Shown here: in pieces, positions 1 to 64,000 of the stretch
Numbering within the stretch: the first letter of the stretch is position 1
Layout: each line of letters begins with the position of its first letter
Virus record (IMG/VR): IMGVR_UViG_3300028887_000085
Coordinates: 32,001 to 96,000 of that record
Source: a virus
Lineage: Duplodnaviria > Caudoviricetes
Direction: 5' to 3' (one strand)
DNA: 64,000 bases
Position numbers and translations under genes: made by a program
The notes under the pieces: generated by a model
What the model saw: only the letters and a program-made list of their open reading frames with translations
Database searches by the model: none
What the model was told of the DNA's origin: nothing

Positions 1-552
1 GCCGTTCATGTCGCCGACGTGCTTCATGGCCCAGGATCGCTTGGCGGTGTTCAGGGCCAGGTTCAGGGTGTTGTTGCAGACCACGCGCACGGGGGTCATG
101 CAGACCTTGACCGCGCCGCTGCCGTCATGGGTGTTGGCGAAGCAGAGGTAGGGCTCCACGTCATCCCCGGCGACCTTCGCCGTGGGCATCTTCGCCAGCA
201 GCCAGATTTTCTTCCCGCCGCGCAGGCTCCCGGCGGTCTCGTAGCGCACATCGCCGCCGATCAGTTCATCCGTCCAGGAAAAAGCATCCGCGTTCTGGAC
301 CACCTGATAGCGGTCGGTGACGATCCCCAGCACCGTGCCGTCCCGGTCACGGACATTGGCCTTGTAGTTGGGGACGGGCGTGGGGGAGTTTTCCAGGAAG
401 ACCGGGCGCTGCTCCACGGTCCAGTCCAGACCGGACAGGCGCAGGGCGTCGGCGGAGGTGGGCGCGTCTTCGACCATCGTGCCGAGGCCGTGCCAGGGCT
501 TTTCGCGGACATACATCATGGTGTCGAGTTTGGAATCGAATTCAGCAGGCAT
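1..552 (-). CDS. DUF932 family phage/plasmid protein (3' end off the window)
   Basis: ATG at 552 with AAGGAG RBS; open to the edge: MPAEFDSKLDTMMYVREKPWHGLG...LSGLDWTV...YETAGSLRGGKKIWLLA...NTHDGSGAV...PVRVVCNNTL. Not in the ORF track. Confidence 0.85.
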   Translation of the reverse strand, partial: MPAEFDSKLDTMMYVREKPWHGLGTMVEDAPTSADALRLSGLDWTVEQRPVFLENSPTPVPNYKANVRDRDGTVLGIVTDRYQVVQNADAFSWTDELIGGDVRYETAGSLRGGKKIWLLAKMPTAKVAGDDVEPYLCFANTHDGSGAVKVCMTPVRVVCNNTLNLALNTAKRSWAMKHVGDMNG

Positions 553-607
553 TGTTCGTTCTCCTTTTTGTAATGTATTTTTGTGGTGTTTAGCGGGGGG
601 CGGGGAA

Positions 608-647
608 CCCCTCATCCGCCCTTCGGGCACCTTCTCCCAGGAGAAGG
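608..647 (+). repeat. REP-like double hairpin
   Basis: CCCTCATCCGCCCTTCGGGCACCTTCTCCCAGGAGAAGG; intergenic; same architecture as the elements at 58038-58138. Confidence 0.7.
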
Positions 648-671
648 CGGATTCGCTCCCCGCCTTATACA

Positions 672-697
672 GTCTCGCAGCAGGACAAAATGTAACC
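672..697 (-). promoter_or_regulatory. Early motif copy 1 (GGTTACA-N14-GAGAC on minus strand)
   Basis: Plus strand GTCTC 672-676, TGTAACC 691-697; upstream of DUF932. Confidence 0.8.
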
Positions 698-719
698 GGG
701 GGATCAGATATATTTTTGT

Positions 720-962
720 TCATCCCTCCTCTGAAAATTCTTCGTTTGCGACATCTCCCGCGAGCTGGAAGGCTTCGTGCGCGGCTTCTTCCAGCCGGTC
801 AATGGTGCGGGTGGCGTAGGGGCATTTTTCTATGAGCGCGACGGCTTCTGCTTTGAGGATATCGTGGGCGAAGTCCAGCGCGTCCACGGCATCGTCCTCC
901 GTCAGCAGCAGGGAAGCATAGCGGCTGACGATTTTCTGATAGGTTTCCTTTGACATGACCAT
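720..962 (-). CDS. Hypothetical protein
   Basis: 80 aa, AAGGAGG RBS. Confidence 0.75.
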   Translation of the reverse strand: MVMSKETYQKIVSRYASLLLTEDDAVDALDFAHDILKAEAVALIEKCPYATRTIDRLEEAAHEAFQLAGDVANEEFSEEG

Positions 963-980
963 GGGGTGATCCCTCCTTTA

Positions 981-1361
981 TTATGCGGCGGATGTGGCCT
1001 CGACGTAGGCGGAATGGAAACGGAGCAGACGGTCAAGGGAACGGCGGGTGTCCTGCATCAGCCGCTTGTAACCCGCGTTTTCCTCCCGCACTTTCCGCCG
1101 GTACTTCCTGGGTACGGATTCCGGGTCCGTGTAGTTCATTGCATAGGACATGGCCGCATATTCGGCGCAGCCCTTTTCCAGCGACACCGCCTCCGTGAAC
1201 CAGGCGTCAAGCTTTTGGATCGCGGCGTCGTTCTGGAAGGGAAAGAGCCGGAACATTTTGCAGAGCTTTTTCCAGGCGGAAAGATCAAGACGGATGAGAC
1301 TGTCCAGGGAGATTTCTGCCCGGAAAGAAGCATCATTTCGGATAGATATAACATTCTCCAT
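981..1361 (-). CDS. Hypothetical protein
   Basis: Start MENVISIR after AAGGAGG. Confidence 0.7.
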   Translation of the reverse strand: MENVISIRNDASFRAEISLDSLIRLDLSAWKKLCKMFRLFPFQNDAAIQKLDAWFTEAVSLEKGCAEYAAMSYAMNYTDPESVPRKYRRKVREENAGYKRLMQDTRRSLDRLLRFHSAYVEATSAA

Positions 1362-1366
1362 TTGCG

Positions 1367-1660
1367 CTACCTCCTTATGTATTTTTCCATGTACTTCATG
1401 CAGGGGTCGGTGACGGTGACAAGCGCCCGCTGCGCCCGGTAGTGTGTCTTCTCCGGGCAGCTCAGGATTTCCGCGTCGGCGTAGTTCCGCTTTGCCCAGC
1501 GGCACAGCCGGTCACATTCCTGATACAGTGTGTCCGCTTTGGTATAGGGCGTGGCCTTGGTGATCCAGATGGTGTAACCGGGGGAGGCGCGTTCATGCAC
1601 CGGCCCCAGGGCAAACTCGGAGCGGGACATAAGCTCTTGGACGTATTGAGGGATCGTCAT
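1367..1660 (-). CDS. Hypothetical protein
   Basis: Start MTIPQYVQ after GAGGAGG. Confidence 0.7.
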   Translation of the reverse strand: MTIPQYVQELMSRSEFALGPVHERASPGYTIWITKATPYTKADTLYQECDRLCRWAKRNYADAEILSCPEKTHYRAQRALVTVTDPCMKYMEKYIRR

Positions 1661-1662
1661 TT

Positions 1663-1866
1663 TCAGTCCTCCTCTCCCAGCTTGCAAAGCTTCGTGTTCA
1701 GGTCGCGCAGCTCGCAATAGTGCCGGATGATGGCCTCCATGGCCTCCGGGCACTCCGCGAGATAGGCGCGGGTCTTCGTCACGGCTTCGATCTTGCCGAG
1801 AACGGCGTCGATCAGCAGGGCCAGCTCCCGCGCCGTCAGGGTCACGCGGATGTTTTCTTTGCGCAT
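1663..1866 (-). CDS. Hypothetical protein
   Basis: 67 aa, tightly packed, RBS. Confidence 0.7.
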   Translation of the reverse strand: MRKENIRVTLTARELALLIDAVLGKIEAVTKTRAYLAECPEAMEAIIRHYCELRDLNTKLCKLGEED

Positions 1867-1868
1867 TG

Positions 1869-2117
1869 TCAGTCCTCCTCGTCTTTATCTTCTCCATATT
1901 CGGCGGTGTAGGTGTCGAATTTGAGTATTGCGATATCGTCATCGTTGGCGTCCGTTACGTCCAGGGTGCAGCCGTCGTAGCCGTTGCGCTCCGGATCGTA
2001 TAAGTTTTCCTCGTAAAGATAGGCGGCGTATTCTTCGGCATCGTCCGAGGATTCGGCATTTACGATGATGCGGTTGGTGTAGGTGACGGTGAATGTCACG
2101 ACAAAGGGCTTTTTCAT
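1869..2117 (-). CDS. DpnD/PcfM-like small acidic protein
   Basis: FVVTFTVTYTNRIIVNAESSDDAEEYA resembles the V-x-A-x-S-x-E-E-A signature. Confidence 0.55.
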   Translation of the reverse strand: MKKPFVVTFTVTYTNRIIVNAESSDDAEEYAAYLYEENLYDPERNGYDGCTLDVTDANDDDIAILKFDTYTAEYGEDKDEED

Positions 2118-2141
2118 ATGTTCGTATTCTCCTTTCCGAAA

Positions 2142-2522
2142 TTATTCGGCAACGGCGGTGAGGTTCCACGCATTGCCAAGCTCGTAGTACAGGCCGTACT
2201 TTTTGAAGATCGCTCGCAGTTCTTCCTCCACCCTCCAAGACGGTTCTCCATAGTTCAGGGCATCATATAGCGGGCCTTCAAAGGTCATGGTGAGGATGTC
2301 CCCGGCGTACTCGGTGATGCGGCGGGGGTCTTCGTTCTCCAGGACGATCAGGTTGTGAGGGTCATTGTAGCAGTATCGACCGTGACGGTCATCGGTGGAG
2401 AACGCTTTGCCGTTGAAGTAGATGGTGGTGTCCACCCACATATCCCGGTCCAGCAGGAATTTGCGGAGCTCTCTGGCGAGCTTTTCGATATTCGCTCTGG
2501 TCGGTATCTTTGCCATGTTCAT
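2142..2522 (-). CDS. Hypothetical protein
   Basis: 126 aa, GAGGAGG RBS. Confidence 0.75.
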   Translation of the reverse strand: MNMAKIPTRANIEKLARELRKFLLDRDMWVDTTIYFNGKAFSTDDRHGRYCYNDPHNLIVLENEDPRRITEYAGDILTMTFEGPLYDALNYGEPSWRVEEELRAIFKKYGLYYELGNAWNLTAVAE

Positions 2523-3076
2523 TCCTCCTCGATTCTCTTGATCTCCGCTTCCGCGCCGTCGTAGTCATCTTCGCTGAGACAGCCGCAGAAGGTATGGAAG
2601 TTGCAGTCTTCCAGCAGGTCTTCGATCTTCTCCCGCTGGATATCTTCCCGGTGGAGGCGCATAAGCTCCCGCAGGTCTTCCAGCGAGAAGCCCCAGCGGA
2701 TGGTCCGGGAAATGTCGCTGTAGGTCATGGTTTCCAGGGCTTTCTCCCAGTCTTCACAGATTTCTTCTTCCGTCATGGGTTCGGGAAGGTCACCGACTTC
2801 CAGGCTGGAGCAGTAGCCGTCAACATAGTACGTCACTTCCAGCTTTGGGAATTTCTGATGGATCATGTACTCGGTTGCGCGATAGTAAGCGCCGATGATG
2901 GAGTCGGTGATTTCATTGAGCCTTCCGATATCTTCAAATTCCTCCTTTGCGTAGTCGTTCATGTCATCAATCTCGCGGATGGAAAATCCCAGCTTTTCCA
3001 TGGTGTCCTCACACTCTTTTGCGACGCGCTCAATGGTTTCGGCATAAATTCCGAGAAATTCACAGGTAGAAATCAT
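2519..3076 (-). CDS. Hypothetical acidic protein
   Basis: 185 aa, AGGAGG RBS, follows motif copy 2. Confidence 0.8.
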   Translation of the reverse strand: MISTCEFLGIYAETIERVAKECEDTMEKLGFSIREIDDMNDYAKEEFEDIGRLNEITDSIIGAYYRATEYMIHQKFPKLEVTYYVDGYCSSLEVGDLPEPMTEEEICEDWEKALETMTYSDISRTIRWGFSLEDLRELMRLHREDIQREKIEDLLEDCNFHTFCGCLSEDDYDGAEAEIKRIEEE

Positions 3077-3115
3077 GCGTGTTCCTCCTATCGTTTTTTG
3101 TTTTGCGCCTTATAA

Positions 3116-3141
3116 GTCTCAGAGGAGCGGTTTTTGTAACC
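3116..3141 (-). promoter_or_regulatory. Early motif copy 2
   Basis: GTCTC 3116-3120, N14, TGTAACC 3135-3141. Confidence 0.8.
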
Positions 3142-3196
3142 GCCCCTCCGAAATTATTTTACGCTTTGTTTATTGTTCCCCCAAGACGGGAACCGG

Positions 3197-3478
3197 TCAC
3201 TGAAAGATGCGGAACTCCACCAGGTCGCCGTGGTGGATGTTGTTCCTGAAAAAGCGCTGCCCTTCCTCCTCCCGGTATGGCATGACATAGGCGCAGGTGC
3301 TGTTCTGATCCCGCATGTAGCGCAGCAGGTTCAGGGCCATGACGATCTCGGCGTCATCGAACGTTTCCCTTTCCTTGACGTAGCCCATGCTGTCACAGTG
3401 GGCCACGGAAACGCCCCATTTTGTGTTCTCGATCTCCAGAAAGCAGCCGTTGTTCACTTCGATTCTCCGCATTGTCAT
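3197..3478 (-). CDS. Hypothetical protein
   Basis: 93 aa, RBS. Confidence 0.7.
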   Translation of the reverse strand: MTMRRIEVNNGCFLEIENTKWGVSVAHCDSMGYVKERETFDDAEIVMALNLLRYMRDQNSTCAYVMPYREEEGQRFFRNNIHHGDLVEFRIFQ

Positions 3479-3484
3479 TCCTCC

Positions 3485-3688
3485 TTATACTTCCGAAGTG
3501 TCGATGTTCAGGATGATCCGGCCTTCGTCCAGGTCGAAGCTCGAAACGTCGTAGTCAGAAAACGCGCTCTGCTGCGCGTCCCACATGCTCCCGACGAAAA
3601 CCTCATGCTCGATTGCCGGATTCATGTCATAGATGCGGACTTCCACCGTATCGTCAGTGCAGAGACCGCAGAAATCGTAAACGTCCAT
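3485..3688 (-). CDS. Hypothetical small acidic protein
   Basis: 67 aa, AAGGAG RBS. Confidence 0.7.
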   Translation of the reverse strand: MDVYDFCGLCTDDTVEVRIYDMNPAIEHEVFVGSMWDAQQSAFSDYDVSSFDLDEGRIILNIDTSEV

Positions 3689-3705
3689 TGTTTAATGCTC
3701 CTTTC

Positions 3706-4044
3706 TCAGCTCAAAGCATAGGCCAAATCGAAGAGAAGGTCTTCGATATCCCTGGCGTCATCCAGCAGGTCTTGAAGGGAATCGGGTTCCCCCCGATTTG
3801 CGCCGTACCATTCGGCGGCGTGCTGTTCAGGATCAAAGTTATTGTAGCGCTCGATAAGCATGTCAAAGATTTCGGGAATGCTGTGGTAATACTCGGTGAT
3901 AATCAGGTCTTCACCGGCGGGAGAAGACCTCTCGAACTCCACATACTTTTCCGTTCTTCCGCTTTGGAGCGCTTGTTCTCCGAATGTCACGCGCCAGCCG
4001 AGCTTTTCGGCGGCGGCGATGACGGCGGCTTTTGTCGTTTTCAT
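3706..4044 (-). CDS. Hypothetical protein
   Basis: 112 aa, AAGGAG RBS. Confidence 0.75.
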   Translation of the reverse strand: MKTTKAAVIAAAEKLGWRVTFGEQALQSGRTEKYVEFERSSPAGEDLIITEYYHSIPEIFDMLIERYNNFDPEQHAAEWYGANRGEPDSLQDLLDDARDIEDLLFDLAYALS

Positions 4045-4265
4045 CTGTTCTCCTTTCGTTTTTCGCCGTAATAGACGTAGCTGCCACGGGGACCGGTCAC
4101 GACGATGCTTCCGCCGCGCCCGGAATAGTCACGGCGAAAGTTTACATAGCCCGCCCACATGACCGCCTCCATGGGGGAGTGGGCTTCGATAATTTTATCC
4201 GGGGCGAGAAGGCCGTCCCGGATATCATAGACCTTGTATGAGTTCATGGTGATCTCCTTTCGCAT
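4041..4265 (-). CDS. Hypothetical protein (start probably 4247)
   Basis: AAGGAG precedes MNSYKVYD. Confidence 0.65.
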   Translation of the reverse strand: MRKEITMNSYKVYDIRDGLLAPDKIIEAHSPMEAVMWAGYVNFRRDYSGRGGSIVVTGPRGSYVYYGEKRKENR

Positions 4266-4281
4266 TGTCGCTGTCTTTATA

Positions 4282-4307
4282 GTCTCCGCGGGGCGTGGAT
4301 TGTAACC
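4282..4307 (-). promoter_or_regulatory. Early motif copy 3
   Basis: GTCTC 4282-4286, N14, TGTAACC 4301-4307. Confidence 0.8.
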
Positions 4308-4324
4308 GCCCCATAAAAATTTCT

Positions 4325-5047
4325 TCAGGCCCTTTTTTCGTTTGCCTTTGCGGTGCGGTAGCCGGTGCCATGCTTCGTTTCCGCGCTGACGATCTTCCCG
4401 GAGGAAAGCAAATCCTCAAAGATGGAATGCACATAGCTGTAACCCGCGCCGTTGTCCTGATAGCGTTCAGCGCCCCGGCGGGGAATGTGGTGCTTCTCCG
4501 AAACGCGTCGGACGGGGCCGCTGAAGAAATCGTTGCTCACGATATACAGGTTGCTTCGCTTTGTCTTGAATTCCGTCAAAAGCTCTGCGGAAATTTCTTC
4601 CCGCCGGTCCTTCAGGATGTCCAGATATTCCTCGTTGCTGATGGGGAAGACCTCATGGTACACGTCCACCCAGCGGACAGATACGGTCTCGGCGGCGTCC
4701 AGGGCTTCCGCAATCGGCTTGACCTTCGCTTTCGCCACGGTGCCGGAAATGTTGTGCGATTCTGCGTACAGGTGTTCCATGGGGTAGCCCTCTGTGCGGC
4801 CTCCGATACCTTCGGAGATTCCGAAGTCGGCCACGATTTTTTTCACCTCCGCATGGAAGCGCTCGCGGTCGGCGGGATCGGTGAAGCTGCCGTACATTCC
4901 CGCTCCTTTGGTGTCGATGCGGAAATAGACCTGGATAAAGCTGTCAGCGGGGAAGGGGCCGTCAGGGTTCCAGTTGTCGGTCATGTGGCCGTCCGGGCCG
5001 TACTGCGGGCCGTTCATGTTGTCGTGGTATTTGATCTTTTCGCTCAT
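4325..5047 (-). CDS. Hypothetical protein
   Basis: 240 aa, AAGGAG RBS. Confidence 0.8.
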   Translation of the reverse strand: MSEKIKYHDNMNGPQYGPDGHMTDNWNPDGPFPADSFIQVYFRIDTKGAGMYGSFTDPADRERFHAEVKKIVADFGISEGIGGRTEGYPMEHLYAESHNISGTVAKAKVKPIAEALDAAETVSVRWVDVYHEVFPISNEEYLDILKDRREEISAELLTEFKTKRSNLYIVSNDFFSGPVRRVSEKHHIPRRGAERYQDNGAGYSYVHSIFEDLLSSGKIVSAETKHGTGYRTAKANEKRA

Positions 5048-5094
5048 GGTGATCTCCTTTCAAGTTACCGGCTTGCGCCGTTGCTGCTTATATG

Positions 5095-5120
5095 GTCTCG
5101 CTCAGGCCGGTTTTGTAACC
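5095..5120 (-). promoter_or_regulatory. Early motif copy 4
   Basis: GTCTC 5095-5099, N14, TGTAACC 5114-5120. Confidence 0.8.
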
Positions 5121-5323
5121 GGGCCGGAAAAAGAATTTTCAAGGGCCGCTATGCGGCGGATCGTGTCCTCCGTCAGGCCGCCCGCCCGGAGGCAGGCGGC
5201 GGCGACATTATAGTGCTTGCGGGCGCGGAATAGGTCGCCCCGGCGCAGCTTTGCAGCGCAGTTATACAGGGCGCGGCGAGCGAAAAATTCGTTGCTTCCT
5301 TCCAGCTTTGCGATATGGTCCAT
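5102..5323 (-). CDS. Hypothetical protein
   Basis: 73 aa, coupled to the upstream ORF. Confidence 0.6.
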   Translation of the reverse strand: MDHIAKLEGSNEFFARRALYNCAAKLRRGDLFRARKHYNVAAACLRAGGLTEDTIRRIAALENSFSGPVTKPA

Positions 5324-5643
5324 CAGTCTCCCTCCGCGAAAAGGCTGTCATATTCCGGCTTGTACCACGGTGCCCCTGGCATGAAACAGCCGATCGATTC
5401 TATCTCGTGCACCGTCAGCGGCGCACCGCTTTCCCGGAAACAGATGCGGCGGCTGAGAAGCTTCCCGCCGCGAAAAACCTCCACAAGTTTCAGTTCCAGA
5501 TAATCCCAAAGCGGCTGCAGATTGCATTTTTTGAGATACGCGAACAGTTCCGCCGTCGCCCTGCTCCACTGCGCTTCATCCAGCGCGACGCCATATAACA
5601 AACGGTCACACATTTTCTGCCATTCGATGCTGTTCGCTTTCAT
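5323..5643 (-). CDS. Hypothetical protein
   Basis: 106 aa, overlapping stop/start. Confidence 0.7.
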   Translation of the reverse strand: MKANSIEWQKMCDRLLYGVALDEAQWSRATAELFAYLKKCNLQPLWDYLELKLVEVFRGGKLLSRRICFRESGAPLTVHEIESIGCFMPGAPWYKPEYDSLFAEGD

Positions 5644-5831
5644 CAGATGACCGCCCCTTCCGCCGTGACGATGCAGGCGCTTTTTCCGTCGTGGGATCGG
5701 TAATACTCATTTCCGGCCTCGTCCGTCCAGAAGACTTCGTGCATCTTCTCGGGCTTATAGGACGCGGACATGGGCCGCAGCTTCCCCACGATCTCAAAAC
5801 CTACGCGCTTTGCATACTGCCGGATCGTCAT
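5643..5831 (-). CDS. Hypothetical protein
   Basis: 62 aa, GGAGG RBS. Confidence 0.7.
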   Translation of the reverse strand: MTIRQYAKRVGFEIVGKLRPMSASYKPEKMHEVFWTDEAGNEYYRSHDGKSACIVTAEGAVI

Positions 5832-5832
5832 T

Positions 5833-6357
5833 TCATGCGTCCTCCCATTCCGTTTCGTTGAACTTCTGAATGAACTCCTGGAAGGAAAGCTCCTTCCAAT
5901 AGTTCACGGTTTTGCTGCGCCACTTCCCGGCCTTGTACTTGAAGACGGTGATCCCCACGGTCCCAAATTGCACATAGCAAGAACTGGAAATGTCCATCGT
6001 TTCGCCGTGGCCGCTGACCTTCACGCGATACTGCGCAGACTCCCAATTCAAATCGAGGATGCGTTTGTCGTTTGCCGTCATATCAGAATCCCTCCCGATC
6101 ATCTGTTTTTCAAGGTCCGCAATATCCTCCGGAGACAGCCATTCCGGCGGTACAGGCAGGGAAGCATAGACTTCCCGCATGAGGTCGATCTGCTTGCGTT
6201 CGTCCTGCGTCCAAAGGTGCTGCGCATACCGTGCCCCGTAGCCCAAGTAATACAAGCAATCCAGGCGCAGCCGATCCAGGAACATATAGCGGAATTTCAC
6301 GTCGCGCTTTTCCAGGTCATACGCTTGCATCAAGGTCGTTTTTTCGGTGCGATCCAT
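5833..6357 (-). CDS. LPD11 (large polyvalent protein-associated domain 11) protein
   Basis: FRYMFLDRLRLDCLYYLGYG...HLW...QIDLM...PEWLSPEDI matches the LPD11 pattern. Confidence 0.75.
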   Translation of the reverse strand: MDRTEKTTLMQAYDLEKRDVKFRYMFLDRLRLDCLYYLGYGARYAQHLWTQDERKQIDLMREVYASLPVPPEWLSPEDIADLEKQMIGRDSDMTANDKRILDLNWESAQYRVKVSGHGETMDISSSCYVQFGTVGITVFKYKAGKWRSKTVNYWKELSFQEFIQKFNETEWEDA

Positions 6358-6662
6358 CAGGTGTCCTCCTCTGCGCCTGCTTTCTGACGCTTCATTTGCT
6401 TTAAGACTTCCAGCTTTTGAATCAGCTTCCCAATGTTCGGCTGCTCTGCGTTCCACGGCAATTCGATATAATGAGAGACCGTAAAGATGGCGTTGTCGAT
6501 AAAAACGCAACCGTTCGCTTTGCAGCGTTCTATCATTTCGTCCGCAGTCCGGCAAAGACTTTCTACATGCTCGCGCCTTCGCTTCGCCTCGTCATAAGGT
6601 TCTTCACCTTGAATGTAGGCACGCGCCTGCTCGTCGGTTAATGTCCTGCGCTTTTTTTGCAT
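6357..6662 (-). CDS. Hypothetical protein
   Basis: 101 aa, RBS. Confidence 0.65.
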   Translation of the reverse strand: MQKKRRTLTDEQARAYIQGEEPYDEAKRRREHVESLCRTADEMIERCKANGCVFIDNAIFTVSHYIELPWNAEQPNIGKLIQKLEVLKQMKRQKAGAEEDT

Positions 6663-6819
6663 ATCGTTTTCTCCCTTCCGAATTAAAGACTTTATGGAAC
6701 GGCCCGTGTCCGGGCCGCTCGAAAAGGCTTCAAATCACGGGGACGGGGATCGTTCTGTTCTGTGTATCCGCGCTGAAAGCTGTTATATTACCTCCTTCTG
6801 AATTTTTATTCTGTTTATT

Positions 6820-7263
6820 TCAGGCCGCCTCCTTTCGGCTTTCCGGGGTGAAGCCCTGGTCCTCGATGTTCTTCAGCCAGTGCCAGAGAAAATCATCCAG
6901 GGACGTTCTCAGGGACGGAGAATAAAGCCGCTGGCCGTTCCGGGTCCGGTAGACCTCTTGATACAGCCCCATGTAGTCGTTCCGAAAGTTCAGGGGATGG
7001 ATGACGCCCTTCTCCCGGTCCACGGAAAACTCGATGCAGGGATCGGCCATCAGGTCGCCGTTCTGCTCGCCGTAGTGGGCCATGTAGTAGACCGGCAGGC
7101 CCCGATAGTCCGTGTATCCCAGGGATTCCATGGACAGGTCCATATATCCCGCAGCGGTGAAGCGCAGCCAGGACGTTCCGTCGTCGCAGGTCTTCTCGTC
7201 CAGTGCCTTCAGGTAGGGCAGAAGCATCTTGTAATTGGTCGTTCCGTGTTTCGTTGCTCTCAT
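6820..7263 (-). CDS. DUF6908/DUF1249-like protein
   Basis: YMDLSME...AHYGEQNGDLMADP...FLWHWLKNIEDQG. Confidence 0.7.
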   Translation of the reverse strand: MRATKHGTTNYKMLLPYLKALDEKTCDDGTSWLRFTAAGYMDLSMESLGYTDYRGLPVYYMAHYGEQNGDLMADPCIEFSVDREKGVIHPLNFRNDYMGLYQEVYRTRNGQRLYSPSLRTSLDDFLWHWLKNIEDQGFTPESRKEAA

Positions 7264-7343
7264 TTTGTTTATCTCCTCTCATTTCAATTTCCGTTCAATT
7301 TTTAGGGGCCGCCTTGTGTCGGCGGCCCCGTGCTGTTCTTATC

Positions 7344-7369
7344 GTCTCGAAGCGGCCTCGATTGTAACC
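7344..7369 (-). promoter_or_regulatory. Early motif copy 5
   Basis: GTCTC 7344-7348, N14, TGTAACC 7363-7369. Confidence 0.8.
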
Positions 7370-7398
7370 GGTCCACAAAATTTTAACCGCCGATCATG

Positions 7399-7779
7399 TC
7401 ACGCCACGTCGCTTTTGGACGCCTCGTCCCGGTAAAGCTCAATGGCCCGCAGGACAAACGCCTTGACCTCCTTTTTGTTGACGTTCATTTTCTCCGTGTT
7501 CGTTTCCACCGTGTAACCGTAGCTGTTCCGCTTCCAGGTGACGCCCTCCGCATTGCCGCAGATATCGGTGTAGATGCGGCTCAGGGCCGTCGTCGTCAGG
7601 TCGAAGTGCTCAAAGGTGATCTCCGCCTCGCCGCCGGTCCTCAGGATCTTCAGGGCGTCGTTTATCAGCTTGTCCACGGATTCATAGTAGTCGATCTCAT
7701 AGAGTTTTTGACCTTCCAGCTTGCCGAAGAATCCGTTTGCCCTCGCCTTGAAAGAATAGCTCATGAAGAATGCGCTCAT
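7399..7779 (-). CDS. Hypothetical protein
   Basis: 126 aa, GGAGG RBS. Confidence 0.75.
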   Translation of the reverse strand: MSAFFMSYSFKARANGFFGKLEGQKLYEIDYYESVDKLINDALKILRTGGEAEITFEHFDLTTTALSRIYTDICGNAEGVTWKRNSYGYTVETNTEKMNVNKKEVKAFVLRAIELYRDEASKSDVA

Positions 7780-8015
7780 GGATTTGACCTCCGTTCAATT
7801 TTTGTTCTGCTCTTATAGTCTCGATAAAGCACGGATTGTAACCGGCGGCCCGAAAAAATTTCCGGCCCGCGCAGAGCGCCTACAGCGCCCAGGATCAGCA
7901 GCGCAGCGCCGAAGTATGTTCCGGCCCAGGGACCGCCGTCAAGCTCCGTCAGCAGCAGCAGGAAGCCCAGGAACGCAATCCCGGCGGCCAGGTTTTTGAT
8001 TTTTGAGGTGCGCAT
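7776..8015 (-). CDS. Small membrane protein (two hydrophobic segments)
   Basis: AAGIAFLGFLLLL and YFGAALLILGAVGAL; 3' end overlaps motif copy 6. Confidence 0.55.
   Translation of the reverse strand: MRTSKIKNLAAGIAFLGFLLLLTELDGGPWAGTYFGAALLILGAVGALRGPEIFSGRRLQSVLYRDYKSRTKIERRSNP
7818..7843 (-). promoter_or_regulatory. Early motif copy 6
   Basis: GTCTC 7818-7822, N14, TGTAACC 7837-7843. Confidence 0.8.
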
Positions 8016-8017
8016 GT

Positions 8018-8200
8018 TCAGTCCTCCCACCACTTGAACCATCCGGCAGGCGCAGCCGTGTACTGCTCATAGTAGAAGCCCACGATCCGCTCCCACTCGT
8101 CGGGCCGACATTCCCCCAGGCGCTTGCAGGATTCAAGCGTTTCCACACATTCCCGCCGGTATTCCTCCGGCATAGCAGCATATTTTTCCCGTGTCAGCAT
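8018..8200 (-). CDS. Hypothetical protein
   Basis: 60 aa, AAGGAG RBS. Confidence 0.6.
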   Translation of the reverse strand: MLTREKYAAMPEEYRRECVETLESCKRLGECRPDEWERIVGFYYEQYTAAPAGWFKWWED

Positions 8201-8301
8201 TTATTGTGATCTCCTTCCTCTTGATAGCTTTATGAAGCGCCGGGCCCCTCCACGTCCGGCGCTTGAAAAACCGTCAAGATTTTGTCCTGCGATTTGGATA
8301 A

Positions 8302-8649
8302 TTATGCAACCACCTCCAGCAGGTCGGAGAAGCGCTCCAGCATTTCCGCCTTGTTGGCCTCGTAAACCTTCAGGGCCTGCTCCTCCGCTTTTTTGCTCTT
8401 GCGGGCGCACTCCACCACGCACTTTTTCCAGCCGGAAAAAGCGGCGTAGCTCTCCATGGTCACGCCGTAGTCCGTCGTACTCCGCTCCACCGGGGAAACG
8501 CTCACATAGTAGCCGCGAGCCTCGGTCCTGCCGGTAAAGTAGTTCATGCCGCCCAGGGAATAGTACAGCTCGCACTTCAGGAAGTGGCTGGGCTTGTTGG
8601 TGTTGATGTACTCTTTCTTGATCTGCTGCATGATGTTATCTCCTCTCAA
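8302..8649 (-). CDS. Hypothetical protein
   Basis: 115 aa; true start probably MQQIKKE. Confidence 0.75.
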   Translation of the reverse strand: MRGDNIMQQIKKEYINTNKPSHFLKCELYYSLGGMNYFTGRTEARGYYVSVSPVERSTTDYGVTMESYAAFSGWKKCVVECARKSKKAEEQALKVYEANKAEMLERFSDLLEVVA

Positions 8650-8687
8650 AGTGTTGTTTTGTATTTCGGTTTAGCTCTGCTCTTATA

Positions 8688-8713
8688 GTCTCGCAGGATC
8701 TCCTTTTGTAACC
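8688..8713 (-). promoter_or_regulatory. Early motif copy 7
   Basis: GTCTC 8688-8692, N14, TGTAACC 8707-8713. Confidence 0.8.
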
Positions 8714-8783
8714 TCCCTCCGAAAAAGATTTTTTGTCCGCCGAATAGCAGGGCCGCCGGTCATCCCGGCGGCCCGCAGCCTGT

Positions 8784-9269
8784 TCAATTCTCCTGCATGG
8801 CGTAATACAGCGGCTTGCGCTGAGAGGCGTCCAGGACCTCGCTGCACCGGCGCATGGCCTCCTTTGCCTGCTTCAGCGCCCTGACCGTTGCGCCGATCTG
8901 CTCGTCGCTCGCGTCATCCGGCAGCTCGTCCACGGCGTTCACCAGCCTGTTTTTCTCCTTGTGGATGTAGAAGCTCGCCACACGGCACACGCCCACGGCA
9001 TCCCGGTAGGCCGCCGCCAGCTCGTCGAAGTCCGCCTGCAGCTTGTCCCGTTCGTCCATGGTGTCCAGGCTGATCTTTGCCACGTCCGCCGCTTTTTTCC
9101 TGGCCTCCTCCAGGTCGCGCACCGGCGAATTGCCGAAGTCGTTATCGATATTGTCCCGGCAGATGTCCACGATCCCGGCGAATGTCAGGGCGATGTAGCT
9201 GTCCTCCCCGGCGGATTGAATCAGGTTTTCGATCTTGTCCAGGATCTTGCGCTCTTCAGCTTTTGTCAT
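8784..9269 (-). CDS. Hypothetical coiled-coil protein
   Basis: 161 aa, GGAGG RBS. Confidence 0.8.
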   Translation of the reverse strand: MTKAEERKILDKIENLIQSAGEDSYIALTFAGIVDICRDNIDNDFGNSPVRDLEEARKKAADVAKISLDTMDERDKLQADFDELAAAYRDAVGVCRVASFYIHKEKNRLVNAVDELPDDASDEQIGATVRALKQAKEAMRRCSEVLDASQRKPLYYAMQEN

Positions 9270-9314
9270 GATTTTTTATCCTCCGAATTTTGAATTTTGT
9301 TTCCTGCCTTTAAG

Positions 9315-9340
9315 GTCTCGCAGTCAAGCAAATTGTAACC
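9315..9340 (-). promoter_or_regulatory. Early motif copy 8
   Basis: GTCTC 9315-9319, N14, TGTAACC 9334-9340. Confidence 0.8.
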
Positions 9341-9379
9341 GGCGGAGAAAATTTCTTTTCTCCGCCGGTCTGTCGTTTT

Positions 9380-9937
9380 TTATCCGGCGATGGCCGCATA
9401 AGCCATCCCGCCGCGCCGCCGGTCGTCTTCCTCCGCGCCCAGGCGTTCCGAGCCGAATTGCAGCCTGATCCTGTCCATGCTCCACGCCTTTTTGCCCTTG
9501 TAGCTCATGGCGGCATCCTCCGGGAAGTGCCAGGACCATTTTTCCTTCCCCTTGCTCCACTTGCAGCCCAGGGCCTTCAGCCGGTCCTTGTGCCTGCGCG
9601 TTTCGCCGCCGATCCAGAGCCAGCGCCCGCAAAGCTCAACCTCCAGCCCGTCCAGCTTGAAAAGCTCCGCGCAGATGTTGATGAAGTCCTCCGGCGTCTC
9701 TTTCGTCGCCGTCTCCGCCCTGTAGGTCTTCGGGCCGTCGGGCCGAGAGCTCTTGTGGATGTCCTTCAGCTCGTCGAACAGGATCGTATATTCGGCGTTG
9801 ATCTCCTGCATTTTCACCTTGTCGCCGCCCCGGTCAGGATGATTTTCAAGGGCCAGCTTGCGGTAGATGCTCTTCAGGTCTTCCACGTTGTCGGGAACGG
9901 GAACGATCCAGCGGATTTTCTGTTTTGCGAATTTCAT
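9380..9937 (-). CDS. J-domain (DnaJ-like) protein
   Basis: LKSIYRKLALENHPDRGG...MQEINAEY with the HPD motif; C-terminal ELCGRWLWIGGET...LKALGCKWS domain. Confidence 0.85.
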   Translation of the reverse strand: MKFAKQKIRWIVPVPDNVEDLKSIYRKLALENHPDRGGDKVKMQEINAEYTILFDELKDIHKSSRPDGPKTYRAETATKETPEDFINICAELFKLDGLEVELCGRWLWIGGETRRHKDRLKALGCKWSKGKEKWSWHFPEDAAMSYKGKKAWSMDRIRLQFGSERLGAEEDDRRRGGMAYAAIAG

Positions 9938-10018
9938 TTTTCGACCTCCGATTTTTGTTTTCCGAATTATTTATGCCCCGAAGAATTTCCCCAGGGCTTG
10001 ATTTCCGTCGTCTTTATA

Positions 10019-10044
10019 GTCTCGATGACCGGCGGATTGTAACC
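10019..10044 (-). promoter_or_regulatory. Early motif copy 9
   Basis: GTCTC 10019-10023, N14, TGTAACC 10038-10044. Confidence 0.8.
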
Positions 10045-10111
10045 GCGCCGGTGAGAAAATTTTTGGCGGCTTTATGAGGCGGCCCGCAGCAGCGGGCCGC
10101 CTGAAAAACCG

Positions 10112-10384
10112 TCAAGCTGTTTCTTTCTCTGCCTCCTCCCGGAAGTCCTCCCACTCGTCCCAGGCGGCCCGGCAGCCGTCCTCGTCCTTGTAGGGAACGA
10201 ATTTCACCAGGTAATTGCTTGCCCAGGGGTTCAGGTAATGCTCATAGACGAAAGCCCAGCCCCGGCGGCAGGCTACCACGAAATTATCCAGCAGGCAGCC
10301 TTCCACGGCCTCCACGGTCTCGCCGTCGTTCTGCGTGTACCAGATATTCAGGCGTTTTTCGCCGGTGATTTGAAAAACCGTCAT
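10112..10384 (-). CDS. Hypothetical protein
   Basis: Start MTVFQITG overlaps the upstream stop. Confidence 0.7.
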   Translation of the reverse strand: MTVFQITGEKRLNIWYTQNDGETVEAVEGCLLDNFVVACRRGWAFVYEHYLNPWASNYLVKFVPYKDEDGCRAAWDEWEDFREEAEKETA

Positions 10385-10542
10385 TTCGTCGCCTCCGCAA
10401 TCTCCAGCTCCAGCGCCAGAGCCCGCAGCGCCGCAACTCGCCCGTGATTGCTGCCCCGTCTGCATTTTTCCAGGTCAGCCTCCGCCGCTCGCAGGTGCTT
10501 TTTGATGATCTTTTCCATTTCTTCAACCGTGAGATTTTTCAT
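10381..10542 (-). CDS. Hypothetical 53-aa protein
   Basis: MKNLTVEEMEKIIKKHLRAAEADL...; AAGGAGG RBS; too short for the ORF track. Confidence 0.65.
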   Translation of the reverse strand: MKNLTVEEMEKIIKKHLRAAEADLEKCRRGSNHGRVAALRALALELEIAEATK

Positions 10543-10611
10543 GTTTGCCTCCTTTAATGTTTCAAGCCCCAGGGCGTTTGCCCCAGGGCTTGTGATTTGC
10601 TTGTCTTTTTG

Positions 10612-10800
10612 GTCTCGCTGGATTGTGTTTTGTAACCGGCGGAAGAAATTTATTTTTCGTCGCCGTCGGCACCGTTCGCCTGGACGCTTGCCTTTAAGGT
10701 CTCGCAGGCGGCCCGATTGTAACCGGCGGTGAAAAATTTTTCGCGGTTTGTTCTGCCGCCGCCAGAATTATAAGGTCTCACTGTTCTGGATTTTGTAACC
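10612..10800 (-). promoter_or_regulatory. Early motif copies 10, 11 and 12 (stacked)
   Basis: GTCTC/TGTAACC starting at 10612/10631, 10699/10718 and 10775/10794, all N14. Confidence 0.8.
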
Positions 10801-10811
10801 TGGCCGGAAAA

Positions 10812-11117
10812 TTATTTTTCCTCCGGCCCGGCCCCGTCCATGGACCCGGCGGCCTCCAGATCGTCAGCCGCAGCAGCACCGGCCCCGGCGGCCCGGCCCC
10901 GGCCAGGCTTGCGCGGGCCGAATTCGCCATGCAATCCGAGATCAAGACCGGCGGCCCGGCCCAGGACGGCAGCGGCCCAGGCATTCACGGAACTGAAGCC
11001 CGCAGCCGCAGCAGCGGCCCGCAGCTTTTCCCGTGATCCCGCCGGGAACTGTAAGAGGATGCGGTCATAATTCCTCTTTTTATAGGATTCATTCGCTTTG
11101 CTTTTCGCCGTCGCCAT
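10812..11117 (-). CDS. Arc/ribbon-helix-helix DNA-binding protein
   Basis: KANESYKKRNYDRILLQFPAGSREKLRAAA...SVNAW; AGGAGG RBS. Confidence 0.75.
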   Translation of the reverse strand: MATAKSKANESYKKRNYDRILLQFPAGSREKLRAAAAAAGFSSVNAWAAAVLGRAAGLDLGLHGEFGPRKPGRGRAAGAGAAAADDLEAAGSMDGAGPEEK

Positions 11118-11146
11118 TCGTTTTTCACCTCCTGGCATACATTATA

Positions 11147-11172
11147 GTCTCGCAGCGGGCCGAAATGTAACC
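11147..11172 (-). promoter_or_regulatory. Early motif copy 13 (upstream of the RHH gene)
   Basis: GTCTC 11147-11151, N14, TGTAACC 11166-11172. Confidence 0.8.
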
Positions 11173-11216
11173 CATGATTTGATATTTTCTAAAGATATTG
11201 ATGATTTAACTAAATC

Positions 11217-11270
11217 CGGTATATACCGAACAGTAAACGGCTTGACAAATCGGCATATACCGATTATAAT
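11217..11270 (+). promoter_or_regulatory. Consensus sigmaA promoter with two palindromic operators
   Basis: TTGACA 11242-11247, 17 nt, TATAAT 11265-11270; CGGTATATACCG 11217-11228 and CGGCATATACCG 11251-11262. Confidence 0.85.
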
Positions 11271-11349
11271 AGTTGACAAGATGAGGCCCCGCAGAGGACC
11301 CCCTGACCCGCCCCGGCGGGCAGGCACATTTGAAAGGAGACCCCCGAAA

Positions 11350-12459
11350 ATGACGAAATCCGAAATGATGATCCGCGCCCACGCCTGGACCCGTGAAACC
11401 GTCGCCGCCTACCCCGGCAGCAGCTACCGCGCCACCCTGGCCGCCGCCCTGCACGAGCTTTGGAAGGACATCCGCAGCGAGGACGCCCGCAGCGCCGCCG
11501 CCGTCCGCCTGACCGTTGCCGCCGTCCTCCAGGCCGCCGAGGACGCCGTGACCCGGCGCAGCGCCGACGCCGACGCCGCCGCCCGTGCATGCTGCGCGGA
11601 GCAGCAGACCGGCAGCGAGCAGCAGCAGCAGGAGCAGGAACCGGCCACCCTGGCCGAATTCCTCCAGCAGCCCGGAGAAGTACAGCTTGAAACCCTCCGC
11701 AAGTTTGCCGCCCGATGCCCCGGCTACGCCGCCCGGCAGGTCAAAAAGACCACCGACCCCGAGACCGGCGAGACCGTCACCGTCCCGGCCCCGGCAGCTT
11801 GGGCCGACTGGATGATCCCCCGCAGCAAAGGCGGGCTTGAGCTTGAACCCTGGGCCGTTGCCGTTGACACCATCGCCGCCGAAGCCTGGACGCGCCTGGC
11901 AACCTCCGAGGACGACGGAAACCCGCTCGCGTGGATTCTCGCCCGCGCCTGCCGCGCCGCCTGCGTGAGGCTTTCCAAGGTATACCGTGACGCGCCGAAC
12001 AACCGCAGCCGCAGCAAGCGGCAGGACGGCAGCGGTACTATTATCGACGCCGTTTCCCTTGACGATCCCGATTACAGCGCCGCCGCCCATTTCCCCGGCC
12101 CGGAATCCGCCGCCGTCACCCGTGAAGCCATCCGCCAGGCCGCCAACGACCCCCGAGACTTTGCCGTCCTGGACCTGCGCAGCCAGGGACAGACCCTGCA
12201 GCAGATCGCCGCCCGCCTGGGCATCAGCCATCCCGCCGTCCTCAAGCGCCTCCGCCGCATGAAGGAACGCATGGAGGACGCCAAGACGGAGCAGGCCGCC
12301 AACGACCTCGACGCCGCAGTCATGGCCGCAGCCGGTCAGAGCTACCGCCCCCGGAAGAGCTGGAGGCCCGACAACGCCAGCAGCAGCACCGGCGGCAGGG
12401 AGAACGCGCAGCAGCCCCGCAGCGCCGCCGCCACCGTCAGCACATGGGCCGGGAAGTAA
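11350..12459 (+). CDS. Atypical ECF-like sigma factor / sigma region-4 HTH protein
   Basis: AAAGGAG RBS; region-2-like DTIAAEAWTRL..PLAWILARACR; VSLDD..PGPES linker; region-4 PRDFAVLDLRSQGQTLQQIAARLGISHPAVLKRLRR. Confidence 0.7.
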   Translation: MTKSEMMIRAHAWTRETVAAYPGSSYRATLAAALHELWKDIRSEDARSAAAVRLTVAAVLQAAEDAVTRRSADADAAARACCAEQQTGSEQQQQEQEPATLAEFLQQPGEVQLETLRKFAARCPGYAARQVKKTTDPETGETVTVPAPAAWADWMIPRSKGGLELEPWAVAVDTIAAEAWTRLATSEDDGNPLAWILARACRAACVRLSKVYRDAPNNRSRSKRQDGSGTIIDAVSLDDPDYSAAAHFPGPESAAVTREAIRQAANDPRDFAVLDLRSQGQTLQQIAARLGISHPAVLKRLRRMKERMEDAKTEQAANDLDAAVMAAAGQSYRPRKSWRPDNASSSTGGRENAQQPRSAAATVSTWAGK

Positions 12460-12495
12460 CGCCCGGCCAGGAACCCCGAACCCCGAACAGAAAAC

Positions 12496-12526
12496 GCCCG
12501 GCCCGTTTTGGGCCGGGCTTCTCTTT
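12496..12526 (+). terminator. Intrinsic terminator after the sigma gene
   Basis: GCCCGGCCC-GTTTT-GGGCCGGGC followed by TTCTCTTT. Confidence 0.7.
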
Positions 12527-13408
12527 GCCCGCCAGACGCACCAGGAAGCCCGACACGCGCAGCCGCGCCCCTCCACGTCTACCCCGCAGCCGGTCACGTC
12601 TTCCCGCGCCTACGCGCACGCGAGAAGCGTGCAGCAGCGCAGCCGCGCCCGTCTACCGCGCACCGGCGTGTCATCCCCGGCCCGTTGATATTCCGTAGTA
12701 GTTCCGTTGACCGTATCAGCGCCGCAGCCGCAGCAGATACCGCAGCAGCGCCGCAGCAGGGGAGGACCGGCCCAGCAGATCATACCGACAGCCCAGGCCC
12801 CGCAGCAGGCCGAAAACGGGAAGGACCGCAGCGGGGAAAATGTGCCGCTTTAGGTGAACTGTTCTGCAGTGTCGGAATTCTCCGAGCTTTCAGGCGGGGC
12901 TTTCCGGCGGCATTTCCGGCCAGACCTGGCGGAGCACCGGCGGCCCCGGCCCGGCCAGCAGCGACCCGGAACCGTTGCCATTACAGACGGAATGACAACG
13001 GATCACCCCCCAGGTTTGCAGACGGAACCTTCAGCCCGAACCGCGCCACGCCCGTAGCCCTTCTCGCCGCGTCCCCGTTCGGGCACTGCCTACGCGCCTG
13101 GTTGCGGTAGCGAGCGCGGGATGGGCGCGGTGGGTAGCCGTGACGGTTGATTGAACGGTTCGGAAAATCCGAACGGTTGCTGATGAACATGTAAGCGAAA
13201 CTTACAAGTTAAAGGGAGCGTGGTGAGAGGGCTCCGGAAAATTTTGCGCGGTCTCGCAAGCGAGACGAATAAAGGGTGGGGTGGGGGGTAGTTTGCAGTT
13301 GAAGGGGAGAATCTTAGGGGAACACGCAGGGTGTGTTAAGGTATGGTTGAAGCGGGGCGCGAGTGTGCGTCAGCGTGGTAGCAACTACGGAGCAGGGTGG
13401 TAGCAGGT

Positions 13409-13897
13409 ATGGCCGAACAAACGAGGCCGAAGCAATACTGGGAGCGCAACGGAACGCGGCGACCTCTGCCGTCTCTGAGCGATGCGATGAAGCGATACGG
13501 AGTGGAGTCGGTAGCGTACTTTGCTCCGGTATACGAAAAAGAGAATCAGTGCCCGTGGTGCGGTGGCGCGGTAAACAACAAGCGGCGTCGGTACTGCTCG
13601 GACGAATGCCGGAGGGACTTTCAAAACATGACGGTCTGGTGGCGTGGACGCGGGGCGTATGGAATGCGGATACTGTACCGCGACGGATTCACCTGCCAAG
13701 ACTGCGGCGAATTCCATGCATTCATCAACGAACACGGTATGGCGTGCCCGGTAGACGACGGGCAGTTAGAGATACACCACATTGTACCGGTAGCGTACGG
13801 GGGCGGCGACGAACCGAGTAACCTGGTGACGCTGTGCAAGCGGTGCCACAAAGAGCGACACCGAGAAATGAGGAGCAAAGAATGGACATCTTACTGA
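13409..13897 (+). CDS. HNH endonuclease
   Basis: RDGFTCQDCG...EIHHIVPVAYGGGDEPSNLVTLCKRCH; N-terminal CPWC/YCSDEC zinc site. Confidence 0.9.
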   Translation: MAEQTRPKQYWERNGTRRPLPSLSDAMKRYGVESVAYFAPVYEKENQCPWCGGAVNNKRRRYCSDECRRDFQNMTVWWRGRGAYGMRILYRDGFTCQDCGEFHAFINEHGMACPVDDGQLEIHHIVPVAYGGGDEPSNLVTLCKRCHKERHREMRSKEWTSY

Positions 13898-14193
13898 TAG
13901 TGCTGGCGGTGATCGTGGGATTGCCGGTGTATGCGTTCATTGGTTTCCTGGTCTTCGTAGCGTTTGCAAAAATCTGCGACGGCTTTGACGGTGACTGGCA
14001 TAGCGACAGTTGGCGGTGGGACTGGATGGTAGACGAAGGGACCTCCATAGCATTTATGGTCTTTTGGCCGATGCTTGTGGCTATTGGGCTCATCGTGCTG
14101 CCGTTCTTCGGCGTGTACTATCTGATAAACATGCTGATAGAGAGGGGGGAAGAGGCGGATGGCGAAGAAGAAAGCGAAAGAGCCGAAGACTGA
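13882..14193 (+). CDS. Membrane protein
   Basis: Two long hydrophobic segments; AGGAG RBS. Confidence 0.65.
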   Translation: MDILLIVLAVIVGLPVYAFIGFLVFVAFAKICDGFDGDWHSDSWRWDWMVDEGTSIAFMVFWPMLVAIGLIVLPFFGVYYLINMLIERGEEADGEEESERAED

Positions 14194-14617
14194 ATACGTC
14201 GTGCGGATGAACGAGCGGCAGCTCCGTCTCATTATGACGGCGACGGAAGAGTACGGACGCCTCCGCATGGGGCAGACGTGGGATCTGTCGGACGACCTGG
14301 CTTTCCAGCACTACGACCGCAAGGCGGAGCAGGAGAGCGGCGAGCACAAAGAGTTTGACCGTCGGATACTGCGGCGGGACGCCTGCCGTGAACTGCTGGA
14401 CCTGGCTATGCGGGCGGCGTGTGGCGGTAACTACTTGGACCACTGGCAGAAGACGGAAGACGTGGAAGTGGCCTTGGACATGTACAGCACGGTGCGGAAG
14501 TTCTTTTGGGAACAGAAGCCGGAAGCGGAGAAGGACACATGGACGGTGGCATCGGGGCCGCTGTACCTGATGGGGCCAGACCCGAAAATGGAAATCGAGA
14601 AGGTGACGGTAGAATGA
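14159..14617 (+). CDS. Hypothetical protein
   Basis: 152 aa, operon context. Confidence 0.75.
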   Translation: MAKKKAKEPKTEYVVRMNERQLRLIMTATEEYGRLRMGQTWDLSDDLAFQHYDRKAEQESGEHKEFDRRILRRDACRELLDLAMRAACGGNYLDHWQKTEDVEVALDMYSTVRKFFWEQKPEAEKDTWTVASGPLYLMGPDPKMEIEKVTVE

Positions 14618-15075
14618 ACCTGGTTCCGGCGATCAAAGCGATTCAGGATGAAATGGACAAACTGTTCAAAGAGTACCGAGAGACGGTGAAGCCCTACGAA
14701 GACAGCCTGAAGCAACTGAGGAAACTCAATACCGCCTGCGAAAACTGCGGCGGTTCCGGTAAGGTTCTTCGGCGCAGGGCCTGCGCGGAAGATGACCGCC
14801 CCGATCCGAACGATCCGAGGGACTATGTGAAGTGCCAATACTGCAGCGGTACGGGCAAAGCCAACTACATTGTCCTCGACGAAGCGAAGCCGGAAGAAAC
14901 GGCGACAGTCAAGGGAACGTGTTCCAACTGCCGGTATCATTATTCCTACGGTTACGCTGATTTCACTACGGGGGGGATCGGCACAACAAGGTACTTCTGT
15001 TTCGGAGAGAAGGGAGTGCCGGAAGTGAGTCCAAATCATTCCTGCGAAAACTGGCAGTTGGAAGGGCAGCAATGA
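14614..15075 (+). CDS. Cys-rich zinc-finger protein
   Basis: CENCGGSG and CQYCSGTG (CxxCxGxG) plus CSNC...C...C. Confidence 0.7.
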   Translation: MNLVPAIKAIQDEMDKLFKEYRETVKPYEDSLKQLRKLNTACENCGGSGKVLRRRACAEDDRPDPNDPRDYVKCQYCSGTGKANYIVLDEAKPEETATVKGTCSNCRYHYSYGYADFTTGGIGTTRYFCFGEKGVPEVSPNHSCENWQLEGQQ

Positions 15076-15719
15076 ACGAAGCGGCAATTACGAAGCTGTG
15101 CGGCTTCCGTGAGCTCAGAGAGAACTGGAATGGATACGGGTGCTGCGCGTGGTACGACGAAGAAAAGAGCGAAGAGTATATCCGACAAGTCACGACGCTG
15201 CTGAGGACGCTGCCTTTCGATATCACGTTCATCGCTCCGCTCCAAGACGGGACCATCGTACAAATCGAATACGAAGATGAGGTATGGTACATCGAATTCG
15301 AGCTGAACGAAGACCATACGGCGAGCGTATACGAACAGCTTCCGGACAAAGATCGAGAATACACCTGTTACTGGTGGCAGATCGCGGACCTGCTGCGAGA
15401 CGGCGGGACACTCAAAGAGAAAGGAGAAAGTGAAATGGTGAAAGGGCAGCAGGAACGAATGATGTACTGCTTCGGGATCGCCATCGAACTGGTTAAGCGC
15501 GGAGAAAGAATGCGGCGGGAAGGATGGAACGGGAAGCGCCAGTATATCGAACTGGCGACCTGCATCTCCTACAAGAACGCCAAAGGCGAGATCGTGAACG
15601 CGGAGCACGACGCCATAGGGAACGCGGCCATCGCTTTCGTGGGAACATCCGGGGTCCAGCTCGGATGGCTGGCATCTCAGGCGGACATGCTGGCGGAAGA
15701 CTGGGAGATATTCGAGTGA
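15072..15719 (+). CDS. tad2: DUF2829/Tad2-like anti-defence protein (in-frame internal start at 15435)
   Basis: FGIAIELVKRGERMRREGWNGKRQY...GWLASQADMLAEDW is the DUF2829 signature. Confidence 0.8.
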   Translation: MNEAAITKLCGFRELRENWNGYGCCAWYDEEKSEEYIRQVTTLLRTLPFDITFIAPLQDGTIVQIEYEDEVWYIEFELNEDHTASVYEQLPDKDREYTCYWWQIADLLRDGGTLKEKGESEMVKGQQERMMYCFGIAIELVKRGERMRREGWNGKRQYIELATCISYKNAKGEIVNAEHDAIGNAAIAFVGTSGVQLGWLASQADMLAEDWEIFE

Positions 15720-16033
15720 ACACTATCTGCCTCCGCAACTGCCAGTTCCGAACGCGTACGGGATACTGCGGACGGACGGCGGGGTGCATAGACGATATCA
15801 AAGCCTCCGAAACCGTTTCGACATGGACGGCAAACACTTCCAAGATGCCGAAGCTGAAGAAGTGTCCGTTCTGCGGAAGTAAATACAGCCTGAAGGTGGT
15901 ATCGCATCCGCAAGAAGGATTCAGGGATCGTTACTCGATCCTGTGCGATTACCGCGAAGGCGGCTGCGGCGCTGAGGGGCCGTGGTATCACAGACCGGAA
16001 GAAGCGGCGTGGGCGTGGAATCAAAGAACATGA
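15716..16033 (+). CDS. Lar-like restriction alleviation protein
   Basis: LKKCPFCG...CGAEGP...EAAWAWNQR. Confidence 0.7.
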   Translation: MNTICLRNCQFRTRTGYCGRTAGCIDDIKASETVSTWTANTSKMPKLKKCPFCGSKYSLKVVSHPQEGFRDRYSILCDYREGGCGAEGPWYHRPEEAAWAWNQRT

Positions 16034-16045
16034 AAGGAGAACACA

Positions 16046-16834
16046 ATGGAGTACAAGTACAACGTCGGTGACAAGGTGCGCATCCTGGACGGAAGCAAAA
16101 TCCTTGACTATACGGCGGGCTGGACAAAAGGAATGAATTCGCTTGTCGGAGAGGTGAGGAAAATCACCGGGCGCACAGCATATGACGAACGCCCGCACTA
16201 TTTCCTCGATGGACCTGATGCTTTGGGATATAAGTGGGACGAGCGCGGCCTTAAGCTCGTCGAAACGAAGAAGAGCAAACCCCGGATTGTGGTCTACATC
16301 GACAAGAACGACTCCAGCGTAGTCGTCGCAAAGGATACGGAGACCGGGAAGACCGGGAAAGCAAAGTGCAGCCAGGAAGACACCTTCGACTTCTACACCG
16401 GCGCACAGCTGGCGATGATGCGGCTGTTTGATACGAAGCCCTTCCCGGAGGAGCCGAAGAAGTGGATTCCGAAAGATGGAGATTACGTCATCGGCAACGA
16501 AAAGAACGGTTACGCTTTCACCTCGGGAGGAACGATTTGGAAAATTGCAGCTGTATGCGGCAGGTCAATCACAGTTTCATCTCCAAATAGCAACGTGAAA
16601 TACCCTGTTGATTGCGACTTCTTCGACCATTACACCGGACCGCTCTTCACCGGCGATATGGTTTGCGTTAAAGATGACGGAACCGCGTTTCCAAAGTATG
16701 TCAAAGGAAGGATTTACCATGTGAAAGAAGGGGGAATTGAAGGAGAAGTCAGTCACAACGGTTACATCACTTCCGTCGAAGCTCTGAATGCCGAGTACAA
16801 AGACCGGTACAAATTCCTGGAAATCGTAAAGTGA
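16046..16834 (+). CDS. Hypothetical multi-domain phage protein
   Basis: YKYNVGDKVRI; AKCSQEDTFDFYTGA; AAGGAG RBS. Confidence 0.8.
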   Translation: MEYKYNVGDKVRILDGSKILDYTAGWTKGMNSLVGEVRKITGRTAYDERPHYFLDGPDALGYKWDERGLKLVETKKSKPRIVVYIDKNDSSVVVAKDTETGKTGKAKCSQEDTFDFYTGAQLAMMRLFDTKPFPEEPKKWIPKDGDYVIGNEKNGYAFTSGGTIWKIAAVCGRSITVSSPNSNVKYPVDCDFFDHYTGPLFTGDMVCVKDDGTAFPKYVKGRIYHVKEGGIEGEVSHNGYITSVEALNAEYKDRYKFLEIVK

Positions 16835-17034
16835 CAGGGGGTGATGCCTGTGTATACCAATCCGGCGTTCCCTTTGGAGTAGAAATGCCCGCTCTCCGTG
16901 CGTGAGCGGCGAGCGGGCGTGGGGTCTTCGGCATGACCTCCTTGGATAGAGAGAAGCGCATGGGTCGCGTAGCGCTGTGCCGACGCAAGCGGCATCCGTG
17001 GGGTGGAGATCCCTCACGACGCGACTCTTTATAA

Positions 17035-17117
17035 GGGGCGGTAAGCTCAGGGAAGAGCAGGGGACGATTTCCCCGGCGTACAGAGATACGCAGCCGGTTC
17101 GACTCCGGCCCGCCTCA
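17035..17117 (+). ncRNA. Non-canonical tRNA-like element
   Basis: Acceptor GGGGCGG/CCGCCTC, D arm GCTC/GAGC, T arm GCCGG-TTCGACT-CCGGC, long variable hairpin, aberrant anticodon loop, no CCA. Confidence 0.55.
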
Positions 17118-17227
17118 GCCGCGTATGCCTCCTTTCAGCTAGAGAAGCGCCGGACCGTGATGGCGCTGCGCCGGAGCAGCATCGGCGTCCGTCCCGTGAA
17201 GAGCCGGGGCGAAGCGGTCCATTATAC

Positions 17228-17303
17228 GCGGGTGTAGCCAAGCGGTGAAGGCATGGGACTTTGACTTCCATATTCGCTGGTTCAAATCCAGCCACCCGTG
17301 CCA
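17228..17303 (+). tRNA. tRNA-Gln (TTG)
   Basis: Full cloverleaf, loop CT-TTG-AC, T loop TTCAAAT, encoded CCA. Confidence 0.92.
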
Positions 17304-17346
17304 CCCCACAGAGGGGATATCAGAAACGGAAAGGAGAGAAACCAAA

Positions 17347-17697
17347 ATGGAAAAGAGCATATTGGAGATGGCGCGTGGTGCGATCACGGAGCGCGTTGAC
17401 TATGAGATGGGACGGGTGCTCCAGAACATCCTCGACCCCAACACCAAGGCCACGGCAAAGCGGAAGATTACGCTTACGGTGGAGTTCACGCCTGACGACG
17501 AGCGCCAGACCATCGACGTGAGCGTTACGGCGAAGAGCGTATTGCAGCCGACGGTTCCCGTGAAGACGGCGCTGTACGCGAGCATGGGCAGCTTCGGCGA
17601 CTTCGCGGTGGTGGAGATGACCCCGCAGATCCCCGGACAGACATCACTGGACGGCGACGAGCAGGAGCCCGCGCCGATCCTCAGAATTGCGAAATAA
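17347..17697 (+). CDS. Conserved phage protein (often annotated replication terminator)
   Basis: NILDPNTKATAKRKITL motif. Confidence 0.75.
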   Translation: MEKSILEMARGAITERVDYEMGRVLQNILDPNTKATAKRKITLTVEFTPDDERQTIDVSVTAKSVLQPTVPVKTALYASMGSFGDFAVVEMTPQIPGQTSLDGDEQEPAPILRIAK

Positions 17698-17710
17698 AAG
17701 GAGGCACACG

Positions 17711-18427
17711 ATGATGCTGAAAGAAGCAATCGAAAAGATCGAAGAAATGAGCAGCCCTATGGTCTATACGGAGGACGATCATTCCTACGTTCTTTACGCA
17801 GATCACACCGAGGAACTGCGTCCTGCCATCGACTCTCCGGATACGGTGAGGATCAACAGCTTGGACGCTTTGGTGCAGCTCGTGAAGAAAGAGCAGCAGG
17901 ACCGTCAGATTTTCGTCTCCGTCACCGGCCACGACGAGGTTGACGTATATGACTCCCCCAGTGAAGACTCCAGATGGAAGCGGAACGTCCTGTATAACGC
18001 CAGAGCCATTGACATCCCCGGCTGGGAGCCGGAGGTGCAGATGGGATTCGACCAGGCAGCCGTGGCGCTGATGACCCGCTTCCAGGACGGCGGCGACCGC
18101 GAGTATACGCTCCAGCTCCTGAGCCAGATTACCACCGGTGCGAAGGTGACGTACACGGACAACGGCGTGGCAAGCACCATCGTGACGCAGAAAGGCGCGG
18201 CGCTGGCGCAGAACACGACGATCAAGCCGCTGGTCAAGCTCCGCCCCTACCGCACCTTCCAGGAGATCGAGCAGCCTGAGGGCATCTTCCTTATCCGTAT
18301 ATCCGAGCGCGGAATCACGTTCCGGGAAGCGGACGGCGGCATGTGGAAGCTGACCGCCAGGAACACCGCAAAGGCTTGGCTTCAGGAGCAGCTTCAGGAC
18401 ATGCCGAACGTAACCGTGATGCTGTAA
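17711..18427 (+). CDS. Conserved phage protein (DUF2303/YfdQ-like partner of the upstream gene)
   Basis: DNGVAS..VKLRPYRTFQEIEQP..FREADGGMW. Confidence 0.75.
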   Translation: MMLKEAIEKIEEMSSPMVYTEDDHSYVLYADHTEELRPAIDSPDTVRINSLDALVQLVKKEQQDRQIFVSVTGHDEVDVYDSPSEDSRWKRNVLYNARAIDIPGWEPEVQMGFDQAAVALMTRFQDGGDREYTLQLLSQITTGAKVTYTDNGVASTIVTQKGAALAQNTTIKPLVKLRPYRTFQEIEQPEGIFLIRISERGITFREADGGMWKLTARNTAKAWLQEQLQDMPNVTVML

Positions 18428-18462
18428 GACATCGCTGACTGCCGGGAATAGACCGGCACCAT

Positions 18463-18532
18463 GCCGGACGAGGACGAGCGCAAGCCACAGGAGCGATACG
18501 CTGCAAGGGTTCGATTCCCTGGTCCGGCACCA
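18463..18532 (+). ncRNA. Degenerate tRNA-like element with ACCA end
   Basis: GCCGGAC/GTCCGGC-A-CCA, GGG-TTCGATT-CCC T hairpin, no normal D or anticodon arm. Confidence 0.5.
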
Positions 18533-18800
18533 GAGGTTCCGCAAGGTATAAGAGCCGGGGATAAGTCCTCTCCCCGGACGGTGGGCAAACCGTGATTAAA
18601 CCCGTTTTTTCTCCCTCCTCTGACAAGGGGGCCTCCCGGATGACTCGGACACGCCGGGGTAAAAGGAAAGAGCCGGGTGCGCATGGGGCTACAGGGAACG
18701 CTCAGAAACCATGCAAGAAAAGTGAGCGCCGGAGGGTGTGTCTCCTGACCACACGACAATCGGAATAGACCGATGGACAGCCCGGAGAGACGGGCATTAT

Positions 18801-18919
18801 GCCGGGGTAGCTCAGTAGGTAGAGCGCCTGCCCGATGAAGGTGGAGCTGTCACCGTTCGATTCGGTGAGCGTTTAACACGCGATGGAGCCTTGCGTGGGT
18901 TCGAGTCCCACCCCCGGCA
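18801..18919 (+). ncRNA. tRNA-like RNA with a large structured insert replacing the anticodon arm
   Basis: GCCGGGG/CCCCGGC acceptor, TAGCTCAGTAGGTAGAGC D arm, GTGGG-TTCGAGT-CCCAC T arm; 119 nt. Confidence 0.65.
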
Positions 18920-19372
18920 CAAACCCCGCAAGCGGCGGAGGAAGCGCGAGAAGCTGGATTCGTGTCTGCTATCCGGATAGCGGCGGCTTGTTAAGCCGTG
19001 AAACGCACGAGGGTCGGTGATAAGGCCAAGCGCGGCGGGGTGCAACGTCGGCAAGCAGGGGACATTAAATCCCTAGGCTACAGCGAGCGACGGGGACGTT
19101 CCTCGGTTCGCAAAAGTGGTGCAGGACCACACCGACGATAGCACCGGCAGACGTGCCGCCCGTGCGAGTCGGGCGCGAGGAGAGCGATAGATCGGCAGAA
19201 GATAAGTCCGAAGTTTGCGGGGAACGCCGATTCCTTTGCCCCGCAGTTCGGCACAATGGAGTCCACGCGGGACGGTCCCGCGAAGGTGTGCGAGAGTGGT
19301 TCGAGTCCGCTTGTCTCCTGGTTCGACTCCGGGGGGCGCATGGACTGCAATATCACCTTCCTCCATTTTTAC

Positions 19373-19446
19373 GCGGGTGTAGTTCAGAGGTAGAACACCA
19401 GCCTTCCAAGCTGGGAGCGCCGGTTCAAATCCGGTCACTCGCTCCA
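19373..19446 (+). tRNA. tRNA-Gly (TCC)
   Basis: Full cloverleaf, CCAGC-CTTCCAA-GCTGG anticodon arm, encoded CCA. Confidence 0.92.
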
Positions 19447-19768
19447 CGCCCGATTAGCTTCATCTATACAAAGCGTCCATAAAGAAGGACGGGATGAAGA
19501 CGGGCTTCCCCGTTCGACGGCGTACAACGACGGCGGGTGATGAATAGTGGCTGGCACCGGCCTGAGAATAGAAACGGATGCCACCCATGCGCGGGGGCAG
19601 GGCTGAAATGTTCCGTGGTGGAGAGGTCGTCCGAATCCGGCAAGCTCTGAGGGATATCGGAATGCGGAGAGGCAACGACGGGCAACGAATACGTGCGACC
19701 CGTGCGTGAGTAAGAGAACTGCCGGACGGGCGACCGATCCATTGTGTCGCAAAGGAGAGAAGAATCCA

Positions 19769-19990
19769 GTGGCAAAGAAATCAGCGCTTCCGGCGCTTGA
19801 ACCGTGCCCCGTCTGCGGGCGCGACGGTCAATCGAAAGACGTGATGCAGCCTTTCTCCCACGGTTGGGTCGGCTGCAAGGAATGCCAGAAGATCATCTAC
19901 TGGACGGGAAAAGGAAAACGGACGGCAGTTGACGCCTGGAACATAGGAGCAAGGAGAGAAGCAAATGGGAACCGGAAATATTCAACCTGA
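19769..19990 (+). CDS. Lar-like zinc-ribbon protein
   Basis: LEPCPVCG...VGCKEC...AVDAWN. Confidence 0.6.
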   Translation: MAKKSALPALEPCPVCGRDGQSKDVMQPFSHGWVGCKECQKIIYWTGKGKRTAVDAWNIGARREANGNRKYST

Positions 19991-20336
19991 AATCCAAGTC
20001 TTTGACAACGACCCGTTCGCAATGGTGTGGCAGGCGTACCGCAACCTTTATCCCGGTAGGCCGTGCCCGTCCGTCGAATGGTGCCATATCGACGATGCCG
20101 ACCCTGAGACCGGAAAAGCATGGGGATACACCGTATTCACCGACGACGGAGAGATCGCCGTTTTCGTCTCATGCGACATCAAGGTGCAGGACGCCGTGGA
20201 GATACTGGCTCATGAGCTGGCGCACGTCGCCGTCGGCGCGGAGGAAGATCACGGTGAGAAGTGGGAAGCGGCGTTTGAGGCAATCTTCCAGGAATACAAC
20301 CGGATCGGAGCGGAGCTGGCCGATGAAGAAGTGTGA
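19965..20336 (+). CDS. HExxH metallopeptidase-like protein
   Basis: EILAHELAHV...HGEKW. Confidence 0.75.
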   Translation: MGTGNIQPEIQVFDNDPFAMVWQAYRNLYPGRPCPSVEWCHIDDADPETGKAWGYTVFTDDGEIAVFVSCDIKVQDAVEILAHELAHVAVGAEEDHGEKWEAAFEAIFQEYNRIGAELADEEV

Positions 20337-20601
20337 ATTCTGCCAAGGGGACGGATTCATCGAAGACGAATACGGCGAGTGGAAGCTGGAAGCGATGAGG
20401 ATAGTTCCGCTTTCACCGCAGTCCCCATATTGGGCGCTCTTCATGAAGTATCTAGACGAGGACTTCACGGCAGGAGAAAAAGCCAGCTTCCCCATCAAGT
20501 TCTGCCCCATGTGCGGGATGAGCCTGAGCGAGAACAAAGTCAACGTCCTGATGAACGCAGAAGAGATGGCGACCGCGCTGAGAAGGAGAAAAACAAAATG
20601 A
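20323..20601 (+). CDS. Zinc-binding hypothetical protein
   Basis: CEFC...IKFCPMCG. Confidence 0.65.
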   Translation: MKKCEFCQGDGFIEDEYGEWKLEAMRIVPLSPQSPYWALFMKYLDEDFTAGEKASFPIKFCPMCGMSLSENKVNVLMNAEEMATALRRRKTK

Positions 20602-20963
20602 GCGGCTTATACATCAAGGGGATGAAGATGCCGGAGCCTGGAACGGTGCTGGATGTCAAAGTGTATAGCGATGGTCTTGTGACCGTGTGGGACAAAAAGA
20701 TTGGGTGGCTACATCATCATGCCATCCCCATCCCCGATGTGGTGGAGCGGCCCAGGTGGATTCCCGTGAAGGAGCGGTTGCCGGATGCCTACGAGGACGT
20801 GCTGCTTCAGTTCCCGAATAATCAGGCGGCGGGATTCTGCGACAGAGACGGCTGCTGGGGCGTTTATTCCGGTGACGGGTTCTATACCGAAGTTGCCAAC
20901 AACGAGCCGAAACCTACGCATTGGATGAAGAAACTGCCGGAGCCGCCAAAGGAGGAAACATGA
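20598..20963 (+). CDS. DUF551 domain protein
   Basis: WIPVKERLP...PTHWMKKLPEPP. Confidence 0.8.
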   Translation: MSGLYIKGMKMPEPGTVLDVKVYSDGLVTVWDKKIGWLHHHAIPIPDVVERPRWIPVKERLPDAYEDVLLQFPNNQAAGFCDRDGCWGVYSGDGFYTEVANNEPKPTHWMKKLPEPPKEET

Positions 20964-21322
20964 GCGTACTGATTAAGGGCATGGAGATGCCTGTCATCGA
21001 ACTTGAGTGGACAATACGGCACGGCGCTGACGGAAAATGGTACGCCATAGATACCAACGCCGAAACAACGGACGGAGAATGGCACGAAATCGTCCCCGTC
21101 CCGCCGCATGGGGATTTGATAGAACGCGACGCTGCCTATGACAAAATCGCGGAGCGGGAGGATCATATCGACTACTGCACTGAATGCGAGCACATCCGGC
21201 TTGTCCGTGGGGTTCCTTACTGCGGCATCAGCGGGAAACTCCTGCACCCCATGATGTATACGCCGATTGAGGGCGGCGGCAGCGGACCGGCACGGAACTG
21301 TGAGAAGCGGAGGAATACCTAG
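20960..21322 (+). CDS. Hypothetical phage protein
   Basis: MSVLIKGMEMP...PHGDLIERDA; AAGGAGG RBS. Confidence 0.7.
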   Translation: MSVLIKGMEMPVIELEWTIRHGADGKWYAIDTNAETTDGEWHEIVPVPPHGDLIERDAAYDKIAEREDHIDYCTECEHIRLVRGVPYCGISGKLLHPMMYTPIEGGGSGPARNCEKRRNT

Positions 21323-21323
21323 A

Positions 21324-22198
21324 ATGGCAATCATCACTTTCAAGGACGCGGACGGCGCGGAGCAGACTCTGGATACGGCGCAGAAGTTCAATACGGCGTA
21401 TCACGCGGATTGCCTTGAAGTCCTCCGTGCGATGCCAGATCAGTGCATCGACCTGATCGTGGCAGATCCCCCGTATGGGAGCGGCCTTACGGAAAACGGC
21501 GGATGTCAAGGGTGGTTTTCCAAATATCATCAAGACAGCACTGAGCACCGCAATCTGCGTGGCCGCTTCGACAAATACAACGACAGTTCACAAACTGTTA
21601 ATGTAGAGAGAGAGAGAGAGAGAGAAGCGCACCGGCGTACAACAGGTTCGGAAGTCCGGGAAGCAGATTTGAGAAGTACAAGCGTATCCCGGACGGGCGG
21701 GACACGGGCGGAGAAGTACGGAAAAAAATCATAGCGTGGGACGTGGCACCTGGAAAAGAAGTCTTCGACGAGCTTTTCCGCGTCTCACGCGAGCAGATCA
21801 TATGGGGCGGAAACTACTTTGAACTTCCACCGACGCGCTGTTTCCTGATCTGGAGAAAGCTGACAATCAGTGAAAGCTTCACGATGGCGATGGCTGAATA
21901 CGCCTGGACCAGCTTCAACGCGAACGCCAAGGTATTTGAATGCGCACCGCAGGGGAAGCCGGGCGACGATCGCTTCCATCCAACACAAAAGCCGATAGAC
22001 CTTTATCGCTGGATATACGGGCTGTTTGCGAAGCCTGGTATGACGGTCTTCGACCCTTTCCTCGGAAGCGGAAGCAGCCGCATAGCGGCGTATGAAGCGG
22101 GACTAAACTTCATCGGCTGCGAGATCGACCCGGTGTATTTTCGGAAACAGGAAGAGCGCTTCGAGCGCATGACGGATAACTACAGCATGTTCGACTAG
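21324..22198 (+). CDS. N4/N6 DNA methyltransferase split by a frameshift (possibly phase variable)
   Basis: DPPY in 21324-21734; HPTQKP and DPFLGSGS in the -1 frame to 22198; (AG)10 and A7 tracts between them. Confidence 0.85.
21605..21624 (+). repeat. (AG)10 simple sequence repeat
   Basis: Ten AG units read directly. Confidence 0.95.
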
Positions 22199-22201
22199 GG
22201 G

Positions 22202-22912
22202 GTGAAAACCATTATTAACGAAGCTATTTGCGGGGACTGCCTCTCCGGGATGAAAAGCCTTGCGGACAAGACTGTTGACCTCGCAATCGTTGACGCACCC
22301 TACGGTCGCAAAGAACACGGCGGGAAGTTCCGGGGACATTTCGTCCTGCAGAGGAATGGAGACCGTCTATATGTTTCCGACGCAGGTTACGAGAAAAAAG
22401 ACTGGGATTACGCTCCTGCGGGCGTGGAATACTTCCAGGAGATCATGCGCGTGTCAAAGGCACAGATTATTTGGGGGTGTAACTACTATCCCATCGTGTT
22501 CGGACCAGGCCGCATCATTTGGGACAAATGTAACGACGGATCGGATCAGTCGGACTGCGAGATCGCCTATAACTCGCTGACAGACCGCGTGGACATATTC
22601 CGGTATATGTGGCGCGGAATGATGCAGGGAAAGAGCATCGAAGAAGGAACCATTCAGCAAGGAAACAAAGCTCTCAACGAGAAGCGAATCCATCCATGCC
22701 AGAAACCCGTGAACCTTTACCGATGGATTCTTCGGACATACGCGAAAAAAGGATGGGTGATCCTTGACCCATTCCTGGGATCTGGAAGCTCACGAATCGC
22801 TGCATATGACTTTGGACTTGATTTCGTCGGTTTTGAGATCGACACAGCATATTATGCGGCGCAGGAAGAACGATTCAGAGCGTACACGGATCAGGCAAAC
22901 ATGTTCGTATGA
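22202..22912 (+). CDS. N4/N6 DNA methyltransferase (beta class)
   Basis: DAPY (variant of DPPY), HPCQKP, DPFLGSGS. Confidence 0.9.
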   Translation: MKTIINEAICGDCLSGMKSLADKTVDLAIVDAPYGRKEHGGKFRGHFVLQRNGDRLYVSDAGYEKKDWDYAPAGVEYFQEIMRVSKAQIIWGCNYYPIVFGPGRIIWDKCNDGSDQSDCEIAYNSLTDRVDIFRYMWRGMMQGKSIEEGTIQQGNKALNEKRIHPCQKPVNLYRWILRTYAKKGWVILDPFLGSGSSRIAAYDFGLDFVGFEIDTAYYAAQEERFRAYTDQANMFV

Positions 22913-22928
22913 AGAGAGGAGGCACAGC

Positions 22929-23846
22929 ATGGACGAGTTGGGAACTTGGGTGGCGATACCACGGGAAGAACCTCCTATGAAGAACATCTGTGTCAAAATC
23001 GGAGATGAAGGGCCGGACGGATCTATCATCAAAAACGGAGTTACCTTTACGTATCTCCAGCACGGCGACTGCCTGGAAGAAATGGCGAAACTCCCGGACG
23101 GAATCGTTGACATGGTGCTCTGCGACCTTCCTTATGGTCAGAGCAAGCTCCGCTGGGATAGCGTGATCCCCTTCGATCCGCTTTGGCAGCAGATCAACCG
23201 CGTCTCCAAGGAAAACGCAGCCGTCGCCCTCTTCGGCTCGGAACCATTCACCAGCGCTCTTATCATGAGTAATCCCAGGCAGTTCCGGCAAAAGCTGACG
23301 TGGCTCAAGACACGCCCCACGAACGTGTTTAACGCGAAGCGGCAGTTCATGAACTGGACGGAGGATATAGCGGTATTTTATCGCAAATCGCCCACCTTTC
23401 ACCCGCAGATGCGGACGGACGGTAAGTTTACCGGAGAGAAGAGGCAGCACACGCATACGGACCGTTCGGCGGGGATATTCCAGCAGACGGGAGAACGAGA
23501 GGGGTACGTCCACAAGGGAAACGGCGGTCTGTTTTACCCAAAGACCGTTCTGGAATTCTCCAATGTACACCACGGGAGTGAATGCTATCACCCAGTTCAA
23601 AAGCCGGTGGCACTTTTGGAATACCTTATCCGCACCTACACCAACCCCGGAGACTTGGTGCTGGATATGTGCATGGGTTCCGGAAGCACCGGCGTCGCTG
23701 CGGTTAGCACGGGCAGGAGCTTCGTTGGAATCGAGATCGACGAGGGGTACTACGAGACGGCAAAAAAGCGGATAGTGGAGAGGATAAACGGATCATGGAA
23801 CGTATCGAATTTGGATATAACCACGGTTTCACGCGGGGAATCCTGA
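22929..23846 (+). CDS. N4/N6 DNA methyltransferase (beta class)
   Basis: CDLPYG, HPVQKPVALLEYLI, DMCMGSGST. Confidence 0.9.
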   Translation: MDELGTWVAIPREEPPMKNICVKIGDEGPDGSIIKNGVTFTYLQHGDCLEEMAKLPDGIVDMVLCDLPYGQSKLRWDSVIPFDPLWQQINRVSKENAAVALFGSEPFTSALIMSNPRQFRQKLTWLKTRPTNVFNAKRQFMNWTEDIAVFYRKSPTFHPQMRTDGKFTGEKRQHTHTDRSAGIFQQTGEREGYVHKGNGGLFYPKTVLEFSNVHHGSECYHPVQKPVALLEYLIRTYTNPGDLVLDMCMGSGSTGVAAVSTGRSFVGIEIDEGYYETAKKRIVERINGSWNVSNLDITTVSRGES

Positions 23847-24034
23847 AAGTCAAGGAGCAGATCGACCGGAACATGGCCGATGACCTCAAACGGAATAAGG
23901 TTCGATTCAACGTGAAGTCGCTCGGAGAAATGCTTGACTGCATGATCGAAAACCGAGAACTGCTGCGGGACGACCCGCGAGCTTTCCTCCGATGTAAGAA
24001 AGGCGGCGGCTTTGAAGTCGTGATAGGGAAATAG
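23795..24034 (+). CDS. Hypothetical protein
   Basis: 79 aa, GAGG RBS. Confidence 0.65.
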   Translation: MERIEFGYNHGFTRGILKVKEQIDRNMADDLKRNKVRFNVKSLGEMLDCMIENRELLRDDPRAFLRCKKGGGFEVVIGK

Positions 24035-24049
24035 GGAGGATGATGTGAA

Positions 24050-24529
24050 ATGGGAAGCGTAGTTGACTCCTACTGTAAAGGCTGTAGGTATCTCGGAACG
24101 GTGTCCGGCGGAAAGAACTGCAACTATACCTACATCACCGGACACTCACGCGGCTGCCCAGCCGGTAAAGGCTGCATCCATCATACGAATCCTAAAGCTG
24201 TAGCCAGCTTCACGGAGAATCCCAAAGAGCCGAAGCCCTTGTATACGGAAAAGAAAAACAAGCGTCCCCCAGCGAGAAGCCCGGAGGAAGCCTACGAGCG
24301 AGAGAAAGAGCGGCGCAGGGAAGCCTCAAGGGAATTCCGTGAAAGGGCGCACGGCAGGCAGAAGGCCGTCATACTCGCCTACAAGGCGCAGACCGGTGAC
24401 AGCAACTACGAGATATCGAAGAAAATCGGAATCAGCGAAAGCTCGATCCAGAAGTGGATCACGGAATACAAGCCCGCCAACTGGGAGAAGCTGGCGATCA
24501 TAGGCGTTATGAAGCCGGAGGGACTTTGA
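24050..24529 (+). CDS. Cys-rich protein with C-terminal HTH
   Basis: CKGCRY..CNY..RGC..C; SNYEISKKIGISESSIQKW. Confidence 0.7.
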   Translation: MGSVVDSYCKGCRYLGTVSGGKNCNYTYITGHSRGCPAGKGCIHHTNPKAVASFTENPKEPKPLYTEKKNKRPPARSPEEAYEREKERRREASREFRERAHGRQKAVILAYKAQTGDSNYEISKKIGISESSIQKWITEYKPANWEKLAIIGVMKPEGL

Positions 24530-24530
24530 A

Positions 24531-25235
24531 ATGAAGCCAATTTATGAACCGAAAGGCGCAGCGAAGGAATACGGGGATTATGCCCTGAACATATACACAG
24601 GATGCCCCCACCGCTGCTATTACTGCTTCGCCCCCGGCGTCCTGCACCGGGATAAAGAGCAGTTCCACAGCCATGTGGAGCCGAGACCTGGAATCGTGGA
24701 CGAGACGAGGAAGCAGATCGAGAGAGAGCATATCACCGGGAAGCTCATTCATCTGTGCTTTGCTTGCGATCCATACCCCACTGGCTACGACAGCACACCC
24801 ACGAGAGAGATCATAAAGCTCCTGAAAGAAAGCGGGAATCACGTCCAGATTCTCACGAAAGGGGACGGTAGCCGGGACTTCGACCTGCTGGACGGAGAGG
24901 ATTGGTACGGTATAACGATCACCGGAAATGCGGTAAGCAAGAATGTGGAGCCAGGAGCAATAAACGCACATAAACGGCTCGCCATCCTCAATATCGCAAA
25001 GCTGCTCGGCATCAAAACATGGGTGAGTTTTGAACCAGTAGTAAATGCGGTTTCGGTGTTGCGTTGCATTAGCGGGTATCACACGTCTTTTGACCTCGTG
25101 AAGATCGGGAAGCTCAACTACCATCCGTCAAACATCAACTGGAAAGAGTTTGGGCAAGAGTCGGAGGCACTATGCCAGAGGGTAGGAGTCGACTACTACA
25201 TCAAGGAAAGTCTGCGGAAGGAGATGGAGAAGTGA
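24531..25235 (+). CDS. Radical SAM protein (spore photoproduct lyase-like phage family)
   Basis: NIYTGCPHRCYYC (CxxxCxxC), CDPYP, QILTK, WVSFEP. Confidence 0.85.
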   Translation: MKPIYEPKGAAKEYGDYALNIYTGCPHRCYYCFAPGVLHRDKEQFHSHVEPRPGIVDETRKQIEREHITGKLIHLCFACDPYPTGYDSTPTREIIKLLKESGNHVQILTKGDGSRDFDLLDGEDWYGITITGNAVSKNVEPGAINAHKRLAILNIAKLLGIKTWVSFEPVVNAVSVLRCISGYHTSFDLVKIGKLNYHPSNINWKEFGQESEALCQRVGVDYYIKESLRKEMEK

Positions 25236-25416
25236 AAGATATACCGCAGAACAACGTGGAACGGTCATACGATACAATCTCCAAGGTAGCAGACATGCTG
25301 GCGCTTTCTGGAGACGATAGTTCTGCGACCGTTGTCCTCCTTGGAGATATCGCCGTCAGTCTGGCCGTGATTGCGGACACTTTGATAGAAACTCTCAATA
25401 AGGGCGGTGAATCCGA

Positions 25417-25719
25417 ATGAGCATCTACATCCCGAAATACAAAGACATAGACGCAACTGTCATGCCGAATTGCCTCTGCGGAGATTCCGGAAAGAACCGC
25501 AACGAACGCGAGTGCAATAGGCGGGGAGGCTGCGCCGGGTGCGGCTTCGACAAGGCGGAGCACCAACGGAGGCTGATGCTCATACAGAGCGTCGGGCTGC
25601 GCCCCATCAGCGAGAAGCAGAAGAAAACGCTGAGGATCGAGTGGGGCATGAACACGAACCGCGACCTAGTGGGACTTCGTGTAGGGAAGAAAAGAGCAAG
25701 AAAAATAGAGTCCGGTTGA
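25417..25719 (+). CDS. Hypothetical Cys-containing protein
   Basis: 100 aa, last gene before a terminator. Confidence 0.6.
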   Translation: MSIYIPKYKDIDATVMPNCLCGDSGKNRNERECNRRGGCAGCGFDKAEHQRRLMLIQSVGLRPISEKQKKTLRIEWGMNTNRDLVGLRVGKKRARKIESG

Positions 25720-25740
25720 CGCCGGACTCTTTCTTTTCTC
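25708..25740 (+). terminator. Intrinsic terminator
   Basis: AGAGTCCGG-TTGACG-CCGGACTCT followed by TTCTTTTCT. Confidence 0.75.
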
Positions 25741-25783
25741 GTGAATCAATGGTATGATACCACCGTACAAAAACGGACATTTT

Positions 25784-26085
25784 CACACCAAATCCTACAC
25801 CAAATGCCGAAATACACCAAGAATTACACCAAGAAATGTTTCTAAAATGTCCAATAATATCCGAATATGCAACGTCAAAAACGAGGGAAATCGAAGAACA
25901 AAAAACGCAAAAAAGTACCGGATTTCCCGCAATTCTACGAAAAACCCGGCACTTTTTACGGCCAAAGGTGACTCCCCGCACATGCCGTGTGAACCCTCTT
26001 ATAACCTGCACGAAATGCAGGAAGAAAGCACGATATATCGTCATCTACGGGGTGTTTACACCAAGAATTACACCAAATACACCAA
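25784..26085. other. attP-like region with integrase arm-type repeats
   Basis: Seven YACACCAA copies in two clusters (25784, 25796, 25813, 25825; 26057, 26069, 26078), directly downstream of the integrase. Confidence 0.75.
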
Positions 26086-26209
26086 GGAAAATATCCGACA
26101 ATACCTCAGAATCAACAAGCGATTTTGTGGGAGTGTCATTCTTTCCTGTATCGTGGCGACTGCCCGTTTTCTTACTCTTGTGCAGGAAAATAAGCGCAGG
26201 TTAGAATGC

Positions 26210-27241
26210 CTACTTTTTCTCAGAAAAATAGTCGTCGATCTGTTTGTGCGCTCCGTCACGGAGGTTGTCGCGCAGGTGGGTGTAGATGCCCATGGTGGTC
26301 GTCGCATTCTTGTGACCGAGCTGGGCTTGGGCGGCTATCACCGGAACGCCAGCCTCGTACATGGCGGTTGCGTAGTAGTGCCGGAGCTGGTGGCAGGTGA
26401 TATCATGGCCGATGGCGGTGCAATACTTCTGCCACCGGTAGATGAAGTTGCCTTTATTCATATAGTTTTTTCCGTCGGGGCCGGGGAATACCGGCCCCGA
26501 TTTTTTGTTTGGCAGGATCTTATTGAGGGCTTCCGGGTAATAGACTTCTCGGACACCAGCTTCGGTCTTCGGTTCCTTTACCTCCGGAAAGTTTGGAGTG
26601 AACTGAATGGCGCGGCGGACATAGATAATCCGGCTTTTCCGGTCGATATCTTCGTAGCGCAGCGCCAGGGCTTCGCCACGGCGCAATCCGGTGTAATAAA
26701 GGGTGAGGGCAAAAGGACCCATCTCTTCTCCCGCAGACGCAAGGACGGCGGCAAGAGCGGCATCCTTCGGGACGTCACGACGCTGTACGGACAATCCCTT
26801 CGGCAGTGATATCACGGCAGACGTATTTACGGGAAGAATACCTAACAGAACTGCCCGCTTACACACCATGCGGATCACGGTAAGGTGGAGCTGCACCGTG
26901 CGCTTGGAATACTTCCTGCGAGCCATGCGATTGAGGAAGTTTTGCAGCTCCAGCGGGGTCACTTCTTCTGCGGGTATATCACCCAGCTCTTCCTTCAGAC
27001 GGCGGCAGGGCGCGACATAAGATTCCGCCGTCTTGAAAGCGGACTCGGCATCGTGCTCCGCCTGCCAGGCGTCGATCAGACTGCCGAACGTCACCGGCTT
27101 CGGCTTCTTCAGCTCTTCGATCCGCCGGAACAGCTTCTCCGGGTCTTTGTCGCAGACCGTATGCCACTTTCCATCGGAGTCCTTATACTTCCCCTGATAC
27201 GATCCGTCTTTCCTCAGCGTGAAGAGTTTGGCGTAATTCAT
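26210..27241 (-). CDS. int: Tyrosine integrase
   Basis: YTGLRRGE, PKT, HQLRHYYAT, LGHKNATTTMGIYTH catalytic motifs. Confidence 0.95.
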   Translation of the reverse strand: MNYAKLFTLRKDGSYQGKYKDSDGKWHTVCDKDPEKLFRRIEELKKPKPVTFGSLIDAWQAEHDAESAFKTAESYVAPCRRLKEELGDIPAEEVTPLELQNFLNRMARRKYSKRTVQLHLTVIRMVCKRAVLLGILPVNTSAVISLPKGLSVQRRDVPKDAALAAVLASAGEEMGPFALTLYYTGLRRGEALALRYEDIDRKSRIIYVRRAIQFTPNFPEVKEPKTEAGVREVYYPEALNKILPNKKSGPVFPGPDGKNYMNKGNFIYRWQKYCTAIGHDITCHQLRHYYATAMYEAGVPVIAAQAQLGHKNATTTMGIYTHLRDNLRDGAHKQIDDYFSEKK

Positions 27242-27334
27242 CCGTTTCACCTCTCGTCGGTCGCAAATGCGTCTGTCCAATATATCGGACACCAGTATGT
27301 GCTATACTCAGTTTTAGAGTGAAAAATAAAGCGA

Positions 27335-27922
27335 TTACTCGGAATTAGACTGCTCCGATTTTCCACGCAATTCCGCCTGCAGCTTATCGTTTTTGGCAAT
27401 CAATTCGTTGATTTGTTTCCGCTGGTCCTGTATCCATTCGTCCTTTCGCTCCATGCGGGTGTCCTTTATGGCGATCTGCTCCTTACACAGTGCGATGGCA
27501 TCCTCATATTGGGCGCATATCCTGGCGTGATCTGCCTTGAGCTGGGCGATCTGGTCGCGCTGGACTTCGATCAGTTCTTCCTGCCGCTCGCAGACCTTCT
27601 CAAGTCCTTCTAGCCGGACCTGCGCGGTGATATTGTCGATCTCAGAAAAATCTTTGTCACCCAGCAACACCTTTTTGAGGGGACGGATCGTGCTGTCATA
27701 GTTAAATGTCTTGTTTTCACTTCCCTCCTTTAAGACACGACGGATGGAAGAATCAGACATAAATTCGCCGTTCTTTTCAAGAAGGATGAGGATTTGCTTT
27801 GGCTTCAGGCGGTTCGCTGCGGCAACTGCTTTGATTTCCAGAATGTCGCTTCGCATGTCATACTGCATCAAAAATATCAACTCCTGCTCACTCGTGACGG
27901 AATCTGACAGATTTTGAACCAT
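27335..27922 (-). CDS. Hypothetical coiled-coil protein of the lysogeny module
   Basis: AAGGAGG RBS; long heptad-like C-terminus. Confidence 0.75.
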   Translation of the reverse strand: MVQNLSDSVTSEQELIFLMQYDMRSDILEIKAVAAANRLKPKQILILLEKNGEFMSDSSIRRVLKEGSENKTFNYDSTIRPLKKVLLGDKDFSEIDNITAQVRLEGLEKVCERQEELIEVQRDQIAQLKADHARICAQYEDAIALCKEQIAIKDTRMERKDEWIQDQRKQINELIAKNDKLQAELRGKSEQSNSE

Positions 27923-28175
27923 GAAAAACCCTCCTTGGCGAAACATGGAAATTGAATGATGTAATGCAATCCGTTAATATCAGACCATGAACCCAAGGCA
28001 AGGTGGGAGCGGTACGATGCTTGGCGGCTAGGCCGCTCCCGCTTTTATTGAATAATCGACGCCATTGTAAAAAACTTGGCGGAAGAGCCTCCTTCCGACC
28101 ACAAACGACAAAACATTCGCATATAATGCGATCAGAGGGAGTGAAATGAAATGAATAACGATAAACTCAACAATC

Positions 28176-28862
28176 TCATTTCAGGTTTTGCAGCGCTTGA
28201 TATAGAACAGCAGAGTACATTGATACGCTGTCTGGGCTTAACTTGGATAGCTCATACAAACGGAGTGCCGCCTTTGCAGCTTCTGGAGGAAACTGAGATG
28301 CAAGCTCTTGCAGCCGCACAGCGGGACTAGCGTTGTCCGGACGGTCGAAGGCCAACTCATACGCGCCGATCAAATCATTAAGAGACTTCCCCAGCAGCGC
28401 GGCCATCTCTGTTATCTGGTCTTTTGACACCTGATATTTCCCGTCAAGAAACAGCTCTACTTCTTCTTCTGAAAGCCCCGTCTTTTCGTTGCTCAAATAA
28501 GCTGGAGCTTTTGCATTATTAGCCAAAGCATTTCTAAACTGATGACCAATTACTCTCCATTCTGCGGTTGTCAGCCCGTAGCGCCCGCTCCCTTCTTCGG
28601 GGGCGGGCGTTTTTGTTTCTTCACCCATGCTTGGGTAAATATCTGCAACCTGCTTTCCCAAATAAGCAGCAATCATTTGCAGACGATCAAGCGGCGGTCT
28701 TCTTACTCCGTTTGCCCATTTTCCGACCGAACCGTTTCCAAACCCAAGATCCGCTTCCATAAGAGTTATGGATTTCCCCATCCCATGAAGAATCCCCCTT
28801 ATTTTCAAGACACATTCTTTGTTTTCGGCCTGGATTGTTTCCTTGTCTTCCGGCTGCTTCAC
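28176..28862 (-). CDS. CI-like XRE-family repressor
   Basis: SITLMEADLGFGNGSVGKW...LDRLQMIAAYLG; divergent from the Cro-like gene. Confidence 0.8.
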   Translation of the reverse strand: MKQPEDKETIQAENKECVLKIRGILHGMGKSITLMEADLGFGNGSVGKWANGVRRPPLDRLQMIAAYLGKQVADIYPSMGEETKTPAPEEGSGRYGLTTAEWRVIGHQFRNALANNAKAPAYLSNEKTGLSEEEVELFLDGKYQVSKDQITEMAALLGKSLNDLIGAYELAFDRPDNASPAVRLQELASQFPPEAAKAALRLYELSKLSPDSVSMYSAVLYQALQNLK

Positions 28863-28875
28863 TGGAGCACCCCCA

Positions 28876-29038
28876 ATAGAAAATTTTTGGCAAACATAGA
28901 AACTTTCTATTGACAACCGGGATTTTCGCTAGTATACTAGCGCCATAGGGTAAACAAAACCCAAGCCCCCCTCTGACAGCGGGCCTCAATAGAAAATCTC
29001 TTGTTGTTTCGGCAAAGCAATCATAGAACATTTTCTAT
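28876..29038 (+). promoter_or_regulatory. Lysis/lysogeny switch: promoter and operators
   Basis: TTGACA 28910-28915, 17 nt, TATACT 28933-28938; ATAGAAACTTTCTAT 28896-28910, ATAGAACATTTTCTAT 29023-29038, half-matches at 28876 and 28989. Confidence 0.8.
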
Positions 29039-29096
29039 CCGCTGTCAAGAGGGATGGCGATATTCAATATGTCCCAACGGGAAAGGAGGTTATTAC

Positions 29097-29300
29097 TTGG
29101 ATCTTTACCGAATCAAGGAGCTTTGCCTGCGAAACGACCTGACGATTGCAGCGCTTGAAAAACAAACGGGGCTCAGCAACGGAACCATCAGCAAGTGGAA
29201 AGAGTGCAGCCCCCGTGCTGACAACCTCAAGTGCATAGCAGACTACTTCGGCGTGACAATGGACTATCTCATGACGGGGAGGGAGGAAGCAGATGCCTAG
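29097..29300 (+). CDS. Cro-like HTH protein
   Basis: TIAALEKQTGLSNGTISKW...IADYFGVTMDYL; AAGGAGG RBS, TTG start. Confidence 0.85.
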   Translation: MDLYRIKELCLRNDLTIAALEKQTGLSNGTISKWKECSPRADNLKCIADYFGVTMDYLMTGREEADA

Positions 29301-29487
29301 AGAGAATCCCGATTACCGGGACATCCTTGAGCGGCTGGACAAGGCGTTTCCCAACAAGGAAGTCCTGACAAAAACGGAGACGGCGGCGTGGCTGGGAATT
29401 AGCCTCAAGACGCTGAAGCGCCGGTACAGCCTGCCTCCCGGCTACAACAGCAAGGTCCAGGTCGCAAAGGCGGTGGCGAGCCGCTAA
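29293..29487 (+). CDS. Excisionase-like HTH protein
   Basis: VLTKTETAAWLGISLKTLKR. Confidence 0.65.
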   Translation: MPRENPDYRDILERLDKAFPNKEVLTKTETAAWLGISLKTLKRRYSLPPGYNSKVQVAKAVASR

Positions 29488-30587
29488 TGGGAGAAACCTA
29501 TTACAGCCGCGTTTATACTGACCGGCCCGAATACGCCGACTTTGATGCTCCTCATAAATTTCAGGCCATACAGGGTATTGTCGCCCGGAGACTCCGGGAA
29601 CACCCAAAGGCGATCTGCTCCTACAGCGGCGGGGCAGACAGCGACATCCTTCTTGACCTGATCGAGCGGACACGGACCATCTTCAAGCTGCCGCCGGTGA
29701 AGTATGTATTCTTCAATACGGGGCTGGAAATGCAGGCGACGAAGGACCACGTTGCGGCGACCTCAGAGAAATACGGCGTGGAAATCGAAACGGTGCGGCC
29801 AAAGGTCAACATCGTCCAGGCTTCCCGGAAGTACGGAATCCCATTTGTCAGCAAGATCATGAGCTATCAACTGGAAGAATGGCAGAAGAAGGACGTCCCC
29901 ATGACCATTGCCGACGAATACAACGCGGCGGAGGACAAGGAAGCAAAGCGGGCGGAGCTGAAGGAACGGTATCCAAAATGCGAAAGCCTCATCAACTTCA
30001 TCTGCTGCTGTAATTCCAAAGGAGAGCCCCGGCCCAACATCCAGCTCGTCATCAATTCCAGCCGGTTCATGCGGGACTTTATCATGGAGAATCCCCCGGA
30101 TTTCCGCATCAGCGCCCAGTGCTGCGACTACTGCAAGAAGCAGGTCGCCCATAGCGTCCAGAAAAATTACGACATGGTAATCACCGGAGAGCGCCGGGAC
30201 GAAGGCGGCATGAGAAGCGTTCCGCGAAAGGACAACACGACCATGTGCTTCACAGAGACCGGCGACGGGAAATTCCGGCTCCGCCCGCTCTTCTACGTCA
30301 GCGACGGAGACAAAGCCTGGTACAAAGAAGAATACGGCATCCGATATTCCGACGCCTACGAGGTCTACGGTCTCTCCAGGACGGGGTGCTGCGGATGCCC
30401 TATCAGCTACCGCGCCGTGGACGACCTGGAACTGATAGGGAAGTACGAACCCAACGTGGCGAAGGCCGCATGGAACATCTTCGGAGCGAGTTACCGTTAC
30501 CGGCAGAAATATGTCGCGTATAAGGCCGAGCGGGACCGGACAGAAAAGGAAGCAAAGAAGGAGGTCGAAGGGCAATTAGCATTTTAG
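29487..30587 (+). CDS. PAPS reductase family protein
   Basis: SYSGGADS PP-loop, FFNTGLE, CCDYCKK, RTGCCGCP. Confidence 0.85.
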   Translation: MGETYYSRVYTDRPEYADFDAPHKFQAIQGIVARRLREHPKAICSYSGGADSDILLDLIERTRTIFKLPPVKYVFFNTGLEMQATKDHVAATSEKYGVEIETVRPKVNIVQASRKYGIPFVSKIMSYQLEEWQKKDVPMTIADEYNAAEDKEAKRAELKERYPKCESLINFICCCNSKGEPRPNIQLVINSSRFMRDFIMENPPDFRISAQCCDYCKKQVAHSVQKNYDMVITGERRDEGGMRSVPRKDNTTMCFTETGDGKFRLRPLFYVSDGDKAWYKEEYGIRYSDAYEVYGLSRTGCCGCPISYRAVDDLELIGKYEPNVAKAAWNIFGASYRYRQKYVAYKAERDRTEKEAKKEVEGQLAF

Positions 30588-30690
30588 AAGAAATCGCCGT
30601 AGTCAAGCGGCGCATCCAGGCACTTCAGAAGGAGCTTGCAGATTTGGAAGCCTGTTTAGACGAAGACGAACAGGATGGAGACGACCGCTC

Positions 30691-31269
30691 ATGAGTGCTT
30701 TGATCCCCTTCACCCAAGAGGAACTGGCGGAACTGGCGGAGTTCGACGCGGAGATAGAAAACCAGCACGACTACGACCCGTCTGAAGTAGAAGCCGCACG
30801 CCTCCGCGACCAAAGCATACTCGATGAACGAGCCGAACCGAAGCGCCTGCGGAAGCGGAAAGCGGACAGGGAATACTACCGAAAGAACAAAGAGCGCATC
30901 AACGCACGAAACCGCGAGTATGCCGCCGCCCACGCGGATGAAATCAAGGCGTACAGGCAGCGATACTTCTCCGAACACAAGCCGAACATTATGGAGCGCC
31001 GGAAAGCCTACACAGACGCCAACCGGGAATCCATCGCGGAGTATCAGAGAAGCTACCATCTGCTTCATAAGGACGAGCACAACGCCTACTCCAAACAGTA
31101 TCTCACATACCACAGGGAGGAAAACAAGGCGAGAAGCGCGGAATGGCGGAAAGCGAACCCGGAGCGTAGCAGGGAAATCAAACGTGCCTGGTGGGACAAG
31201 CACAAGGACGAGATCAATGCCAAGCGGCGCGAGAAATACGCGGCGAAGAAATTGGAGGCGACAGCATGA
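30691..31269 (+). CDS. Basic repetitive helical protein
   Basis: Repeated Y-x-x-x-N/H-K/R-E-x-I units. Confidence 0.7.
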   Translation: MSALIPFTQEELAELAEFDAEIENQHDYDPSEVEAARLRDQSILDERAEPKRLRKRKADREYYRKNKERINARNREYAAAHADEIKAYRQRYFSEHKPNIMERRKAYTDANRESIAEYQRSYHLLHKDEHNAYSKQYLTYHREENKARSAEWRKANPERSREIKRAWWDKHKDEINAKRREKYAAKKLEATA

Positions 31270-31475
31270 GCGACAAGCAGAGAATCCTCAAGCACCTTCA
31301 GGAAAAGGGAAGCATCACCCCGATGGAAGCGCTGGAGCAATACGGGTGCTACCGGCTGGGGGCCAGAGTGTTCGACCTCCGGCGCGACGGCTATGAGATT
31401 AGCACCACCATCGTCGAGGGAACGGACCGCAACGGCGAACCCATGAAGTACGCCAAATACAGCATGGAAAAATGA
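31266..31475 (+). CDS. Winged HTH protein
   Basis: RILKHLQEKGSITPMEA..YGCYRLGARVFDLR. Confidence 0.8.
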   Translation: MSDKQRILKHLQEKGSITPMEALEQYGCYRLGARVFDLRRDGYEISTTIVEGTDRNGEPMKYAKYSMEK

Positions 31476-31568
31476 AAAGCCGCCCGGATGTTGGCGCATC
31501 CGGAGCGGCTGGGGCGAGAAGGTTTGTGAAGCTATCTCGTCTCCTAGAATAACACAGCCAGAAGGGAA

Positions 31569-32315
31569 ATGCAAACCATGCTTAAAAGAATCACATTCCT
31601 GGACCGTGAGAGCTGGCTGGAAGGGCGGCAGCGGCAGGGGATCGGCGCGAGCGAAGCCGCCGCCATATGCGGATTTTCCCAATGGCAGACGAGGACCGAA
31701 CTTTGGGAAATCAAAACCGGACGCCGGGCGCGGAAGGATATCAGCGACAAGGACTATGTGGGGCGCGGACACCTCATGGAGGGCGCGGTGCGGGACTTCT
31801 ACGCCGCCCTGCACCCTGAGCACGAGATCGATCACCACCCCTACGACATCCTCTTCCAAGCCGAAAGACCGTGGCTGTTTGCGACGCTGGACGGAGAGAT
31901 CAAGGAAACCGGATTCAAGAACCCTCCGGAAGGAACCAGACGCATTGAAATTCCCGCAGGCGGGGTGCCGGTTGAAGTTCCGAGGGGAGACACGAAGATC
32001 CCCTTTATCCGCCACGGAATCCTTGAGATCAAGACTTCCGCACCGAACAACAAGGCGGCATGGGCGGAATGGGACGGAAGGATACCGGACGCCTACTACT
32101 GTCAATGCTGCCACCAGCTCCTTGCTACCGGCTGGGATTTCGTGGTCCTTCAGCCCGCTCTATGGCACCACAACGGGGACATCACCCTCAAGGACGCCTA
32201 TGTGATCGAGCGCAGCGAGCACGAAGCGGACATCGCATGGGTGCTGGAGCAGGAAACCGAGTTTTGGGACAGCGTACAGACCGGGAAGAGACCCGGCGTA
32301 CCGATCAGATTTTGA
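31569..32315 (+). CDS. YqaJ-like exonuclease
   Basis: WLEGRQRQGIGASEAAAI, ATLDG, LEIKT, YYCQ. Confidence 0.9.
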   Translation: MQTMLKRITFLDRESWLEGRQRQGIGASEAAAICGFSQWQTRTELWEIKTGRRARKDISDKDYVGRGHLMEGAVRDFYAALHPEHEIDHHPYDILFQAERPWLFATLDGEIKETGFKNPPEGTRRIEIPAGGVPVEVPRGDTKIPFIRHGILEIKTSAPNNKAAWAEWDGRIPDAYYCQCCHQLLATGWDFVVLQPALWHHNGDITLKDAYVIERSEHEADIAWVLEQETEFWDSVQTGKRPGVPIRF

Positions 32316-32329
32316 AAGGAGACACAACA

Positions 32330-32566
32330 ATGGGCACCAAATTTTATGAAGTTGTTTATAAGCAGGGCGAGATCGGTTGGAGCGGGAGACCCTACACCTA
32401 TAAGTCCGAGTTGGAACTGAGCCTCAAGCAGAAGGTCTACGCCCCCACCTACAAGAACCCCCGGCAGGAGGCGATGGTCGTCGCCGTGAACTGCCCCGAT
32501 CCCGGCTTTGCCTGCAAGGAGATCACCGAGATCATGGCGGAGGCGGAAGACGATGCCCGATCTTGA
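32330..32566 (+). CDS. Hypothetical protein
   Basis: AAGGAG RBS; GRPYTY motif. Confidence 0.65.
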   Translation: MGTKFYEVVYKQGEIGWSGRPYTYKSELELSLKQKVYAPTYKNPRQEAMVVAVNCPDPGFACKEITEIMAEAEDDARS

Positions 32567-33482
32567 ATTCAAGCTGACCACAGATCTTGCGCCGGTCAAA
32601 AGGATGACCCTGGACGCGAACTTCGCGGAAGTGGAAGCACAGCTCAAAGAGCTGATGTCCCCTTACGAAAAGCTCGTTCTTCGGGAGGAGGACATCGCCG
32701 AAGGGAAGAATCTGCTGGCGAGAATCCGAAAGGTGAAATCGTCCGTTGACGAATACCGCAAGAGCGTCAAGCGCGACTTCACCGCGCCGCTGACCGCCTT
32801 TGAAGAGAAGTGCAAGGCGCTGACCGCCGTCTGCTACGAGAGCGAGACCAACCTCTCCGAGCAGATCAACAAATTCACCGAGCAGCGCAAGGCGGAGAAG
32901 CTGGCAGCGCTCCGGGAATACTTCGATACCCACGTCTCCGAAATGGCGGATTTCCTCACCTATGAGCAGATCGAAAACCCCAAGTGGGGCAACGTCACAT
33001 TTACAGCCGAAGCGGCGCAGAAGGAGATCGAACAGGCGATTGATATGTGCGCCGACGGCGTGAGCGCCATCCGTGGAATGAACAGCGAATTCGAGGCTAC
33101 CCTGCTGGACCGCTACGCCAAGACGCACGATCTCGCCGGGGTGATGAAGCTCAACGGGGAACTGGCGGAAAGAAAGCGCCGGGAGGAAGAGCGGAAGGAA
33201 GCCCAGCGCAAGGCGGAAGAGGAAGCGCGGGAAAGAGCGGAAGCCGCACGGAAAGCCGCCGAAGAGGAACGGGCGCGGCAGGCGGAGGAAATGCGCAGGC
33301 AGATGGCCGCGATGCCCCGCGAGCCGGAGCCTCCCAAGGCAGAGCCTGAACCGGAGAAGCCGGAGACGCCCAAGGAGGAAACGCGATACAGCATCACCTT
33401 CCGCGTGGACGCCACCCGCAAACAGCTTTTGGAGCTGAAGGAAGCCTGCGACCGCATCGGCATCAGGATCATGAGGGTCTGA
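32553..33482 (+). CDS. DUF1351 family protein
   Basis: NFAEVEAQL...RKSVKRDFTAPLTAFE...NPKWGN; YqaJ-RecT context. Confidence 0.8.
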   Translation: MPDLEFKLTTDLAPVKRMTLDANFAEVEAQLKELMSPYEKLVLREEDIAEGKNLLARIRKVKSSVDEYRKSVKRDFTAPLTAFEEKCKALTAVCYESETNLSEQINKFTEQRKAEKLAALREYFDTHVSEMADFLTYEQIENPKWGNVTFTAEAAQKEIEQAIDMCADGVSAIRGMNSEFEATLLDRYAKTHDLAGVMKLNGELAERKRREEERKEAQRKAEEEARERAEAARKAAEEERARQAEEMRRQMAAMPREPEPPKAEPEPEKPETPKEETRYSITFRVDATRKQLLELKEACDRIGIRIMRV

Positions 33483-33484
33483 CC

Positions 33485-33688
33485 GTGGCGGCGGCGAAAA
33501 AGAAGACGGAACTCACCCTGCCGGAGAAGGGCTTGCGCTTTGAAGTCAGAAACGCCAACGGAGCGGTCATGGCGCAGACGGATTACCCGTCGTGCTACCC
33601 CGACCGCGCCAGACGGGACGAACTGCGCAAGGCCGGTTACAAGCTCTATCTCGGCGGCAAGGTTTTCCGGGAGGAGAAGAAGAAATGA
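33485..33688 (+). CDS. Hypothetical protein
   Basis: 67 aa, operon packing. Confidence 0.6.
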   Translation: MAAAKKKTELTLPEKGLRFEVRNANGAVMAQTDYPSCYPDRARRDELRKAGYKLYLGGKVFREEKKK

Positions 33689-34128
33689 TCTGGATTGGGA
33701 TTGACCCCGGCGCGAAGGGGGCAATGGCGCTCTTGGGCGTCAAGGACGGACCGGAGATTATCCCCTTCGACCAGCAGAAATACATCGACCGGTTGTGGAT
33801 GTATCAGATCGAAGGCTTCGACATGATCTGCTGCATCGAGGCAGTCCACAGCATCAGCGGGCAAGGCATCGCCTCCAGCTTCAAATTCGGAACCGCTTAC
33901 GGCTGGCTGCTGGGGATGCTGGACTCTATCGGCATCCCTTACCAGCCCATCACCCCGCAGAAGTGGAAGAAGGAGTTTGGCCTCAACTCCGACAAGGCGG
34001 CGTCGGTCGAAGTGTGCAAGAGGCTTTACCCAAACGTGAGTCTTCTGCGGACGGAGCGAAGCAGGAAGGAAGACGACGGGATGGCGGAGGCTTTACTTAT
34101 GGCTACCTACGCCTATCGGAAATTTTAG
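33685..34128 (+). CDS. RuvC-like Holliday junction resolvase
   Basis: IGIDPG, IE, FKFG, PQKWKK, DGMAEALL. Confidence 0.9.
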   Translation: MIWIGIDPGAKGAMALLGVKDGPEIIPFDQQKYIDRLWMYQIEGFDMICCIEAVHSISGQGIASSFKFGTAYGWLLGMLDSIGIPYQPITPQKWKKEFGLNSDKAASVEVCKRLYPNVSLLRTERSRKEDDGMAEALLMATYAYRKF

Positions 34129-34143
34129 AAAGGGTGCTGGGAA

Positions 34144-34491
34144 ATGGCAAGCTCAAATAGCAAATTCACGCCGGACGAGCTGGAGAGCATCTTCATCTGG
34201 GATCTGCTCTGCGAAGCCATACCTCTGACGGCGGAGGAACGGCGGGATATCCGCGAGCGCGACACCTATGCGTCCACCGGGAATGTTTCGACGGCCCGCG
34301 TCAAAAAGCCATTGACCGAAGAACAGCGCAAGGCGAAGAACGAAGCCAAGCGCCGCTGGCGGGAAGAGCACAAGGAGCAGATCGCCGCTTACCGGGAAGC
34401 CCACCGGCAGGAGATCAGAGAGAGGCAGAGGGCTTATGACCAGGCAAAAAGCAAGAGCAAACGAACCCAAGTCCAACAGACGCAGCCGTGA
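34144..34491 (+). CDS. Hypothetical basic protein
   Basis: 115 aa; same repeat style as 30691-31269. Confidence 0.6.
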   Translation: MASSNSKFTPDELESIFIWDLLCEAIPLTAEERRDIRERDTYASTGNVSTARVKKPLTEEQRKAKNEAKRRWREEHKEQIAAYREAHRQEIRERQRAYDQAKSKSKRTQVQQTQP

Positions 34492-34993
34492 AGAAGCGGA
34501 ACTGCTTTTCCGGGAAAATATGCGGCTCGTTTACTTCGTCGCCAACAACATGGATATCACCGTCAGCGACGACGTGATCCAGGACGGGTACATGGGCCTC
34601 TGGAAAGCGGCGCTCAAGTACGACCCGGAAAAGGCGCAGAGCTTCGCTACCTATGCCGTTCCAGCCATCAGAAACAGCATCGCCTATGCCCGCAGGGCAT
34701 CATTGCGGAACCTGCAGCCGGAGATATCCCTCAATCAGCAAATCGACGGAGACGACGCCCGGATGCTGATGGATACCGTGCCGGACGAAAAATGGGACCA
34801 TCCCGTGAAAAACACGGAATTCCGCCTGTTTATCGACAAGGTGCTTACCGCCGAGGAAAAGCGCATCGCCCTCATGCGGGCAGACGGAGCCAGCCAGCGG
34901 GCAATCGGCGCGGTCTTCGGGCGCTCGGACGCCTGGGTGATCGAGCGGCTGAATCGGATCAAAATGAAATTAAAACGCGAAACGAAAGGATGA
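34436..34993 (+). CDS. Sigma-70 family sigma factor (second phage sigma)
   Basis: NMRLVYFVA, DVIQDGYMGLWKAALKYDP, SFATYAVPAIRN, region-4 SQRAIGAVFG. Confidence 0.85.
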   Translation: MTRQKARANEPKSNRRSREEAELLFRENMRLVYFVANNMDITVSDDVIQDGYMGLWKAALKYDPEKAQSFATYAVPAIRNSIAYARRASLRNLQPEISLNQQIDGDDARMLMDTVPDEKWDHPVKNTEFRLFIDKVLTAEEKRIALMRADGASQRAIGAVFGRSDAWVIERLNRIKMKLKRETKG

Positions 34994-36063
34994 TAATTTT
35001 GGCAAGACTCAATAATTCCCTCGCTCCCAGCGGAGCGGGAGCCATCACGAATGCAGACGATAAATTCAGCGTGGCGATCCGTAAAGACTATTTGCAAGAT
35101 ATGATCCACAAGGCTACGCCGGACGCGCAGAGCGCGGCCAGACTCACCGGCAGCCTGATTTCCCTCGTGGCCTCCAACACGGAGCTCCAGAAGTGCAGCC
35201 CCGCCTCCATCGTGGCGGCTGCGCTGCGGGGCGAAGGTCTCGGCCTCATGCTGGGCTTCGGCTATTACGTCGTGCCCTACGCCGGTACTGCCCAGTTTCA
35301 GCTTGGCTACAAGGGTCTCATAGCGATGGCGATGGCGGGCGGCGACGTAGCGGACATGGACTGCGTGGAGGTCAGGGAAGGTGAATACGTGGGGCGCAAC
35401 CGCAGGACCAAGCGCCCGGAATTCGACTTCTCCCTTTACCAGACTGACGCGGAGGCGGAGCAGCACCCGGTCATCGGCTATTACGCCTACATCGAAAAGC
35501 GGGACGGCTTCTTCCGGTCTGAGTACATGTCTATCGGCGCGATCATGGACCACGCGGAGCAATACAGCAAGACCTTCGACCGGGCGAAATACCGCCAGCT
35601 CATCAGCGGCGAAATGAGCCCCGAAGACGCCGAGCGGCTGAAGAAGAAGTCCCCGTGGTACAGCGCCACAGAGACCATGATGAAAAAGACGGTGATCCGC
35701 CGTCTGCTGAACAGCGGCTATGTCCAGCTCCGCACCATCGGAGAGATCAAGAGCGTTGTGGAAGCGGAGGACACCGCCATCAGCGACGCGGAAGCCATCG
35801 CCACCTTCGACGTTATGGACGTGGACCCCAGCACCGGGGAAATCCTCAGCCAGTCCACCCAGGTGGCCCCTGAAGCCGCAGAGAGCGCAGAAAAGGCGGA
35901 AGCTGTCCCGGCACCTGCCAAAGAGAAATCTGCGACACGCGGCGGCAGGAAAGCGCAGGAGAACAAAAACGAGCCGAAGGACGTGGAATACACCGAGGTC
36001 AAGCCCGTGACGATCACGGCAGACGACGAAGACGCGGCGCTTTCCGGCTTTTTCTCCGACTGA
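34990..36063 (+). CDS. recT: RecT-like recombinase
   Basis: LQKCSPASI, YVVPY, AQFQLGYKGLI, PW..MMKKTVIRRLL. Confidence 0.9.
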   Translation: MIILARLNNSLAPSGAGAITNADDKFSVAIRKDYLQDMIHKATPDAQSAARLTGSLISLVASNTELQKCSPASIVAAALRGEGLGLMLGFGYYVVPYAGTAQFQLGYKGLIAMAMAGGDVADMDCVEVREGEYVGRNRRTKRPEFDFSLYQTDAEAEQHPVIGYYAYIEKRDGFFRSEYMSIGAIMDHAEQYSKTFDRAKYRQLISGEMSPEDAERLKKKSPWYSATETMMKKTVIRRLLNSGYVQLRTIGEIKSVVEAEDTAISDAEAIATFDVMDVDPSTGEILSQSTQVAPEAAESAEKAEAVPAPAKEKSATRGGRKAQENKNEPKDVEYTEVKPVTITADDEDAALSGFFSD

Positions 36064-36092
36064 CGAAACCGTGACAGACAGGAGGCGAAATT

Positions 36093-36575
36093 GTGGGCGG
36101 ACAGTTTAAGACGCTGGACAAGGACGCGACGCAGGGTGATCCCCGCGACCCGAAAACAAGAAAAGTTTTCGACGCTATGACCTGGGGAGAAATCTCCAAG
36201 GGACCGGATTTCGGCGTCCGCACAAAGGACGGCACGGAGAGGATCACCTTCGGCATTCGATGGAGAAAGCACGTCTTTTGCAACTGCATCGTGCTGCGCA
36301 AGGACGCACCCTACGCTTACGAGATCGCCTCTCGTCTCCACATCGGAGACCCGGTTGCGGTCATCGGGCGTATGCGAGAGTACAGCTATACACCGCAAAA
36401 GGGGAGAAACGCAGGGAAGACAGTGAGCGGGCAGGACATGCGGGTGCATTCGATCTTCCCGCTCCGGATGCTGGCCTCGTTTACAGCCATGATGGACAGC
36501 GGAGAAGCGCCGGACCTCATGGAATCCATTGCGGATTTCAACCCGGATATCGAAGTGGAGGAACCGGAATGGTGA
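36093..36575 (+). CDS. SSB-like OB-fold protein
   Basis: RLHIGDPVAVIGRMREYSY; acidic tail. Confidence 0.55.
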   Translation: MGGQFKTLDKDATQGDPRDPKTRKVFDAMTWGEISKGPDFGVRTKDGTERITFGIRWRKHVFCNCIVLRKDAPYAYEIASRLHIGDPVAVIGRMREYSYTPQKGRNAGKTVSGQDMRVHSIFPLRMLASFTAMMDSGEAPDLMESIADFNPDIEVEEPEW

Positions 36576-37234
36576 GAAAACTTATATTGCCTATCCTGGC
36601 AATAATTTGCATCGCAGCGTCGCTGGCGGCGGGATGCGGTGTTCGGAAAGAAATACCGGAAGAGACGCCTGCGCCGACGCCGGAGCTTCTGGTCATCGAG
36701 AATGTGCGCACGGAATATGTGGAACTCCGGGAACCGGTTTTCATCGAAGTCCCCGTCATTGTGGAAAAGATCGAATATGTGACCGTGAAAGAAACCGTCA
36801 CGGAATACGTCAAGCAGTATGTGGAGGTCCCCTGCGGGACTGTCGGTAGGACGAGCCGATACGCAGGAATCGAACTGTCGGCGTGGGACGAAGAACTGCT
36901 GGCGAGACACGCATGGCGGGAAGCGCGGGGAGAAGGAATCCTGGGAATGCGTATGGTGATCGAAGTCGTTCTCAATCGCGTCCTCAGCCCCCATTTCCCG
37001 AACACGGTGGAGGAAGTCCTGTATCAGCCGGGGCAGTTCACGCCATACGGCGGTGCGCTGGAGCTAGAGGATATCACGCCGACTGAAGCGCAGTATGAGG
37101 CAGTGTCGATGGCTCTGAGCGAAACCCCTGTCACGGACGAGGACGTGGTATTCTTTGCCACCACGCCGCTTTACGGAGAGATATTCCTGCACGTCGGCGG
37201 TCATTACTTCACGCATTACCCGACGAATTGGTGA
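36569..37234 (+). CDS. SleB/CwlJ-type cell wall hydrolase with N-terminal signal
   Basis: EARGEG...VVLNRV..FPNTVEEVLYQPGQF...GGHYF; hydrophobic N-terminus ending LAAGC. Confidence 0.85.
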   Translation: MVRKLILPILAIICIAASLAAGCGVRKEIPEETPAPTPELLVIENVRTEYVELREPVFIEVPVIVEKIEYVTVKETVTEYVKQYVEVPCGTVGRTSRYAGIELSAWDEELLARHAWREARGEGILGMRMVIEVVLNRVLSPHFPNTVEEVLYQPGQFTPYGGALELEDITPTEAQYEAVSMALSETPVTDEDVVFFATTPLYGEIFLHVGGHYFTHYPTNW

Positions 37235-37252
37235 GGAAGGAGAGCGACGGAA

Positions 37253-37705
37253 ATGGCATTTATTCCTACGGGAGGAATCGTCAAGCTGTCTCAAAAAGGG
37301 CGGCTCGTATACGGCGAGGTGTCGCGGGAACCCCAGCTCGTACAGATGAAAAACGGAAACTACTTCTCCAAATTCAGCGTCGTGGCCGGGGCGGACGAGA
37401 AGGGCGAAAAACGGTATATCGACTGTAAGGTGTTCGGAAGCGGCCTTGTGAACTACTGCAAGGACCTTCAGCGCGGAGACCCCTTCTGCGGGATCGGAGA
37501 CCTTGAAAGCCGGGAATACAACGACAAGACCTACTGGGATCTGAAGCTGGCATGGGCCAACAGCCCGAACGTGGTGCCAGACATGGGACAGACGGCTGAT
37601 GCGATGGCGGCAAGCGTCAATGCTCCGTCGGCGCAGGCACCAGACGGAGGCGGGCCGCAGTTCTACGAAGCGGACGACGATGATGAAGGTGAACTTCCGT
37701 TCTGA
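37253..37705 (+). CDS. ssb: Single-stranded DNA-binding protein
   Basis: OB-fold pattern, C-terminal DDDDEGELPF. Confidence 0.85.
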   Translation: MAFIPTGGIVKLSQKGRLVYGEVSREPQLVQMKNGNYFSKFSVVAGADEKGEKRYIDCKVFGSGLVNYCKDLQRGDPFCGIGDLESREYNDKTYWDLKLAWANSPNVVPDMGQTADAMAASVNAPSAQAPDGGGPQFYEADDDDEGELPF

Positions 37706-37718
37706 GGAGGCATGGAGC

Positions 37719-38363
37719 ATGGCAATCTATCGAAATATCAGCATGAGCTTCTGGACGGACTCCAAGGTGGACGACGATTTCACACCGGAGGACAAATACT
37801 TCTATCTTTACCTTCTCACAAACCCCCATACGAACATCTGCGGTTGCTTCGAGATAAGCATGAAACAGATGTGCCGGGAGACCGGGTATAACGAAGATAC
37901 TGTCCGTCGGCTGCTGGACCGGATGGAACACCAGCACGAGGTCGTCCGCTACTCCCAGGCCACGAAAGAGGTGCTTATCGTCAACTGGCATAAGTACAAC
38001 TGGCCTGGCACAAACGGAGGACTGAGTACCGTATATACAGTGGCAAAGTCTGTGAAGGAAAAATCATTCAGGGATTATTTGGCGCTTATGCTCAACAAGC
38101 ATTCTTATTACGTGGATATCATCCCGTATGAAGAACCTGAAAAGCGCAACGAGAGGCTTTCCAAAGAATACGCTCATTGGAGAATGGCGGTTTTCAAAAG
38201 AGACAGATTCTGCTGCAAGAATTGCGGAACAACTCAAAATCCACTCAATGCTCATCATAAGCAGCCGTGGGCAAAATATCCTGACCTTCGCTATGACATC
38301 AATAACGGCATCACTCTCTGCGAAGGCTGCCACAAGAAAATTCACCGCAGAAAAGGAAAATAA
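37719..38363 (+). CDS. Replication-initiator N-terminal domain fused to HNH
   Basis: MAIYRNISMSFWTD...YLLTNPHTN; C-terminal VFKRDRFCCKNCG..AHH..NGITLCEGCH. Confidence 0.8.
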   Translation: MAIYRNISMSFWTDSKVDDDFTPEDKYFYLYLLTNPHTNICGCFEISMKQMCRETGYNEDTVRRLLDRMEHQHEVVRYSQATKEVLIVNWHKYNWPGTNGGLSTVYTVAKSVKEKSFRDYLALMLNKHSYYVDIIPYEEPEKRNERLSKEYAHWRMAVFKRDRFCCKNCGTTQNPLNAHHKQPWAKYPDLRYDINNGITLCEGCHKKIHRRKGK

Positions 38364-38365
38364 CT

Positions 38366-39061
38366 ATGCCGAATCGAATCCTTAAAGAAAGCATAAGGAC
38401 AAGTAAAAAGGTGAATGCTCTGTCGGATTTCGATTATCGGGTTTGGTCGTATCTCATCACGTATGTGGATGATTACGGACGGGGAAGCGCCGATCCTGAA
38501 CTGCTGAAAGGCATCGTGTTTCCACGGCGAAAGGGTATTACTGAAGCCCAGATCAAAAAGGCAATAGATAATCTGGCGAGTGCCGGTATGGTGATTCTCT
38601 ATGAGGTAGACGATGAACTGTACCTGTACTTTCCGAATTGGTCGAAGCACCAGCAGATCAGGGCGAAGAAGAGCAAATACCCGGAGCCTGAAAACATCTG
38701 CAATCAAGTGATATCAGACGATGGCAATAGTCCCCGTAATCGAGAATCGGAATCGAATACGGAATCCGAATACGAATCGGAATCGAATACGAATAGTGCC
38801 CGCGCAAGCGCCAGCAGATTCAAACCGCCGACGGTGGAAGAAGTCGCGGACTATTGCAGGGAGCGCAAAAACCGCGTCGATCCGCAGAGATTCGTTGACT
38901 ACTACACGGCAAACGGATGGAGAGTCGGGAAGAACGCGATGAAAGACTGGAAAGCTGCCGTGCGGACTTGGGAGAAAAACGACAAGGGGAACGGCGGAGG
39001 AGGAAGCACGAAGCCGTTCAAATACGAATACGGAAATGACGCGGACACGCTTCCGTTCTAG
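38366..39061 (+). CDS. Phage replication initiator
   Basis: MPNRILKESI..DDYGR; FKPPTVEEV..FVDYYTANGW..MKDWKAAVRTW. Confidence 0.85.
   Translation: MPNRILKESIRTSKKVNALSDFDYRVWSYLITYVDDYGRGSADPELLKGIVFPRRKGITEAQIKKAIDNLASAGMVILYEVDDELYLYFPNWSKHQQIRAKKSKYPEPENICNQVISDDGNSPRNRESESNTESEYESESNTNSARASASRFKPPTVEEVADYCRERKNRVDPQRFVDYYTANGWRVGKNAMKDWKAAVRTWEKNDKGNGGGGSTKPFKYEYGNDADTLPF
38744..38794. repeat. Iteron-like repeats (putative origin) inside the initiator gene
   Basis: GAATCGGAATCGAATACG at 38744 and 38774, plus GAATCCGAATACG. Confidence 0.65.
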
Positions 39062-39074
39062 GGGGTGAGAAGAA

Positions 39075-39932
39075 ATGCTGACGAGCTTCGGAGATATCGT
39101 CCGGAAATCGCTGGAATCGGTGATCGACATGCCTGCGACGGAGGAAGCGGGGGACTTTCGGGACGAGGAAGGGATGCTCTGCTGCGGGAAATGCGGGAGA
39201 CCGAAGGAAGCGAAGGTCGAGCTCTTCGGCATATTGCGGACGGTGCCCTGCGCCTGCGCCTGCCGCATGGAAGAATGGAACCGGAAGGAAGCGGAATTCA
39301 AGGAGCGTCAGCGCCAGATCGCCATTCGCCAGCTCCGGGTCAACGGCATACAGGACGAGGGCCTTCGGGACCGGCGATTCGATGAAGCGGAAATGACGCC
39401 GCAGCTTGAGCGATGCAGATACTACGCGGATCACTTCGAGGAATTCAAGGCGGAGAACATCGGTATGATATTCTGCGGCCCCGTCGGTAACGGAAAGACC
39501 TTCGCCGCCGCCTGCATCGCCAACGCCCTGATCGACAGAGGCATCCCCGTGCTCATGACGAGCTTCCCCCGCATCCTCAACTCCGGATACGAGAAGAACG
39601 ACCTGGTGCGGGAAGCACAGGCATTCGACCTCGTGATAATCGACGATCTCGGTACGGAGCGGCAGAGCGAATACGCGCTGGAAACGGTCTACTACTTCCT
39701 GGACGAGCGGTACAAAAGCGGAAAGCCCACCATCATAACGACCAACCTTGGGAAAAGCGACATCGAAAACCCGCGCAACATGGACTATAAGCGCATCTAC
39801 GACAGAGTGCTGGAAATGTGCCTCCCCATGACCTTCCCTGCGCGTGACCGGCGGAAGGAAATGGCGGAAGCGAAAGGCAGACGGGCGAAAGAACTCATGA
39901 AGAAGATTTCCGACGCGGAAACCGGGGAGTGA
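39075..39932 (+). CDS. DnaC/IstB-like AAA+ helicase loader
   Basis: GPVGNGKT Walker A, IIDDLG Walker B, IITTN, RIYDR. Confidence 0.9.
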   Translation: MLTSFGDIVRKSLESVIDMPATEEAGDFRDEEGMLCCGKCGRPKEAKVELFGILRTVPCACACRMEEWNRKEAEFKERQRQIAIRQLRVNGIQDEGLRDRRFDEAEMTPQLERCRYYADHFEEFKAENIGMIFCGPVGNGKTFAAACIANALIDRGIPVLMTSFPRILNSGYEKNDLVREAQAFDLVIIDDLGTERQSEYALETVYYFLDERYKSGKPTIITTNLGKSDIENPRNMDYKRIYDRVLEMCLPMTFPARDRRKEMAEAKGRRAKELMKKISDAETGE

Positions 39933-40321
39933 ATGCCATGAGCTACGGGACCAGATACAGCCGCCACCGGGGATGGTGGGGATACATGAAGTTTATCGTG
40001 AGGAAATACGGATTCCTTTACGACACGGAGACGGAAGGGATGGAAAAGCGGGAAATGGAGGCCGTGGCCCGCGCCATCGACACGACGCTCGACCTTCGTG
40101 ACGGGCGGAACCGCATCGAACTCATCGAGCTCATATTCTGGAGGCGAAGCCACAATCTCGCAGGTGCGGCGCTGAAGCTGGGAGTATCGGACCGGACGGC
40201 GCTGCGGTGGCACGGGGAATTCATCAAAGCCGTGGCGCGGGAATTCTTCGGAGACGACGCAATCGACTACGAGAAGAAGGAAAACACGGAGGAAGAAAAT
40301 GAAAATCAAAGTCAAGCTTGA
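39929..40321 (+). CDS. ArpU/RinA-like late activator
   Basis: LIELIFW...GAALKLGVSDRTALRW..FIKAVA; position before the late genes. Confidence 0.6.
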   Translation: MNAMSYGTRYSRHRGWWGYMKFIVRKYGFLYDTETEGMEKREMEAVARAIDTTLDLRDGRNRIELIELIFWRRSHNLAGAALKLGVSDRTALRWHGEFIKAVAREFFGDDAIDYEKKENTEEENENQSQA

Positions 40322-40718
40322 CCCCGGAAGCTATCTCCCGACGAAGGGCCACGAGGACGACGCGGGATGGGACCTGTACGCAAAAGAATCCTTTACCGTT
40401 CCGGCAGGCGGGAGCGCCGTACATGACACCGGCGTACACATGGCGATCCCCAAAGGCTATTGCGGTCTGATCGTAAGCAAAAGCGGCCTGAACGTGAAAA
40501 AGAACATTACCTGCCGGGGATTAGTGGACGCCGGTTACGTTGGCAGCATCGTGGCGAAGCTGGATAACAGCGACGACGGAAGAGCCCATGCGTTCAAGGC
40601 CGGGGAGAAGATCACACAGATCGTCATTCTTCCAATCCCTGATGTGGAGCTGGAAGTCGTGAGCGAACTGGAAGAGACCGAGCGGGGAAGCGGCGGCTTC
40701 GGGAGCACCGGGCGCTGA
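40299..40718 (+). CDS. dut: dUTPase (trimeric)
   Basis: AGWDL, KSG, GLVDAGYVG, ITQ, RGSGGFGSTG. Confidence 0.95.
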   Translation: MKIKVKLDPGSYLPTKGHEDDAGWDLYAKESFTVPAGGSAVHDTGVHMAIPKGYCGLIVSKSGLNVKKNITCRGLVDAGYVGSIVAKLDNSDDGRAHAFKAGEKITQIVILPIPDVELEVVSELEETERGSGGFGSTGR

Positions 40719-41101
40719 TGGAATTTGACACGGAACGCGACGCCGGGAAGCTGTATTGGGTAAAAGACGGAGAGTACCGGGAAATTGGGAAAATTTCAGA
40801 CATGTCTCTTGAAACCATTGCGGAACCAACCGACGAGGACGCGAAAGAGTTCCCCATATTTTTCCCAAAAGATGCGGAGTTCTCCATAACGGTAGATGTC
40901 ACCTCAGTTTGGCCGGAAGCCGTCACAGAAAAGCTGAAGCTCAAATGTAACAGCCGAAAGAAATTCAAGAAGCTGTTAATGAGCGTCGGATATAGCAGAA
41001 ACGAAGCGGAGCTTTATCCGTTTTTTGCGGTTCCTGCTTATGGAAGCTACCGAAAAGCGTGGAAAGCAACGGTACTCTCCACGGTGGACTGGGTGTTCTG
41101 A
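40718..41101 (+). CDS. Hypothetical protein
   Basis: 127 aa; SRKKFKKLLMS.GYSRN. Confidence 0.7.
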   Translation: MEFDTERDAGKLYWVKDGEYREIGKISDMSLETIAEPTDEDAKEFPIFFPKDAEFSITVDVTSVWPEAVTEKLKLKCNSRKKFKKLLMSVGYSRNEAELYPFFAVPAYGSYRKAWKATVLSTVDWVF

Positions 41102-41102
41102 C

Positions 41103-41303
41103 ATGGCTCAGAGGATCAAGTGCGAAGTCTGCGGAAACGCCTACTACGACAGCGTGGCCGGGGAGTGCCCATTGAAGCCTGGGCATTTCATCTGCATGTA
41201 CTGCTGCCACCGCAAACGCAAGCGTAGCTATCTGTGGAATGGGATGCAGCGGTGCAAGGCAAAGGAAGAAACAAAAGGAAAACGCAAGGACGAACAAAAA
41301 TAG
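41103..41303 (+). CDS. Small Cys-rich protein
   Basis: CEVC..CP..CMYCC. Confidence 0.55.
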   Translation: MAQRIKCEVCGNAYYDSVAGECPLKPGHFICMYCCHRKRKRSYLWNGMQRCKAKEETKGKRKDEQK

Positions 41304-41400
41304 AACTTGGCATTAAAACGCAGAGCGGCACTATCAGACTGATAGCGTGGAGCATTGGAAGCTTCGCGCTATCAGTCTTTTTGTTTATCGGAGGGATACG

Positions 41401-42357
41401 GTGCAGATACCGGAGAGCGCAAAACAGCCGGAAGTGAACGAAAGGTTTTTGGACCTGGCTTCCGTCGTGGGCGGAGATATCGCCCTCTTTTGCCTGTGTG
41501 CCGCTTATGACCTCCCGCTGTACACCGATCAGCCGGTGCCGACCTGGGACGCCTATCTGGAGATCCTTCGAGAGAAGGGAAGAACAGAAACCTTCATCGA
41601 CGGGGAGACGGACGTGGAAACCGTGCTTCTCCAAGGCGCTACCGAGATGGAGCGCTGGGAGCGGGACTGGGGAACCGGAGACCCGGACAAGCCCTATACC
41701 GCCCAGGATTACAAAGCGCTGGACAGCATCTTCCGGACCTATTCCGCTCGCCTGGACGCGGCGGGCGGCATGGACGCCCAGCAGGAAGACACGCTGCGCT
41801 ACTGCAGCAGTATGCGCCTTCTGCGGGACAAGTGCATTGCCAAGGGTGATACGGACAGCATCAAGAGAGCCGCGACGCTGGACAAGATGATCCAGGACGG
41901 CTTCTCTGCCGAGAACCTGCGGAAGAAGGACGCAAAGCCCATCGAAAACGCCAGGGTGGACGGCATCATCGACGCCATGCAGAGGAAGTACGGCGTCAGC
42001 GCAGAAATGACGAAGGCACAGTTCCTCGAAGTCTTCTTCAAATGGTGCCACAGCAAGCGCTATCCGGAAACGGTGGACGCCGCCGAATACGCCATGCAGG
42101 CGATCATCAACACCATGAGGGCCAACAACGACATGCCGGAGCTGCCGGAGCTTCCCAAGGAAGCCAGCGGCATGGGCGACTATGCAGAGGAATTCGCGGC
42201 GGAGCCCAACGAAACGGAGCAGGAAGTTTACGCATACCTCAACCTCACCCGAAAAGACGGATGGGAACCGAAGCCGGAGGACCCGTCCCCCGTCGAGCCT
42301 GTGAAGGTGCCGGACGTGATAAGCGAATTCGGGGAGGAAGGGTTTTATACGGACTGA
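41401..42357 (+). CDS. Putative terminase small subunit / packaging-associated protein
   Basis: GGAGG RBS, GTG start; function inferred only from position before TerL. Confidence 0.5.
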   Translation: MQIPESAKQPEVNERFLDLASVVGGDIALFCLCAAYDLPLYTDQPVPTWDAYLEILREKGRTETFIDGETDVETVLLQGATEMERWERDWGTGDPDKPYTAQDYKALDSIFRTYSARLDAAGGMDAQQEDTLRYCSSMRLLRDKCIAKGDTDSIKRAATLDKMIQDGFSAENLRKKDAKPIENARVDGIIDAMQRKYGVSAEMTKAQFLEVFFKWCHSKRYPETVDAAEYAMQAIINTMRANNDMPELPELPKEASGMGDYAEEFAAEPNETEQEVYAYLNLTRKDGWEPKPEDPSPVEPVKVPDVISEFGEEGFYTD

Positions 42358-42369
42358 CGGGTACGGAAC

Positions 42370-44199
42370 ATGGGATTTCATCGAAGAGCCTATACATGGT
42401 CTCCGGGTACAGGCTGGGTAAAGAAGCAATACTCGGAGAAGTACGCATACGAAAACCTGGGCGACGGGTGGGTTTTCTTCATGGCGGCCTGCCGATGGTT
42501 CCCGGATTTTCTGGCTGACCTCTGCCGGGCGGATGACGCCAACTATGAGCTGCCAATCCTGCACCGGGTCAATATGCGGGCCAAGGCAAATTTCCAATAC
42601 GTCGATCTCACAGAAGGGCGCGGCGCAGGAAAAAGCCACAGCTCCATCTTGGAGGAAGAGACAGAGCAGGTCACATGGCCGGGGATCAAAACGCTATACA
42701 GCGGGCCGAGCCTCATACAGACCTCTGCCATCGGGAGAGATACCCACAGAGCCATCGAGCATGACTACCCGATCCTGACGGCCCATTTTCAGACGGACAG
42801 CTCCAGCAAGGCAGACTTCGCCATTTCCACGGCGGACTACGGAAGCAGCTTTTCCATCACCGGGAAGCGGGGCATGAACCTGCACAAGAGCGTGGCGGAA
42901 GAGCTGGCACAATCTGACGGGGGAGTGAAATTCGACGAAGACGATTATATCCAGATCGTCCTTCCCGCAGTTCGACTCCGGTACGTCGTCAAGGGGAAAA
43001 TCAGCCCCGCCTATATCCCCTTCAAGCAGCACAGCATCACATCCGCCGGACGGCGGCAGAGCTACGCCTACGAAAACCGATGCCGACACCTGACCATGAT
43101 GAAAAGAGGCGAAAGCGCCTTTGTCATGGACGTGCCTTACGACGTGCTGCTGCTGAATCAGATGCGCCCGGTCTCCTGGGCGGAGAGCCGAAAAAACGAG
43201 CTTACGCCCGACCAATTCGCAAGAGAACTCTGCAGCATCTACACGGGGACAGACAGCTTCCCCATGGTATCCGATTCCACGCTGACAGACTCCCGAAGCC
43301 TGCTCATGACAGAGAGCCATAGCTGCCTGAAGGACAGAGATAACAGCCTTCTGCCGAAAGACGTGATCTACGTCGTGGGCTACGACGTGAGCTACGCCGA
43401 CGGACCGATCAACGCCAGATGCGCCTGCGTCGTGCTCAAGCTCACCCGGCAGACGAGCATGATGCGGCGGGACAAATACCTCAAGCAGGTCGTATACGTC
43501 AACGACTGGAAGCCGACGCCCGATCTGGACCAGGCACGGAAGATCAAAAAGATTTGGGACAGCTTTTGCTTCGACGGCGCGGAATGCTTCCTCGCAGTGG
43601 ACGCATGGCAATTCGGGACCGCCGTGCTCACTTGCCTTATGCAGGATATCGGGGACGGTCTTCCCCCGCTGTGCTCTTACAATCACGAGTTCCAGACAGC
43701 CTATGAGATTCCGGGAGCGCTTCCCGTTCTTTACCCCATAAAGGCAGGCGGACTCGGCGTAACCGACCCGGATCAGGACATGGTGCGGTATGCGCAGACG
43801 CAGTTTGAGTACCGAAACGTGCAGCTCCTGACTTCCAACTGGCAGAGCGGATTGGAAACCTACAAGAAATATCACCGAATCCGGGACGACCGGAGCGACG
43901 GAGAAATCTACATTCCCTACCGAAAGACGAGCGAGCTGGTGGGGCAGATTCAAAACCTCAAGGTCATCAACGGCGTGGAGAAGAGGATCAGCCAGCACAT
44001 CCAGCGCGATAGCTGGTCCGCCCTGAAATACGCACTGCGGGTGGCGCAGAGGCTGGAGTGGCAGAACCTGGTCAAGCGCCAGGTCAAGAGCGACTACGAC
44101 GACCTGATCCGCAAGTACGAGCAAATGCAGCAGCCGACGGTCACGACGGGAGGCAGAAGCAGGCTAGTGACGGCGAGGACGGGAGGCAGAGTATTTTGA
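42370..44199 (+). CDS. terL: Terminase large subunit
   Basis: EGRGAGKS Walker A, VAEE Walker-B-like, ITSAG, VVGYDVS and RDSWSAL nuclease motifs. Confidence 0.85.
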   Translation: MGFHRRAYTWSPGTGWVKKQYSEKYAYENLGDGWVFFMAACRWFPDFLADLCRADDANYELPILHRVNMRAKANFQYVDLTEGRGAGKSHSSILEEETEQVTWPGIKTLYSGPSLIQTSAIGRDTHRAIEHDYPILTAHFQTDSSSKADFAISTADYGSSFSITGKRGMNLHKSVAEELAQSDGGVKFDEDDYIQIVLPAVRLRYVVKGKISPAYIPFKQHSITSAGRRQSYAYENRCRHLTMMKRGESAFVMDVPYDVLLLNQMRPVSWAESRKNELTPDQFARELCSIYTGTDSFPMVSDSTLTDSRSLLMTESHSCLKDRDNSLLPKDVIYVVGYDVSYADGPINARCACVVLKLTRQTSMMRRDKYLKQVVYVNDWKPTPDLDQARKIKKIWDSFCFDGAECFLAVDAWQFGTAVLTCLMQDIGDGLPPLCSYNHEFQTAYEIPGALPVLYPIKAGGLGVTDPDQDMVRYAQTQFEYRNVQLLTSNWQSGLETYKKYHRIRDDRSDGEIYIPYRKTSELVGQIQNLKVINGVEKRISQHIQRDSWSALKYALRVAQRLEWQNLVKRQVKSDYDDLIRKYEQMQQPTVTTGGRSRLVTARTGGRVF

Positions 44200-44540
44200 A
44201 CAAATACCACCTTTACGCGATGGCGACCAAACCGGAGACCATCGACGGAATGGGACATCAGAGATTCAGCAGGATCACGCCGGAATACACGCTGGTCTAC
44301 ACGGACGGAGATCAGCCGAAGAACAGCTATGAACTGTCTGAAGCGGAAGCCGCAAGGCTGACGAAAGCGGACGAAAGCTGGGTGCGTAGCTGCAACATCA
44401 CCCTCATCAAGGAAGAGATCGAGCGGCAGAAGCCGGAAATGCTGCGGAAGATTTCCGAAACGATGGAGCGGCTGGAAAGCATCCTCCGGGAGATGGAAGA
44501 AGAATCCCGCAGCGAGGCGCAGGACAGCGACAACGAATAA
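44196..44540 (+). CDS. Hypothetical protein
   Basis: TTG start overlapping the terL stop, GGAGG RBS. Confidence 0.65.
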   Translation: MNKYHLYAMATKPETIDGMGHQRFSRITPEYTLVYTDGDQPKNSYELSEAEAARLTKADESWVRSCNITLIKEEIERQKPEMLRKISETMERLESILREMEEESRSEAQDSDNE

Positions 44541-44560
44541 AAGCGAAGGAGGGAAAGACC

Positions 44561-46288
44561 GTGGCGGCTGACCTTAGAGAACTGAGAAAAATGCAATACG
44601 GCTCCTTCCCGGAGATTTTCGACAAGATCCGCAGCATGGCTGCGGAATACAGCGTGCCGGTGCAGAGCCTCGTGCAGCTCTTCGGCTACAGCGGGGCATA
44701 TGCGGCAAGCCCGCAGGTGATGAACCGGCGATTCGAGACCATCGGGACATCCCCCATCAACTTCGGCAAAGACCAGGTGGCGGAGATGCTGCGGCATCCG
44801 CAGCAGAACGAGCCGGAGCTGAGGGAAGCTTCCCGCAGCCTGGACTACACCAACTACACCTACCGCCACATGCGGCGCACCTACTCCAGCCTGCTGACCT
44901 ATCACAACTACATCACCCCCACCCTGACGGAAGCCGGTGACATGAACGACGCTTTCTGGCGGGAATACCGGCTGGCGGAGAAGCTGCGCAAGGTCATGAA
45001 GCCGCAGGAGCTGGCCCGAGAGGCCGGAGCGAAATCCATGCTGGAAGGGAAGACCTTCTGGACATACCGCGTCTCTGCCGACAAGAGCCGCAACCGCATC
45101 AACTACGCCTTCTACCAGCAGCTCCCCTCCGAGTGGATCAAGATCGTCGGACGGAACAACGTGAGCAAATATACCCTGGCCTTCGACATGATGTATTTCT
45201 GCCAGCCGGGGACGGACGTGCGGCAGTTCCCGGAGGGGCTTTTCGATAATTTCTGGAACGACTTCAACAGCCTCGTCACCCCGGCACCCCGGCGGGAAGG
45301 GGGCAGGGTGGTCTACGCCGCCAAGACCGGCATCGACATGAGCAAGGTAAGGGAGATCGACCCGGACGCCGAAGTCCTGCGGGAGAACGGCAGATGGTAC
45401 TACTGGGTGACGCTGCCCGTGGACAAGGCATTCACCATCGAAGTGGACGAAGGACTGCCGGAAGTGACGCCGCCGCTGGCGGGACTCTTTATCTCCCTTC
45501 TGCAATTCGCGGATCTGGAAGCCATCCAGCTCGCCCTCTATCAGAACCCCCTGGTGGGATTCGTCCACGGCGAGATTCCCTACTTCGAGTCGAAGGACAC
45601 CAACACCGCCGACCAATACAAGCTCTCCAACGGAGGAAGGATACTCTTCACAGAACTGTGGAATCAGCTCATGGCGGCATACAACACCGGCGGCGTCCCC
45701 ATCTATTTCGCCCCGGCAGAGAACATGAAGCTGGAGACCTTCAACGAAGTCTCTTCCACCTCGGAGATCGTGAGCCAGGGGAATTCGGACATCATCACCC
45801 AGGCCGGTCTCAGCGGACTTATCCCGGCCTCCGACGAAGCGAGAGCCGGGGCGGCGCAGATTTCCTTCCAGATCGAGGGAAAGTATCTCGCCCCGATCTA
45901 CGCGGGCGTGGAGCGGCTGATGGCCTGCGCCATTGCCGACCTGCGGCTGAGGAACGATTTCGAGTTTCACATGTTCGGCGACCTCTACATGGACAATCAG
46001 CTCGAAAAACAGCTCAGGAGCGACATGACGCTGGGGATTCTTCCCGCAGCGATCCAATACAACGCACTCCACGACCGCAGCCTGCTGGACGACATCTGCT
46101 GGAGCGACATGGTGGCGAAGAGCGGGATCATGGACAAGCGCCTGCCTCTCGTCTCCACATACTCTGCGAAACAGTCGGAAAGCAATCTGCCCCCGCAGGC
46201 AGCCCACGACATGAACCCCGGCGGCAGGCCGGAGGCGGAGGGCATCACCAGCGACGGGCAGGAGAACGACGTGGACAGCATCGGTTAA
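44561..46288 (+). CDS. Portal protein
   Basis: 575 aa after TerL; C-terminal GGRP; synteny. Confidence 0.75.
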   Translation: MAADLRELRKMQYGSFPEIFDKIRSMAAEYSVPVQSLVQLFGYSGAYAASPQVMNRRFETIGTSPINFGKDQVAEMLRHPQQNEPELREASRSLDYTNYTYRHMRRTYSSLLTYHNYITPTLTEAGDMNDAFWREYRLAEKLRKVMKPQELAREAGAKSMLEGKTFWTYRVSADKSRNRINYAFYQQLPSEWIKIVGRNNVSKYTLAFDMMYFCQPGTDVRQFPEGLFDNFWNDFNSLVTPAPRREGGRVVYAAKTGIDMSKVREIDPDAEVLRENGRWYYWVTLPVDKAFTIEVDEGLPEVTPPLAGLFISLLQFADLEAIQLALYQNPLVGFVHGEIPYFESKDTNTADQYKLSNGGRILFTELWNQLMAAYNTGGVPIYFAPAENMKLETFNEVSSTSEIVSQGNSDIITQAGLSGLIPASDEARAGAAQISFQIEGKYLAPIYAGVERLMACAIADLRLRNDFEFHMFGDLYMDNQLEKQLRSDMTLGILPAAIQYNALHDRSLLDDICWSDMVAKSGIMDKRLPLVSTYSAKQSESNLPPQAAHDMNPGGRPEAEGITSDGQENDVDSIG

Positions 46289-46301
46289 GGAGGAAACAAA
46301 G

Positions 46302-46538
46302 ATGAAAAAGTGGTCTGACAATCTTCCGGACTGGCTCATCCGCAGCCTGAAGACTGCCGTTCAGGCTTTCGGCTCCGTGCTGGTGCCGGAGCTCGTGGTG
46401 ATTTTGCAGGGAGGCTGGCCGGAGAGCTGGTCGGCCCTGTGGGCGGTACTTTCCCCGGTGGTATCCGCCGCGCTGGCAGCCGCGATCTGCGCGGCCTGGA
46501 ACATCATCCTTGAGCGGACGAGGGAGAAAACGGAATGA
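46302..46538 (+). CDS. Holin-like membrane protein
   Basis: WLIRSLKTAVQAF resembles r1t-type holins; two hydrophobic segments. Confidence 0.55.
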   Translation: MKKWSDNLPDWLIRSLKTAVQAFGSVLVPELVVILQGGWPESWSALWAVLSPVVSAALAAAICAAWNIILERTREKTE

Positions 46539-46735
46539 ACATCAAGCGCAATGTGGTGGAACGCCTGTACGTCGTTCACGCCAAGATCGGGGACGGAAAG
46601 TATCAGTTCCGCGTCCAGGCGGAGAGCGACGAATCTGCGAAGATTAAGGCGGAAAGGGCAATGAAGCTGAGATTCGCCGACAAGAAATACAACGTCACCG
46701 AGGTCGAGGAAATCGAGCCGGAGGACTTTGTGTAA
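46535..46735 (+). CDS. Hypothetical protein
   Basis: 66 aa, coupled. Confidence 0.6.
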   Translation: MNIKRNVVERLYVVHAKIGDGKYQFRVQAESDESAKIKAERAMKLRFADKKYNVTEVEEIEPEDFV

Positions 46736-46754
46736 CAGCAAGGAGGAGAAGGGA

Positions 46755-48140
46755 ATGAGCGAAACTGTCTTGGGTCTGCTGGAAGTTCTGGACAGGGACA
46801 GCGACCTCAACTACAACGTGCGGCTGCGCGTCATGCGCAGCGGCCTCAACCGCAACGGATGGGATTACCGCAACATCGAGCAGTTTGCGGACACCTTCCG
46901 GGGAACGCCCATCCTCTGCGCCTACGTCGGCCAGCGGGTAGGCGACGGGCACAACATGGACGAGACCATGTGGCGCGGCGAGATTATCGAGGACTTCACC
47001 GGGCCCAATGCCGAGCGCATCGTCGGCGCTATCAGCGAAGGGGACGGAGACATCTGGACCGAATCCGGCGAAGACGGAACGTGGATTATCGCCAAGGGGA
47101 AACTCTGGCGTTTTTATAACCGCCAACTCTGCGACACACTTGCGGAACAGGGCCGCATGAGCGTCAGCGCAGAGACCGAAGTGACCGAGGAGCACGAAGA
47201 AGAAGGAGTCAGTGTGTTTACCGCGTGGCGAGGATTGGGTGTGACGATCCTCCACGACACGGTTGCCCCGGCAATCCCCGGCGCGAACATCCAGGCATTG
47301 AAGGCGATGAGCAGCGAAAAGTGGAACAGCCTGAAACTGAAGGTCGCCTCCTACCATCCAAACACCGAGGGGGGCGAGGGGACGCCGCCCAAGGCGGAAG
47401 ACCCGGAACCCCCGAAAAATAACTCTGAAAAAGGAGTGACGACAAAAGTGATTTTCACGAGAAAACAGCTCGCCAAGCTGAATGAGCGATTCACCGGCTA
47501 TGTGCTGATGGCTGCCCGCGAAAACGAGGAAGACCACAGCATCATCGTGAAGATGCGCAACGACAGCTACGAGCCCTACAGCTACCGCATGGCGAGCGCC
47601 GACGAGACCATCGCAGCCGAGCGCATCCTTCCCGTGAACGCCATGCTGGACTTCGGCGACGAAATCACCATGTCCTGCGACGAATACTTCTCCGGCCTGA
47701 GCGCCAGGATCGAGCGCCTGAGCGCCGACCTGAAGGCTGCCGAGACGGAGCGGGACGAGGCGAAAGCCACCATCAAGGCCATGACCGAGAAGGAGAACGC
47801 CCGCCGGATCAAGGCCATGAAGGAAGCCGCCAAGGACGCGCTGGAGAAGTTCAACCTGAACCGCAACGCCGAAGAGAAAGTCTGCGAGGACGACATCTCC
47901 TGCGTCATGGCTGAGATCGACGGCGGCGACTACACCGAATGCGCCGACAAGGACGGCAACTTCTGCGGCGACGAAAAGGTGTGCCAGCGGGTCATGAGCA
48001 TCTGCGCTCAGAAGGACGTGGAGCTCCGCGCCGCCAACAGCAAGAAACGGGAATCTCAGTTCGCCTGGGACGGCATCCACGCCCCCGAAGGCGACGACGG
48101 CAGCGTGGGCGCTCTGCTCCGCAGCCTGAACATTGAGTAA
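46755..48140 (+). CDS. Prohead protease/scaffold
   Basis: GLNRNG, GTPILC, MSVSAE, GVTIL..PAIPGA; coiled-coil C-terminal half. Confidence 0.75.
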   Translation: MSETVLGLLEVLDRDSDLNYNVRLRVMRSGLNRNGWDYRNIEQFADTFRGTPILCAYVGQRVGDGHNMDETMWRGEIIEDFTGPNAERIVGAISEGDGDIWTESGEDGTWIIAKGKLWRFYNRQLCDTLAEQGRMSVSAETEVTEEHEEEGVSVFTAWRGLGVTILHDTVAPAIPGANIQALKAMSSEKWNSLKLKVASYHPNTEGGEGTPPKAEDPEPPKNNSEKGVTTKVIFTRKQLAKLNERFTGYVLMAARENEEDHSIIVKMRNDSYEPYSYRMASADETIAAERILPVNAMLDFGDEITMSCDEYFSGLSARIERLSADLKAAETERDEAKATIKAMTEKENARRIKAMKEAAKDALEKFNLNRNAEEKVCEDDISCVMAEIDGGDYTECADKDGNFCGDEKVCQRVMSICAQKDVELRAANSKKRESQFAWDGIHAPEGDDGSVGALLRSLNIE

Positions 48141-48155
48141 AAGGAGGAAGACAGA

Positions 48156-48746
48156 ATGAGCTTCACTGCCCAGACCGCGTTTGAGGCGCGGATCACCAAC
48201 AACGAGAACGACCGGCTGGCGAACATCGCCGGGAAGTATTACGTGAGCACCACGCCCACGGACTGCGACGCCGGTCAGCTCTGCGTCCGGGACAGCCTGC
48301 TGGACTGCGAGGGCTTCACCGGCATCAAGAACGAGAACACCTGGAAGATGGTGGCGGCTGCCAACACCGCGACGGCTGACGACGTGATCTACGCCTGCAA
48401 CACCTATGACAACCAGCTCATCGGCGCTCCCGACGGAAACAACTATTTCATCGGCGTGCGCACCCTGGGCCTGGGCGTTCCCGCCGGACGCTACGGCAAC
48501 TTCACCCGCATCAACTTCGACGGTGAAAGCGTTTACCGCTTCGGCGCGGGCAACGTGACCTACACGGCCACCCACCAGTATTTCACCATCGCCTCCGGCA
48601 AGCTGACCAGCTCCGCCACGGCTCCCACCGACGACGGCTCCATCTACTTCGAGTTGAGGGGAACCGGCAACTTCGTCGAGGGGAACAGCGCGAGCTTCGG
48701 CTACTACGACGTGGTGGCGAAGAAGGTTTCCATCTACGCGCCCTGA
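48156..48746 (+). CDS. Putative head decoration protein
   Basis: Between scaffold and capsid genes; strongly biased codon usage. Confidence 0.6.
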   Translation: MSFTAQTAFEARITNNENDRLANIAGKYYVSTTPTDCDAGQLCVRDSLLDCEGFTGIKNENTWKMVAAANTATADDVIYACNTYDNQLIGAPDGNNYFIGVRTLGLGVPAGRYGNFTRINFDGESVYRFGAGNVTYTATHQYFTIASGKLTSSATAPTDDGSIYFELRGTGNFVEGNSASFGYYDVVAKKVSIYAP

Positions 48747-48769
48747 TTGAAGGAAGGAGGAAGACAACA

Positions 48770-49984
48770 ATGGCTAGGATCACTCTCAACAGCACCCCCA
48801 ACAGCATCTTCTCCGGCACGGATGAGCGCTCCAACATCATCGCCGCCGGTGCGCTGCTGACCTATGAGTACGCCCGGAAGGGCCAGGATGCCGTTCACAA
48901 GGCGCTGAACAGCGCCGAACCCACGGCTACCGCCCACCTGGACGACAAGCAGTATAAGGAAGTCAACGAGCGCTTCGGCAAGCAGCACCTGCTGTACGCC
49001 GCCAAGATGGCCTGCGCCAACACCGGCAAGAAGGCCCCTGCCACCTTCGAGGAATTCGCCAAGCGTGGACAGGAATTCTACGGCAACAGCGCTTTCTATG
49101 CCGTGCTCCAGGGCATCTACGAAGACATCCTGACCCCCATCCTGCCCCGCGTCTACAGCGAGGCCGTCAGCGTCTTCGCCGACGTGGTGGAAGTGGGCTT
49201 CGCGGAGACCGCCGCCATCACCATCTCTTCCGGCGACATCCCCGTGTTCCAGGACAGCGCCTGGGGTGCCAGCCGCAGCGTTCCCGAAAACCGGTTCTAC
49301 GACAAGACCATCACCCTGAATCCCCAGCCCAAGACCGCTGAAATCGCTATCAAATGGCACCAGATGGTCGGCAACAACACCGACTGGGGCAAGTACATGT
49401 CCAACCTCGTGGCCGGTATGTACGCCAAGACAATGGGCCTGTGGAACGCGGCCATGACCGCCGCCGCCAGCAACACCGCCCTGATCCCCAGCGGCCTGAT
49501 CTACAACTTCAGCTCCGTCAACTGGGTCACGCTGGCGAACAAGATCGCCGCTGTGAACAACACCGGCATCCTGAACCTGCTGGCCTACGGCGGCGCTGTC
49601 GCCCTGAGCAAGGTGCTTCCCACCCAGGCCACCGGCAGCTCCAACGCCGATATGGACGCCGCCCTCGCCATGCTGCTGGGCCGCGACTATATCAACGCCG
49701 GTTATCTCGGCAAGTACATGGGCGTCCGCCTCATGCCTCTGGTGGATGCGGTCGTGCCCGGCACCCAGTTCGGCAACGTGAGCACCATCCTGCCCACCAA
49801 CAAGATCTGGGTGATGGCCTCTAGCGGCTACAAGCCCATGACCATCGCCTACAACAGCTACACTCCCATTACCATCGAGATCGAAGCCGAGAAGAATCCC
49901 GACTTCATGGTCAAGCTGAACCTGACCACCGCGCTGGACAGCGTGGCAGTCTTCGCCAGCAAGATCGGCCTCGTCAACATCTGA
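48770..49984 (+). CDS. Major capsid protein
   Basis: 404 aa, strong codon bias, synteny, followed by a GC hairpin. Confidence 0.8.
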   Translation: MARITLNSTPNSIFSGTDERSNIIAAGALLTYEYARKGQDAVHKALNSAEPTATAHLDDKQYKEVNERFGKQHLLYAAKMACANTGKKAPATFEEFAKRGQEFYGNSAFYAVLQGIYEDILTPILPRVYSEAVSVFADVVEVGFAETAAITISSGDIPVFQDSAWGASRSVPENRFYDKTITLNPQPKTAEIAIKWHQMVGNNTDWGKYMSNLVAGMYAKTMGLWNAAMTAAASNTALIPSGLIYNFSSVNWVTLANKIAAVNNTGILNLLAYGGAVALSKVLPTQATGSSNADMDAALAMLLGRDYINAGYLGKYMGVRLMPLVDAVVPGTQFGNVSTILPTNKIWVMASSGYKPMTIAYNSYTPITIEIEAEKNPDFMVKLNLTTALDSVAVFASKIGLVNI

Positions 49985-50093
49985 TCCTTTCAGCGGGGCG
50001 GGAAACATCCCGCCCCGCCATGCCGCTTCCAGAGACACGCGCCGGGGCGGCACCGGCGGGCGGCACCCATCAAGAAGAAAGGAAATTGAGACG

Positions 50094-50813
50094 ATGGCAG
50101 AAGAAGCAAAGAAAACCAACCGGACACGGAAATCCGCAGCGGAAAAAGCGGCGGAAGCGCCTGCGGCATCCGCCGAAGAGAAGGACGCGCTGGCAGAGAT
50201 GAAGGCACAGTACGAGGCACAGATGGCAGCCATGCGGGAAGAGATGGCGCAGCAGATCGCCGCCTTCAAAGAGACGCTGGCGCAGGCGCAGAAGCCGCAG
50301 ATCGTGCAGCTTACCGCCACGACGGAGCAGGTGCATTTCCTGTGGATGGCGGACGTAGCGCAGGACAACGTGCAGGACTTCGGCCCCGGCGGTCTGTACG
50401 GCAGGATCATCGGTCGGACAGGGGAATTCTTCGTCCCGAAAAATGACGTGAGCCGCATCCTGGACAACATCACCCGCATGTGCCTCGACCGACGCTGGCT
50501 GATCGTGGTGGACGGGCTGAACGAAGAAGAGCGGGAAGCCCTGGGCGTGAACTACAGCGAGGGGGAACTGCTGGACCGGAAAGCCTTTGCCAAGATGATC
50601 GAGCTGGGGGACAAGATCCTCGAAATCTTCCCGGCACTCTGCGAGGGCCACAAGGAAATGGTGGCGAAGCGGTTCTACGAGGCGTGGATGGAGAAGAATC
50701 CCTACGTCCGCCGGGAGATCGTCACGGAGCTGAACCGCATGGCGAAAGAAGCCGGGATGAAGGAGAACGCATTCAGCGCGATCATCGACGGGATGAACAA
50801 GGCGGAAGTATAA
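50094..50813 (+). CDS. Hypothetical head-associated protein
   Basis: 239 aa after the capsid gene. Confidence 0.7.
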   Translation: MAEEAKKTNRTRKSAAEKAAEAPAASAEEKDALAEMKAQYEAQMAAMREEMAQQIAAFKETLAQAQKPQIVQLTATTEQVHFLWMADVAQDNVQDFGPGGLYGRIIGRTGEFFVPKNDVSRILDNITRMCLDRRWLIVVDGLNEEEREALGVNYSEGELLDRKAFAKMIELGDKILEIFPALCEGHKEMVAKRFYEAWMEKNPYVRREIVTELNRMAKEAGMKENAFSAIIDGMNKAEV

Positions 50814-50890
50814 GAACGAGATCAAATCGAAGGGGAAGCTTCGATTTGAAGAGACATTCCGGCGGATTAGGACGAAGGGGGTAAGCGCAA

Positions 50891-51586
50891 ATGGCTACGG
50901 CCTGGAGCGAGATCATAACGGCGGCTATGCAGGCGCTGGACGACGAACGGTGGCGGGAGCAGATCACCGTCAGTCCGGCACAATTTTATAGGGCCAAGAG
51001 CGACAGCGTGCTGTTTGCGCTCCCCCTTTTGAACAGTCCTCCGGAGTTGCTGGACTATCTGGAAAAGGACATGGTGACGCCGCAGTACGACGATTTCTTC
51101 TGGGAAAGCACCGTGGAGAGCCTGGGAGGGGAAACGGCGGTGGAGACAGGTCTCTTGGGCTATGAACTCATGTCCTGCATCGTCCGGGGGGCGGACGGGA
51201 CGAGCTTCGCGCCCTACCGGGAGGCGAGCTACGACCCGGAGACCGGCATCGTGACCATGCCGCAGCAGTCGGAGGCGGGGACACAATACGACTTCGACTT
51301 TTACTCCGACGGGAGCTTTGCGGACCTGACGCCCAGCCAGAAGCGGCTTTTTGGTTTGGCGGTTTGTGTGGTGTGGGACGAGAACTTTACAAACAACTGG
51401 CTCGACAACACGCCAAAACTGCACGACTCCAGCTTTAATCCCCCAAATGAACCGAACTGGATCGACAAGAAGGGTAGAGAACTCAACGAACACTATCAAC
51501 GTTTCAACGACGAGCTGCACAAATATGAGCAGCTTTGCGCATATAAGACGATCCGATCCAACGGAATGACAATCGTTTTGGCATAA
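50891..51586 (+). CDS. Putative head-tail adaptor
   Basis: MATAWSEI start; synteny. Confidence 0.55.
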   Translation: MATAWSEIITAAMQALDDERWREQITVSPAQFYRAKSDSVLFALPLLNSPPELLDYLEKDMVTPQYDDFFWESTVESLGGETAVETGLLGYELMSCIVRGADGTSFAPYREASYDPETGIVTMPQQSEAGTQYDFDFYSDGSFADLTPSQKRLFGLAVCVVWDENFTNNWLDNTPKLHDSSFNPPNEPNWIDKKGRELNEHYQRFNDELHKYEQLCAYKTIRSNGMTIVLA

Positions 51587-51607
51587 GGGCAGAAGGGGGG
51601 ACGGGCG

Positions 51608-52924
51608 GTGGACAAGACCATCAAAAACGCGCTTCTGAGCTACGGCGGGACCGTTTCCGACCCCGCATGGAACGTCCCGGCGCAGTATTCCAGCCGGGAA
51701 AACCAATATTACATGGCGGAAACGGACCGGTTCAAGAAGAAATACCTGAAATACGCCTCGGATTTCTTCTCCGGGGAAGCGCAGGGACTTTACGGACCGG
51801 ACGAAGAGACGTGGGTGCCCTGCAAATTCCGGCTGGCAGAAGTGGTGCGGCCCAGCAGCGCCATCCAGCGGGAATTTGACGACTATAAGCACCTGATGCT
51901 GGACGAACCGGCCCTGCCCTATATCCCCCAGGGGTCGAAATTCCGGGCGATGGGGGCCGTTTGGCTCATGATAAACCCCCAGGACATCTCCAACGGGGAC
52001 GGCGGGGGCATCGTGAGACGCTGCCGGGCCACCTGGAATCACCTGGACTGGTACGGAAACGTGCTTCACGAGCCGCTGGTGATCGAGACGGACCGGGCGA
52101 GCGCCAACTCCGACGACAGCCAGCAGTGGGACAACATCACCAAAGGCTACTTCAACATCACCTGCCAGTCGAACCGCTGGACGAACCAGCTAAATACCAA
52201 TTCCCGCCTCATTTTCGGCTCCGGGGCTTACCGGATCACCGGTTTCACAGACTTTTTCGAGGAAATGACCGGGGATTTCGACTCCACACGGGTCATCCGA
52301 TTCACGGCGAGGTACGAAGAACCCAACGACGAGATCGACGACATGGTGAACCGGGTGGCCGGTGGACTGACCTTCAGCTGGAATATCGAACTCTCCGGAA
52401 CTCCGACGATGACCGTCGGCGGCACGGGGGCAATAGCCCCTACAAGCCGCAGAATGGGCCAGATCGTCGAGGATTCGGAGGAATATCCCATCTCCTACCT
52501 TTGGGAAAGTTCCGACGACAGCGTAGCCAGCGTGGACGAGAGCGGAAACGTGACCGCCAACGCGGAAGGAACGGTGAGGATCACCTGTCGGCTGGCACAA
52601 AGGACGAATATTATGTCAACCTATGACATGACCGTTGTCGGCGCTGAGAGCGGCGGAAGGGTCGTGTTCCTTCAGGATGTTCCGGCGCAGCTCCGCATGT
52701 ATCAGACGGTGACGCTGGAAGCGGAATACATGGAAGACGGAGAAATGACCGGCGTTCCGGTGGAATACACCGTATCCGGGGCGAATACGGCGGCGTATAC
52801 GGTCGAAGAAAGCGGAAACAGCCTGACGATCACCTGCTGGGGCGGCAGCGTGACGCCGCTTACGGTGACGGGAACATACGGCAACTACAAGGCAACGGCG
52901 GAGATTTCCCTGAAAGGGATATAA
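51608..52924 (+). CDS. Putative head closure protein with Ig-like domains
   Basis: WESSDDSVASVDESGNVTANAEGTVRIT is a Big_2-like motif. Confidence 0.65.
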   Translation: MDKTIKNALLSYGGTVSDPAWNVPAQYSSRENQYYMAETDRFKKKYLKYASDFFSGEAQGLYGPDEETWVPCKFRLAEVVRPSSAIQREFDDYKHLMLDEPALPYIPQGSKFRAMGAVWLMINPQDISNGDGGGIVRRCRATWNHLDWYGNVLHEPLVIETDRASANSDDSQQWDNITKGYFNITCQSNRWTNQLNTNSRLIFGSGAYRITGFTDFFEEMTGDFDSTRVIRFTARYEEPNDEIDDMVNRVAGGLTFSWNIELSGTPTMTVGGTGAIAPTSRRMGQIVEDSEEYPISYLWESSDDSVASVDESGNVTANAEGTVRITCRLAQRTNIMSTYDMTVVGAESGGRVVFLQDVPAQLRMYQTVTLEAEYMEDGEMTGVPVEYTVSGANTAAYTVEESGNSLTITCWGGSVTPLTVTGTYGNYKATAEISLKGI

Positions 52925-52945
52925 CTCGGTGAGGGGGTAAAACCG

Positions 52946-53260
52946 ATGGCTCAGTGGCGAAGGGGTTCTACACCCACGAACGTCTTTAACGTCAATGTGG
53001 ACCTGCGGAATGCAACAATCTATATCACCTACAAGCAGAACAACAAAATCATCGTCGAGAAGACCGGAGACGATATACAGGTCGAGCAAAACCGGCTGAC
53101 GACCAGCCTGACGCAGGCGGAAACCCTCCAATTCTCCGCAGGACCGGTGAGAATCCAGATCCGATACGTTCGGGCGGACGGATTTGCCGACGCTTCCAAC
53201 ATCATCGATACGCGGGCGGAGGAGATACTCAAGGACGGTGAGATCAGCTATGGGGTTTAA
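52946..53260 (+). CDS. BppU-N-like structural protein
   Basis: RRGSTPT..YITYKQ..LTQAETLQF..IQIR..EILKDG. Confidence 0.65.
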   Translation: MAQWRRGSTPTNVFNVNVDLRNATIYITYKQNNKIIVEKTGDDIQVEQNRLTTSLTQAETLQFSAGPVRIQIRYVRADGFADASNIIDTRAEEILKDGEISYGV

Positions 53261-53537
53261 CGCCGTATTTGAGGAATCCGGGAAACTGTCGGCGACGTTT
53301 TCTTCCAGCAGGCCGATGACCGCAGAATTCTCCGGCAGCAGCGGAAGCGGCGGGGGACCCAGCCTGCCTCCCGGCGGCGGACAAGGGGATCTGCTGGCAA
53401 AGCGTTCGCCGGTGGACGGAGACGCGGAGTGGATAACCCCGGCGAACAGCGCCGAAGCGGACAACACGAGGCCGATCACCGCAGCGGCGGTATATACGGA
53501 AATCGGAAACATCAACGCCTTGCTGGCGACGATATAG
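53250..53537 (+). CDS. Small structural protein
   Basis: LPPGGGQGDLLAKRS..D.EW; DNTRPITAAAV. Confidence 0.65.
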   Translation: MGFNAVFEESGKLSATFSSSRPMTAEFSGSSGSGGGPSLPPGGGQGDLLAKRSPVDGDAEWITPANSAEADNTRPITAAAVYTEIGNINALLATI

Positions 53538-53548
53538 GAGATGGGTAC

Positions 53549-54439
53549 ATGAGCACTGCTACTGAAATTTCCCGGCTGGTAGACGCACGGAATACGATAC
53601 GGGACAAACTTGTTGACCTCGGCCTTGCCGCCAGCACGGCCAAGCTGGACGCGCTTGCCACAGCCGTTGACGGTATCACCAATCGCGGCGCGGTGTCGGC
53701 CACCGTGCAGGAGGGAGACACCTATACTATCCCGGCAGGATACCACAACGGCTCCGGAACCGTTTCCGGCGTTGCAGGCGGCGGAAGCTACAATCTCCAG
53801 AGCAAAAGCGTAACGCCGACGAAATCCCAGCAGAGCGTCACGCCGGACAACGGCTACTACGGTCTCTCCGACGTTACGGTGGCCGCTATACCGGAAGCCT
53901 ACCAGAACGTGAGCGGCGTGACGGCGACGGCGGGAGACGTGCTCGCTACCAAGGTTTTCGTGGACGCCACCGGCACATCCGTGACCGGCACGATGCAGAA
54001 CGTGGGCACGGTCAGCAAGACGCTGGACGCGACCGCGAGCAATCAGTCCTACACCGTACCGGCAGGCAAGCACAGCGGAAGCGGCACGGTGCAGATCGTA
54101 CTGGAGACGAAGACCGCCACCCCGGCGGCGGCGAGCCAGGACATAACGCCCACCACGGGGAAGGTGCTGAGCAAAGTCACGGTGGACGCGATCCCCGCCA
54201 TCTACGGCGACGTGAGCAGCGACGACGGCGTGGCCGCAAACGTGCTCGCCGGTGTGAAAGTCCACACCAAGCAGAACGGCGCTGCCGCGCAGATCACCGG
54301 GTCTATGGCGAACAACGGGGCCGTCAGCGGCAGCATTGACGGACTGACGACCACATCCTACTCCGTGCCTGCCGGATATACCTCCGGCGGCACAGTATCT
54401 CTTACCAATGACATAGAAACTGCGCTTGCGGCGATTTAA
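53549..54439 (+). CDS. Fibre-like structural protein
   Basis: TIPAGYHNGSG, LQSKSVTP, GLSDVTV repeats. Confidence 0.75.
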   Translation: MSTATEISRLVDARNTIRDKLVDLGLAASTAKLDALATAVDGITNRGAVSATVQEGDTYTIPAGYHNGSGTVSGVAGGGSYNLQSKSVTPTKSQQSVTPDNGYYGLSDVTVAAIPEAYQNVSGVTATAGDVLATKVFVDATGTSVTGTMQNVGTVSKTLDATASNQSYTVPAGKHSGSGTVQIVLETKTATPAAASQDITPTTGKVLSKVTVDAIPAIYGDVSSDDGVAANVLAGVKVHTKQNGAAAQITGSMANNGAVSGSIDGLTTTSYSVPAGYTSGGTVSLTNDIETALAAI

Positions 54440-54451
54440 GGGGGTGCTTAT

Positions 54452-55228
54452 ATGAGCATCCAAAGCGAAATCACACGGATATCAGGCAACGTTTCGGATG
54501 CCTTGTCGGCGGTAGCCAACAAAGGCGTGACGGTGCCTGCCGGGTCGAACTCCGACGACCTTGCGACGCTCATCGGGCAGATCCCCGCAGGAGGAAACTA
54601 TCAGGCCAAGACCAACATCAACCCCACCACATCCAGCCAGACTATCGAGCCGGACAACGGCTACGATGCGCTGTCGAGCGTACAGATCAACGCCATGCCG
54701 TCCGGAACAGCGGGGACACCTACGGCATCCAAGGGGACGGTAAGCAACCACTCTGTCAGCGTCACGCCGAGCGTCACGAACACCACCGGCTACATCACGG
54801 GTTCCACGAAAACCGGAACAGCCGTAACGGTATCGGCTTCCGAACTCGTTTCCGGAACATACACCGTGGATTCTTCCGGTACGAAGAACGTCACCAACTA
54901 CGCATCCGCTTCCGTTCCGGCGGGAACGGCGGGTACTCCGTCCGCCACAAAAGGAACGGTGTCCAATCACAGCGTATCGGTCACGCCAAGCGTGACCAAT
55001 CAGACCGGGTGGATCACGGGTTCGACCAAGACGGGAACGGCGGTCACGGTTTCTGCTTCGGAGCTGGTCAGCGGCAGCGAAACCAAGACGGAAAACGGGA
55101 CTTACAATGTCACAAATATTGCCAGTCTTGTTGTAGCCGTGCCTATCGTGACGTATTACACCGGGTCGTCCGCGCCGTCTTCTTCTCTCGGCTCCAACGG
55201 GGACATCTATTTGCAGACGGGGGCGTAA
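54452..55228 (+). CDS. Fibre-like structural protein with internal duplication
   Basis: Two ~53-aa copies of GTAGTP..KGTVSNHSVSVTPSVTN..ASELVSG; C-terminal GSNGDIYLQ. Confidence 0.75.
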   Translation: MSIQSEITRISGNVSDALSAVANKGVTVPAGSNSDDLATLIGQIPAGGNYQAKTNINPTTSSQTIEPDNGYDALSSVQINAMPSGTAGTPTASKGTVSNHSVSVTPSVTNTTGYITGSTKTGTAVTVSASELVSGTYTVDSSGTKNVTNYASASVPAGTAGTPSATKGTVSNHSVSVTPSVTNQTGWITGSTKTGTAVTVSASELVSGSETKTENGTYNVTNIASLVVAVPIVTYYTGSSAPSSSLGSNGDIYLQTGA

Positions 55229-55231
55229 GGC

Positions 55232-56593
55232 ATGGCAACAATGACGCTCGTTCCGAGCAAATGGAACAATGCCGCATCACAGTATGTGACGATTACAGAC
55301 CCAAGCAACGCGTACACGGATACATCCAGCTCGACTTACGCGACTCTGCAAAACACCAATGCGTCAACGTCAAACCGCTACGTTTACCTCCACGGATTTA
55401 ACTTTGGCTCACTTCCCGCAGGGGCCGTGGTTTCAGCTTTTACGGTAAAACTGAAAGGTTACTATACTGGCGGTTCGCAACAAACCCTTTACCTCTGCAA
55501 CGGAACAACAACACAGAGCGGCGCTACAGCCACGGGGCTTACAACGTCCACACAGACTAGGACGTTCAGCAACGGAACGCTTACATGGGACACGATCAGT
55601 GGATGGGGAGAAGATTTCGGCATACGCATCAACGCCAGACGCGGAAGCCGTAACACGGTTGGTTACTATTATATCTACGGCGCTGAGATAGAAGTTACCT
55701 ATACTGTACCGGTCCATTACTCTGTCACGATTTCCAACAGCACAAGCGCTGCGGTGGAAGCGAGCGACACCAACCCATTACAAGGCGAAGATGTCATTAT
55801 CTCCACCGACACCATAAGCGGGCTGACGATCAAGGATAACAGAACTGACGTAACGAGCCAGTTCACCCCGGCTTCCGGAGATACCGTTTCCGCAGTTCCC
55901 GGAACAAGCTTTACAACGGGGTTCAGCCAGAGCAGCGGTGCATTTTATCAAAATTCCAGCACAACGAGTACCGCGTGGCTGGAATATGCAATCGGACATT
56001 CTGCCGAAAGCCCATATTCTACCAGCAACACCAGTAACACCTATGTCAAACCGGAAGGGTCTACCGGGTGGATCAATTATCAGTTTGACTTCTCCATGAT
56101 TCCAACATCAGCGACTATCAACTCCGTGTCTGTAAAGGTATATGGGGCGCGAGAAGACTCAACAATAGATTCCACACACGTAGCGAGATTCCAATGCTAC
56201 AGCGGAACTACAGCAAAAGGGATAATCCAGAACTTCACCAGCACTTCCAACGGAAGCGTTACGGTTTCTGACGTTGGGACTTGGACGGCAGCAGAACTGC
56301 ACAGCGCGCAGCTACGGTTTGAACTGGGATATTACGGCGGTCGAATGCTTGGCATTACATGGACGGTCACATATACCATGTCCGGCTATGTCTACACCAT
56401 AACCAACATTCAAGCAGACCACACGATCATCGTTACAAGCGGCGGCGGTCCTACCGATACCATCTACTTCAAGAACAACGGCGCATGGGTCGCGGCGACA
56501 AAGGTCTATAAAAAAGTCAACGGAGCATGGGTGCAGCAGACGAATCTCGCAAACGTATTCGACCCGCAGACGAACTACGTCAAAGGGAACTGA
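55232..56593 (+). CDS. Ser/Thr-rich beta-sandwich fibre/adhesin-like protein
   Basis: Two F.F..(L/I)P..A.(V/I) domains; YKKVNGAW end; lower GC. Confidence 0.65.
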   Translation: MATMTLVPSKWNNAASQYVTITDPSNAYTDTSSSTYATLQNTNASTSNRYVYLHGFNFGSLPAGAVVSAFTVKLKGYYTGGSQQTLYLCNGTTTQSGATATGLTTSTQTRTFSNGTLTWDTISGWGEDFGIRINARRGSRNTVGYYYIYGAEIEVTYTVPVHYSVTISNSTSAAVEASDTNPLQGEDVIISTDTISGLTIKDNRTDVTSQFTPASGDTVSAVPGTSFTTGFSQSSGAFYQNSSTTSTAWLEYAIGHSAESPYSTSNTSNTYVKPEGSTGWINYQFDFSMIPTSATINSVSVKVYGAREDSTIDSTHVARFQCYSGTTAKGIIQNFTSTSNGSVTVSDVGTWTAAELHSAQLRFELGYYGGRMLGITWTVTYTMSGYVYTITNIQADHTIIVTSGGGPTDTIYFKNNGAWVAATKVYKKVNGAWVQQTNLANVFDPQTNYVKGN

Positions 56594-56627
56594 TACAGAG
56601 TTTTTTGAAAAAAGGAGTGTTTTAGAC

Positions 56628-56954
56628 ATGGCAAATCTGGCAGATTTCGTGTTTCTGGACACGAGCAGCACCGTCACGACGAGCAACACCTTTTATCTCC
56701 CCTACGACACGAACGAGGTGATCGTGCAGGCGACGGGCAGCGGCACCATCGACATCACGGTGCAGGGCAAGGCGGACGCGGAGAACGGAAGCTTTGCCGA
56801 CCTGAGTGTCATCAAATGCGCGGGATTCGACACGGCGGACAAGATCGAGGCGGCGGGCATCTACATCGTCCCGGCGGCGGGCATCCGGCAGATGCAGGTC
56901 GTCAACGGGCAGGCGGCGGGCAGCGTGACGGTCTTCGGCGCTGCCGTGAGCTGA
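56628..56954 (+). CDS. Hypothetical structural protein
   Basis: AAGGAG RBS, 108 aa. Confidence 0.7.
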   Translation: MANLADFVFLDTSSTVTTSNTFYLPYDTNEVIVQATGSGTIDITVQGKADAENGSFADLSVIKCAGFDTADKIEAAGIYIVPAAGIRQMQVVNGQAAGSVTVFGAAVS

Positions 56955-56969
56955 GAGGGGGCGGCGGAG

Positions 56970-57296
56970 ATGTCGTTTGACAGCACTTCTTATCTGATGG
57001 GCAGAGGCTCCGCTGGCGGCGGCGGAGGCGGCGGAGGCGGCTCGTCCGTGCTGGTGGTGAATGTTACATCTTCCGGTACCATATACACTATGGATAAAAC
57101 GTTCAAGCAAATTTTTGACGGGATGATCTCAGGCGGCGTTGTCGTTGTAGATTCATCGGGAATCGGTATATACATCCAAGCTGTGACAAGCGTTTATACA
57201 GAAGATGGACTGTACGAAGTTGCAATTGGGGATGTAACATATGTAGCAGATAGCGAAGACGGATATCCTTACTATGTAAGTGCATCCCCAACGTGA
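56970..57296 (+). CDS. Hypothetical protein with poly-Gly linker
   Basis: SYLMG..GGGGGGGG..LVVNV..DKTF. Confidence 0.65.
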   Translation: MSFDSTSYLMGRGSAGGGGGGGGGSSVLVVNVTSSGTIYTMDKTFKQIFDGMISGGVVVVDSSGIGIYIQAVTSVYTEDGLYEVAIGDVTYVADSEDGYPYYVSASPT

Positions 57297-57386
57297 ACGA
57301 CGCTTCACTTTGGCACCAAAATGCCGGGATAAGGGAAAAAGATAAGTATAGAATCGCAAATTCCATGAAAAGAAAGGAAAAACGGA

Positions 57387-57968
57387 ATGGACAGCGAGAA
57401 GATCACCGCCGGGGCGGTCCTTACGGAAGAACATCTGCGGGAAAACGCCGCAGCTTATATCCCCCTGGGGGAGAAGGAAAAGTTCATCAAGGCGGTATCT
57501 GTGGGCTGCTTCGACCAAATGGAGATCGCCGACGAGAACGGGGAACCCCTGCCCCCGTTTTACAAGGAAAGCCCCGTCAGCAAGCTCAGATACATGACGG
57601 CGGCACTCCTGAAGCTCTATCTCCGCATCGGCTTCGACACGGAGCGGGAGGACGACCCCTGGAGCATCACGGAAGAGAGCTTCGACGCAGCGGCGCAGAG
57701 CTTCCTGCTGAGCCAGCTTGAGCGGATGAAGAAGCGGACGGCGGACAAGAGCTTGCAGGACAAGATATACGACCTGCTGGCGGACTACAAGACGCTGGAA
57801 AAGCTTTTGAACGCGGAATGCTACGGTATGCTCCCCGCCATGAACGACACCCTGTCCCGCTTCCAGATGATGATGGCGGCGAAGACCACGCCGGAAGCCA
57901 TGGACGCGCTCATGAAGAGCGTGGAGGAAACGAAGCGGGAGCTGGAGGCATTCAAGGCGGCGAAGTGA
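57387..57968 (+). CDS. Hypothetical tail-region protein
   Basis: 193 aa, AAGGA RBS. Confidence 0.7.
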   Translation: MDSEKITAGAVLTEEHLRENAAAYIPLGEKEKFIKAVSVGCFDQMEIADENGEPLPPFYKESPVSKLRYMTAALLKLYLRIGFDTEREDDPWSITEESFDAAAQSFLLSQLERMKKRTADKSLQDKIYDLLADYKTLEKLLNAECYGMLPAMNDTLSRFQMMMAAKTTPEAMDALMKSVEETKRELEAFKAAK

Positions 57969-57986
57969 CGGGGGAGACGGGGGTAG

Positions 57987-58138
57987 CGGATTGCCACGGC
58001 CTACGGCCTCGCAATGACGGGGGACGGGGGACGAATGCTCCCTCAGTCGCTGCGCGACAGCTTCCCTAAAGGGAAGCCGGGGCGGCGGCGCGGGCTCCCT
58101 CAGTCGCCTCCGGCGACAGCTCCCTCCCGGAGGGAGCC
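57987..58138 (+). repeat. Cluster of three REP-like elements
   Basis: CGGATTGCCACG..CTCGCAATGAC at 57987-58018; CTCCCTCAGTCGC..GCGACAGCT..G(A/G)AGCC at 58038-58078 and 58095-58138. Confidence 0.75.
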
Positions 58139-58187
58139 GGGGACGTGAGCGCGGACGCTGCGGCGGGACGAAGGACGGAGAACGGAG

Positions 58188-58913
58188 GTGAGCGGGAACA
58201 TGGACGACGACAGGGAGATCAGCGTGGACAGCCCCACCTATCCCTATGAGCGGGTGGCGGACTTCCCCAAAATGGAGATGGCCGCAGAGATCCCCCTCAT
58301 CATCTGCCGGTATCTCATGGACCTGCCCATGCCGGGATATACGCCGAAGGACGACAACCGATTCCCCCGGTGCCGCCTGATGAAGCGGCTGTGGTACGAC
58401 GACCCGGACCCGCTGGGGAAAGCGCTGCCCACGCCGGAAGAAAAGCTTTCCATGCTCTTCGACGGGAACCACCCCACCCTCAACACGAAGGAAGAGCAGA
58501 CCCAGCACCCGCAGGGATACCGGCTTTACCCCCTGCAATGGTGGATGCAGAGCCAGATCGAGGCGCAGACGAGCCTCAAAGTCTATATGGGGCGGGAGAC
58601 GCCGCTGGACGATTTCCGGGTGGAGATCGGCGTCATCTTTGATATCTACTGCAACGCCAACCTGGAGACGGGAATGGGCGTGGCCGGTCTCAGCAAAGCC
58701 TACAGCATGGAGAAGGACATCGTGGACGCCCTGCACGGGGTCAACTTCGCGGGCGTCGGGGTGATGAACTATTCCCGGCACACCCACGGCGACGCGGGAA
58801 GCCAGAACTTCTACGACGAAAGCGGCACGAACGTGGGGCGGCGGCTCGTCATGAGCCTCACCTATATGGCCGGAGGCGGCGGAACCGTGGAAAGCTGGGG
58901 CGTCATGCGGTAA
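58188..58913 (+). CDS. Putative tail terminator/completion protein
   Basis: IFDIYC..LHG..GVG; synteny. Confidence 0.55.
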   Translation: MSGNMDDDREISVDSPTYPYERVADFPKMEMAAEIPLIICRYLMDLPMPGYTPKDDNRFPRCRLMKRLWYDDPDPLGKALPTPEEKLSMLFDGNHPTLNTKEEQTQHPQGYRLYPLQWWMQSQIEAQTSLKVYMGRETPLDDFRVEIGVIFDIYCNANLETGMGVAGLSKAYSMEKDIVDALHGVNFAGVGVMNYSRHTHGDAGSQNFYDESGTNVGRRLVMSLTYMAGGGGTVESWGVMR

Positions 58914-58941
58914 GTACGCCCTGCGTGTAGGACGTGGGAGA

Positions 58942-58973
58942 CGGATTGCCACGGGCTTCGCCCTCGCAATGAC
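58942..58973 (+). repeat. REP-like element
   Basis: CGGATTGCCACGGGCTTCGCCCTCGCAATGAC, near-copy of 57987-58018. Confidence 0.75.
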
Positions 58974-59053
58974 GGGGAAGGGAAACAGCGGAGGGAACAG
59001 GAGCACACCGCCTGGGAAATCCGTTGATTCATAGATTCGGGAGGAAGCAGAAA

Positions 59054-59887
59054 GTGAGCGATATCCCGGAAAAATATCTCAAGCAGATCCGCCGGTATGA
59101 GCCGGTGGACACGGAGGGAATGCGGTTTTACCCCATTCTCGTGGAGGAATACGAGGAATTCCTGCTGGCGCGTTCGGCAATCGACTTCATGCAGCAAAGG
59201 CTCCCGCGCATGATGGTCAACATGCCCATCCTGCAAGCCTATTACCTGCTGGACAGCCAGAGCATCGAGGACGAACAGATTCCCACCGGTCTTATGGCGA
59301 GAGCGCTGCTTTTCTTGGCCCTGAGCCTCCGATTGGGGCAGGGCCTCCCTGTAGAGAATCGCATCGCACTGTTTCGCCCGCGAATCAGCGAAAGCGGAAG
59401 ACTGAAATCTCTGCTGTTTTCGCCGGACGGCGAAGAAATCTGCGAGATCACCCCGGCGGCGTTCCAGCGACTGCGCCCCATTCTGGCGGCGCAGAACGGA
59501 CTGGAAATCCAGCCGGACGACGCGAACCCGGCGCTGGTGGACGCGGAGCAGGAGCTGGCGAAGAAGAAAGCGCCGGAGCTGGTGACGGAACCGGAAAGCC
59601 TCGTAGCCTCCGTGGCGGCACTGAGCGGGGCCGACGAAAAAGAAATCTACGAATGGCCCATAGCGAAGCTACTGAACCGCCAGAGGGCGCTTCACCGTGC
59701 GCTGGATTATCTCATCTGCGGGATCGGCGAAGCGCAGGGAACCAAATGGAAGAAAGGCAACCCATGTCCTAACCCCTTCTTCGACCGGAAAAAGGAAGGA
59801 AGCGCGGCGAAGGTCGCGCTGACGGAATTTGCGAGCGGCGCTGCCCTGAACGCCGTGCGCGAAGGGATCGAAGGGACACAGCAATAA
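59054..59887 (+). CDS. Hypothetical tail-region protein
   Basis: GGAGG RBS, GTG start. Confidence 0.7.
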   Translation: MSDIPEKYLKQIRRYEPVDTEGMRFYPILVEEYEEFLLARSAIDFMQQRLPRMMVNMPILQAYYLLDSQSIEDEQIPTGLMARALLFLALSLRLGQGLPVENRIALFRPRISESGRLKSLLFSPDGEEICEITPAAFQRLRPILAAQNGLEIQPDDANPALVDAEQELAKKKAPELVTEPESLVASVAALSGADEKEIYEWPIAKLLNRQRALHRALDYLICGIGEAQGTKWKKGNPCPNPFFDRKKEGSAAKVALTEFASGAALNAVREGIEGTQQ

Positions 59888-59908
59888 GCGGAAAAGGGGG
59901 CGGACAAG

Positions 59909-61441
59909 ACGGCGGTCACATCAGCACAAGCACCAATCATCACCGTGCAGCCGATATCGGCTGGATATAACGCGGGGGACCTGGCGGCATATCTGATCGT
60001 AGACGCCCAATCCCCGGACGGCGGAACCTTGTCTTATCGGTGGCAGGAGAGCCCGGACGGCCTGAACTGGCTGGACATCTTCGACGCCGAGACGGACATG
60101 TATAAGCCGACCACGGAGCTGGCTACAGGCCAGATACGGCAGATAACCTTCTACCGGGCGGTGGTGACGAACTGGAAACCGGGTCTTTATCCCTATACAG
60201 ACCTCTATCCGTCGAGCACCCTGTATCCGGCGAAAGACGGATACAGAGCCACCGCAAACTCCAACGCCGCACAGATCACCATTTATCCTCAATACCGACA
60301 AAGGAGTGATAACCCTATGATTACCTTTACCGATAAGTCCCTCTTCCTGAAGGGCGTCGGCAATGTCATTCTGACGGACCCCGATACCGGGGACATCATG
60401 TATCAGAGCAAAAACTTCTCCACCGGCAGCGTCAGCACCAGCGTGAACCTCAACGAGATCCGCGCCGGTCTCGGCAACCCCGTCGTCGCCACCCTGCCCT
60501 CCGACGCCAACCTGACGGTGGAATTCACCGCCGCTGATTTCAACCTGTGGGAGAAAGCCGCACAGGTGGGCGCGGCGCTGAGCTACGGCGCTCCCGTGCC
60601 CGTGGCGCAGATCGTTACGGCGTCGGGAAGCAGCCTTTCCATCGACGTGACGGACGGCGTTCCCGTGGCGCAGCTCGGCTTCACCGACGCCGTGTGCTAC
60701 ATCCAGCCCGTCGGCGCGGCCAGCCCCGTCATCCGGGACGGAACCGCCTATCCCATCAGCGCCGCCGGTGCCATCGACGGCTTCTCCGCCAACAACGGAC
60801 AGCAGTACAAGGTGTGGTACTGGGTGCAGAAGGCCACGGCCCGCAAGGCCGTTATCGGCTCGCTCATGGACCCCAAGATCGTGCATTTCACCGCCTCCTT
60901 CGCAGTGTACGCCAACGTGGGCGGCAGCGCCAACAGCGGCACCCGCGTGGGCTGGCTGTACGTCACGGTGCCGGAGCTCAAGATGCAGGCCAACGCCAAC
61001 ATCAACGGCGACCAGACCAATGCCGATACCACGGTCATCACCGGCATGGCCCTGAGCGAGGACGAAGCGGTGGTATCCGCCACCACGGACCTCTGCGGCG
61101 ATGTCTCCAATCCCCTCGCCTACTACGTCTACAGCCCCTGCTCCGACGCCGAGATCGTGCAGGGCGTCGCCGTGGTGGGCGGCCTGGTGAGCCTCGTCAA
61201 GAGCACCAGCAAGCAGATCCCCGTGTATCTGGTGATGCCGGACAACACCCTGGTGAAGCCCACCAGCTATTCCACCGGCTTTACCTACACCGGCTCCGGC
61301 CTGCCCAGCGGCACGACCGTGAGCGCCGCAGGCGTCATCTCGGCGGGGTCTACCGCCGGGGACGGCGAAGTGGTGATCTCCTGGACGGACGGAGACGCGA
61401 CCTTCACCTGCCCGGTCAACGTGAGCGTCACCAACTCCTGA
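59909..61441 (+). CDS. Major tail (tube) protein; main start 60317, in-frame N-terminal Ig-like extension
   Basis: AAGGAG+ATG at 60317 begins a strongly codon-biased 374-aa region; the upstream in-frame part has APIITVQP..LSYRWQES..W.DI..FYRAVVTN. Confidence 0.7.
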   Translation, partial: TAVTSAQAPIITVQPISAGYNAGDLAAYLIVDAQSPDGGTLSYRWQESPDGLNWLDIFDAETDMYKPTTELATGQIRQITFYRAVVTNWKPGLYPYTDLYPSSTLYPAKDGYRATANSNAAQITIYPQYRQRSDNPMITFTDKSLFLKGVGNVILTDPDTGDIMYQSKNFSTGSVSTSVNLNEIRAGLGNPVVATLPSDANLTVEFTAADFNLWEKAAQVGAALSYGAPVPVAQIVTASGSSLSIDVTDGVPVAQLGFTDAVCYIQPVGAASPVIRDGTAYPISAAGAIDGFSANNGQQYKVWYWVQKATARKAVIGSLMDPKIVHFTASFAVYANVGGSANSGTRVGWLYVTVPELKMQANANINGDQTNADTTVITGMALSEDEAVVSATTDLCGDVSNPLAYYVYSPCSDAEIVQGVAVVGGLVSLVKSTSKQIPVYLVMPDNTLVKPTSYSTGFTYTGSGLPSGTTVSAAGVISAGSTAGDGEVVISWTDGDATFTCPVNVSVTNS

Positions 61442-61459
61442 GCGAAAAGAAAAGACAAA

Positions 61460-61489
61460 GCCCCCGGCTTTAGGGCCGGGGGCATTGTT
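61460..61489 (+). terminator. Terminator-like hairpin after the tail tube gene
   Basis: GCCCCCGGCT-TTAG-GGCCGGGGGC followed by ATTGTT. Confidence 0.6.
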
Positions 61490-61561
61490 GAAATAGGGGA
61501 CAAATCAAAGAGCGCATGACATGCACGTTTTGATTTGTGCCCTGAAAAGGGAGGGAAAACC

Positions 61562-62197
61562 ATGGCGGACATCGGAATCAAGATCGAAGCTTCCAAGCTG
61601 ACGCTGAACGACTTCATCACCGACTACGGGGAAGCGCTATCTGCGGACAAAATGCAACGCATCGCGGAAAGCATCGGAAACGTGATGAAGGAAACGCTGG
61701 AGCACCGCATCGAAGAAGACGTTTACAAGGAATACAAGCCGCACGTATATCCCAGAAGAAGCGAGCATCCGGGATACGGAGTGGCGCTCAACGACATGGA
61801 AAAGACCGTAACGCTTTTTCCGAAAAGCATTCCGGGTAAGGCGGAAATCACATTTGTCTATCAGCCGAGCGGCGAACACAGCGGAACCTTCGGTGACTTC
61901 TACGACGAAAACAAGCTGCTTCGGCTCCACAAAAAAGCCAGCGACCCGATCAAACCCAACCCGGTTCACGGAGACGACCTTATTCGGAGAATCGAAACCG
62001 GACGGGGATATGACTATCACCCTTCGTCCAAAGACCCGCATCCCTTCACAGAGCCGAGACCGTTTTGGGCAAACTTTGTCGCAGAGATGCTGGAGGGCGG
62101 AGAGTTCGACAGAGCGGTCACGGACGCATTCAGGGCAGAGGGCATTGAGATAGAGAACGTCCATACCGAGCGAGAAAACGGCGACGGAAACTACTGA
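61562..62197 (+). CDS. Putative tail completion protein
   Basis: IEEDVY..Y.P.VY.R; IETG.GY; PRPF. Confidence 0.6.
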   Translation: MADIGIKIEASKLTLNDFITDYGEALSADKMQRIAESIGNVMKETLEHRIEEDVYKEYKPHVYPRRSEHPGYGVALNDMEKTVTLFPKSIPGKAEITFVYQPSGEHSGTFGDFYDENKLLRLHKKASDPIKPNPVHGDDLIRRIETGRGYDYHPSSKDPHPFTEPRPFWANFVAEMLEGGEFDRAVTDAFRAEGIEIENVHTERENGDGNY

Positions 62198-62217
62198 GAA
62201 ATTGAGGCGATGAAGAG

Positions 62218-64000
62218 ATGGCGGTAATCAAACTTACTATCCAGCTGGACAAAGCTAGTCTTGAATCTACAATCAAGGAGATAAACAGCGAGCTCGGAAA
62301 AATCAAAGGTCTCAATATCAAGGTAGACAACAGCGGCGCGAAAGCGGCGCAGAGCCTTGCTGCAAATATTCAGGGAGTTACCAAGGCTACGGAAGCCGCC
62401 GCTAGGACCATCAAAAAGACCGAAACCGAGATTGACGGTGTTATCAAGAAAACGACCGAGCTGACTAAGGTTGCCGTCGGAGAATACGAACAACTTGTCA
62501 AGGCAAAAGGTAAAGAAACCAAGACCTTCATCCACAACGAGGAAGAAAAACGCAAGGCGGCGCAGAAGACCGCAGACGAAGCAGAAAAGAGGCGCGTGGC
62601 GGAGTATCAGGCGGCGGAGCAGCACCGTCAGGACCAGATCAAGCGGGAAATGCAGGCCACCGCAGAAGTCGAGGATGCCAAAGTAAAGCAAGCGCAGGAA
62701 GCAAACCGCCAGATGGTGAAGGACGAGGAGGAGTCGCTTCGTCAGCGCAGTGCGGCTTGGAAAGCCCATTTCGACAAGCTCAATGAAGAGAACGCCGCGC
62801 AGGAGAAAGCGAATGCTGCGAGAGAAAAAGCCGTCGAATCGGCAACGTCTCTTGAACGGCAGTATTCCAACCTGATCCGGCAGATCGAGAACCTGAAGGC
62901 GCAGTACCCGGAGGGAACCTTTGACGATATCGAAACCCAGGCGAGGGAAGCGCGGGAAGAGCTGCGGAATCTGGACAAGACATCGGAGGACTATGCCGAC
63001 AAGGTAAAGCTTCTTCAGGGGAACTATCAGGGACTGCAGCGGGACATGGCGAATGCCCGCGAGGAAACGAAAAAACTCGACCGGGTGACGGAATCTTTCT
63101 GGATGAACATTCAGAAATTCGCCCGCTGGTATATCGGCGGGAACTTCGTCGTCAAGATCGTCAACAGCCTGCGGGAAGCTCTGAAGACCATGAAGGAAGT
63201 GGACACGGAGCTTGCCAATATCCAGAAGGTCACAGACCGGACGGACGCGGAAATGCAGAAGCTCGCCAAGAGCGCCTACAGCGCCGCTTCCGCCTACGGC
63301 GTGAGCGCACAGGCATATCTTGAGAGCGCGGCGGAATTTGCCAAGGCCGGTTTCGGAGACCAGGCGGAGGCGCTTGCGGAAGTCGCCATCAAGACGCAGC
63401 TTGTCGGCGACGTTTCTGCGGACGTGGCGGACAAATTCCTCATCGCCAGCAACGCGGCATGGAAGATGAACGGCAACATCGAAGCGCTCAACAAGACGCT
63501 GGACGCCGCCAACATCATCGAGAACAACTACGCCACCAGCATCGAAAAGCTGGCGGCCGGTATGCCCATCGCCGCCAGCGTCGCGGCGAATGCGGGCATG
63601 ACCTTTGAGCAGACCATCGCCGCCCTCGGCACCATCACCAGCGTCACGCAGGAGACGGGGACCAAGGCGGCGACGGCGCTCCGCGCCCTGATCCTGAACA
63701 TCATCGGCGCGGTGGGCGAATATGAAGACGGGATCGAGGTCACGGAGGAATCCGTGAAGTCCTTGGACGGCATCCTTCAGGTATACGCGAAAGATGCGCT
63801 CGCGGCGGCAAAAGCAGCCGGGACCGTCGTCAACCCGATGGAGGCCATCGCCGCCCTCGCCAAGGCCAGCGAAGAAGGACTAGTCAATCAGGCGGAGCTC
63901 TTTGAAATCCTCTCCTCCCTGGGCGGAAAGCTGCGCACGAACCAGCTCATTTCCCTGGTGCAGAACTACGGAACTTACCTTGAAATGCTGGATAAGACCG
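62218..64000 (+). CDS. Tape measure protein (partial, runs off the window)
   Basis: Open frame MAVIKLTIQLD...; MKEVDTELANIQKVT..SAAEFAKAG..NNYATS pattern. Not in the ORF track. Confidence 0.9.
   Translation, partial: MAVIKLTIQLDKASLESTIKEINSELGKIKGLNIKVDNSGAKAAQSLAANIQGVTKATEAAARTIKKTETEIDGVIKKTTELTKVAVGEYEQLVKAKGKETKTFIHNEEEKRKAAQKTADEAEKRRVAEYQAAEQHRQDQIKREMQATAEVEDAKVKQAQEANRQMVKDEEESLRQRSAAWKAHFDKLNEENAAQEKANAAREKAVESATSLERQYSNLIRQIENLKAQYPEGTFDDIETQAREAREELRNLDKTSEDYADKVKLLQGNYQGLQRDMANAREETKKLDRVTESFWMNIQKFARWYIGGNFVVKIVNSLREALKTMKEVDTELANIQKVTDRTDAEMQKLAKSAYSAASAYGVSAQAYLESAAEFAKAGFGDQAEALAEVAIKTQLVGDVSADVADKFLIASNAAWKMNGNIEALNKTLDAANIIENNYATSIEKLAAGMPIAASVAANAGMTFEQTIAALGTITSVTQETGTKAATALRALILNIIGAVGEYEDGIEVTEESVKSLDGILQVYAKDALAAAKAAGTVVNPMEAIAALAKASEEGLVNQAELFEILSSLGGKLRTNQLISLVQNYGTYLEMLDKT

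Follow-up and report, generated by a model that had tools for sequence, protein, structure and literature searches.

Sigma factors of the Bacillus phage SPO1 (gp28 / gp33-34) and of phage T4 (gp55) direct the host polymerase to a class of phage promoters as part of a temporal cascade and serve middle or late genes; T4 gp55 recognises a −10-like element only and depends on a sliding clamp. Both systems are mentioned in PMC9429907. Phage 7-11 encodes the highly diverged sigma factor SaPh711_gp47, which uses the host core polymerase and recognises eight promoters of the type GTAAtg-16-aCTA. Its transcripts start few bases downstream of the promoter, and the early genes are transcribed by host sigma-70 (PMC8948821). 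In phiEco32, the ECF-like gp36 and its co-factor gp79 direct the host core polymerase to phage promoters, which consist of a single element (tAATGTAtA); gp36 has no region 4 homology (PMC12276001, PMC8948821). Bacterial ECF (group 4) sigmas, for instance E. coli sigma-E, M. tuberculosis sigma-L and sigma-H and CnrH, combine sigma-2 and sigma-4 with an acidic extended linker and read rigidly spaced bipartite promoters with C-G ahead of the −10 element (PMC6372665, PMC6648896).

The locus described here lies in a window of 64,000 nucleotides, which comprises positions 32001-96000 of a 111,110-bp viral record. The phage stems from cattle gut. GTCTC-N14-TGTAACC, which is GGTTACA-N14-GAGAC on the minus strand, was matched exactly 13 times between 672 and 11172, always on the same strand. 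The chance expectation in the window was 0.01 according to shuffles, none of which reached 13. A pattern search of the remaining ~53 kb of the window gave no exact copy, and with two mismatches permitted only 4 extra weak matches were obtained in the window against a chance level of 3.3. The initial annotation had reported 13 exact sites; identical positions were recovered, and the uniform orientation, the fixed boxes and spacing and the lack of copies elsewhere in the window were all borne out. The scan of the full record that it had suggested yielded 15 exact sites, again in a single orientation, and a one-mismatch site (AAGAC in place of GAGAC) at genome position 28794. Two of the 15 are duplicates of one site within a 7.2-kb direct repeat, leaving 14 distinct places. 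The regulon extends ~23 kb leftward, so the ~11 kb originally given was too short. The first catalogue lacked the sites beyond the window, the TATAAG-like element and the second sigma gene described below.

The sites follow a common order of A/T tract, box 1 (GGTTACA), fixed spacer, box 2 (GAGAC), TATAAG-like stretch, ribosome-binding site and ATG. All 15 sites examined have a run of 6-12 A/T nucleotides whose end lies 5-14 nt ahead of GGTTACA, and the TATAA-like stretch begins 0-2 nt past GAGAC. Inspection site by site confirmed both flanking features of the initial annotation as well as the position ahead of leftward genes, most sites having a ribosome-binding site and a start codon 29-82 nt further downstream. 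The distance from GGTTAC to GAGAC is 15 nt, and C-G stands immediately upstream of box 2. The TATAAG-like hexamer ends with T in only 2/13 sites and with G or A in the other 11; for primary sigmas, the T at −7 is nearly invariant. When the GGTTACA-N14-GAGAC sites were tested as sigma-70-type promoters, none qualified, and the block contained 5 promoters of that type compared with 4.6 expected, i.e. no excess.

All sites of the window are on the minus strand and are predicted to serve a leftward block of small genes. Site 13 (11147..11172) is located in the divergent intergenic region, carries TATAAT after GAGAC and is predicted to drive the first gene under the motif (10812..11117, minus strand). 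Its product of 101 aa has a ribbon-helix-helix-like (RHH-like) sequence pattern, gave no hit in a Pfam search and is possibly a feedback regulator. Sites 12 (10775..10800), 11 (10699..10724) and 10 (10612..10637) are the first, second and third of a tandem stack upstream of one small gene, the ORF 10381-10542, whose ATG follows 69 nt after site 10. Further on, site 9 (10019..10044) lies upstream of a DnaJ-domain gene (9380-9937), site 8 (9315..9340) upstream of gene 8784-9269, site 7 (8688..8713) upstream of gene 8302-8631, site 6 (7818..7843) upstream of gene 7399-7779 and site 5 (7344..7369) upstream of a DUF6908 gene (6820-7263). They are followed by site 4 (5095..5120) before gene 4325-5047, site 3 (4282..4307) before gene 4041-4247, site 2 (3116..3141) before gene 2519-3076 and site 1 (672..697), which has a ribosome-binding site and ATG ~41 nt downstream. 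The block also encodes an LPD11 protein. It would be expressed early, and its functions are probably host takeover or anti-defence. An integrase gene in its genome is the basis for regarding the phage as temperate.

The candidate phage sigma gene (11350..12459, plus strand, 369 aa) is divergent from the leftward block. It is preceded by a perfect sigma-A/sigma-70 consensus promoter (TTGACA-17-TATAAT, 11242..11270, plus strand), the sole 12/12 match within 12.6 kb, and is most likely transcribed by host sigma-A. An operator-like palindrome, CGGTATATACCG, was read directly at 11217-11228, and a near copy, CGGCATATACCG at 11251-11262, occupies the spacer of this promoter. A GC-rich hairpin (12496..12518) that has T-runs on both strands is a predicted bidirectional terminator that would close the monocistronic sigma gene. 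No cognate GGTTACA-N14-GAGAC site is aimed at the gene, i.e. there is no sign of positive autoregulation, and no anti-sigma was recognised adjoining it.

The predicted protein begins with a helical extension of ~90 residues (1-~90), followed by a sigma-2-like domain (~98-215) that contains a beta-hairpin insert, a disordered acidic linker (216-248), the sigma-4 helix-turn-helix (HTH, ~250-317) and a C-terminal tail with the conserved motif W-x-P-D-N-A-S. Sigma-2 and sigma-4 are thus separated by the linker alone, without another folded domain. The family profile A5 aligned with E. coli sigma-E from region 2.2 to region 4.2 (E 4.5e-6, chain residues 46-186), with CnrH at 1.9e-5 and with AlgU at 9.5e-5. 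Matches of the LuxR type were confined to the HTH, and only sigma factors aligned over both domains. Curated models gave lower scores: TIGR02937 reached 25.1 and 26.7 bits, under its cut-off of 42.9, Sigma70_r4 15.8 against a cut-off of 24.1, with weak Pfam hits to Sigma70_r4 and r4_2, and Sigma70_r2 was not hit, so that every curated sigma cut-off was missed. Among the PHROGs, three families with a sigma-factor annotation (phrog_351, phrog_1740 and phrog_3282) were hit weakly (E 0.003-0.03). Sigma70_ECF (PF07638) was matched by 19/40 distant relatives, one listed example exceeding its cut-off, and in the ESM Atlas the closest clusters are viral ones with Sigma70_ECF. The sigma-2-like segment alone did not match the profile of the phage's own canonical sigma family.

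The sigma-2-like domain was also modelled by itself (pTM 0.74) and searched against 48,161 chains. The best matches were mostly sigma-2 domains with Z 5-6, rmsd ~3 Å and 75-87 residues, namely sigma-B (Z 6.0, rmsd 2.8, 82 residues) and region 2 of sigma-E (Z 5.8), with SigC and domain 2 of sigma-A also among the top matches. Residues 249-317 fitted region 4 of SigD (Z 7.4), CnrH, SigK and sigma-E with Z 6-7.4, and LuxR-type HTH domains (NarL, RhlR) fitted equally well at fold level. In a Foldseek search with the whole model, the top hits were ECF sigmas with E-values that were not significant; structural Z-scores were modest overall (5-8). A LuxR/GerE-type activator was considered and rejected, as the upstream domain resembles sigma-2 and not a receiver or autoinducer-binding domain. 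Taken as a predicted protein, the product is supported as a highly diverged ECF-like sigma. The region-2-like segment and region-4 HTH that had been proposed are backed by the profile alignment with sigma-E, CnrH and AlgU and by the fold searches, in which sigma-2 domains lead the domain-only search and sigma-4 is the fold obtained for the C-terminal domain; the unusual N-terminal extension corresponds to the helical segment ahead of sigma-2.

Ten related loci share the promoter architecture, with spacing fixed within every lineage. In all 11 loci the promoter class adjoins the candidate gene in unchanged divergent synteny, which agrees with the proposed co-occurrence of motif and sigma family. 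A motif without the gene had been named as a counter-argument; the reverse search of metagenome and viral collections gave 114 loci with single motif hits, which have neither a motif cluster nor a homologue of the candidate gene, and this counts in favour of the preferred reading. Across the 11 loci, box 1 tracks the HTH recognition helix in three classes: HPAV(L/I)KR or KTAVIKR occurs with GGTTAC, RQ(A/G)VEK(H/R) with GGTTGC and Q(G/A)A(V/I)ARR with GGTAAT. On the protein tree, the three classes probably go back to only about two independent changes. Box 2 mostly tracks the sigma-2 module. L013 and L015 are 100% identical in the N-terminal plus sigma-2 module and agree in their main box 2, although their sigma-4 domains are 49% identical; L013 and L010 share box 1 and are 90% identical in sigma-4, while their sigma-2 modules are 44% identical and box 2 differs. 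Between L010 and L016, two adjacent residues differ in the region-2.4-like helix (YH vs KR), and a homologous promoter with equal spacer reads GTTACC in one locus but GAGTCA in the other. In L015, L016 and L022, a single box 1 is combined with two or three box-2 types. Both boxes change between lineages, but the TATAAG-like element and the A/T tract do not. As a correlation, this pattern suggests that box 1 and box 2 are read modularly by sigma-4 and sigma-2, respectively; the physical linkage between the gene and its promoters could contribute to it.

The sites are likely a phage-specific promoter class for the divergent ECF-like sigma with its N-terminal helical domain, which would replace the host sigma on core. 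The promoter reading of the initial annotation is backed by the site anatomy, the lack of sigma-70-type promoters and the co-variation of boxes and domains in the 10 related loci. It is unlikely that the sigma-fold protein acts instead as a DNA-bound activator or sigma-appropriation factor, which binds both boxes and recruits host sigma-A holoenzyme, sigma-A using the TATAAG-like element as −10 where a usable −35 is missing. The invariance of this element and the A/T tract across lineages with changing boxes would fit such a constant host component; moreover, the protein is under the sigma family cut-offs, its HTH resembles LuxR/NarL-type activators as much as sigma-4, and the N-terminal extension and conserved tail motifs could be docking sites. 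Yet the last base of the hexamer is G or A and not T in 11/13 sites, and its offset from the boxes varies by 0-2 nt. The middle domain is also like the core-binding, −10-reading module sigma-2 and not like an activator domain, and an acidic disordered linker is typical of sigma (PMC6372665).

The window contains a second sigma-70-family gene (34436..34993, plus strand, 185 aa) with a canonical product (TIGR02937 76 bits, Sigma70_r2 50 bits). That this unambiguous sigma reads the motif, the adjacent protein being e.g. a regulator or anti-sigma-like partner, appears still less probable than the activator. It could be the reader in principle, since a promoter class of its own did not emerge: across the genome, no further over-represented bipartite motif was detected. 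Its copy in the relative G001 differs in the HTH too, and therefore co-variation with box 1 is possible for this sigma as well. Against this, its gene is 23 kb away beside RecT in the recombination/replication module, and another phage has the same module within 20 kb without any such motif, whereas the promoter class stands beside the candidate gene in 11/11 loci and both boxes track the candidate's two domains. A 101,509-bp contig with 11 sites and the candidate has no second-sigma homologue listed, which is weak evidence because the profile search represents each cluster by its longest contig only. Least probable are operators of a lysogeny repressor or recombination or packaging signals. 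The integrase and the highly invariant bipartite sites, which could be operators, would agree with them, but the boxes are asymmetric, share one orientation and precede a ribosome-binding site and ATG by 29-82 nt. They are accompanied by an UP-like tract and by an A/T-rich stretch at the expected melting point, the block is otherwise without promoters, and tandem stacking ahead of one gene is typical of promoters.

According to the preferred reading of a phage sigma with its own promoters, host sigma-A polymerase would transcribe the candidate sigma gene alone from its consensus promoter with the operator-like palindromes. The sigma would then displace the host sigma on core RNA polymerase, its sigma-4 HTH recognising box 1 GGTTACA at the −35 position and its sigma-2-like domain recognising box 2, gcGAGAC, as the upstream, double-stranded part of the −10 region. 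TATAAG, the A/T-rich sequence after box 2, would be the melting stretch or the transcription start, which is expected ~6-10 nt past GAGAC close to a conserved CAG, and the upstream AAAATTTT tract may work as an UP-like element. The leftward block of small genes would thereby be switched on. The initial annotation had assigned GGTTACA as −35 and GAGAC as −10. Its bipartite promoter is supported; since a conserved TATAAG-like element follows GAGAC, the melted −10 may include bases other than GAGAC.

A wider reading is more tentative and at present rather doubtful, namely that cattle-gut phages hold fast-evolving, naturally orthogonal sigma/promoter pairs, in which the sigma-4 and sigma-2 modules and the matching promoter boxes are swapped and re-tuned independently. 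Every phage would then have a transcription code of its own for the early block, which perhaps prevents cross-activation or theft by co-infecting relatives or satellites. The constant TATAAG and the extra N-terminal domain would mark a non-canonical mode of initiation, e.g. one with an unusually long −35/−10 distance or one in which a host factor takes part.

Control by a phage sigma with private promoters is of a known kind; the family described here is new and fast-diversifying. It would share with 7-11 gp47, without a detectable sequence relation to it, the character of a diverged phage sigma with a small private set of bipartite, fixed-spaced promoters. However, 7-11 targets late structural genes and not small early-type genes beside the sigma gene, and the candidate differs in its N-terminal extension, the beta-hairpin insert in sigma-2 and the conserved C-terminal tail, as do its promoters in the additional TATAAG-like element and A/T tract. 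Like phiEco32 gp36, it is predicted to be an ECF-like phage sigma for phage promoters, but its sigma-4 HTH is clear, its promoters have a −35-like box, and no gp79-like partner was identified. With SPO1 gp28 / gp33-34 and T4 gp55 it would share the redirection of host polymerase by a phage sigma, although these belong to other families and use other promoter sequences. The 15-nt box distance and the C-G before box 2 resemble ECF promoters (PMC6372665) and 7-11 promoters (PMC8948821). In comparison with bacterial ECF sigmas, the candidate has an extra N-terminal domain, other box sequences and scores below curated thresholds, while the two-domain layout, the acidic linker, the C-G before the −10 and the remote sequence and fold matches are similar.

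A pattern scan of the window for GTCTC-N14-TGTAACC, the plus-strand reading of GGTTACA (box 1)-N14-GAGAC (box 2), gave 13 matches on a single strand, while 0.01 were expected from shuffled sequence. These are exactly the sites that the initial annotation had listed, with GTCTC at 672, 3116, 4282, 5095, 7344, 7818, 8688, 9315, 10019, 10612, 10699, 10775 and 11147, and its observations of one orientation and of no copy in the remaining 53 kb were likewise reproduced. When two mismatches were permitted, extra matches appeared at chance level only. Three of the sites (10775, 10699 and 10612, spanning 10612-10800) form a tandem array ahead of one small gene, with distances of 76 and 87 bp between them, which looks like promoter stacking giving very high expression. 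The whole 111,110-bp record contains 15 exact copies in identical orientation as well as a single-mismatch site (AAGAC) at genome position 28794. Two of the 15 are one site doubled by a 7.2-kb direct repeat (genome 13785-20961 and 103934-111110, 99.1% identical, one promoter site inside). This repeat lies beyond the window or at its edge (second copy at 71934-79110 in window numbering) and reaches the contig end, and the preceding 13.8 kb differ. It is either a duplicated tail-fibre/lysis-type module or an assembly chimera of two variants.

In the minus-strand reading, an A/T tract, typically AAAATTTT, ends 5-14 nt upstream of GGTTACA. The 14-nt spacer usually closes with (t)gc directly before GAGAC, a TATAAG-like stretch begins 0-2 nt past box 2, often followed by CAG, and at a distance of 29-82 nt downstream most sites are followed by a strong ribosome-binding site and ATG. 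The A/T tract often sits in the middle of an inverted repeat with GC arms, e.g. GGCGGAGAAAA...TTTTCTCCGCC at 9338-9369 and at other sites, and this may double as a hairpin ending the upstream gene. In a sigma-70-type scan of window 1-12600, host-type promoters were not enriched (5 detected with 4.6 expected); not one of the 13 motif sites qualified. Further left, at genome 20.5-32.7 kb, genes on the same strand are preceded by sigma-A-like promoters instead. Another conserved element occurs three times in the leftward block of small genes in minus-strand orientation (6690-6735, 8228-8275 and 10070-10110) and is also present in the related loci L010, L011 and L015. It consists of TTGA(A/C)G..TTTTC(G/A)AGCG, a GC-rich hairpin of 9-10 bp and (T/C)CATAAAG; two of its copies precede genes without a GGTTACA site. 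As its U-run lies before the hairpin, it is no canonical terminator in either direction, and it may be another promoter or an RNA element because CATAnnnT resembles sporulation-type -10 boxes.

The candidate sigma gene starts divergently on the plus strand with an ATG at 11350 behind GAAAGGAGA, encodes 369 residues and is followed by a bidirectional terminator (12496-12518) that ends it. The sole perfect TTGACA-17-TATAAT match in 1-12600 is located in front of it at 11242-11270. A perfect palindrome, CGGTATATACCG, is found at 11217-11228, and its near copy CGGCATATACCG at 11251-11262 fills the spacer of this consensus promoter. This arrangement suggests that the sigma gene is repressed. The first gene below the thirteenth site (10812-11117) has an RHH-like sequence pattern and, together with the palindromes, suggests negative feedback or a lysogenic shut-off of the sigma gene.

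On the candidate protein, curated models recognised little: a generic C-terminal HTH, and TIGR02937 at 25-27 bits, below its cut-off of 42.9. Its homologs comprise 43 close, unnamed proteins, several of them on contigs of 80-110 kb, and about 130 more distant ones; the phage GenBank collection gave no DNA match and only one weak protein match. The AlphaFold model built from the family alignment has two N-terminal helices (3-20 and 26-88), then a helical domain that includes a beta hairpin (about 98-215), an acidic, disordered linker with an invariant D-P-D motif (216-248), an HTH domain (250-317) and a disordered tail in which W-x-P-D-N-A-S is conserved. With the whole model, the top Foldseek matches were nearly all ECF sigmas at E-values that were not significant, and the middle domain alone returned only ribosomal protein S7 noise in Foldseek. 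Folded alone, the middle domain reached a pTM of 0.74, and its comparison by another method with 48,161 representative chains was topped mostly by sigma-2 domains (Z 5-6, rmsd about 3 Å), namely sigma-B, sigma-E region 2, SigC, sigma-A domain 2, sigma-H, sigma-W and pro-sigma-K. The C-terminal domain matched sigma-4 domains with Z 6-7.4, and LuxR-type HTH domains fitted equally well.

Remote homology likewise spoke for a sigma factor. Pfam Sigma70_ECF was matched by 19 of 40 distant relatives, and the nearest ESM Atlas clusters were viral proteins of 240-275 residues, some with Sigma70_ECF. The profile built from 82 members of the family (A5) matched E. coli sigma-E with an E-value of 4.5e-6 and also CnrH and AlgU; these alignments span region 2.2 to 4.2, whereas LuxR-type proteins align across the HTH only. 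A profile of the close family alone (A1) found chiefly LuxR-type HTH proteins in the PDB, with CnrH at E 0.06. Because these individually modest lines of fold and homology agree, we conclude from sequence comparison and predicted structure that the protein is most plausibly an ECF-like sigma, strongly diverged and extended by an additional N-terminal domain.

Ten further loci were obtained via homologs of the candidate, giving eleven with the window, and all ten have the same layout of gene, divergent intergenic region and leftward small-gene block. Motif discovery by unbiased counting of gapped word pairs gave a single predominant bipartite motif for each locus, in every case on the strand that points away from the gene; two example relatives had 11 and 8 sites with 0.01 expected. 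Architecture and spacing are constant, while the box sequences vary, with at least seven distinct combinations over the 11 related loci. The recognition helix SHPAV(L/I)KRL of the window and L009 occurs with GGTTACA as box 1 and GCGAGAC as main box 2, and SKTAVIKRR of L024 with GGTTACT and GCGAGAC. TRQAVEKHL is shared by L014, L013, L010 and L016, all with GGTTGCA and with the main box 2 GCGTCAC, AGCGYCGCC, GAGTTACC and mainly GCGAGTCA, respectively. L015 (SRQAVEKRL) has GGTTGCA and AGCGYCGCC, and L022 (SRQGVEKHL) has GGTTGC(A/T) and AGCGTCAC. GGTAATA is found with SQGAVARRL and ACCGYGC in L011 and L012, and with KQAAIARRL and GCGCGGG in L023. Across these loci, box 1 therefore tracks the recognition helix without exception, Arg-Gln pairing with G at box position 5, though the three box-1 classes amount to few independent events and linkage of gene and promoter may add to the correlation.

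A domain-wise identity matrix revealed natural chimeras. In the N-terminal part plus sigma-2, L013 and L015 show 100% identity, and they have box 2 in common, but their sigma-4 is only 49% identical. Conversely, L013 and L010 have 90% identity in sigma-4 and the same box 1, but 44% identity in the N-terminal part plus sigma-2, and their box 2 is different. L010 and L016 differ by YH vs KR in the region-2.4-like helix, and their two versions of a homologous promoter, with equal spacers, carry either GTTACC or GAGTCA. The co-variation matches the prediction of a modular reading, in which sigma-4 would recognise the -35 and sigma-2 the -10 element; box 2 changes for the most part, but not wholly, with the sigma-2 module. 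Minority box-2 types are carried by L015, L016 and L022 and were probably imported by recombination. These foreign types lie at distal gene cassettes with box 1 unchanged, which suggests cassette exchange among phages of common sigma-4 specificity.

Concerning the -10 element, the TATAAG stretch was considered as the -10 of host sigma-A with GTTACA as -35. This was rejected as unlikely, since it would require a spacer of 19-21 nt and only two of 13 sites have the terminal T. TATAAG is constant between lineages while both boxes vary. We propose that box 2 confers specificity as the double-stranded portion of the -10 region, and that TATAAG may be where the DNA melts or transcription starts, being recognised by conserved portions of sigma-2 or by the polymerase. 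GGTTAC and GAGAC are separated by 15 nt, with C-G just ahead of box 2; this spacing and the C-G resemble ECF promoters, for which C-G has been reported before the -10 element (PMC6372665). The geometry also resembles the promoters of the phage 7-11 sigma, GTAAtg-16-aCTA, where the start points are 6-9 bp away from the element (PMC8948821).

The sites might instead be read by a second, canonical sigma of 185 aa (34436-34993, plus strand; TIGR02937 76 bits, Sigma70_r2 50 bits) encoded adjacent to a RecT-like gene. Its copy in the relative G001 has 39% identity to it and, likewise, a different HTH, so that the co-variation is compatible with this reader. However, the motif block directly adjoins the candidate in each of the 11 loci, and both boxes follow the candidate's two domains. 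As weak evidence, no second-sigma homolog was among the matches listed for the 101.5-kb contig of L010. The second sigma has about 40 homologs, mainly on phage-like contigs; in another phage, one belongs to a module of integrase, YqaJ, RecT, SSB and replication genes, and the 20 kb around it contain no copies of the motifs. No over-represented bipartite word pair indicating a separate promoter class for it was detected outside the left block. The sigma-2 segment profile (A3) did not match its family; against profile A4, A5 aligned in the HTH only and profile A2 over regions 2.2-4 with 58% probability.

The candidate's assignment was also examined in reverse. A 19-base motif pattern found nothing in public metagenome and viral contigs, and a 16-base pattern gave 114 isolated single matches, read as chance, on contigs with neither motif clusters nor homologs of the candidate gene. 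In this search, the motif cluster was not met without the gene. Taken together, fold, remote homology and co-variation support, short of proof, the sigma and promoter reading of the initial annotation.

The temperate life style assumed there is plausible, given a tyrosine integrase (26210-27241, minus strand; PHROG integrase, E 3e-70). The phage also encodes a DNA methyltransferase (22929-23846) and a portal protein (44561-46288). Runs containing this DNA were from bovine and other gut metagenomes, all of them DNA runs, with no RNA run among those listed. The leftward genes include DnaJ-domain, LPD11 and DUF6908 proteins, those of the relatives DUF932, Lar-like, DUF6927 and DUF8033 proteins, a content that would fit an early host-takeover or anti-defence role.

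The co-varying boxes and domains offer a ready-made natural experiment on DNA reading by ECF-like sigmas, and the family might supply orthogonal sigma/promoter pairs with which to engineer Gram-positive bacteria or anaerobes. The motif also improves the annotation of large rumen phages by flagging transcription units with some 30 small uncharacterised genes, which likely have host-takeover or anti-defence functions. Timing of gene expression by a phage sigma factor and its private promoters is a classic device, and the principle is therefore not new. The kind is already known from phage 7-11 gp47, phiEco32 gp36, SPO1 and T4; new here are an unannotated family missed by curated models, a defined promoter class and informative natural variation.
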